From positions 1-24,740 of the IMG/VR virus record IMGVR_UViG_3300020200_000168: a stretch of DNA of 24,740 nucleotides. One strand, given 5' to 3'. Shown piece by piece: positions 1 to 24,740 of the stretch. Position 1 is the stretch's first letter. The number at the start of each line of letters is the position of its first letter. Made by a program: the position numbers and the translations under genes. The notes beneath the pieces were generated by a model that saw only the letters and a list, made by a program, of their open reading frames with translations, made no database searches and was not told the origin of the DNA. This DNA comes from a virus (lineage: Duplodnaviria; Caudoviricetes).

Positions 1-63
1 CCGAAGTCGGGGATGGGGCGGGGGTGGCCGCAGGGGATGGGGTCTGGGAGATGGGAGATGGGG
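1..63. repeat. In-frame linker repeat, copy A (may extend beyond the window)
   Basis: 63/63 identical to 829-891; encodes PSPISQTPSPAATPAPSPTS on the minus strand. Confidence 0.95.
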
Positions 64-3000
64 CGGGGGCGGAGTCAACGGCGGCTTTGCCTGCTTGGGT
101 CGAAGCCACTTCCCCGACATACTTAGTGCCGGGAAGAATCTTGAAGGCTCCCTTCACCTCGTTGCCCACTTTGTCTTCGGCCTCAAACTCGGTGCGGGCC
201 TCGACGGTTGTGGTCAGGTTGTTGTTGTTTCTGTCCTGGTAGCGAACCTCCCAGAGCCGCAGGGGCTTGCCTTGGGCGGCTTGCATTTGCTCTACCCATT
301 GGCGGTCGTCCTTGCTCACGCCGGACTCAGAGTAGCCTTTGGGCGGCTTGGTAGAAGTCTCCAACCGCTTCGCCTTCTTGAGCAACTCGGCTAGGTTCTC
401 CTTGGTGTTCCAAACCGTGAACGTGCCGTCGCCGGGAATCTCAATGGTGACTTTGCGAAGGCCGGACTTCTCAACAGCGGCTTCCCAAGCCCTTCGGTTT
501 TGTTCAACGTGCTCGGCGTGCAACTTCCGGCCTCGCTCGCCACCATACATGGCATCCGAACCTCTCGGCACGTATGGCCCCTTTCCCAAGGCAGTAGCCT
601 GCTCGCGTGTCATTGGTTGCGCCTGCGCCACGGCCTTCTCCAGCTCGGCGATGAGTTTTGCCTTGGCGTCTTTTGCGTCTGCTCCGCCTTTGGCAGACTT
701 GGCGACGGGTTTGCTGATAAAGCGGAGGTTGTCCATGCCGCCTTGCATGGCGGGCGCGGCCTCCGCTGGCGGCGCAGGCTGCTCCCCCGGCTCTGCTGGG
801 CGAACCTCGGCGGGTTTGGTTTGGGGAGCCGAAGTCGGGGATGGGGCGGGGGTGGCCGCAGGGGATGGGGTCTGGGAGATGGGAGATGGGGTGGGAGCTT
901 TGGACACCAGCGCACCAGTCGAGTCCATCGTGCCAGCGGCAATCTCCCGCAAGTCTCTGACCGTGTGCTCGATGGTTTGATACACCGACTCGTCCCACCG
1001 TTTCCAGTTAATGTCCCGAGGGCGGCGGGCATTGTGCTGATTGATGGCTTCCTTGGATTTGGCCTTGGCAATCGCTTCCGCCTCTTCGAGTGACTTCCCA
1101 GCACGGAGCGCGTCGCGTAGGTCATACATCGCACCCTCACGCCAGCGGTAGTCAATGTTGCCGGAGCCGGCCGCAAGCCCGCGGCCGCCTTCCGTCTCCG
1201 AGGCAACGCCCGAAGCTCTCTGGGCCATTCGGGACAAGTAAAGTTCAGCGTCTTTGGAGAACGTGTAGGCGGCGGGAGCGGGTTGCGCTGGAGCCGCAGG
1301 GGATGGGGCGGGGGCGGCCGCAGAAGATGGGGTCTGGGAGATGGGAGATGGGGTGGGGGCGGCGGTTGGCGGCACGTAGAGGTCGCCTTCGCGGGTCCAG
1401 CCTGCGGGGAGCTTGATGCGGTAGGCGTCAACGGCTGCGGTGGAGACGGGCAATTCGTTAATCACCGCCTCTTCGATAGCGTTTCGATGCAGGGAAAGCT
1501 CCTGCCTTCCACTGACCAAACCTTGGGCCAAGGCATACCGCATTGCCGCGCCTCGTAGTTGTCTTTGTTCTGTCTCCGACTTGGTTCCAAAATCATTTAA
1601 CCACTCCTCCGGCGTCATCTGCTCCACCGGCTTTGGGGTCGGGGTGGGTGCGGGCGCGGGTTCGGGCGTGGTCCAGCGGTCGGAGGTTCTTGGCATCTCG
1701 CCGCCGAGGCCGTAGTCCAGTTCGGTCGGGGCGGGTTCGACGGCGGGCTGAACCGGAGTTTGCTTGGGCGTCTGTTGGCGAGTGGCGAGCCACCGCGTGT
1801 AATCTTCTTGCAGTTTCCTCTGTTCTGCCTCCGGTAGTTTTCGCGCTTGCTCGATCGTAATTCCGCGCTCAGCAAGAAATTCATTCTGAGTGGCTCTCGC
1901 TTCATCTATCGCCCTCAAAATATCGGCACCTAGACCGGTCCCGTGGCCGTTCACATCGCCCTCGGGCGCTGGCGCGGGTGCGGGGGTGAACTCCTCGACG
2001 GTCAGGTCGGTGACGGGGCCTTTGGTGGCGAGGATGGCGTTGATGGTGTCCAAGGGCGTGCCGGCGGGGAACTCGATCTCCGTGGGGCGACCCGAGGCGT
2101 CGGTGAAGCGGACGGTGCGGGCGGGCTCGGGAGGAGGGGTGAAGGTGGGAGCGTCTTGGGTCTGGGGTCTAGGGGCCGGGGTCGGGGGGATGGGTTCTTG
2201 GGTCGTGGTTGTTGGTTCTTGGGTCGGGGGGCGGTTGGCGAGGTCGCTCACGCCTTTAACGGCGGTCACGGGGCCGGCGACGAGGGCTCCGGCGAGGGCG
2301 GCTTCGGTGGCTTCCTCGATGGCTTGGGCCATGGTCATGTCGGGCCGGTAACTCATCCGCGCCACGGCCGCCTGGCCGACTTGGTCCCAGAACTCCTCGG
2401 CGCCTTCGTGCACGCTCTCGCGCGCGACCGACCGCGCCAACTGCTTGAACGTGCCCGTGCGGACCGCGTTCTGAAGCCCCTCGATGCCGGTCGCGCCAAA
2501 GCCGCGCGTGATCAGCCCGGTCACGACACCGCTCGCCAAGGCAGGGGCGAACGCCTTCACGCGGGCTTGCTCGCGGGTCAAGTTGGGCGCGGCCTTGAGA
2601 TAGGCTTGCTCGGCCTCGTCGGACGTGCTAACGAAACTCTGGGCCGCCGCGGCCAAGGCGCTTGCGGGCAAGCCGACCGGGGCGACGGCAAGGCTGGGCA
2701 GCATCGAAGTCGCGCCCGCGGCGACGGTCCGGGCGAGTTCGGGCCCTTGCACCTCGCGGCCGAGTTCCTCCCACTCTTGGGCCTTGGCCTGGGCGATGTC
2801 GGCCGCGCCTTGGAAATGGCGCGAGACGGCGCGGGCGGTGTCGGGCGCGAGCCTGGAGAGCAAGCCACTCGGAGTTAACACGTTGAAGGGGTAGTCCGGG
2901 TTGGTGCCGAGTTCGAGCAGGCGGTTGCCTTGCTGGCCGAGTTGCGCGAAGCCTTTGGCGAGTCCGATGCCGGATTGCGACCAGAAGCCGCCTTGCTGAA

Positions 3001-3265
3001 GCGGTTCGGGCGCGAGCGGCTCGGGCAGCTTGCTCGGGGGATACTGGCGGTCGAGCGCGGCGCCCTCGGCGCGGGCTTGGGCCACCTCGACGGCGAGGCG
3101 GTCGCGCGCGAGCGCCCGGGGGTCGGGTTGCGGCTCGGGCTCAGGCGCGGGCGCGGGCGCGGGCTGGCCGAACTTGCGCCGGAGCACGCCGAGGATGTCC
3201 TCGCGCGACATGGAATCGGGAAACTCCACGTCGCCGACACCCCGCACTTGCACGGTGATGGGCAT
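1..3265 (-). CDS. Giant internal virion/ejection protein (large polyvalent-type), truncated by window edge, >1088 aa
   Basis: Absent from the ORF track because it has no stop in the window. The ATG at 3265 overlaps the upstream TAA (TAATG). Manual translation gives MPITVQVRGVGDVEFPDSMSREDILGVLRRKF..., an Ala/Gly-rich helical region (...RESVHEGAEEFWDQVGQAAV...), then modules joined by Pro/Ser/Thr linkers, open to base 1. It is the third and largest gene after the GNAT, as in podovirus core modules. Confidence 0.8.
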   Translation of the reverse strand, partial: MPITVQVRGVGDVEFPDSMSREDILGVLRRKFGQPAPAPAPEPEPQPDPRALARDRLAVEVAQARAEGAALDRQYPPSKLPEPLAPEPLQQGGFWSQSGIGLAKGFAQLGQQGNRLLELGTNPDYPFNVLTPSGLLSRLAPDTARAVSRHFQGAADIAQAKAQEWEELGREVQGPELARTVAAGATSMLPSLAVAPVGLPASALAAAAQSFVSTSDEAEQAYLKAAPNLTREQARVKAFAPALASGVVTGLITRGFGATGIEGLQNAVRTGTFKQLARSVARESVHEGAEEFWDQVGQAAVARMSYRPDMTMAQAIEEATEAALAGALVAGPVTAVKGVSDLANRPPTQEPTTTTQEPIPPTPAPRPQTQDAPTFTPPPEPARTVRFTDASGRPTEIEFPAGTPLDTINAILATKGPVTDLTVEEFTPAPAPAPEGDVNGHGTGLGADILRAIDEARATQNEFLAERGITIEQARKLPEAEQRKLQEDYTRWLATRQQTPKQTPVQPAVEPAPTELDYGLGGEMPRTSDRWTTPEPAPAPTPTPKPVEQMTPEEWLNDFGTKSETEQRQLRGAAMRYALAQGLVSGRQELSLHRNAIEEAVINELPVSTAAVDAYRIKLPAGWTREGDLYVPPTAAPTPSPISQTPSSAAAPAPSPAAPAQPAPAAYTFSKDAELYLSRMAQRASGVASETEGGRGLAAGSGNIDYRWREGAMYDLRDALRAGKSLEEAEAIAKAKSKEAINQHNARRPRDINWKRWDESVYQTIEHTVRDLREIAAGTMDSTGALVSKAPTPSPISQTPSPAATPAPSPTSAPQTKPAEVRPAEPGEQPAPPAEAAPAMQGGMDNLRFISKPVAKSAKGGADAKDAKAKLIAELEKAVAQAQPMTREQATALGKGPYVPRGSDAMYGGERGRKLHAEHVEQNRRAWEAAVEKSGLRKVTIEIPGDGTFTVWNTKENLAELLKKAKRLETSTKPPKGYSESGVSKDDRQWVEQMQAAQGKPLRLWEVRYQDRNNNNLTTTVEARTEFEAEDKVGNEVKGAFKILPGTKYVGEVASTQAGKAAVDSAPAPSPISQTPSPAATPAPSPTS
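829..891. repeat. In-frame linker repeat, copy B
   Basis: Exact copy of 1-63; the offset of 828 nt equals 276 codons. Confidence 0.95.
1299..1360. repeat. In-frame linker repeat, copy C
   Basis: Matches 9-70 with 4 mismatches in 62 nt; the offset of 1290 nt equals 430 codons. Confidence 0.9.
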
Positions 3266-4212
3266 TAACGCACCTCTTCGAGATCGTTGGTCTGGGGGTT
3301 GAACCTGAACTTCTTGGCGCCCGTCTGAGCGGGGGCGGTCGGGGCCGGAGCGCGGAAGCTGTCGCGCTCCTTCTCGAGCTTCTTGCGATGAGCGCTTGCG
3401 GCGTCGAAGGCTTGGCGGAGCGAGTCGTCGGACGGACGGGCGCGATACTTGGCGAGGGCCTCGCTCTCGGCGGCGAGGGCCTTGTAGTAAGCGCTTTCGA
3501 GCGCGGCGGGCGGCTTGGGGGCGGGCTCGGTCTTGGGCTCGGGTTTCTTGATGTATTGCACGCCACCGCGGGATGTCCGCACTGTGAAGTAGCCTGGGAT
3601 CTCAGGGCCTTGGTCGGGGTCCGCACCTTGCTCCCAGCCGGCGGGGAGAATCTGCCTGCCGCGAACGACGAAGGCCGCGCCGGTGATTGGATGGGTGAAG
3701 GTGCCGGTGGTGAGGTCTCCATTGCTGTCGTCGAGCAACATGCGGCTCAGGTCGGCGGGGTTCACGCCTCGGGCGGCGTCGGGGTTGTCTTGCAAGGCGG
3801 CGGCGTAGGCTTCGAGCGGTTGCATGGAGCGGAGCGGGGCCGACCCGGTGCCGGGTTGATACCCTGCGGCGTAGCGGGCGAGGGATTGGGCGAAGCCGGG
3901 CATGGCGGCTTGGCTCGCGGCGATGCGAGCCTCGCGCTCGGATTCGAGCAGGTGACGGCTCATGTCGAGGTTCGCCCGGCGCTCGGCGTCTAGCCGGATG
4001 CTCTGGGCTTCCTTGCCGCGGACGAGGCCCTTGAGCGAGTCGAGGTTCAGGGGCGTGGAGACGTCCTTGGAGACGCCGTGGGCGACCTCGGCGTATTCCT
4101 GAAGGGCCTTGAACTCGCGTGCGCGGTCGCGCTCGGCTTCCTGCCGCTTGGCAATGGCGTCAAAGGCCGCGCTCAAGCCGCGCGGACCGCTGGTCGTGTC
4201 GTAGTCAGGCAT
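3265..4212 (-). CDS. Putative internal virion/ejection protein, 315 aa
   Basis: Helical Ala/Arg/Glu-rich ORF ending KKFRFNPQTNDLEEVR; lies between the pilot-like gene and the giant gene. Confidence 0.65.
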   Translation of the reverse strand: MPDYDTTSGPRGLSAAFDAIAKRQEAERDRAREFKALQEYAEVAHGVSKDVSTPLNLDSLKGLVRGKEAQSIRLDAERRANLDMSRHLLESEREARIAASQAAMPGFAQSLARYAAGYQPGTGSAPLRSMQPLEAYAAALQDNPDAARGVNPADLSRMLLDDSNGDLTTGTFTHPITGAAFVVRGRQILPAGWEQGADPDQGPEIPGYFTVRTSRGGVQYIKKPEPKTEPAPKPPAALESAYYKALAAESEALAKYRARPSDDSLRQAFDAASAHRKKLEKERDSFRAPAPTAPAQTGAKKFRFNPQTNDLEEVR

Positions 4213-4294
4213 GGTCGTGCGGGGCTGAAGGGTTCACGGCTGCTTAATACTCGAATTCACCGGCGAAGCTCGAGGGCGTGGGTCTGGTATCGGC

Positions 4295-5428
4295 TCATGG
4301 GAGTCCTCCGATGCCGCCGCCTTTGGGCGACGTGAACCACGACAGCCCATTGTCGAACGTGCCGCCGCGCCCTTGGTTGCCGAAGAGCGAGCCCCAGTCC
4401 ACGGTGGTCGCGCCTCTCATCAGCGATCCGAGATAACCCTGTTGCGTATTGTGGCCGGCGATGTTGGCCGCGTTCTGGGCCGAATACCCGGCAAGCCCGC
4501 TCTGGTAAGCCGCGGGGTTGACGCCGGGGCTGACCATCGAGGATTCCGGCAGGAGGTAACTCTGGGGCGGGGCGGTGCGTCCGCTGGACCGGCCGAGCAC
4601 CTGGATGAATGGGTCGCCATAGATGGCCGCGCGCTGGCTGGCCACGCTTGAGGCGAACTGCTGGCGCTCGCGCCGGCGACGTTCGGCCTCGGATCCAAGC
4701 TGCATGGCCTCGGTGAACACGTCGGTGGTGCCGTAACCCAGCCCGCGGTCGGCTTGCCCGGCGCGGACGGCTTGCTGCACCTCGCGCGTGAGCGACGGGC
4801 CGAGCGCATAGCCGAGGTCGAGGTCGCCCTGGGCATCGGCGGCAAGGCGGTCGAGGATGGCTGTGGAGGCGGGGTCGTAAGCGCGGAGCGCGGCGAAAGC
4901 CTGCGGGCCGAGCTCGCGCACGTCTTTAAGCGACTGGTCGCGGGCGACACGTTCGAGCGCCGAGATGCGGGGCTGGGCGCGCTCGGCGAGGTCGAGCAGA
5001 CCGGGCGCGGCGGCGACGTTCTCGGTGTAGGTTTCCTCGACGGGTTCGGTAACCAACTGGCGCTCGTAACGATACCGCAACGGGGTCCCAAAATGAATTT
5101 GGTCGACCTGCGATTGCGGATCCAAGACGGGCACGAACTTTTCGACCTGGCGCTGCACGGTGCGGGTGCGCTGCTGGGACGAGGCGGGGCGGCCGAAGAA
5201 GCGGTCCCAGTCGATGCGGGACCGCAGCGCGGCGATCTCGGGGTCGAACTGCTCGCGGAGCGAGACCTTTTGAGGCAGGAACTCGAGCTCGGCGGCCATG
5301 GCGTCGCGGGTCATGGCGCCGAAGTTGGGCGGCGCGGGCATGTCGGGGTTGAAGGCGCCGGCGGCCCCGGCGATGCCGACGCCTGCGGATGTGACAGCGG
5401 CGAGGGTGGCGATGGTTTCAAGGCCCAT
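4295..5428 (-). CDS. Putative DNA ejection/pilot protein, 377 aa
   Basis: N-terminus MGLETIATLAAVTSAGVGIAGAAG is hydrophobic and Gly/Ala-rich. It has a QADRGLGYGT motif and a Gly-rich C-terminus, and directly follows the GNAT gene. Confidence 0.7.
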   Translation of the reverse strand: MGLETIATLAAVTSAGVGIAGAAGAFNPDMPAPPNFGAMTRDAMAAELEFLPQKVSLREQFDPEIAALRSRIDWDRFFGRPASSQQRTRTVQRQVEKFVPVLDPQSQVDQIHFGTPLRYRYERQLVTEPVEETYTENVAAAPGLLDLAERAQPRISALERVARDQSLKDVRELGPQAFAALRAYDPASTAILDRLAADAQGDLDLGYALGPSLTREVQQAVRAGQADRGLGYGTTDVFTEAMQLGSEAERRRRERQQFASSVASQRAAIYGDPFIQVLGRSSGRTAPPQSYLLPESSMVSPGVNPAAYQSGLAGYSAQNAANIAGHNTQQGYLGSLMRGATTVDWGSLFGNQGRGGTFDNGLSWFTSPKGGGIGGLP

Positions 5429-5900
5429 AAGCGATTCCTTTCACAAAGCAGTTTTCAACCAGACGAAAGCCTTGGCGGCCAAGCAGCCGGGCGCTCGGAC
5501 ATTCTGGCGGGACACTGACGTGCAACGTCCGCGCGCCGAGATGAACCGCGGCTTTCTGCATTACGCCGAGCAATCGCAGTTGGATTTTGGCCCGTGTGGC
5601 GGGAGAAAGTTTGGGGTGGCTGTGCCAGACAATTTCCACGGCCTTGACATGGGACACGTCGGTGAGGCTGGCGACCAAGGCGACGGCGACAAGGCCGACC
5701 AGTTGGTTATTCTGCCACGCGCCCCAGGCGTAAAAGACATTCTGCGCGCTGGCCTGTTGCAACCGCGCCCGCACCGTGACGGGATTGAACGACTCGCCCC
5801 GGCGACCGAAGTCCATTTCGTCCCAGCACGCCTTGAGCAACGTCACCGCATTGTCCACGTCGGCCGGGGCCAGTGCTTTGATTTTGACGGTCGGGTTCAT
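5418..5900 (-). CDS. GNAT-family acetyltransferase-like protein (virion module), 160 aa
   Basis: The likely start is the ATG at 5900 (MNPTVKIKALAPADV..., ATGA overlap). GNAT-like pattern: QLVGLV, AVEIVWHSHP, AAVHLGARTLHV, RLLGRQGFRLVE. Confidence 0.75.
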   Translation of the reverse strand: MNPTVKIKALAPADVDNAVTLLKACWDEMDFGRRGESFNPVTVRARLQQASAQNVFYAWGAWQNNQLVGLVAVALVASLTDVSHVKAVEIVWHSHPKLSPATRAKIQLRLLGVMQKAAVHLGARTLHVSVPPECPSARLLGRQGFRLVENCFVKGIAYGP

Positions 5901-6049
5901 TCGATCAGCCTCGCCCGGCAGCCGCCGCAGACCCACTGGCCGAACGGGAGCAGCTTGCCGCAACCCATGCAGCTCTCCGTCGCCTCGGGGCGCGGTCTCG
6001 GGTCGGACCTGCGAATCACAGGCCGGCGCTTCTTGCGCGAGCGGTTCAT
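5897..6049 (-). CDS. Small zinc-ribbon protein, 50 aa (not in ORF track)
   Basis: MNRSRKKRRPVIRRSDPRPRPEATESCMGCGKLLPFGQWVCGGCRARLIE has two CxxC pairs; its stop overlaps the GNAT ATG. Confidence 0.6.
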   Translation of the reverse strand: MNRSRKKRRPVIRRSDPRPRPEATESCMGCGKLLPFGQWVCGGCRARLIE

Positions 6050-6146
6050 AGGGCATCGGGTTCAAAGGGTGTAAGTTCGGACCGTCATGCGGAAGGTGTT
6101 GGCGGTCGCGGTGGGCAGGAAGGAGATGGCTTTGGGGTCGCTCATA

Positions 6147-7706
6147 TTACCAGCCACGGTAGGCGTAGCAGCGGAGTTTCCAGTCAGCGGCAGCAATCAG
6201 GTCCAAGGCAGGTGTGGCATTCAAAACGTAGGGGGCATAAGTGCCAAACATATAGCGCAGCGTGCAGGTGGTGGCGTTGGAGGAAGCCTCCGAAAACACC
6301 CCATTGGCGTTGTGACTTTGGGGCAGCAGCACCTCATCATTCTGCGCGTAGCCGTCGCTGCCCGTTTGATTTACAAGCGTCCAGCGGAATATGTCAGGCT
6401 TGAGACCGAGCTTGTGGGTCTCACTCTTGGAGCTGTTGGCGAGGGTGAAGGACTGGTCGGCGCTGCTCTTGAACTGGCCCCGGAACATGTAGCTGGTTAT
6501 GCTGGTGATGGCACCGCCAGACACGACCGATTCACCCACGAAGACGCGCTGTTTAGTGGTTGCCGTCGCTCCGTCGCCAAGATACATTTGCATCTCATTG
6601 ATAAGGAACGTGTGTGCGCCGCTGGCAATGCTGGCCGCGTCGTCGTTTACGTAGGTGGGCCGGGTGGTGGTGTAGCCGTAGGTCAGGGCGGCGGTCGATG
6701 CATCGCGGTCAACAAACAGGTAATACGTATTGTCTGACGCAGGCAACGTCCACGCGCTGCTGGTGTTGGCGGTGTAACGGGCGATGTAGTCCACCGCACC
6801 ATTGGCATCATGCCCGGCGGCAAAGGCGACCACGAGCGGGCTGGTGGAGGTGGCCAACAAGCTGATGTTCTGACCGGAGTAGCTTAGAATGACTGGATGT
6901 CCATTGGTGTCCACCGGGCCGGTGAGCGCGGTCTGCCGCACGGACACGGTGGCGCGCGCGCTTGATGGGGTGACGGGGCTGAGAAGTTGAAAGTTGGTGC
7001 CGTCGAACGTCACGCAAACCCATTGACCGGCCTTGATGTCGCCGTTGTCGAGGGTGCCGTTGTAACTCTTGACAATGGTGGGAGGGCTGGCGAGGCCGGA
7101 GACTTGCAGCGTGGCCGCGCCCGTGTTGACGGTGTTGGCCTTGAAGATGACGGGCACGCCGGTCAGGTCCGCGTAGGCGCGGACGGCGGGCGTGGGCGTG
7201 ATGGCATAAGAGTCCGTGCTGCCGGAATCCGCGCCGAAGACCACGGCGCCATTGCCGGAAGGCTGGACCATCTGGAACTGTGTGCCGTCATAGCGCACCC
7301 AGACGAGCTGGCCGGTGCGGATGTCGCCGGCCGAGAGGGCGTTTGCGCCTTGCTTCGTGAGCGCCTTGGTGCCGGCGATGCCGGAGACGGCCACGGTCAC
7401 GGCGGCGGTGTTCGTGTTGGCGGCGACGTAGGCGAACTCTTGGCCGGCCACGAGGGAAGTGGGCAAGATGGTGGCGCTGGCGGCCGCGGCGAGGACATGG
7501 GCGTTGGCCGTGCCGGAGTCGGTGGCGTAGAACCACGGACCGTAAGCGCCCTTGACGGCGGTGACGGCCGAGTTGGTGATCTGCGAGGTGTCGGCGGTGC
7601 CCGAGAGCGCGAGCGTGGGCAGGCCGAGCGCGTTGAGCTTGGCGTTGGTGATCTCCTCAAGCCGCGTGAAGATCTTCCGGGCGGTGATGGTGATGCTAAG
7701 AGCCAT
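6147..7706 (-). CDS. Tail fibre / receptor-binding protein, 519 aa
   Basis: Thr/Ala/Ser-rich with two copies of a fibre module (DSG...AN..NT.A.T..VSG...GDI..GQ.V.V.(Y/F)DGT.FQ); follows the nozzle gene. Confidence 0.8.
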   Translation of the reverse strand: MALSITITARKIFTRLEEITNAKLNALGLPTLALSGTADTSQITNSAVTAVKGAYGPWFYATDSGTANAHVLAAAASATILPTSLVAGQEFAYVAANTNTAAVTVAVSGIAGTKALTKQGANALSAGDIRTGQLVWVRYDGTQFQMVQPSGNGAVVFGADSGSTDSYAITPTPAVRAYADLTGVPVIFKANTVNTGAATLQVSGLASPPTIVKSYNGTLDNGDIKAGQWVCVTFDGTNFQLLSPVTPSSARATVSVRQTALTGPVDTNGHPVILSYSGQNISLLATSTSPLVVAFAAGHDANGAVDYIARYTANTSSAWTLPASDNTYYLFVDRDASTAALTYGYTTTRPTYVNDDAASIASGAHTFLINEMQMYLGDGATATTKQRVFVGESVVSGGAITSITSYMFRGQFKSSADQSFTLANSSKSETHKLGLKPDIFRWTLVNQTGSDGYAQNDEVLLPQSHNANGVFSEASSNATTCTLRYMFGTYAPYVLNATPALDLIAAADWKLRCYAYRGW

Positions 7707-7715
7707 GGTGGTTGG

Positions 7716-10097
7716 TTACGCGGCGAGCACGCCGGGTTTGCGACCGCTGGCGGTGGCGGCGAGCTGGATGCTGTTGACCTCGACCCGCCCGGCGGTTCCG
7801 GTGATCTTCACCTGAATCCACGCCCCGCCCTCGTTGATCGGGAAGTTCTCGGTCATCTCCTGGTGCTGGTCGAAGTTGATGCCGGCGGTGCCGAGGGTGG
7901 TGCCGGTGACGTTGTCGGGCACAACGCTGTAGTCCTGCCTGCGGGCGGTCGCCCAGTCGAGGCTGGCGTTGGTCTCGACCCAGGCGGCGGTCCCGGCGGT
8001 GTCGTAAGTCGTGCGGCTTCGGGTGCGACCGCTCACGGCGGCGAAGGACTCGTTCACGCCATCGGTCAGGGTGGTGATGCTGTAAGTGGGCGCCCAGGTC
8101 TGGAGGCTCACGAGACATTCGCGGAAACGCTTGCGGTCGGCCGGGCCGCGATAACCGCGCGTGATGAGTTCGGTCTGCACCGCTTGCTGGGTGTAACGGA
8201 TGCCGGACATGCCGTAGTCCACGTAAGCCCACGAGTTGGTGCCGTAGAAGCCCGTGGTTGAGGCGGCGCCGCCATTGATGAGCACGGTGGGGTTGGCGCC
8301 GTTGGTGGCGAGGAACCTCACGCCCCAGCTCTTCTGTTGCGGGGTGGTGTTGGGCGCAAGCCAGGGGTTGCTGCCGGACTGGTTGAAGCCGGGCTGGTTG
8401 AGCCGGTCGATCCAGATGTTGTCGCGCGCGTAACCGCCCGAGACACCCCAGCGGCCGAAACCGGCGATCGGGCCGAGATTCGTGCTGAAGCCCGTGTTCA
8501 CGAGGACCGTCGTGCCGCCGTTGACCTGCAAGGTGTCGTTGTTGGTCGGCGTGACTTCGTGCACGTAGACATCGGCGTAGTAAGCCGCCGGGGTCTTGTC
8601 GAGAATGTCGTCTTTGAACCCCTCCTCGTAGAGCCGGAGATAGCCGAAGCGGTCGAAGTAACCGAGGCGCAGCTTGTCCTGGTAGGTGAACGTGACCCAG
8701 CGATGGATGTTGAGGCCGTTGCGGGTGTCGGAAGTCTGGCGCTGGTCGAAGCCGCACCACGCCTGGTTCTGCGTGTCGTAAACGAGGACGGCGTTGTTGA
8801 CGCCCTTGAAGAGCACTTTCTTGAGGCTGGCGGTCGAGGCGGTCTCGGCGGTGCCGTTGAGCGTCACGCTCGCGCCTTGCGCGGTGAACACGTTGTCGCC
8901 GTAGACCGTCTCGGTGCCGTTGGTCAGGCTGGTGTCGGCGCTGCTGCCCTGGGCGTAGCGATACTCGGCGCCCGAGGTGACGTTGACCGTGAGCGTGCCG
9001 CCGGCGCTGTAACTGCCGCTCACGAGTTCGGCGTCGAGCAGCTCGGCGTTGTCGAGCGGCACGGCCATGTAGAGCTTGCCGTCCCAGTAAGCGGCGACCG
9101 CGCCCGAGCCGCCGTTGCGACCGGCGGCGTAAGGCCAGTTGACGCGGTCCATGGTGCGCTCCATCGGGGCGCTCAGGATGGCTTGCGTGCTCTGGATCTG
9201 GTTCAACTCGGTGAGCTTGAGCGTCACGATCCCCTTCTCGGAAAGCCAGGCGAGGTCGTTGCCCATGCGCACGACGCTCCACGGGCTGACGCAACCGTAT
9301 TCGTTCGTCACGTCGCCGAGGCGGACGGAGGAGAGGTCGCCGTAGACGTTATCGACGCGGAGGATGCTCTGGTCCTTGAACATGATGAGCGTGGTGTCGG
9401 TGAACGGGGCGATGGCCACGAGCGCGTCGTTGTTGCCCTTGTTGATCTTGAACTCGCTGAGCACGGGCGTGTAACGGGTGTAGTCGAGCAGGTCGCTCAC
9501 GGCCACCTCGTCGCGGTCCTTGATGACAAGCAGCCGGTTCTTGTAGTAGAGCCCGAACGAACTGTTGGAGATGGCTTGCGTGCCCGTGCCCGAGGCGGTC
9601 TGGGCGATGGCCTTGAAGCCCTCGTCGAGCGAGGTGCAGACCAGCGGCGCTTCGTCGGCCCCGCGCAGGAGCACGAGCACGTTCATGCACTGGACGAACT
9701 GCACGCAGGTCGAGGCCGAGAGCGCGGCGGCGCCCGAGGGCAGGGTGGTGGTGAGCAGCTTGCCGTCGTTGTTCGGGCGCAGGGCGTAGATGGCGGGCGA
9801 GCCGCCGGTCGTGCCGGCCACGACGATCCATTCGAGCCCGTCGTCCGGGTTGGCGAACACGGCGGCGCAATACGTCTCGGTGAAGGTCGTCTGGCCGCCG
9901 TCGGGCATCCACTGGCAGATGGCGTCTCCAAGCCGGGGCTCGGCGCGCTTGTTGCGGAAGCGCATGTTGACCGCGCGCGCGACCATGCCGGGGCGGAGAT
10001 GAGGCGCGTAAGTGCGCTCGTCCACGCCGATGAACTCGGCGTCGCCCTCGACGCCCCAGGGGGCGTCCTGCTGGCCGATGGGAGTCTGGTTCTTCAC
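7716..10097 (-). CDS. Tail nozzle / tubular protein B-like (beta-propeller), 793 aa
   Basis: The probable start is the GTG at 10097 overlapping the upstream TGA. Motifs ARAVNMRF, YYKNRLLV, VAVSDLLD, LIMFKDQSI, EYGCVSPWSVV, LAWLSEKGI and NAVLVYDTQNQAW are typical of podovirus nozzle (T7 gp12 / P22 gp10-like) proteins. Confidence 0.8.
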   Translation of the reverse strand: MKNQTPIGQQDAPWGVEGDAEFIGVDERTYAPHLRPGMVARAVNMRFRNKRAEPRLGDAICQWMPDGGQTTFTETYCAAVFANPDDGLEWIVVAGTTGGSPAIYALRPNNDGKLLTTTLPSGAAALSASTCVQFVQCMNVLVLLRGADEAPLVCTSLDEGFKAIAQTASGTGTQAISNSSFGLYYKNRLLVIKDRDEVAVSDLLDYTRYTPVLSEFKINKGNNDALVAIAPFTDTTLIMFKDQSILRVDNVYGDLSSVRLGDVTNEYGCVSPWSVVRMGNDLAWLSEKGIVTLKLTELNQIQSTQAILSAPMERTMDRVNWPYAAGRNGGSGAVAAYWDGKLYMAVPLDNAELLDAELVSGSYSAGGTLTVNVTSGAEYRYAQGSSADTSLTNGTETVYGDNVFTAQGASVTLNGTAETASTASLKKVLFKGVNNAVLVYDTQNQAWCGFDQRQTSDTRNGLNIHRWVTFTYQDKLRLGYFDRFGYLRLYEEGFKDDILDKTPAAYYADVYVHEVTPTNNDTLQVNGGTTVLVNTGFSTNLGPIAGFGRWGVSGGYARDNIWIDRLNQPGFNQSGSNPWLAPNTTPQQKSWGVRFLATNGANPTVLINGGAASTTGFYGTNSWAYVDYGMSGIRYTQQAVQTELITRGYRGPADRKRFRECLVSLQTWAPTYSITTLTDGVNESFAAVSGRTRSRTTYDTAGTAAWVETNASLDWATARRQDYSVVPDNVTGTTLGTAGINFDQHQEMTENFPINEGGAWIQVKITGTAGRVEVNSIQLAATASGRKPGVLAA

Positions 10098-10756
10098 GTC
10101 TTGCGGGTGAGTTCCTGCACCTTGGCGTCGAGCGCCTGGTGGGTTTTCCAGAGCTGGGCCATCTCGGAAATCTTGGCCTTCACGTCGTCGTTCTTGGCGG
10201 CCTCGACGCCGGCGATGACGGTCTCGAGCAACTCGTTCTTGGCGGTGGCGTCCTGCAAGGCGCGGGCAGCCTTGACGGTCTTGAGGCGGGCGACCCAGCC
10301 GAGCACGCCGGACACGGCGAGCAGCGCCATGTTGACGAAAGGCGCGGTGGGCGTGGGGTTGACCGCGGTGTTGACCGTGCGGACCGTCTCGATCGCGCCG
10401 GTGAGGGCGGGGGCGACGGTGGTCACGACGTTGGTCACGTAGTTCGTGAGCGTGACGGCGGGCTGGACCTGCACGAGCACGTTGGTGACGAGGACGGGCC
10501 CGGCCGGGGTGGTGTTGGTGAGCACGACGGTGGTCGTGTTGGTCTGGGCGGGGAGGACGCGGACTTGCTCGACCACGTTGGTGGTGGTGACGAACGGGTG
10601 TTTGAGCGCGGCGAACGTGCCGCAACCCGAGCCGGACAGGGCGACGGCGATGAGCAGGACCCAGAGCGCGATGAGCACGATGAGCGCGGCGATCTCGGCG
10701 CGGTTCCAGTTCTTCCCGTTCTTGAGTTTGAAGCGGAAGGGCATGGCTGGGTTCAT
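10094..10756 (-). CDS. Membrane/lipoprotein, possible spanin- or holin-like lysis protein, 220 aa
   Basis: Start at ATG 10756 (ATGA overlap). A hydrophobic segment ends in a lipobox-like LSGSGC, followed by a Thr/Asn/Val-rich beta region, a second hydrophobic segment (FVNMALLAVSGVLGWVA) and a C-terminal coiled coil. Confidence 0.55.
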   Translation of the reverse strand: MNPAMPFRFKLKNGKNWNRAEIAALIVLIALWVLLIAVALSGSGCGTFAALKHPFVTTTNVVEQVRVLPAQTNTTTVVLTNTTPAGPVLVTNVLVQVQPAVTLTNYVTNVVTTVAPALTGAIETVRTVNTAVNPTPTAPFVNMALLAVSGVLGWVARLKTVKAARALQDATAKNELLETVIAGVEAAKNDDVKAKISEMAQLWKTHQALDAKVQELTRKT

Positions 10757-11073
10757 TTGGTCGCCGGAAGATATTTGACCAGCCAGCCGCCGACCGTGGC
10801 GAGGAGGACGATGGCCCCGGCGAGCTTCCACCGGAACTCCTTGAGTTCATCCAGCTTGCTGGTGATGCGGCCAAACTCGAGCTTGTCGTCCATCTCGTGC
10901 TTGACCTGCCATGTGAGGCTGGCGTTGAGGTTGGCGGCGTTGGTGATCTGCTGCTCGTGGATTTCCTTCACGTTGCGCTCGACGCGGCGCAAGGTGTCGG
11001 TGTTGTTGCCGATGGCGAGTTCAAACCGCGCCACCACGGCGTCCAGCGAGTCGGGGTTGATTTGGTCGCTCAT
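10753..11073 (-). CDS. Small coiled-coil protein with C-terminal TM helix (holin/XhlA-like), 106 aa
   Basis: Start at ATG 11073 (ATGA overlap); coiled coil followed by WKLAGAIVLLATVGGWLV. Confidence 0.6.
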   Translation of the reverse strand: MSDQINPDSLDAVVARFELAIGNNTDTLRRVERNVKEIHEQQITNAANLNASLTWQVKHEMDDKLEFGRITSKLDELKEFRWKLAGAIVLLATVGGWLVKYLPATK

Positions 11074-12335
11074 GATTTGCGCCACAAAAGGCTTGTCACA
11101 TACACGGTGTTTCCAGCGTCCGCAGTCTGCCATTGCCATGTCAGGTCGAGGGTCTGCGCGGCTGTGGTGTCCACCTCGAGCGTGCCGGTGTAGAAGTTGG
11201 GCGTCACCGACTCAACCCATGTCCCGCGCCAAGTGCCGTTTGTGCCCGCCGCCTCGCACATGACCTGGTTGTCCACAAAGGCAATCACAACAGCCGAAAG
11301 GTTGGCCGGCGGGGTGAAGGCTGCCGTCACAATCGTGCCTCCTGCCGTCTTCACCCGGATCGTCACCGTGCCGGGCACCGCGGTGGTGGTCAGTAAAACC
11401 ACCAACCGCAGCCCCAAGGTGCCGTAAAGAGGAAGGCCGTTCGCCGGGACGATGTTTGTGCCGTAGTTCAGCGATCCGATCAGGCTGGTCTCGGTCGTCG
11501 TGTTTCCCACCGTGACTCCGCTCGTCTCGAAGCCGAACGGCACCGTGCTCTGTGGCGAAACGTCGCCGACCTGCCCGTAGCTCGATCCGTTGGCGTTGCG
11601 GTAGATGGCCGAGATCTCCGCAAGCGATAGCGGCCGCTTCCAGATGGCGAACTCGTCCACGTCACCCTCGCTTCCGGTGCCGGTGTAGTTGCCGACCCCG
11701 ATGTCCTTGGGGTCCGTGGTGGTGGCAATGGCCGTGATGCCCGAGGCGGTCGACACCGCCGTGGTGTTCACGTAAAGCGTCACCTTGGCGTTGGGCTGGT
11801 CGTAGACGGCAGTCAGCAAATACCACGTGCCGAGGGTCAGGTTCGTCGTGTGGTCGTAGTTGTTGGTCCAGTCCGTGCCGGAGGTGGACACGCGAAAGCG
11901 GAAGCGCAAGTTGCCGCCCGTCGATCGCACGATGGCTTCGTAGAACGCCACGCCGCCTCCCAGGAGGCCGCCCACGCCGAAGTGCTCGCCCGAGACGATC
12001 ACGTTGGGCTTGACCCACGCCTGCAAGGTCATCGAGCCGGGGCAGTTGATCTCGGTGGTGACGGCCTTGGAAAGAAAACTTTGTGTGCCCTCGCAGCGAA
12101 TTGCTTTGGCGCCCACCTTGCCCGTGATGGCCGTGACGTTGCCATACTGGAAGAGGTTTCCCACAAGGCCCGTCGAGTCAACCCGCGGGTCGGCGGATTC
12201 GTCGAGCTTGTAGTAGCAAAGCAAGCCGTCGTCAGGCCCCTTGGCCATCTGCGCGTCCACATAGTTCGCGTTGGCCAAACCCGTGCCGGTGGTGGGTTCG
12301 GTGTTCGGGAGTCCGCCCAAAATGAAGCTGCTCAC
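11070..12335 (-). CDS. LamG/concanavalin-A-like domain virion protein, 421 aa
   Basis: Motifs GLLCYYKLDE, ITGKVG, MTLQAWVKP, GTWYLLTAVYD, VTLYVN and GDVDEFAIWKRPLSLAEISAIY match a LamG-like jelly roll. Confidence 0.85.
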   Translation of the reverse strand: MSSFILGGLPNTEPTTGTGLANANYVDAQMAKGPDDGLLCYYKLDESADPRVDSTGLVGNLFQYGNVTAITGKVGAKAIRCEGTQSFLSKAVTTEINCPGSMTLQAWVKPNVIVSGEHFGVGGLLGGGVAFYEAIVRSTGGNLRFRFRVSTSGTDWTNNYDHTTNLTLGTWYLLTAVYDQPNAKVTLYVNTTAVSTASGITAIATTTDPKDIGVGNYTGTGSEGDVDEFAIWKRPLSLAEISAIYRNANGSSYGQVGDVSPQSTVPFGFETSGVTVGNTTTETSLIGSLNYGTNIVPANGLPLYGTLGLRLVVLLTTTAVPGTVTIRVKTAGGTIVTAAFTPPANLSAVVIAFVDNQVMCEAAGTNGTWRGTWVESVTPNFYTGTLEVDTTAAQTLDLTWQWQTADAGNTVYVTSLLWRKS

Positions 12336-12499
12336 GGTGTGGGGTCCTTGGGGTTGTGGCCCGGCTTGTCGAGCCCCAGCTTGCGCCAGAGCCAGCCGGG
12401 AGCCTTCTTGTCGGGCTTGGGCGCGGACTTCGCTTCGGGCTTCGGCTCCGCGCCGGAGCAGAAGCCCTTGATCGCCTTGGTGCCAATGAAGGCGCTCAT
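12332..12499 (-). CDS. Small basic hypothetical protein, 55 aa
   Basis: MSAFIGTKAIKGFCSG...KDPTP fills the gap exactly, with ATGA and GTGA overlaps on both sides. Confidence 0.55.
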   Translation of the reverse strand: MSAFIGTKAIKGFCSGAEPKPEAKSAPKPDKKAPGWLWRKLGLDKPGHNPKDPTP

Positions 12500-13179
12500 G
12501 CCGCGGTCGTGTAGTAGAACCTCATGCTCACATCCACCGCCGCGCTCGAGGCGACGGTGAAGGCCGTGTTGACCGCCTCCGACGTGAACCACGCACCGCC
12601 GCCGGGGATGGGGTCCTTGATGACGCCGCCGTTGGCGCCGAGGAAGTAGCGGGCCACGGTGGTGGCGTTGTCGGTGAGGGTGATGGTGGTCGCGCCCGCG
12701 ACCATGATTTCGTAGGCGAAGATGCGGTGCTTCTGCGCGGCGACCGCCGCGATGTTGATGAGCGTGCCGCCGGCCGCGGAGTTCGCGGCGACCTCGGTGT
12801 AGGCGGTGACACTCGTCTGCATACCGAGGACGCTGAGCGTGGTGGAGCGGCCCTTGACCGTGATGGTGCCGGCCGTCCACGCCGAGATGCGGCACCGGAG
12901 ATAGTGCAGGCCGGTGGTGTTGACGTAGTAAAGGCCGTCGGCGGTCGCGGTGGTGGCCGCCGAGCCGGAGGTCATGTTGATGGCGAGCACCGAGACGTAG
13001 TTCGTCTCGTCCACGCTTCCCTCGAAGGTGATGGTGGCGGTGGTGATGCCCTTGACTTGCACGAGGCACGCGCTCGCGCCCTCGACGGTGAGCACCGTGC
13101 CGTTGCCCGTGGCCACGGCCGCGTCTTGAAACGTGCATTCACTGTTGCGACCCGCCGCCCTGACTGTCGGTTGTGACAT
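12496..13179 (-). CDS. Virion structural protein (beta-sandwich), 227 aa
   Basis: Thr/Ala/Val-rich (VQVKGITTATITFEGSVDETNY, LRCRISAWTAGTITV); located in the tail region. Confidence 0.65.
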   Translation of the reverse strand: MSQPTVRAAGRNSECTFQDAAVATGNGTVLTVEGASACLVQVKGITTATITFEGSVDETNYVSVLAINMTSGSAATTATADGLYYVNTTGLHYLRCRISAWTAGTITVKGRSTTLSVLGMQTSVTAYTEVAANSAAGGTLINIAAVAAQKHRIFAYEIMVAGATTITLTDNATTVARYFLGANGGVIKDPIPGGGAWFTSEAVNTAFTVASSAAVDVSMRFYYTTAA

Positions 13180-13225
13180 AGCCTTGTGTCCTCTTCTAGT
13201 CGTTGTTGTTGGTTGTCTTCAGAGT

Positions 13226-14470
13226 CTAATACGTGCCCACGGCGACCCGGCCGCCTTGGGACTGGTAGTTGTAAAGTTTCTGCGCCTCGACGGTCAGCGC
13301 GTCGGCGGCCATCTGGTCCATAAGCGCGGCGCGGTCGGGCTGGCCGTCCATGCGAAGCGCGTCGGCCACGGTGCCGTAGGCAAGGTAGTTCTGGAAGATG
13401 AGCGGGATCTGCGCCTTGACCCACTTGTCGGGATGCGTGGTCGGGCTCTGTCCGGCCGAGGTGGCGCTCACGCACGTCCAGTAATTCTTGGTGGTGCCGA
13501 CGGTGAAGAGCACCTGGTCGTCCACGGCGTAGGTCGAAGTGCTGGAGTAGTCAGACCCGAGCAACACCGGCCGGCGCGGCCGGTAGGTGATCCAGACCAC
13601 GGGCGTGCTCGAGACGAGGTGAACGCCGTCGTCCACCAGCTCGAAGTCATACTCGGTGTAAGTGCGCGTGAGCCGCGGGTTGCCGCTCGTGCAGCGCAAC
13701 ACCTCGGCGATGGGCTCGATGTAAGGCGTGGCGGTGATGGTGCCGGTCGCCGGGCTGGAAGGCGCGTTGCTGACGGTGAAGGTGAACACGGTTCCGCTCG
13801 TGACCGTGACAGTGTAGCGGCCATTGTAAGCCGACTCGTTGGCCCCGGCGATGAGCACGCGGTCGCCCGTGGCGAGCAGATGGTTGATGGCCGTGATGCA
13901 GGTCGCGGTGGTCGAACTGCGCGTGAGAGCGGAGACACTGATCGCGGCAGCGGTCTGGTCGAGCGCGATGGAGCGCTCGAACTCGCGCAGGAGACCCCAG
14001 TAGGTCGCGTTGGTCGGCACGTTGTTGGTGCTCGCGGTGTGGCACTGGTAACGCTGGCCGGTCGTGGGATAATAGACCTGCTGGCCAACGGTGTAAGCCG
14101 TGGTCGAGCTGTAATCCGACCCGCCGTAGCTCGCGGCGCAGAGCGCCCAATAGGCGGAGTTCTCCACGTCCGAACTGTCGGCCGGGGTTTGGTTGGAGTT
14201 GGACCGCAACGCCTGGTAATAACCGTTCGCGCTCGTGTAATACACCTCGTCGCCCGGGGCGTAGGTGGTCGAGGAGTTCCATTCGCGCCGGAACTTGCGC
14301 CACTCGGAGCGCTTGATCTCGGGCCAGTATTCGGCCTCCCACGCGAGCGCGAGGCGGCGGTCGATCAAGCCGCGCAGCCGGACCGCGAGCGCCGAGTCGA
14401 GATTGTCATAGCTCTCGCCATAGAGGTCCACCGCCGTCCTCAACACCGTGCTGTAGTCCGTGGTGTTCAT
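13226..14470 (-). CDS. Putative head-tail adaptor with three CBM5/12-like repeats and a beta-barrel insert, 414 aa
   Basis: Start at ATG 14470 (ATGA overlap). Helical N- and C-termini (LAWEAEYWPE; IPLIFQNYLAYGTVADALRMDGQPDRA) resemble podovirus adaptors. Inserts are WNSSTTYAPGDEVYY, YSSTTAYTVGQQVYY, YSSTSTYAVDDQVLF and HLLATGDRVLIAGANESAYNG.YTVTV. Confidence 0.65.
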   Translation of the reverse strand: MNTTDYSTVLRTAVDLYGESYDNLDSALAVRLRGLIDRRLALAWEAEYWPEIKRSEWRKFRREWNSSTTYAPGDEVYYTSANGYYQALRSNSNQTPADSSDVENSAYWALCAASYGGSDYSSTTAYTVGQQVYYPTTGQRYQCHTASTNNVPTNATYWGLLREFERSIALDQTAAAISVSALTRSSTTATCITAINHLLATGDRVLIAGANESAYNGRYTVTVTSGTVFTFTVSNAPSSPATGTITATPYIEPIAEVLRCTSGNPRLTRTYTEYDFELVDDGVHLVSSTPVVWITYRPRRPVLLGSDYSSTSTYAVDDQVLFTVGTTKNYWTCVSATSAGQSPTTHPDKWVKAQIPLIFQNYLAYGTVADALRMDGQPDRAALMDQMAADALTVEAQKLYNYQSQGGRVAVGTY

Positions 14471-14880
14471 GCGGCGTTGGTGGTCGCGGCGGGATAGACC
14501 TTGTGAAAGCGCGAGGGGTTGGTGGGGGTGAAGGTGACGCCGGCGGGCTGAAACCCGACCTGCTGGGGCTTGATGCCCCTGGCATGGATCCGGGCGCCCT
14601 CGTTGTCGCGCCAGAACTCCTTGAGGAACTGCTTGTCCTTCCAGCAACGATAGCCGAGGCGCTTGCCCCAGTAGTGATAGGCGTATTGGTCGACCTCGAG
14701 CACGGGGCGGCCGAGGCCCTTGAGACTGCGGCGGTCGCCGAGGGCGTGCTGGGCGCGGGCGACCTTCTGCTGGCGGAGCCGGGCCATGGCGTGCTGGGCG
14801 GTGTGCTCGTTCTTGAGGCAGCGGTTGAGCTTCTCAATCATCTCGCCGGTGAAATTGGCCGTGCTGTTGAGGGTGCTCAT
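14467..14880 (-). CDS. Phage hypothetical protein, 137 aa
   Basis: Natural-looking ORF (YHYWGKRLGYRCWKDKQFLKEFWRDN) between the capsid genes and the adaptor. Confidence 0.75.
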   Translation of the reverse strand: MSTLNSTANFTGEMIEKLNRCLKNEHTAQHAMARLRQQKVARAQHALGDRRSLKGLGRPVLEVDQYAYHYWGKRLGYRCWKDKQFLKEFWRDNEGARIHARGIKPQQVGFQPAGVTFTPTNPSRFHKVYPAATTNAA

Positions 14881-14912
14881 GGCTGCCTCGGATGCCGCCC
14901 GCCGGGCGGAAG

Positions 14913-14947
14913 GGCCCCGGCGCGCCTGGGTCGTGCGCGCCGGGGCC
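14913..14947 (-). terminator. GC-rich hairpin after the capsid/decoration genes (terminator or mRNA stabiliser)
   Basis: Perfect 13-bp stem GGCCCCGGCGCGC / GCGCGCCGGGGCC with a 9-nt loop, plus a second small hairpin at 14895-14909. There is no clear U-tract. Confidence 0.5.
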
Positions 14948-14961
14948 GTGGTGGGCTCCGC

Positions 14962-15444
14962 TTACGAGGCCACGCCGGTGCGGAGCGCGGCCAGGTCGGT
15001 GATGGCCAGGTAGACCTCGAGCGAGCCGGCGGTCACGCTGGTGAGCGCGCCCGCGCCCGCGGTCACGATGAGGTCGATCGTGTTGGCGGCGTTGTAGGTG
15101 ACGGGCTTGGTCGCAATGGCGTTCTCGACATACGCGGCCGTCTTGATGGTGGTGCTGGCGAACAGGCGGTCGTCGTCGCCGTCATCGCCGATGATGGCCA
15201 CGAGCGTGCCGGGCGCGAACGTGAACGCAGTGGCCACGTTGACCACGCAGCGCTCGACGCGGAAACCCGCGGAGAAGGTGCTGCTGGTGGCGCCGAGCGC
15301 GTTGCCGGGGAAGATCGCCTGCAACGTGCCGGAGGTCATGGTGGCGACGCCGGTGTAGTCCACGACGATCTTGTGGGTGAAGCCGTGCCGAGCGATTTCA
15401 TTCTCGGAGAACGGCGTGATGGTGAGTCCTGTGAGGTTTGCCAT
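14962..15444 (-). CDS. Putative capsid decoration/cement protein, 160 aa
   Basis: Directly follows the capsid gene; beta-rich (VVNVATAF, IIGDDGDDDRL, TAGSLEVYL). Confidence 0.65.
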   Translation of the reverse strand: MANLTGLTITPFSENEIARHGFTHKIVVDYTGVATMTSGTLQAIFPGNALGATSSTFSAGFRVERCVVNVATAFTFAPGTLVAIIGDDGDDDRLFASTTIKTAAYVENAIATKPVTYNAANTIDLIVTAGAGALTSVTAGSLEVYLAITDLAALRTGVAS

Positions 15445-15494
15445 AGGTCAGGGTTGGGTATGGGTTGGAGTGGTGAGTTGTGTCCTGCCGTGGC

Positions 15495-16484
15495 TTACGG
15501 TTTGAACTTGCCGAACGCGCGGGGGTTGTCGACGCGCAGACCGGCGATGGCGCGGCACAGGATGCGGGGACCGCCGCCCAGGTCGGGCAGGCGCTCCATG
15601 GTGGGCATGCGCTGGAAGTGCAGCGCGAGCTTGTCGAAGTCGCACACGTAGCCGCGGTCGGTGTCCGTGGTCGCGCCTCCGATGAAGTTCGAGCTCACGA
15701 CTTCCATCGAGCCGTAGTCGCCGTTGTAGATGGTGCAGGTGTTGGTCACCGTCTCGCTGGCGCCGTCGTAGTTGAAGCTGCGAACCTTGGTGTTCGTGCT
15801 CGTGGTGTTGGCGACGGTGCGGGCCATGTCGGTGAAGCGCCGGCGCAGGACCGAGCCGCAGACGAGCACGTGGTCACCGTTGAACCCGTTGGAGTCGAAG
15901 ATCGCGGTGAGCATGCCCTGGATGTCCGTGTCCTCGGTCAAGCTGGCCGTGGCCGTGGTGTTGACCTGTGTGGACGGGGTGCGGAAGTTGGAGTTGACGC
16001 TGTAGAGCGTCGGCCCCGCCGTGGAGATCCACGTGTCCATGGCGCACGTGAGGTTCGCCTTGGATCCGTCATCCTCCTGCGCGTCGGCGCCGCCCAACAG
16101 GGTGGCCTCGATGTCGCGCTTGAGCTCGACGATGGACTTGCGTGTGGCCTCGACGATTTCGCCGCCGGACCCGAGGCCGGCCACGTCGCTCACGTCCTGC
16201 GCGAGGGTGGAGACCTTGGCGGTGCGGTCGAAGATCTGGAGGCGGTTCTTGAGGCGCGCGCGGTTGGCCACGGCGTTCTCGAACTCGCTGATGTCCTTGC
16301 CGTCGACACTGCCCGTCACCTTGACGTCGGCGAAGTTGTCGGCAAGCCACTCGAACAGCACGTTGGTGGCCTTGCCGACTTTCTTGATTCGGCTCGTGAA
16401 CGGCGTCTGGCGCACGTCCGCGAAGGAGATGAGGTCGGCAAGATCCTCACGTTTTCCGATTTGGGTTGCTTCGGTCAGCTGCAT
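15495..16484 (-). CDS. Major capsid protein (DUF5309/SU10-like), 329 aa
   Basis: Motifs GKREDLADLIS, QTPFTS, ATNVLFEW, NRLQIFDRTAKVS, VAG, ELKRDIEATLL and YNGDYGSMEVV. Confidence 0.9.
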   Translation of the reverse strand: MQLTEATQIGKREDLADLISFADVRQTPFTSRIKKVGKATNVLFEWLADNFADVKVTGSVDGKDISEFENAVANRARLKNRLQIFDRTAKVSTLAQDVSDVAGLGSGGEIVEATRKSIVELKRDIEATLLGGADAQEDDGSKANLTCAMDTWISTAGPTLYSVNSNFRTPSTQVNTTATASLTEDTDIQGMLTAIFDSNGFNGDHVLVCGSVLRRRFTDMARTVANTTSTNTKVRSFNYDGASETVTNTCTIYNGDYGSMEVVSSNFIGGATTDTDRGYVCDFDKLALHFQRMPTMERLPDLGGGPRILCRAIAGLRVDNPRAFGKFKP

Positions 16485-16527
16485 AATGAACTTTCTCTGT
16501 TTGCGCCGCGCTCGGTAGACCTATAGG

Positions 16528-17586
16528 TCACCGCAAGAGCGGCATGGTTTTGAGCACCGCGCTCAGCCCGTCATCGTCGCCCGACCTCAACCGCTGCATG
16601 GCAGCGGCCTTTTCCGAATCAGAACTGTGGGGCCTTGGGGCCGCGCCCGCGCCTGGAGGCTTGGGCACCGGCTTGGAGGCGCCGTTGAGCCGCGCCGTGG
16701 CTGCGGCCGTGTCGTCCGCCTTGAGGGCGAGCAACCCGCGCACGAAGATGGCGCCGGCCATTTTCCAATGGGCGAGCCGCTTGATCTCCGGCAGCGTTTC
16801 GAGCACGGCGTTGAACTGCTGGAACTCCGCGCTCTTGTTGTCCTTGAGCCACGGGAACTGGGCCTCGGCCTTGCGGTTGAAGTCCGCCTCGGTGCGTTTC
16901 CACGTGTCGCGCGCCTGCCGCTCCTCGAACGAAGCCTTGGCGCGGAGCGCGTTGGCGTCGTCCCGTGCGGCTTCGAGCGCGGCCCGCAAGGTCTCCGGTT
17001 CGTAATCCGGCACCTGCACCTTGGCCTGGTTGAACCACTCGGCGGTGCGCTCGGGGTCCTGGTTGAGTTCCCTGAGTTTCTCGCGCACCGTGGCCAGCGC
17101 GCGCTCGGCGATCTCGCGGTCCTTGACCCACGGTTCATCACCGCGGGGGGCTGGACTGGATTCTGCCGGCGGCTTGGCCGCCTTGAGGTCTTCGAGCTCC
17201 TTTCGCGCCGTCTCCAGCGCTTCCTCGGCCGCCTTGCGCCGGGCCACTTCCTTGCCGATGCGGCGCTCGAACTTGTCGGCGCCCTTGGGCTCGTCGTGAT
17301 CCGGGCCGGGCTCCGAGTCGCCCTGCTCCTGGTCCTGATTCAGTTTTGAAGGATCGTCCGTCGATTCGGCGACTTCGCCCGGTTGCCCGGTGTCCGTCGT
17401 TTCGCCCCCTGCGTCTGCCTGCGGGGCCGCGTCGCCTTCCGGCTTGGCGATGCCCAGCAAGCGGGCCAGGGCGCCCGTCAACTGCGCTTTCTGCGTTGCG
17501 TCTGCCGCAGCGTTTTGAGCCGGCTGCGCGGCCACCGTGGTTTCGGCTTGCGCCGGGGCTTGTCCACCGCCCCCTTGAGAGTTCAT
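16528..17586 (-). CDS. Capsid scaffolding protein, 352 aa
   Basis: The likely start is the ATG at 17586 (MNSQGGGGQ...). Acidic disordered N-terminus, KFERRIGKEVARRKAAEE coiled coil and Pro-rich C-terminal tail; immediately precedes the capsid gene. Confidence 0.8.
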   Translation of the reverse strand: MNSQGGGGQAPAQAETTVAAQPAQNAAADATQKAQLTGALARLLGIAKPEGDAAPQADAGGETTDTGQPGEVAESTDDPSKLNQDQEQGDSEPGPDHDEPKGADKFERRIGKEVARRKAAEEALETARKELEDLKAAKPPAESSPAPRGDEPWVKDREIAERALATVREKLRELNQDPERTAEWFNQAKVQVPDYEPETLRAALEAARDDANALRAKASFEERQARDTWKRTEADFNRKAEAQFPWLKDNKSAEFQQFNAVLETLPEIKRLAHWKMAGAIFVRGLLALKADDTAAATARLNGASKPVPKPPGAGAAPRPHSSDSEKAAAMQRLRSGDDDGLSAVLKTMPLLR

Positions 17587-17730
17587 TCGGGTCAGCGCGT
17601 TTGGAGGAGCCGCGCAGACGCTCCATGGGCCAGTGTTCACGCGCCTCGCGGCGCACCGCCCAACACAGAACGGCGGTGATTGCGCCTGATGAAAAGCACG
17701 AGGCGGGCGTGGTGTAAACAGACCTCCTTC

Positions 17731-17770
17731 TACAACCGTCCAAAACCGACCAAAACAGGCCAAACTTTCT
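17731..17770. promoter_or_regulatory. Phased 10-bp direct repeats upstream of the structural operon
   Basis: tacaaccgtc-caaaaccgac-caaaacaggc-caaactttct lies in the ~200-nt intergenic gap ahead of the scaffold gene. Confidence 0.45.
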
Positions 17771-17789
17771 TGAAGAAGAACTGCGGTTA

Positions 17790-17990
17790 CTACACCGGAA
17801 GGCCGATGATCTGGGCGACAACGACTTTTCTGAAGCGCCGGCCCTTGCCGCGACCGACGACAGCGGGGCGGAGCTGGCCATCGCGGGCGGCGGCTTCCTG
17901 GCGGAACGTCTCGATGCTCCATCCCGTGGCGGCAAGCACCTGGGCCCGGCGCAACAGGAACGGCAGACGTTGAAACTCGGCGGCGGTCAT
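17790..17990 (-). CDS. AlpA/excisionase-like small HTH DNA-binding protein, 66 aa
   Basis: FLLRRAQVLAATGWSIETFR...GRRFRKVVV matches the AlpA/MerR-like winged-helix pattern. Confidence 0.7.
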   Translation of the reverse strand: MTAAEFQRLPFLLRRAQVLAATGWSIETFRQEAAARDGQLRPAVVGRGKGRRFRKVVVAQIIGLPV

Positions 17991-18229
17991 GGGTTGGTGC
18001 CGCGGGCTTTGTCGCGGAGGGTGGTGAGGGCGCGCCAGAACTCGCGCACGCCGCCGACCTTGCCGGCGAGCTGGAGTTTCTCATCGCCGCCCACGCGCTC
18101 GTCCTCGATCGCGTCGAGCAGTTGGTCAAGCACGGCGTCCTTGACGGCGGCGAGCGCGCGCCACTGGGGCGATTCATCGGGCAGCGAGGCGAGGGCCTCG
18201 AGCACGAGGCGTTCGGTCTGGGGGTTCAT
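17987..18229 (-). CDS. Small helical phage protein, 80 aa (resembles the small gene usually found between portal and scaffold)
   Basis: MNPQTERLVLEALASL...QLAGKVGGVREFWRAL; ATGA overlap with the next gene. Confidence 0.6.
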   Translation of the reverse strand: MNPQTERLVLEALASLPDESPQWRALAAVKDAVLDQLLDAIEDERVGGDEKLQLAGKVGGVREFWRALTTLRDKARGTNP

Positions 18230-18231
18230 GG

Positions 18232-18438
18232 TCAGGAGGGGTTGGGGGTGGAGTCGGTCGGGGCGGGTTCGGCGGCCTCGGCGTGGAGCTGGTCGCGGTG
18301 GACCCAGACGCGGACGCCATCGGCGACGCGGACGGCGCGGTGAAAGCCCGGGACGTCTGCCGGCTCGATCGCGGTGATCTCGAAGGCGGGCCCTTCGCGC
18401 TGCTGGTAGAACCATCGGGCCGTCGGGGTCGGGGTCAT
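18232..18438 (-). CDS. Hypothetical protein, 68 aa
   Basis: Fills the gap between the attI-like site and the next gene, with phage-like codon usage. Confidence 0.55.
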   Translation of the reverse strand: MTPTPTARWFYQQREGPAFEITAIEPADVPGFHRAVRVADGVRVWVHRDQLHAEAAEPAPTDSTPNPS

Positions 18439-18450
18439 GAGGTGTTGCGT

Positions 18451-18497
18451 GTATATTGCACAACCGCGGCAGGGTGTCGTATATTCAACTGTTATGC
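18451..18497 (+). other. attI-like integron recombination site (or secondary GTT insertion site)
   Basis: CGTATAT-TCAACT-GTTATGC core (GTT at 18491) with no attC-type hairpin upstream; GTATATT is directly repeated at 18451 and 18479. Confidence 0.55.
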
Positions 18498-19093
18498 GCC
18501 TCGCCGTTGCGCGTGTTCGTGTCCATCTGCCAGCGGTTCTTCACTTCGAGCATCACCGGCGAGTGTGTCCGCTTTTCGTTGAGATGGTCATCTTTACGCC
18601 AGCCATCCTTGACCGGCTTCGTTTGCCCGACGATGCGCCAGCCTGTCCCTCGCAGACTCGCGCCGGATTCGGTTTGGAGCGTGTAGGTTATCAGACGTTG
18701 CCCGCCCATCGCCCGCCACGCCCGCCAGCAGGCTTGGTAGAGCATCGAACACGCGCCTTTCGGGGCGGTTTCGATTGTGCAGACCCGCAGCACTTCGGCC
18801 GTCCATCCGTCCATCAGCGTTGCCGAGAGCGGATTGCCCACTATTGCCACTCCGACCAGCTTCCCGTCGCACGCCAGGCCACACGACCACTTGCCGCCGT
18901 TGCGGGCCGTTCGCCCATTGTGCCGGTGGTAGGCTGCCACGAAGTCGTTGGCTTTCCTCAGAGTCATCGGCACGAGGTATGGTTTTCCAGATTCGACCGG
19001 CGCATAACCAGGCGCTGCACTGAACGCCTGCCCCGCTTCTCCGTTTCGGGGCGGCGCTTCAAGTCCTGGCAGCGTTGTGTCGGCGTGAGTCAT
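18485..19093 (-). CDS. XF1762-family / Mom-like GNAT-fold putative DNA modification protein, 202 aa
   Basis: Motifs LVPMTLRKANDFVAAYHRH, LVGVAIVGNP, AEVLRVCT, ACSMLYQACWRA, RLITYTLQTESGASLRGTGW and K.RW. Confidence 0.85.
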   Translation of the reverse strand: MTHADTTLPGLEAPPRNGEAGQAFSAAPGYAPVESGKPYLVPMTLRKANDFVAAYHRHNGRTARNGGKWSCGLACDGKLVGVAIVGNPLSATLMDGWTAEVLRVCTIETAPKGACSMLYQACWRAWRAMGGQRLITYTLQTESGASLRGTGWRIVGQTKPVKDGWRKDDHLNEKRTHSPVMLEVKNRWQMDTNTRNGEAHNS

Positions 19094-19122
19094 GGTCGGG
19101 CAGGCGTCAGTGAGCTTTCTCG
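18492..19122 (+). mobile_element. Integron-type gene cassette carrying the Mom-like gene in antisense orientation
   Basis: Begins G^TTATGCGCC (18491-18500) and ends in an attC whose R'' side, GGCGCATAAC (18999-19008), is the exact 10-nt reverse complement. This is the signature expected of an integrated circular cassette. Confidence 0.8.
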
Positions 19123-19128
19123 TTAGAC
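19002..19128 (+). other. attC site, 127 bp
   Basis: R'' GCATAAC, 5-nt spacer, L'' GCTGCACT ... L' AGTGAGC, 6-nt spacer, R' GTTAGAC. The arms GCTGCACTGAACGCCTGCCCCG and CGGGCAGGCGTCAGTGAGC pair with extrahelical bases at the canonical positions. Confidence 0.85.
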
Positions 19129-19157
19129 GGCTTCATAAAGCCTTTGGTAATTCGCAC

Positions 19158-19181
19158 GGTCGCTCACCCGGAGCGTTAGCC
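19158..19181 (+). other. Right half of a second, truncated attC site
   Basis: GGTC-GCTCACC (L'), CGGAGC (6-nt spacer), GTTAGCC (R'); no matching left arm in 19129-19157. Confidence 0.6.
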
Positions 19182-19182
19182 G

Positions 19183-19755
19183 TCAGCGTTCGCTCTCGAT
19201 TTGCGCGAGCAGGCGAGCCAGGTCGCCAGTGGTGAATTTGCACGATTGCATTACGACTACGGTTTTACCTACGATTCGATACGGCAGGTTTCCACTCGCA
19301 GGCACAGCTTCCTCGGTGGTTTTCTTGTCCTCGATCCACGCTCGCTGTTCGGCGATTGTCCGGAGCCGGGCCCCAGAGAAGACTTGGGCGGCCTGTGCCG
19401 GTGTCAAATTTCGCACGTCCATTTCGAGGGTTTCGCCGCCTGACACAAGCAGCGTCACCGGCGCGCTCGCGTGCTTCTTTTGGAGTTCGTAGGGCAGCCG
19501 GCGCAGGCGGCGGACGCCGGGGGAGTCATTTAGAAGCAGGTTGGGGTAGAGTTGTTGCCGCCCGATCTGTTCAAAGCGATAGACGGTTTCGGGCGATATG
19601 TCTTTGCATTGGTCGCAGATTTGATCCACGAAGTCGGGATTCTCGTCGATGTTTTGGGCGATGAGCTGGCCCGCCTTGAACCAGCATTCGACGCCTTTGT
19701 TGATGAGGCCGATGATTTCCACGATGTCTGCATTGTTGCGTTTAAGTGTGTTCAT
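19183..19755 (-). CDS. Hypothetical protein, 190 aa (cassette cargo)
   Basis: Start at ATG 19755 (MNTLKRNNADIV..., ATGA overlap). The stop sits 1 nt from the R' box GTTAGCC. The gene is AT-richer than the backbone. Confidence 0.75.
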   Translation of the reverse strand: MNTLKRNNADIVEIIGLINKGVECWFKAGQLIAQNIDENPDFVDQICDQCKDISPETVYRFEQIGRQQLYPNLLLNDSPGVRRLRRLPYELQKKHASAPVTLLVSGGETLEMDVRNLTPAQAAQVFSGARLRTIAEQRAWIEDKKTTEEAVPASGNLPYRIVGKTVVVMQSCKFTTGDLARLLAQIESER

Positions 19756-20192
19756 AGAGTCGTGAGATGTTTTTCTATTTGTGCCGCCGCGTTTGTGGTT
19801 TTGAAGAAGAGGTTTTTGCCAGACCAGTAGCGGTTGCGGGCGCGGTGATGATCCCTGCACCGAAGCGAGCAGTATTTTCTTGATTTGGATTGCGATACGA
19901 TTTCCTTGCCGCAGTATAGGCATTGGCTTTTGTAGCTTTCGACAGTCCATTCGGCGGCGCACCGATTCCGACAGACATAGCCGCCACACATACTTTCTTC
20001 TTTTACTTTGCCGCCACAAACCTCGCATGGCTTTAGGTCTTTTAGTATCCACGGAATGCCTTCGCCTTCCAGGCATTCGTCACTGCATACGCAGTGCGAG
20101 TATGTGCGTGCTTGGAATGGTTTTCCGCAACCCGTGCAAGTTCGGGTTTTGGATGGAGCGCAAATCACTGGAGCGAATGGGGGCGTGGTCAT
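19752..20192 (-). CDS. Multi-zinc-finger protein, 146 aa (cassette cargo)
   Basis: Start at ATG 20192. Three Cys4 units: CTGCGKPF..CSDEC, CEVCGG..CRNRC, CLYCGKE..KYCSLRC. Confidence 0.75.
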   Translation of the reverse strand: MTTPPFAPVICAPSKTRTCTGCGKPFQARTYSHCVCSDECLEGEGIPWILKDLKPCEVCGGKVKEESMCGGYVCRNRCAAEWTVESYKSQCLYCGKEIVSQSKSRKYCSLRCRDHHRARNRYWSGKNLFFKTTNAAAQIEKHLTTL

Positions 20193-20596
20193 AGCGGGCG
20201 GTGGGAGGAGGTGCCGAGGCGGCGGTCGAGGTCGGTGTGGAGGTTGGCGGCGTCGCGCTCGGCGAGTTCGGCGCGGATCGTGGCGGTGGCTTCGTTCCAT
20301 GAGATGCCGGGCGAGGTGTTGGCGGGGCCGCGGGCGCCGCAGGAGGCGCACATGACGGCGCCCACGCTCGGGTTCACATGGGGAAGGTCCGGCGGGGGCT
20401 CGGGCAGGAAAGCCGAGGACTCGCCGCAGAAGGGGCAGGGGTTGAGTTTCATGCTAGACTCCGGTGTTGGAACGGGACGGGAAACTTGCAAACCCGGATA
20501 AACACGGATGCCAAGGGCTTGCGGAAGCGGATTTCGGTCTCTGAATCCGTGTCCATCTGTGTTTATCCGTGGTTGAACTGTGGTTTCCAGGTTCAT
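20189..20596 (-). CDS. Lar-like restriction-alleviation zinc-ribbon protein with repeat-derived leader (alternative start 20452)
   Basis: MKLNPCPFCG...VMCASCGARGP...WN is the Lar-family pattern; it is in frame with an upstream ATG at 20596 supplied by the repeat. Confidence 0.7.
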   Translation of the reverse strand: MNLETTVQPRINTDGHGFRDRNPLPQALGIRVYPGLQVSRPVPTPESSMKLNPCPFCGESSAFLPEPPPDLPHVNPSVGAVMCASCGARGPANTSPGISWNEATATIRAELAERDAANLHTDLDRRLGTSSHRPL

Positions 20597-20598
20597 GG
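20480..20598. repeat. Palindromic ACACGGAT-type element, left copy (one 10-nt unit shorter)
   Basis: 20495-20598 matches 20731-20834 at 102/104 nt; both copies share the GGAAACTTGCAA end. Confidence 0.9.
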
Positions 20599-20832
20599 TG
20601 TGATCTCCATCGCGGCGCGGACGAACTCGGCGCCGAGGGGCGCGACAATCGCGTTGCCATAGCCTCTCAGCAGGGCGACGCGACCGGGGAAGGCCGTGGC
20701 GAGCAGGAAACTTGCAACCACGGATGGACACGGATAAACACGGATGCCAAGGGCTTGCGGAAGCGGATTTCGGCCTCTGAATCCGTGTCCATCTGTGTTT
20801 ATCCGTGGTTGAACTGTGGTTTCTAGGTTCAT
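20593..20832 (-). pseudogene. 79-aa ORF: repeat-derived leader fused to the C-terminal remnant of a C5 DNA methyltransferase
   Basis: ...LLATAFPGRVALLRGYGNAIVAPLGAEFVRAAME resembles motif X and the final helix of phage C5-MTases; no other MTase motifs are present. Confidence 0.65.
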
Positions 20833-20834
20833 GG
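20706..20834. repeat. Palindromic ACACGGAT-type element, right (complete) copy
   Basis: Inverted arms 20716-20745 and 20781-20810 are each built of three 10-mers and are 25/30 complementary, enclosing a 35-nt loop. Confidence 0.9.
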
Positions 20835-22412
20835 GTCGTTGGATTCGGGCGGGAGCCATTCGTCGGGCTGGGCGGGTGGGGGCGAGGCGGGTTTGATGCG
20901 TTCGCCTTTGTTGGCTTGCTCGTGGCCGTGGCGGACTTTCCAGGCGTGCCAGTCCTCGAAGCGGAACTGGTTTTTGTGGAAGAGCAGCTCGATCTTGCCG
21001 GTGGCGCCGTCACGGTTTTTGGCCACGAAACCGTTGATGCGCTGCGGAAGTTCGCTCCACTCGACCTGCCGGGTTCCGCCGGAGGTGTAGTGGTCGAAGA
21101 TGAGGTCGGTGTCGTCGGGCGGCGGGTCCTCGCCCTTGCGCGGGCGCTTGCGCTCGGGGAAGTAGAGGAAGAGGACGGCGTCGGAGTCCTGCTCGATGGC
21201 GCCGCAGTCGCGCAGGTCGGACATGACGGGGACGCGATGGCTTTCGGCCTGCTCGATGTTGCGGTTCATCTGGGCGAGGATGATCCACGGGACGTTGAGG
21301 TCTTTCTTGAGCTGGACGAACTGGGCGGAGATGTCGGTGAGTTCCTGGACGCGGTCGATGCGGCCGCTGCGGCGGTCGGGCAGGACGAGCTGAAGGTAGT
21401 CGAGGACGAAGCACTTGACGCCGAACTCGCGGACCATGCGGCGGGCCTTGGCGGCGATCTGGCTGATGGTCTGGCTGGGCTGGGAGTCAAGGGCAATGCG
21501 GGCGCCGGCGACTTGCGGGGCGGTGTTGAGCAGGGCTTGAAGGTCGGCGTTGGACATGAAGCCTTGCTTGAACTTGCCGGCGCTGACCTGGGCTTCGCCA
21601 AAGAGCATGCGGCGGCCAAGGCTCTTGGCGGACATCTCGAGCGAGAAGACGCCGACGGGGATGCCGGTCTGTTTCAGACCCGCCTCGTTGGTATGTTCAT
21701 AGCGAAGGGTAAGGTGGCTGACGATGTTGAGGGCGAGCGTGGTCTTGCCGCTGCCGGGACGGCCGGCGAGGACGACATAGCCATCCTCGGGGATGCCGCC
21801 GAGGACCTTGTCCATGTAATCGAGGCCGGTGGGGAGCCCGTCGATCTGGAGGCCGCCCTTGTGGTAGTGCTCGATGTGGGCGAGGGCGGCTTGGACGGCG
21901 GGGCGGAAGTCCCAGCAGTCTTGCTGGGTGGTGACCTCGGCGGTGGCGCGGTGGACGGTCTCGGCGGCGGCGTTGACGAAGGCGCCGACGTCGGGGCCGG
22001 TGTCGGCGGTCATGGCCTGGGCGCAGACTTTGGAGCACGCGGCGATGACGCGGCGAAGGCGCCACTTGTCGCGGAGGGTGTCGATGAAGAGCGGGAGGCG
22101 GGAGCGCAAGGGCGACTCGTTCATCCACTGGCCAAGGCCGGGGAGGCCGCCGGCGGCGTTGAGGATGTCGGGCGTGGCCTTGAGCGTCTCGTAAATGACG
22201 TGGTAATCGACTGTGCGGCCGTCGCGGGCGATCTTGAGGACGACGTCGAACACGTTGCGGAAGCGGTGGTCGAAGAACCAGTCGGGCGTGGCGCCGGCCT
22301 GGAGGACGACGTCGAGCGCGGCGTGGCCGTCCTGAAGGATGGCGCCGAGGACGGCCTGCTCCGCCTCGGGGGAGTAAGGCGGGAGCGAGTCGGTGGGGGT
22401 GGGAGGGGTCAT
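20829..22412 (-). CDS. dnaB: Replicative DNA helicase, DnaB family, 527 aa
   Basis: PPYSPEAEQAVLGAIL N-domain, Walker A GRPGSGKT, FSLEMS, LDYLQL, AQMNR, SDLRDCGAIEQD and AKNRDGATG. Confidence 0.97.
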   Translation of the reverse strand: MTPPTPTDSLPPYSPEAEQAVLGAILQDGHAALDVVLQAGATPDWFFDHRFRNVFDVVLKIARDGRTVDYHVIYETLKATPDILNAAGGLPGLGQWMNESPLRSRLPLFIDTLRDKWRLRRVIAACSKVCAQAMTADTGPDVGAFVNAAAETVHRATAEVTTQQDCWDFRPAVQAALAHIEHYHKGGLQIDGLPTGLDYMDKVLGGIPEDGYVVLAGRPGSGKTTLALNIVSHLTLRYEHTNEAGLKQTGIPVGVFSLEMSAKSLGRRMLFGEAQVSAGKFKQGFMSNADLQALLNTAPQVAGARIALDSQPSQTISQIAAKARRMVREFGVKCFVLDYLQLVLPDRRSGRIDRVQELTDISAQFVQLKKDLNVPWIILAQMNRNIEQAESHRVPVMSDLRDCGAIEQDSDAVLFLYFPERKRPRKGEDPPPDDTDLIFDHYTSGGTRQVEWSELPQRINGFVAKNRDGATGKIELLFHKNQFRFEDWHAWKVRHGHEQANKGERIKPASPPPAQPDEWLPPESNDP

Positions 22413-22795
22413 GCGAGCGGGGTTCTTCCGTGCTTCGGCGGCACTCTAGCCCACGATGCAAGCGTGACCGCAAGGTGCGTCTGGTTGAGGCGCTCGGATA
22501 CGTGCTTCAACTTTCGGGCCAACCCTTCCAAGTCGGTGATGTGATCGCGCAAGGCAAAGTCCGAGCTCACGAGTTCGGCGAACTCGGCACCCGTGATCTC
22601 GCGCGGGGTGGGTGTGTGGTTCAGGGCGTCGAGCAGCAACCGGGCGTCTCTCAAGGAGAGTGGGTTCCTGAAATCCCGCATCACGATGGCGAATGGTTTG
22701 GTGTCGTGGTAGAGCTCGGAGAGGCAGTGGTTGTAGGACCACACATCCGGCGCTTCGGTGGAGGGTTCGAGTTTCGGACGGCGTATTTTTTTCAT
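22409..22795 (-). CDS. Hypothetical protein, 128 aa
   Basis: ATGA overlaps on both sides, between the initiator and DnaB. Confidence 0.7.
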   Translation of the reverse strand: MKKIRRPKLEPSTEAPDVWSYNHCLSELYHDTKPFAIVMRDFRNPLSLRDARLLLDALNHTPTPREITGAEFAELVSSDFALRDHITDLEGLARKLKHVSERLNQTHLAVTLASWARVPPKHGRTPLA

Positions 22796-23727
22796 ACGGG
22801 GATGGAGAACAGGCTGGTCTGAAGTTCACGTTCGCGGGCGCGGAGGGCGTGGTGCTCGGCGTCGGGGGTGGTGCCGGCGAGGGCGTCGAGCTGGTCGGAG
22901 ACTTCGCGGAGTTCGCGGTTGATGGCTTCGCGGGCTTTCTGGCTGGCGATGAGGTGGACGGCGGTGGATCCGGCGCCGTTGGGCGGGGCGGCGAGGTCGC
23001 CAAGGGCCTTGGGGTGGCGGCGTTGAAAGTCGGAGCGGAAGCGGAGCAGGAGCGTGGTGGTCCAGCGGTTGAAAGAGCGGTTGTTTTCGACCATGGAGGC
23101 ATACCAGTCGACGGCCCAGGGTTCGGGGATGAAAGGTGCGCCGACGTCGAGCAAGGCGCCCCGGGTCTCGGTGGTGTCGAGGAACTCGATCACGTCGTCG
23201 AGCGTCGGTGGGTTGGATGCGGAGGCGATGGGGGCAGTCGGGTTTGGCGGGGTTCCTGACTCCGCGCGCGCGCGCTCCCCCCTCCCTATCTCCCCTCCTT
23301 TCTCCTTACTCTGTGTCGGGTCTGTTGCTCGGTCTGGTGTCGTGTCCGCTGACGGGTCTGCTGCTTGGTTTGTTGCCGGGTGTGGTGTCTGGTAGGTGTT
23401 GTAGTTGGTGACGGTGATGAGGGTGGAGACGGTGTCGGATTTGACGCGGACCATGCCCTTGGCGGCGAGCTCGCGGAGGAAGCCGGCCGCTTTCTCGCGT
23501 CCCCACTGCCAGCGGTCGGCGAGGCTGACGATGCTCCAGGCGAGCTGGCCGCGTTCGACGACGACGGGGACGCCGCGGATGCGGAGTTCGTGGCGTTCGG
23601 TGTTGGCGAGGAGGAGGATGTCGATCCAGGCTTGGGCGCGGTTGAAGGGTTCGGCGAGCCATAGGTCGTGGGTGCTGAGCCTGCGGGTCAGCGTGAGGGT
23701 GCCTGAGAGGTGGTTCATGGGGGTCAT
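22792..23727 (-). CDS. Phage replication initiator / replisome organiser, ~311 aa
   Basis: N-domain LWLAEPFNRAQAWIDILLLAN...VERGQLAWSIVSLADRWQW...TLITVTNYNTYQ, followed by a repeat linker and PPTLDDV. Start at ATG 23727 or 23718. Confidence 0.85.
   Translation of the reverse strand: MTPMNHLSGTLTLTRRLSTHDLWLAEPFNRAQAWIDILLLANTERHELRIRGVPVVVERGQLAWSIVSLADRWQWGREKAAGFLRELAAKGMVRVKSDTVSTLITVTNYNTYQTPHPATNQAADPSADTTPDRATDPTQSKEKGGEIGRGERARAESGTPPNPTAPIASASNPPTLDDVIEFLDTTETRGALLDVGAPFIPEPWAVDWYASMVENNRSFNRWTTTLLLRFRSDFQRRHPKALGDLAAPPNGAGSTAVHLIASQKAREAINRELREVSDQLDALAGTTPDAEHHALRARERELQTSLFSIPV
23317..23388. repeat. Six tandem degenerate 12-mers; probable iteron origin of replication
   Basis: cgggtctgttgc/tcggtctggtgt/cgtgtccgctga/cgggtctgctgc/ttggtttgttgc/cgggtgtggtgt inside the initiator gene, next to a purine/pyrimidine-skewed tract (about 23275-23312). 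Confidence 0.65.
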
Positions 23728-23732
23728 GGCTG

Positions 23733-23801
23733 CTATTCCTCGGCTTGTTCTGCGCACCAGCCGCCGTTGCAGGCGAGTTCGTCAGTCATGGGGTTGTTCA
23801 T
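23733..23801 (-). CDS. Possible 22-aa peptide
   Basis: MNNPMTDELACNGGWCAEQAEE starts at an ATGA overlap and stops 5 nt before the initiator ATG. Confidence 0.3.
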   Translation of the reverse strand: MNNPMTDELACNGGWCAEQAEE

Positions 23802-23980
23802 TCGCTGCGTTTTTCTTGTTTCTGGACCCAGAGTCCGTTGCCGAATTTGATGCGCCAGCCGCGGTGGTTGGCGCCGTTGACGGCGAGGCCTTCGCCGGTC
23901 CACCTCCAGCGGACGCGGTCGCTGGGGTGATGGAGGAGCCGCACGAGGCCGCGCATCCGTAGGCGGCGCCAGGGGTTCAT
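23798..23980 (-). CDS. Small hypothetical protein, 60 aa
   Basis: ATGA overlaps on both sides. Confidence 0.55.
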   Translation of the reverse strand: MNPWRRLRMRGLVRLLHHPSDRVRWRWTGEGLAVNGANHRGWRIKFGNGLWVQKQEKRSE

Positions 23981-24111
23981 GGGGCGGGCTTGCCGCCCCA
24001 GATGAAGGTGACGCCCTGGCCGCGGGGGTCGTAGACGGTGACGGCGCAGCGCCGGACGATGACGGACCGTCGCCGCGGTTTGCGGGGCCGGGATGGGGGT
24101 CGGGGTTTCAC
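23977..24111 (-). CDS. Small basic hypothetical protein, 44 aa
   Basis: The GTG at 24111 overlaps the upstream TGA; sequence (M)KPRPPSRPRKPRRRSVIVRRCAVTVYDPRGQGVTFIWGGKPAP. Confidence 0.45.
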   Translation of the reverse strand: MKPRPPSRPRKPRRRSVIVRRCAVTVYDPRGQGVTFIWGGKPAP

Positions 24112-24737
24112 CACTTGCCTTTCTGCCGCGGTTTGCGGGTGTAGTAACGGTCGCGCGGGCCGTTGGGTTTGAGGCCGACTTTCATGCCGGGGACAAACCA
24201 TGGGCGCCAGTCGGGCTTGACGTCGAGCCAGGCGCGCCGGCCGTCGACCTGAAGCTCGATGACCATGGGGTTGGGGAAGTTGACGCGGGTGACGGTGCCG
24301 ATAATGGGCCATTCCACGAGCGGACTTGGCGTTCCGGCGGGTTTTTCGGACACGGCGGCTTCGGAGACGGTGCGCGCGCCCAAAGGGGCTGCGTCGCCGT
24401 CCCGTGGGGCGTTGAGCCATGCCTGGATTTCGTCGCCGACGCCGAGGTGGGCGGCGAGTTTTTCGGCGGCGGCGCGTGTCCAGCGGATCTTGCGGTCGAC
24501 AGGAAGCCAGTCGGTGCCTTCGGAGAAGCGAGCGCGGGCTTTTTTGAGCGCACCGAAGGGTCTGCCGAGGCGGATGGCGAGGTCGCGCTCGGCGATCGGG
24601 AAGGCGGCTTGCGGGGCGGTGTCCCCAGCGGAATGTTCCGGGCTGGGACAAGTGGTTACCTTGGCCTCAACAGCCCTGATGTGCTGGCCCTCCTTGGCCG
24701 GGGGCACCTCGCCGCAAGCGTCTTGTGTCGTGTCCAT
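24108..24737 (-). CDS. Hypothetical protein, possibly DNA-binding, 209 aa
   Basis: IAERDLAIRLG...FSEGTDW...IRWTRAAAEKLA suggests a winged helix; the C-terminal domain is beta-rich. Confidence 0.65.
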   Translation of the reverse strand: MDTTQDACGEVPPAKEGQHIRAVEAKVTTCPSPEHSAGDTAPQAAFPIAERDLAIRLGRPFGALKKARARFSEGTDWLPVDRKIRWTRAAAEKLAAHLGVGDEIQAWLNAPRDGDAAPLGARTVSEAAVSEKPAGTPSPLVEWPIIGTVTRVNFPNPMVIELQVDGRRAWLDVKPDWRPWFVPGMKVGLKPNGPRDRYYTRKPRQKGKW

Positions 24738-24740
24738 AAC

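Follow-up and report, generated by a model that had tools for sequence, protein, structure and literature searches.

Which integrase, if any, serves an integron-type cassette array that lies in a phage genome with its genes reversed? Integrons are usually regarded as bacterial devices with one attI, one Pc promoter and cassettes in the sense orientation. The window, i.e., the whole 24,740-nt stretch of DNA analyzed here, is a phage fragment that is 58% complete, and the initial annotation described positions 18451 to 20192 as a cassette array with antisense cargo and no integrase, served by a host or distant IntI. We refer to this array as array B.

The sites of array B were recovered where they had been placed, i.e., an attI-like G^TT at 18491, a full attC, a 53-nt remnant ending in an attC right arm (R' at 19175) and a decayed attC left arm (about 20152-20185). 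The complete attC was the only match of a strict attC scan in the window, with a score of 37.5, whereas 30 shuffles reached at most 25.3. As the initial annotation had expected, it was also detected by a covariance model, trained on 46 GTDB and metagenome integron attC sites that aligned cleanly out of 69 candidates; the match reached 52.5 bits (rough E 2e-9) on the plus strand only, the next match in the window having 9.2 bits. The site reads R'', a 5-nt spacer, L'' with one extra base, L', a 6-nt spacer and R' at 19122, and shares 84% identity over 125 nt with an attC from another locus (L001). Folding energy alone does not single it out (z -1.47; 15 of 200 shuffles were equally good). The terminal 'CATAAC' at the window end, tried as a further candidate, was rejected by the covariance model.

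The other two of the three attC sites in array B are broken, and neither half-site gave a covariance-model match. Weight matrices for half-sites, derived from 180 foreign attC sites, ranked the right arm of cassette 2 (19156-19181) second of 49,430 positions, and the decayed left arm (site start 20155) first of 49,444 without R'' and 20th with it. Furthermore, 24 nt of the cassette 2 remnant are identical to the right end of an intact attC in locus L458; no R'' matching this right arm was found. The exact 10-nt reverse complementarity between the ends of cassette 1 held, as did the AT-richer composition of cassette 3 (55% G+C, compared with 63% for cassette 1 and 65% for the window).

Features of array B, its surroundings and the complete record G001 (window positions unless G001 is given)
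Feature	Position	Strand	Remarks
SU10-type major capsid gene	15495-16484	-	profile match
attI-B, second (remote) attI	18451..18493	+	crossover G18491^T18492; 14/15 core bases as in attI-A
XF1762-family / Mom-like DNA-modification gene	18485..19093	-	NF045478 E 1e-46 (over cut-off); phrog_1384 E 3e-32
Cassette 1, 631 bp, intact	18492..19122	+	obeys circle rule; ends 10/10 complementary
Complete attC, 127 nt	19002..19128	+ (top strand)	strict scan, covariance model
Mini-ORF, 9 codons	19107..19136	-	spans R' crossover; ends 13 nt before cassette 1 ATG
Cassette 2 remnant, 53 nt	19123..19175	+	retains the right arm (about 19152-19181); no body, R'' or left arm
190-aa gene, cassette 3	19183..19755	-	36 homologues, 33-92% identity
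146-aa Cys-rich gene, cassette 3	19752..20192	-	start/stop overlap with neighbors (ATGA)
Decayed attC	20155..20185	+	spacer and L'' retained, R'' degraded, right arm lost
Lar-like restriction-alleviation gene	20189-20452		directly upstream of array B
DnaB helicase	20829-22412	-	profile match
DnaD-like initiator	22792-23757	-	profile match
Integron integrase IntI, 326 aa	G001 29479-30459	-	5.6 kb past window end
attI-A	G001, 38 bp before intI ATG		G^TT crossover; first cassette ends match 10/10
Phage integrase, 450 aa	G001, beyond window end		adjoins tRNA-like half

Using a composition-based strand caller that called annotated controls correctly, we found the cargo of cassettes 1 and 3 to be antisense to attI and attC, in agreement with the minus-strand reading of the initial annotation. 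The canonical layout, with genes on the attC top strand and a Pc near attI, is therefore not the one found here, all cargo of both this array and the second array described below being antisense. The product of the cassette 1 gene is 202 aa long when read from an ATG inside the attC (19093) and 160 aa when read from an ATG at 18967. The 9-codon mini-ORF just before it is a possible translation relay into this gene, and resembles the coupling ORFs described for class 1 integrons (PMC8876359). In cassette 3, the 190-aa protein has no Pfam, NCBIfam or PHROG family, and the 146-aa Cys-rich protein matches an HNH endonuclease family in part, over residues 53-124 only.

The XF1762 domain of the cassette 1 product is present in eight other loci at 75-82% identity. 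Six of these are attC-bounded and antisense, in four neighborhoods, and two are not cassettes. In one genome (G854), the first cassette in front of intI carries a relative of the cassette 1 gene with 78% identity, and in another (G857) an XF1762-domain gene lies within the intI array. In a third, 98% complete (G856), such a gene lies in an array with no IntI match, so that integrase-less arrays exist too. Array B itself is situated between the capsid gene and the dnaB and initiator replication genes, and the initiator, dnaB, lar and cassette 3 genes form, in that order, a chain on the minus strand with overlapping start and stop codons. Array B is thus an integron-type cassette array with antisense cargo among replication-region genes.

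Between dnaB and lar lie two palindromic repeats of 107 bp, 97% identical, at 20492-20598 and 20728-20834, which flank a C-terminal remnant of a DNA methyltransferase (phrog_363). They align with many other contigs from the same runs and look like an abundant REP-type repeat. As attC candidates these hairpins scored in a loose scan and were rejected, there being no match in the strict scan or the covariance model.

The window contains no tyrosine recombinase, as had been stated. A search with a 17-nt attC pattern, however, retrieved a 41,557-bp viral record (G001), rated 100% complete, which differs from window positions 815-24740 by 2 mismatches in 23,926 bp and is therefore the same phage. 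This record encodes two tyrosine recombinases, an IntI and a phage integrase, both beyond the window end, and the 'no integrase' of the initial annotation was an artefact of the fragment. The IntI scores 272.6 bits against TIGR02249 (cut-off 265). Its best solved relative is VchIntI4 (PDB 2A3V; E 6e-44), and the alignment runs through the IntI-specific insertion. The residues R144, K169, H275, R278, H301 and Y310 are kept, and are invariant in 26 relatives; these six we take to be the catalytic residue set, which is accordingly intact. In one run (X3), contigs over array B and over intI had the same depth (25.8 and 26.4, respectively).

The 5' half of a tRNA, at L089 6359-6397 (G001 about 29358-29396), lies between intI and the phage integrase gene and matches bacterial tRNA starts in aligned contigs. 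It is likely the attP core of a temperate phage, in which case intI and the array beside it would lie at one end of the prophage. ARAGORN found no whole tRNA at this presumed attP.

The array beside intI, array A, carries attC sites at G001 31720, 32593 and 32993 (39.7-58.3 bits), to which a fourth, weak one of 18.5 bits is added. The circle rule holds for the first three cassettes over 10, 8 and 8 bases, and does not hold for the fourth. In G001, intI lies on the minus strand and attC on the plus strand. The antisense cargo comprises a PHROG-15826 protein, a QueC-like protein, a PAPS-reductase-like protein and two unknowns. Together with the Mom-like cargo of array B and the Lar-like gene, the QueC-like and PAPS-reductase-like cargo indicates a counter-restriction theme. 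Homologues of the two-gene QueC-like unit were also observed before the terminase gene and downstream of dnaB in locus L022, where they are flanked by a duplication of the terminase start and not by attC, which suggests that cassette cargo has there moved by another route.

The cores of attI-A and attI-B, 12,820 bp apart, are the sole places within 2 mismatches of this core in the 41,557 bp, and 200 shuffles yielded no copy within one mismatch. The motif upstream of attI-B recurs in the intI-adjacent sites of five other loci (L215, L223, L226, L230, L237), and both attI sites supply the first cassette gene with the same in-frame TGA stop. Since the two cores match at 14 of 15 bases, we consider array B to be, with fair confidence, a second, remote docking site of a phage-encoded integron, at whose G^TT that IntI likely loads antisense cassettes that are likely read by phage transcription from the far end. 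An exact scan of viral contigs with the attI core gave 119 loci, which look like chance matches in AT-rich DNA and were set aside; besides the two sites of G001, only one (L101) had a downstream attC-like match, single and weak.

The initial proposal of a host or distant IntI was therefore right in its second half, as the phage IntI lies 12 kb away beside a near-copy of the same attI. Dependence on a host IntI we regard as very improbable, given that the phage has an intact IntI of its own and that attI-B is a near copy of the attI adjoining it. In a FastTree phylogeny of 174 rows, moreover, the G001 IntI is one of 34 rows on a branch with 100% support, to which none of the 79 sampled GTDB members belongs. 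What speaks for a host enzyme is the lack of an integrase within the window, the array without IntI in G856, the acceptance of phage attC by IntI1 (Qi et al., 2023; PMC9892861), and the finding that, of 401 genomes in one candidate host order, 73 have an IntI. Excision of cassettes through attC x attC recombination may still be the work of a host IntI. The search for similar attC sites in the host, which the initial annotation had suggested, gave no close match in five test genomes. In the same tree, viral and bacterial IntIs cluster but require 7 label changes, and by this sequence comparison phage IntIs are not one clade. Verrucomicrobiota as the host would be a guess; of 401 Verrucomicrobiota genomes, only two gave capsid matches, with 26-28% identity and no control phylum.

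Array B could also be a stray insertion, i.e., a single cassette placed in an ordinary G^TT-like (attG) site and kept because its gene chanced to lie in line with the operon. Its target is, however, the 14/15 copy of attI-A, which largely refutes this account. Three successive cassette junctions stand behind that target, and a bacterial sense cassette would have brought its attC in on the coding strand, which is not so here. Loot et al. (10.1101/2022.09.11.507474) describe insertion by IntI outside att sites and cassettes expressible from resident promoters, and the resulting SALINs share with array B a single full attC far from intI and the use of a resident promoter. They differ from it in that its target is an attI copy with several successive junctions, and we give the stray insertion hardly any credence.

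To compare the remote docking site with other integrons, we surveyed cargo orientation beside IntI with an alignment of 26 close IntI relatives as query, taking the best 80 of 146 viral, the best 80 of at least 576 metagenome and the best 80 of at least 581 GTDB loci. Orientation was counted with the composition-based caller at loci with a detectable array upstream of intI. At 40 distinct viral loci, G001 included, 67 calls were antisense and one was sense (25 uncalled), as against none antisense and 26 sense at 14 GTDB loci (9 uncalled) and one antisense and 15 sense at 12 metagenome loci (10 uncalled). Counted by locus, antisense to sense was 34:0 for viral and 1:20 for non-viral IntI (Fisher p 4e-14, a value that ignores kinship among the interrelated viral loci). 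With a cruder caller based on the longest ORF, the viral loci yielded 36 antisense, 10 sense and 43 unclear calls. An ATG inside attC opened a frame of at least 150 nt into the cassette at 34 of 63 viral sites versus 4 of 45 non-viral sites. Viral IntI is thus regularly accompanied by reversed cargo, and bacterial IntI is not. The GenBank virus Rctr41k (KX853513 (L475) 4680-10101), absent from those tables of Qi et al., 2023 that were covered, has an IntI, annotated as xerD, that is followed downstream on the same strand by six attC matches, and its genes are sense.

The covariance model was then applied to the full length of 50 viral records, of which 46 carry an IntI, chosen as the longer ones of the 80. 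Ten genomes, selected by eye for attC sites remote from the intI-side array, were tested for a second attI. In seven (G001, G009, G030, G031, G033, G041, G042) the remote array begins with a copy of the genome's own attI that matches it at 16-19 of 19 bases; in the other three (G013, G035, G044) none was found. As G031 equals G033 over the compared stretch and G030, G031, G033 and G041 form one lineage, these amount to three or four independent cases. The genome G042 (L282, L456) has three attI copies, one beside intI and two remote.

The initial annotation had also expected relatives to differ in gene content exactly at G^TT. This is what was seen in the lineage just named: G030 is 99.93% identical to G031/G033 over 1,518 nt as far as the TT at the remote G^TT, after which different cassettes follow and the sequences rejoin, and cassette content at this remote G^TT also changes with G041. 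From the G onward, the first remote cassette of G030 matches an intI-side cassette of another genome, G038 (90%, 340 nt). For the window phage itself the expectation was not borne out, in that no variant with other cargo at attI-B was found; the neighbors of attI-B and cassette 3 matched the same genome only. Single queries with the 80-aa neighbor, IntI and the 190-aa gene retrieved no close relative beyond G001. The next-best DnaB relative, G049, has 48% identity. In that genome (L011 / G049 6182-8904), three antisense cassettes and a methyltransferase gene lie upstream of the replication initiator and run into what is left of intI, a C-terminal fragment, and the whole reads as an integron with its integrase lost; for comparison with attI-B it was unusable, as its array stands at a different place.

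These data bear on whether attI-B is still in use. It might instead be a fossil, once functional (e.g., after a duplication of attI-A) and now dead, the genes having become ordinary fixed members of an operon. Cassettes 2 and 3 keep half an attC only, the cassette 3 genes are coupled to lar upstream by overlapping start and stop codons, and contigs of six runs (subsets of X1, X3-X8), which drop rare variants, contained no excision joint at array A or B, nor was any cargo variant seen. The attI-B core and cassette 1 are nevertheless intact, with a perfect 10-nt end match of the kind that erodes without recent insertion; decay increases with distance from attI, as expected for a live array; and the remote attI of other phages has changed its cargo between near-identical genomes. 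On balance, we consider the fossil unlikely, although less so than the two accounts above.

If array B is a working second docking site, its operation may be outlined as follows. IntI joins the folded bottom strand of attC to attI and so fixes cassette orientation, as set out by Loot et al. (10.1101/2022.09.11.507474), so that the reversal of the cargo must lie in the cassettes themselves and not in wrong-way insertion. The phage IntI would likely insert and excise the cassettes of array B at G^TT. Each cassette would be read from its own attC end, the attC giving the start codon and first residues and the next site or attI giving the stop, with the consequence that the newest cassette would stand last, not first, on the transcript. 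Transcription of the replication operon (initiator, dnaB, lar) would continue into array B. We found no minus-strand terminator match in 17500-21000 and no strong match to a minus-strand promoter upstream of the array, which makes read-through likely. Array A would be read from a promoter behind the portal gene and onward into intI; promoter matches there stand at the far end and, pointing at intI, inside attI-A (two found, 0.9 expected). Cassette 1 should be mobile in principle, whereas cassettes 2 and 3, having lost half their attC, would be in the course of fixation or loss, and cassette 3 is likely fixed. Orientation relative to replication is described as affecting excision (PMC5371416). 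A weak plus-strand promoter match within attI-B (18457-18485; 9/12, 0.6 expected) has the classical Pc direction, against the cargo, and may be chance, a relic Pc or a means of antisense control; this match and the lack of a convincing minus-strand promoter both speak against the model.

Phage integrons as such are already known. In 21 phages, Qi et al., 2023 (PMC9892861) identified integrons as well as 17 CALINs, and IntI1 was active on five phage attC, which bears out the remark of the initial annotation that attC sites in phages are not unprecedented. Their phage M16-3 likewise has one intI and two attI-headed arrays far apart. However, the genes of both its arrays lie on the attC top strand in the bacterial way, as we checked, whereas cargo in the window phage is antisense and starts inside attC. 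Moreover, the M16-3 IntI is given in that source as 95% identical to a host chromosomal IntI, whereas the G001 IntI belongs to a branch without sampled bacterial members. The CALINs of TJE1, PH101, P12002L and ctTUS972 in the same report resemble array B in their attC-bounded small genes, often for DNA modification. We found those of ctTUS972 and PH101 to be antisense and that of TJE1 to be sense, unlike the window phage. The two published phage CALINs with antisense genes are those at MW202573 (L478) 2069-3738 and KR534323 75921-77987. The words 'antisense' and 'opposite' are absent from the main text of Qi et al., 2023 (PMC9892861); its figures and Dryad file may show the orientation.

CALINs and the inverted integron-integrase group were defined by Cury et al., 2016 (PMC4889954). 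A CALIN has at least two attC and no neighboring intI; array B falls outside this definition, as there is but one full attC besides an attI. No intI lies within 4 kb of it, and its IntI, unlike the situation in the CALINs of Qi et al., is encoded elsewhere in the same genome, 11.8 kb away. In the inverted group (Treponema and others), as here, intI and the cassette genes share a strand. There, however, intI is flipped relative to attC and so lies on the attC strand, whereas in G001 intI is on the minus strand and attC on the plus strand; the genes are what is flipped, and the geometry of intI, attI and attC is regular. With regular bacterial integrons (class 1; Vibrio cholerae IntI4/2A3V) the phage system shares the IntI insertion, the anatomy and polarity of attC, the circle rule and an attI that lies at the 5' end of intI and points away from it. 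It departs from them in cargo that reads toward attI and intI, in having no Pc-type expression, in placing the newest cassette last on the transcript and in having more than one attI per integrase. We found no report of reversed-cargo or multi-attI phage integrons in the literature searched, most subscription journals being outside its coverage.

Two docking sites, one of them in the replication region, provide a site-specific mechanism for part of the turnover of small phage genes, among them many DNA-modification genes. An array that lacks an integrase on a phage fragment may be part of a phage integron, which is a warning for annotation, and near-identical phages that differ exactly at a remote G^TT make the model directly testable. 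It is possible, although we put it forward tentatively and with somewhat more doubt than belief, that phages run a cassette economy of their own, in which one IntI serves several attI in different operons, a pool of reversed-polarity cassettes is shared, and polarity acts as a firewall between host and phage. As IntI fixes orientation, cassettes of foreign polarity would face against resident transcription. If this is true, a host cassette (e.g., an anti-phage gene) that entered a phage attI would point against the transcription of the phage and remain silent, a phage cassette in a host integron would face against Pc, and polarity would let phage and host share recombination chemistry without expressing each other's cargo.

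What the first reader, a model, noticed from the sequence alone, without database searches (positions are those of the whole stretch)
19002..19128. attC doubles as a translational junction: stop, start and N-terminus are encoded in the recombination site
Seen: on the minus strand the attC right arm reads AAC GAG AAA GCT CAC TGA. This stop is in the same frame as the crossover AAC used by the Mom-like gene end, so a gene entering in that frame terminates there. Thirteen nt later an ATG (19093) in the attC loop starts MTHADTTLPGLEAPPRNGEAGQAFSAAPGYAP, about 30 residues encoded by the attC, before the conserved LVPMTL domain start. The zinc-finger gene begins with a similar peptide (PPFAPVICAP vs QAFSAAPGYAP). 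Inference: cassettes are plug-compatible units that stay translatable after shuffling.
Basis: partly seen in the sequence, partly recalled or inferred. Interest (0 to 1): 0.8.

Follow-up and report, generated by a model that had tools for sequence, protein, structure and literature searches.

The report
Phage integron with back-to-front cassettes
In this phage an integron-type DNA swap site sits in front of its gene instead of behind it and spells the stop of the incoming gene plus the likely start and first 30 amino acids of the next one, a layout shared by many related phages that would let them reshuffle genes, several of them predicted DNA-modifying enzymes, without breaking translation.

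Summary
Observation confirmed. 19002-19128 is an attC whose recombining (bottom) strand is the coding strand, the reverse of ordinary cassettes. The full phage record also encodes an integron integrase (above the TIGR02249 cut-off) with a second such array and an attI-like site. Among clearly called cassettes, viral ones code on the bottom strand (68 vs 11); bacterial cassettes of the same attC family code on the top strand (37 vs 1). Of 48 single-gene phage cassettes, 31 exit in the AAC frame and 11 stop on the R-box TAA; 29 of 30 genes that cross the swap point unstopped do so in the AAC frame. 121 of 132 phage attCs hold an AAC-frame stop (bacterial: 27 of 66), and 30 of 48 genes have an in-frame ATG inside the attC. 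Neighbours switch exactly at AA|C, including for this Mom-like gene. Caveats: two exit and two entry designs exist; here a 9-codon remnant ORF enters, 13 nt before the ATG; no translation or recombination data. Nine paper searches found phage attC arrays but not this architecture. This scan noted the same layout in at least 17 other genomes.

The parts
19002..19128 (-). attC; minus strand is the bottom (recombining) strand and the coding strand. R' 19128-19122, L' 19115-19109, loop 19097-19034, extra bases T19024 and C19017, L'' 19021-19014, R'' 19008-19002; predicted crossover AA|C between 19123 and 19122
   Evidence: bottom-strand definition from PMC5027507 passages
19107..19109 (-). TGA in the AAC frame, inside the 5' arm
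19091..19093 (-). ATG in the attC loop; the only ATG in frame upstream of the conserved KPYL motif; no Shine-Dalgarno match
18485..19093 (-). Mom-like / XF1762-family gene, 202 aa; residues 1-30 encoded by the attC; ends through its own AAC in frame
   Evidence: phrog_1384 E 3e-32 from residue 39; NF045478 158 bits, cut-off 50, from residue 40
18492..19122 (-). the 631-bp inferred cassette unit: attC first, then gene; its end GCATAAC is the exact complement of R'' GTTATGC
   Evidence: neighbours of relatives switch at both ends
18479..18497 (-). attI-like terminal site that supplies the stop (AAC AGT TGA); the same 15-nt motif occurs once more in the phage, 40 nt before the integron integrase start
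19123..19181 (-). remnant cassette: attC 5' arm (AAC 19177) whose AAC-frame TGA overlaps ATG 19136; 3' arm and gene body missing
19107..19136 (-). micro-ORF MKPSNEKAH*, the ORF that enters the attC in the AAC frame
20155..20185 (-). degenerate attC 3' arm inside the first codons of the zinc-finger gene; no GTT box, no 5' arm
19752..20192 (-). zinc-finger-like gene, 146 aa; ATGA overlaps with the Lar-like gene upstream and the 190-aa gene downstream
19183..19755 (-). 190-aa gene with no Pfam, PHROG or NCBIfam hit; stops before the 19177 arm

Best explanation
The site is an attC of a phage-borne integron whose cassettes are built back to front, so the attC heads its gene, supplies the stop of the incoming reading frame and likely the start and first 30 residues of its own protein, and would keep the operon translated after an integron integrase swaps cassettes at AA|C. 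Shown from sequence: (1) the attC polarity; (2) the cassette unit [C-attC-gene-AA], because neighbours change exactly at AA|C and the attC stays with the downstream gene; (3) an integron integrase, an attI-like site and a second array in the same phage record; (4) frame rules across many phages. A gene either stops before or on the R box (often its TAA) or crosses with AAC read as Asn, and almost every attC holds a stop in that frame, often overlapping its ATG. Inferred, not shown: recombination of the folded bottom strand by the phage's IntI (or a host's); translation of the whole array from the upstream operon toward intI; re-initiation at the attC ATG by ribosomes that have just unwound the RNA hairpin, here via the micro-ORF MKPSNEKAH* across a 13-nt gap; and a role as an exchangeable store of DNA-modification genes against host restriction.
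For: Integrase: G001 29479-30459, TIGR02249 272.6 bits vs cut-off 265; nearest solved structure IntI4 2a3v; array and attI-like site directly upstream on the same strand. 27 of 33 viral integrase loci have such attCs upstream on the integrase strand. Strand: 68 bottom, 11 top, 32 unclear of 111 viral cassettes; 36 top, 5 bottom, 28 unclear of 69 control cassettes (Fisher 1e-15); same attC family in bacterial genomes 37 top, 1 bottom, 13 unclear of 51. Frames in 48 single-gene cassettes: 31, 12, 5; in-frame ATG in the attC 30 of 48 vs 12 of 96 control frames, p 2e-9; ATGA overlap 18 of 30. AAC-frame stop inside the attC 121 of 132 vs 67 and 71 in the other frames, vs 27 of 66 in the bacterial family, p 4e-14, and vs a shuffle mean of 78, maximum 91. 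Breakpoints: 7 of 7 discordant viral pairs (five cassette families) break at AA|C, none in the classical sense. Contigs of two runs (X14, X15; one study) carrying a relative of this gene leave the window right after C18491; the X15 loose end reads as another attC arm whose AAC-frame TGA overlaps an ATG. L010 has nearly the same attC before a methyltransferase. Met43 is kept in only 4 of 6 homologues, while K/R-P-Y upstream of it is kept in 4 of 6.
Against: No ribosome, protein or recombination data. No excision joint appeared in four metagenome assemblies (contigs drop rare forms). This array lies about 11.8 kb from intI, and two of its three sites are broken half-sites. The site lacks the modal ATGA overlap and has no Shine-Dalgarno match. 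18 of 48 cassettes start after the attC. 20 of the 68 bottom-strand cassettes were dropped because no single ORF spanned them. The detector is my own, tuned on these sites, and misses Vibrio-type attCs. Gene frames come from an amino-acid log-odds model (37 of 38 correct on annotated genes). The phages are related, so counts are not fully independent. Two viral records carry classical arrays (9 of the 11 top-strand calls), and a 98%-complete phage has an inverted array but no IntI.
Confidence: 0.8

Rival explanations
1. The cassettes are real inverted integron cassettes, but the coding overlap is passive. Genes simply run into and out of the attC, and stops and ATGs fall where they fall.
For: Several exit and entry designs coexist; tails vary from 1 to 26 residues (one call of 122) with no conserved sequence beyond Asn; this site has a 13-nt gap.
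Against: AAC-frame stops in 121 of 132 phage attCs vs 27 of 66 bacterial ones of the same family and at most 91 in 200 shuffles. ATGA overlap in the AAC frame 49 of 132 vs 4 of 66. In-frame ATG 30 of 48 vs 12 of 96.
Confidence: 0.1
2. The array in this window is a fixed relic. The layout was selected in mobile ancestors, but these sites no longer recombine and serve only as operon junctions.
For: The sites at 20161 and 19177 are half-sites; no integrase lies next to this array; no excision joint was seen; in L010 the same attC has lost the G of its GTT box.
Against: The 19002-19128 site keeps all 18 stem pairs and both extra bases, and the cassette's ends are exactly complementary. An intact intI lies in the same phage. 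Close relatives of this gene have other neighbours at exactly C18491. This rival is compatible with the best explanation for the family as a whole.
Confidence: 0.2
3. The hairpins are conserved gene-boundary repeats, and genes are swapped by homologous recombination between them, not by an integron integrase.
For: Some phages with arrays lack IntI; the arms share sequence across phages.
Against: Identity ends at AA|C with only a few shared bases on the other side. The extra-base geometry is that of an IntI substrate. IntI and attI-like sites flank the arrays.
Confidence: 0.04
4. Translation starts at the internal GTG41 or ATG43, and the 30 attC-encoded residues are never made.
For: ATG 19093 has no Shine-Dalgarno match and sits five bases from a stable RNA stem.
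Against: Family profiles match from residue 39-40. KPYL is kept in a homologue without attC that starts MSEKPYL; Met43 is T or I in 2 of 6. The other four starts tested in this operon lack a clear Shine-Dalgarno match too.
Confidence: 0.1

Closest known systems
Integrons: IntI, attI, attC cassette arrays (strand rules in PMC5027507, passages read)
   Same: IntI above the TIGR02249 cut-off; attC with R and L boxes, 6- and 5-nt spacers, two extra bases six pairs apart; crossover at AA|C; intI and attC polarity in the regular arrangement.
   Different: Genes lie on the bottom strand and face intI, so the attC heads its gene and is translated. That paper states that a promoterless cassette in opposite orientation would not be expressed from Pc. 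The first extra base is mostly C (103 of 132), not G.
Phage-borne integrons and CALINs (Qi et al. 2023, PMC9892861; abstract to methods, section 3.4, passages and part 1 of 2 of the supplement read)
   Same: attC arrays in phages, with DNA methyltransferase cargo.
   Different: The paper describes host-type arrays and ascribes odd ones to mosaicism; 'start codon' and 'translation' do not occur in its main text. TJE1 is classical here. Two of its phages look inverted: the strand it calls bottom for P12002L attC1 is the methyltransferase coding strand, and by eye the MW202573 methyltransferase ends KPNV* through an in-frame AAC.
ORF-11 of attI1 and short ORFs inside attC (review PMC8876359; passages and section 3.2 read)
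   Same: An ORF crosses the crossover point, takes its stop from the incoming cassette and boosts the next gene by termination and re-initiation; attC hairpins in mRNA otherwise block ribosomes.
   Different: There it is one leader at attI or an occasional small ORF on the top strand. Here full-length genes end and begin inside the attC at most junctions, on the bottom strand.
Synthetic attC sites embedded in coding sequence (PMC7439510, passages read)
   Same: An attC can encode protein and still recombine.
   Different: Engineered; this is a natural and selected case.
Inverted-integrase integrons of Treponema (10.1101/030866, passages read)
   Same: intI and cassette genes would point the same way.
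   Different: There intI is flipped relative to the attC sites; here intI and attC keep the regular relation and the genes are flipped.

Membership tests
attC site | R'/R'' boxes with AAC and GTT, 5-6 nt unpaired spacers, L boxes | tested here: met
   GTCTAAC, 6 nt, L'; L'', 5 nt, GTTATGC
attC site | Two or three extra-helical bases on the arm opposite the AAC, first and last six pairs apart | tested here: met
   T19024 and C19017; rule from PMC5027507; C rather than the usual G
attC site | Length within 57-141 bp | tested here: met
   127 nt; range from PMC5027507
attC site | Exchange point at AA|C of R' | tested here: met
   7 of 7 discordant viral pairs; relatives of this gene; comparative evidence, not an assay
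attC site | Recombined by IntI as a folded single strand | not testable with these tools
   needs a conjugation or excision assay
Integron | Integron integrase with the IntI-specific insertion and catalytic residues | tested here: met
   TIGR02249 272.6 vs 265; R144, K172, H275, R278, H301, Y310 present; outside the window, in record G001
Integron | attI next to intI | tested here: inconclusive
   AAC-led motif 40 nt before intI, repeated at the end of this window's array; an attI-like match in 31 of 35 loci with a loose pattern fitted after inspection; no validated attI model
Classical integron cassette | Gene on the top strand, attC downstream of the gene, expressed from Pc | tested here: not met
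   gene on the bottom strand, attC upstream
CALIN | Two or more attCs with no intI nearby | tested here: inconclusive
   one intact attC and two half-sites; intI 11.8 kb away in the same phage
Mom-like DNA modification protein (phrog_1384, XF1762 family) | Profile match over the domain | tested here: met
Mom-like DNA modification protein (phrog_1384, XF1762 family) | DNA modification activity | not testable with these tools
   a structure job had not finished

The most novel reading that the evidence does not exclude
A lineage of phages, probably of Verrucomicrobiota, runs its own integron system: a phage-rich IntI clade, compact attI sites and mirror-image cassettes whose recombination site has co-evolved into a translation joint. 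It acts as a shuffled library of DNA-modification and other counter-defence genes. Because polarity is reversed, host cassettes would be silent in the phage array and phage cassettes silent in host integrons, giving two gene pools on one recombination chemistry.
Probability: 0.5. Interest if true: 0.9.

Novelty: new variant of a known kind. Interest (0 to 1): 0.78.

Why it matters
Integrons are known as bacterial devices whose strand choice puts promoterless genes the right way round behind Pc. A phage version with reversed genes and protein-coding attCs shows that the same chemistry supports a second design, in which the order of genes can change while translation stays coupled. It explains odd shared N- and C-terminal peptides on unrelated small phage proteins, and means their starts are easily mis-annotated. 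It offers a concrete site-specific route to phage genome mosaicism and a marker for finding candidate counter-defence genes: 14 of the 15 cassette proteins with a named family are methyltransferase, Mom-like, PAPS-reductase-like or QueC-like. It also provides natural templates for attC sites embedded in coding sequence.

Tried and rejected
Rfam found nothing above gathering scores at 17500-21000. Whole-hairpin folding z-scores were weak and not used as proof. Strand calling from stop-free length alone gave mostly ties (101 of 180) and was replaced by the log-odds model. The protein query for the G001 integrase found only itself and one distant recombinase; alignments reached further. An IQ-TREE run was killed, so only a FastTree tree exists and monophyly was not formally tested. 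Two narrow patterns for phage-type attC arms found nothing in bacterial genomes; one excluded the common GAAC R box, so these blanks are uninformative. No RNA holder was listed. No excision joint was seen in contigs of runs X1, X2, X4, X5; the one long skip (18203-20212, 20 letters on its short side) does not fit an attC boundary. The promoter scan of 18200-21000 gave two weak hits and no clear array promoter. The detector found no attC in the Shewanella and Vibrio phage integrons or in the P12002L and MW202573 arrays, so those were judged by annotation or by eye. The structure prediction never returned, so no fold search was run. Rctr41k, the only GenBank phage with an integrase outside the host-type set, has classical arrays. 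A fixed C-terminal motif ending in His was rejected. Figures and the Dryad annotation file of PMC9892861, and part 2 of its supplement, were not seen; they may show gene orientation in the published phage arrays.

Full report
Setting. The window is a tailed-phage genome segment read on the minus strand: replication genes (DnaD-like loader, DnaB), a Lar-like gene, a lower-GC block at about 18500-20200, then an SU10-type capsid and virion genes. It matches IMG/VR record G001 (41,557 nt, rated complete) at 99.99% over 23,926 nt.

The observation. The site has R' GTCTAAC, a 6-nt spacer, 18 Watson-Crick pairs in L box and stem, a 64-nt loop, two extra bases (T19024, C19017) six pairs apart, a 5-nt spacer and R'' GTTATGC. 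PMC5027507 (passages) defines the bottom strand as the one with the extra bases on the arm opposite the AAC, first and last six pairs apart. The minus strand fits, so the coding strand is the bottom strand, the reverse of classical cassettes. A position-weight matrix from other phage attCs ranks a 3'-arm remnant at 20161, inside the zinc-finger gene's first codons, and a 5' arm at 19177 at the top of the window. Behind the 19177 arm an AAC-frame TGA overlaps ATG 19136, opening MKPSNEKAH*, which enters the intact attC in the AAC frame.

The rest of the phage. G001 encodes an integron integrase at 29479-30459 (TIGR02249 272.6 bits, cut-off 265). Directly upstream, on the same strand, lie four more attCs with PAPS-reductase-like and QueC-like genes among their cargo. 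Three of the four hold an ATG in the loop; the AAC-frame stop overlaps it in two and ends 2 nt before it in the third. Both arrays end in the same 15-nt AAC-led motif, found twice in the record and in none of 100 shuffles of the window; I read it as attI. By eye a promoter-like TTGACA-N16-CAGAAT and an 11-codon leader entering in the AAC frame head the second array.

Polarity across genomes. I wrote a detector for bottom-strand attC geometry. At threshold 13 it gave 290 hits in 1.28 Mb of viral loci and 104 in 0.69 Mb of control loci, with 0 in one shuffle of each. In 27 of 33 viral integrase loci such sites lie upstream of intI on its strand. Cassette bodies, attC excluded, were assigned a coding strand by an amino-acid log-odds model that called 37 of 38 annotated genes correctly. 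Viral cassettes: 68 bottom, 11 top, 32 unclear of 111; 9 of the 11 come from two records with classical arrays. Control integrons: 36 top, 5 bottom, 28 unclear of 69. The best control is the same attC family in bacterial genomes, found with the same 3'-arm pattern (49 of the 80 listed loci by my count of titles are Verrucomicrobiota): 37 top, 1 bottom, 13 unclear of 51.

Where the unit is cut. The near-identical Mom-like cassette of L002-L006 has three different upstream and two different downstream neighbours, each change falling at AA|C. In a systematic comparison, all 7 discordant viral pairs, from five cassette families, break there with the attC staying on the downstream gene; no pair showed the opposite. 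Two are duplicate cassettes within one phage. Contigs of runs X14 and X15 (one study), about 91-93% alike to this gene, leave the window right after C18491. The X15 loose end reads as another attC 5' arm whose AAC-frame TGA, nine codons on, overlaps an ATG. L010 carries nearly the same attC and N-terminal peptide in front of a methyltransferase, while its upstream gene stops on the R-box TAA.

Frame rules. Of the 68 bottom-strand cassettes, 48 are spanned by one ORF; 20 were dropped. Exits: 31 in the AAC frame, 12 in the xAA|C frame (11 on the R-box TAA), 5 in the third frame (4 stopping before the R box). So 29 of the 30 genes that cross unstopped use the AAC frame, and 27 of these stop inside the next attC. 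An in-frame ATG lies inside the cassette's own attC in 30 of 48, against 12 of 96 control frames (p 2e-9); in 18 of 30 it overlaps the AAC-frame stop as ATGA. Over 132 non-redundant phage attCs the first AAC-frame stop falls inside the site in 121, against 67 and 71 for the other frames, 27 of 66 in the bacterial family (p 4e-14) and a mean of 78, maximum 91, in 200 shuffles. The 3' arm is read in the 'F.A..GS' frame in 19 of 30, as here; 18 of 48 genes start just after the attC; only 12 of 48 starts have a Shine-Dalgarno match.

The start codon. Profiles match from residue 39-40. Among six homologues Met43 is T or I in two, and K/R-P-Y upstream of it is kept in four, including one without an attC that begins MSEKPYL. 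ATG 19093 is the only ATG in frame upstream of that motif. As RNA the attC stem forms next to it. The review PMC8876359 (section 3.2) reports that attC hairpins block ribosomes unless a short ORF carries them through, which fits re-initiation after MKPSNEKAH*; this step is inferred.

Integrase lineage and cargo. In a FastTree tree of 80 proteins, 32 viral integrases and one from a Terrimicrobiaceae (Verrucomicrobiota) genome form a clade with support 99; the G001 enzyme joins as a long-branch sister (86), and 6 other viral ones fall elsewhere. That bacterial member has the same attC family in classical orientation. Verrucomicrobiota are therefore the likely hosts, an inference. Of 108 cassette proteins, 83 had no PHROG hit, 10 hit unnamed families and 15 named ones: 8 methyltransferases, 3 PAPS reductases, 2 Mom-like, 1 QueC-like, 1 repressor. 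A counter-defence role follows from general knowledge of these families and is untested.

Against. There are no translation or recombination data and no excision joint. This site lacks the modal overlap, its array is partly decayed and far from intI, and one near-complete phage with an inverted array has no IntI. The detector was tuned on these sites, and related phages inflate the counts.

Novelty. Nine paper searches returned phage attC arrays (PMC9892861), ORF-11 coupling, synthetic coding attCs (PMC7439510, passages) and inverted-integrase integrons (10.1101/030866 and PMC13323075, passages), but no description of reversed, attC-headed phage cassettes. The library lacks most subscription papers. 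Two of the published phage arrays appear to be of this kind without being recognised, while TJE1 is classical. Earlier notes of this scan report the same layout in at least 17 other genomes; they are unchecked, were read after my first reading, and are not counted as evidence.

Verdict. A real, statistically strong feature: a new variant of the integron, with confidence 0.8 in the mechanism as stated and interest 0.78.

Noticed in passing
G001 30491-33330 (L017 10491-13330), outside the window: Second inverted array directly upstream of intI, inserted between the portal gene and the integrases; cargo includes PAPS-reductase-like and QueC-like genes. By eye the attI-like site contains TTGATT-N17-TATAAT just before intI.
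   Followed up: partly
G001 27879-29231: A second, ordinary tyrosine recombinase (450 aa) follows intI; the phage may be temperate.
   Followed up: no
window 20492-20598 and 20728-20834: A 107-nt direct repeat (97% alike) with internal inverted repeats, between dnaB and the Lar-like gene; similar sequence occurs on many unrelated contigs in the laid runs. Not an attC by my detector, and no Rfam match above gathering score.
   Followed up: no
window 1-814: The window's first 814 nt are absent from G001 and repeat 70-91 nt blocks found at 829-898 and 1291-1360; possibly an assembly difference at the contig end.
   Followed up: no
L090 5780 and 12998; L136 3589 and 5558: The same attC plus downstream sequence occurs twice within one phage with different upstream neighbours, as expected from replicative cassette duplication.
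   Followed up: partly
L208 (Terrimicrobiaceae genome) and L053-L055: Long attCs of the same family, with an 8-nt spacer, in classical orientation; the L208 integrase nests among the phage integrases.
   Followed up: partly
L365 (MW202573) 2620-3940: A published phage CALIN that by eye is inverted; its methyltransferase frame is open upstream of the annotated start, back into the attC 3' arm.
   Followed up: partly
L003 4570-4627, L077, L115: In 3 of 31 attI-like sites the AAC-frame stop overlaps the intI start codon, so intI itself could be coupled to the last cassette.
   Followed up: partly
L005 2366 and 5664: Two places in one phage share about 40 nt just before AA|C but continue into different attCs.
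   Followed up: no
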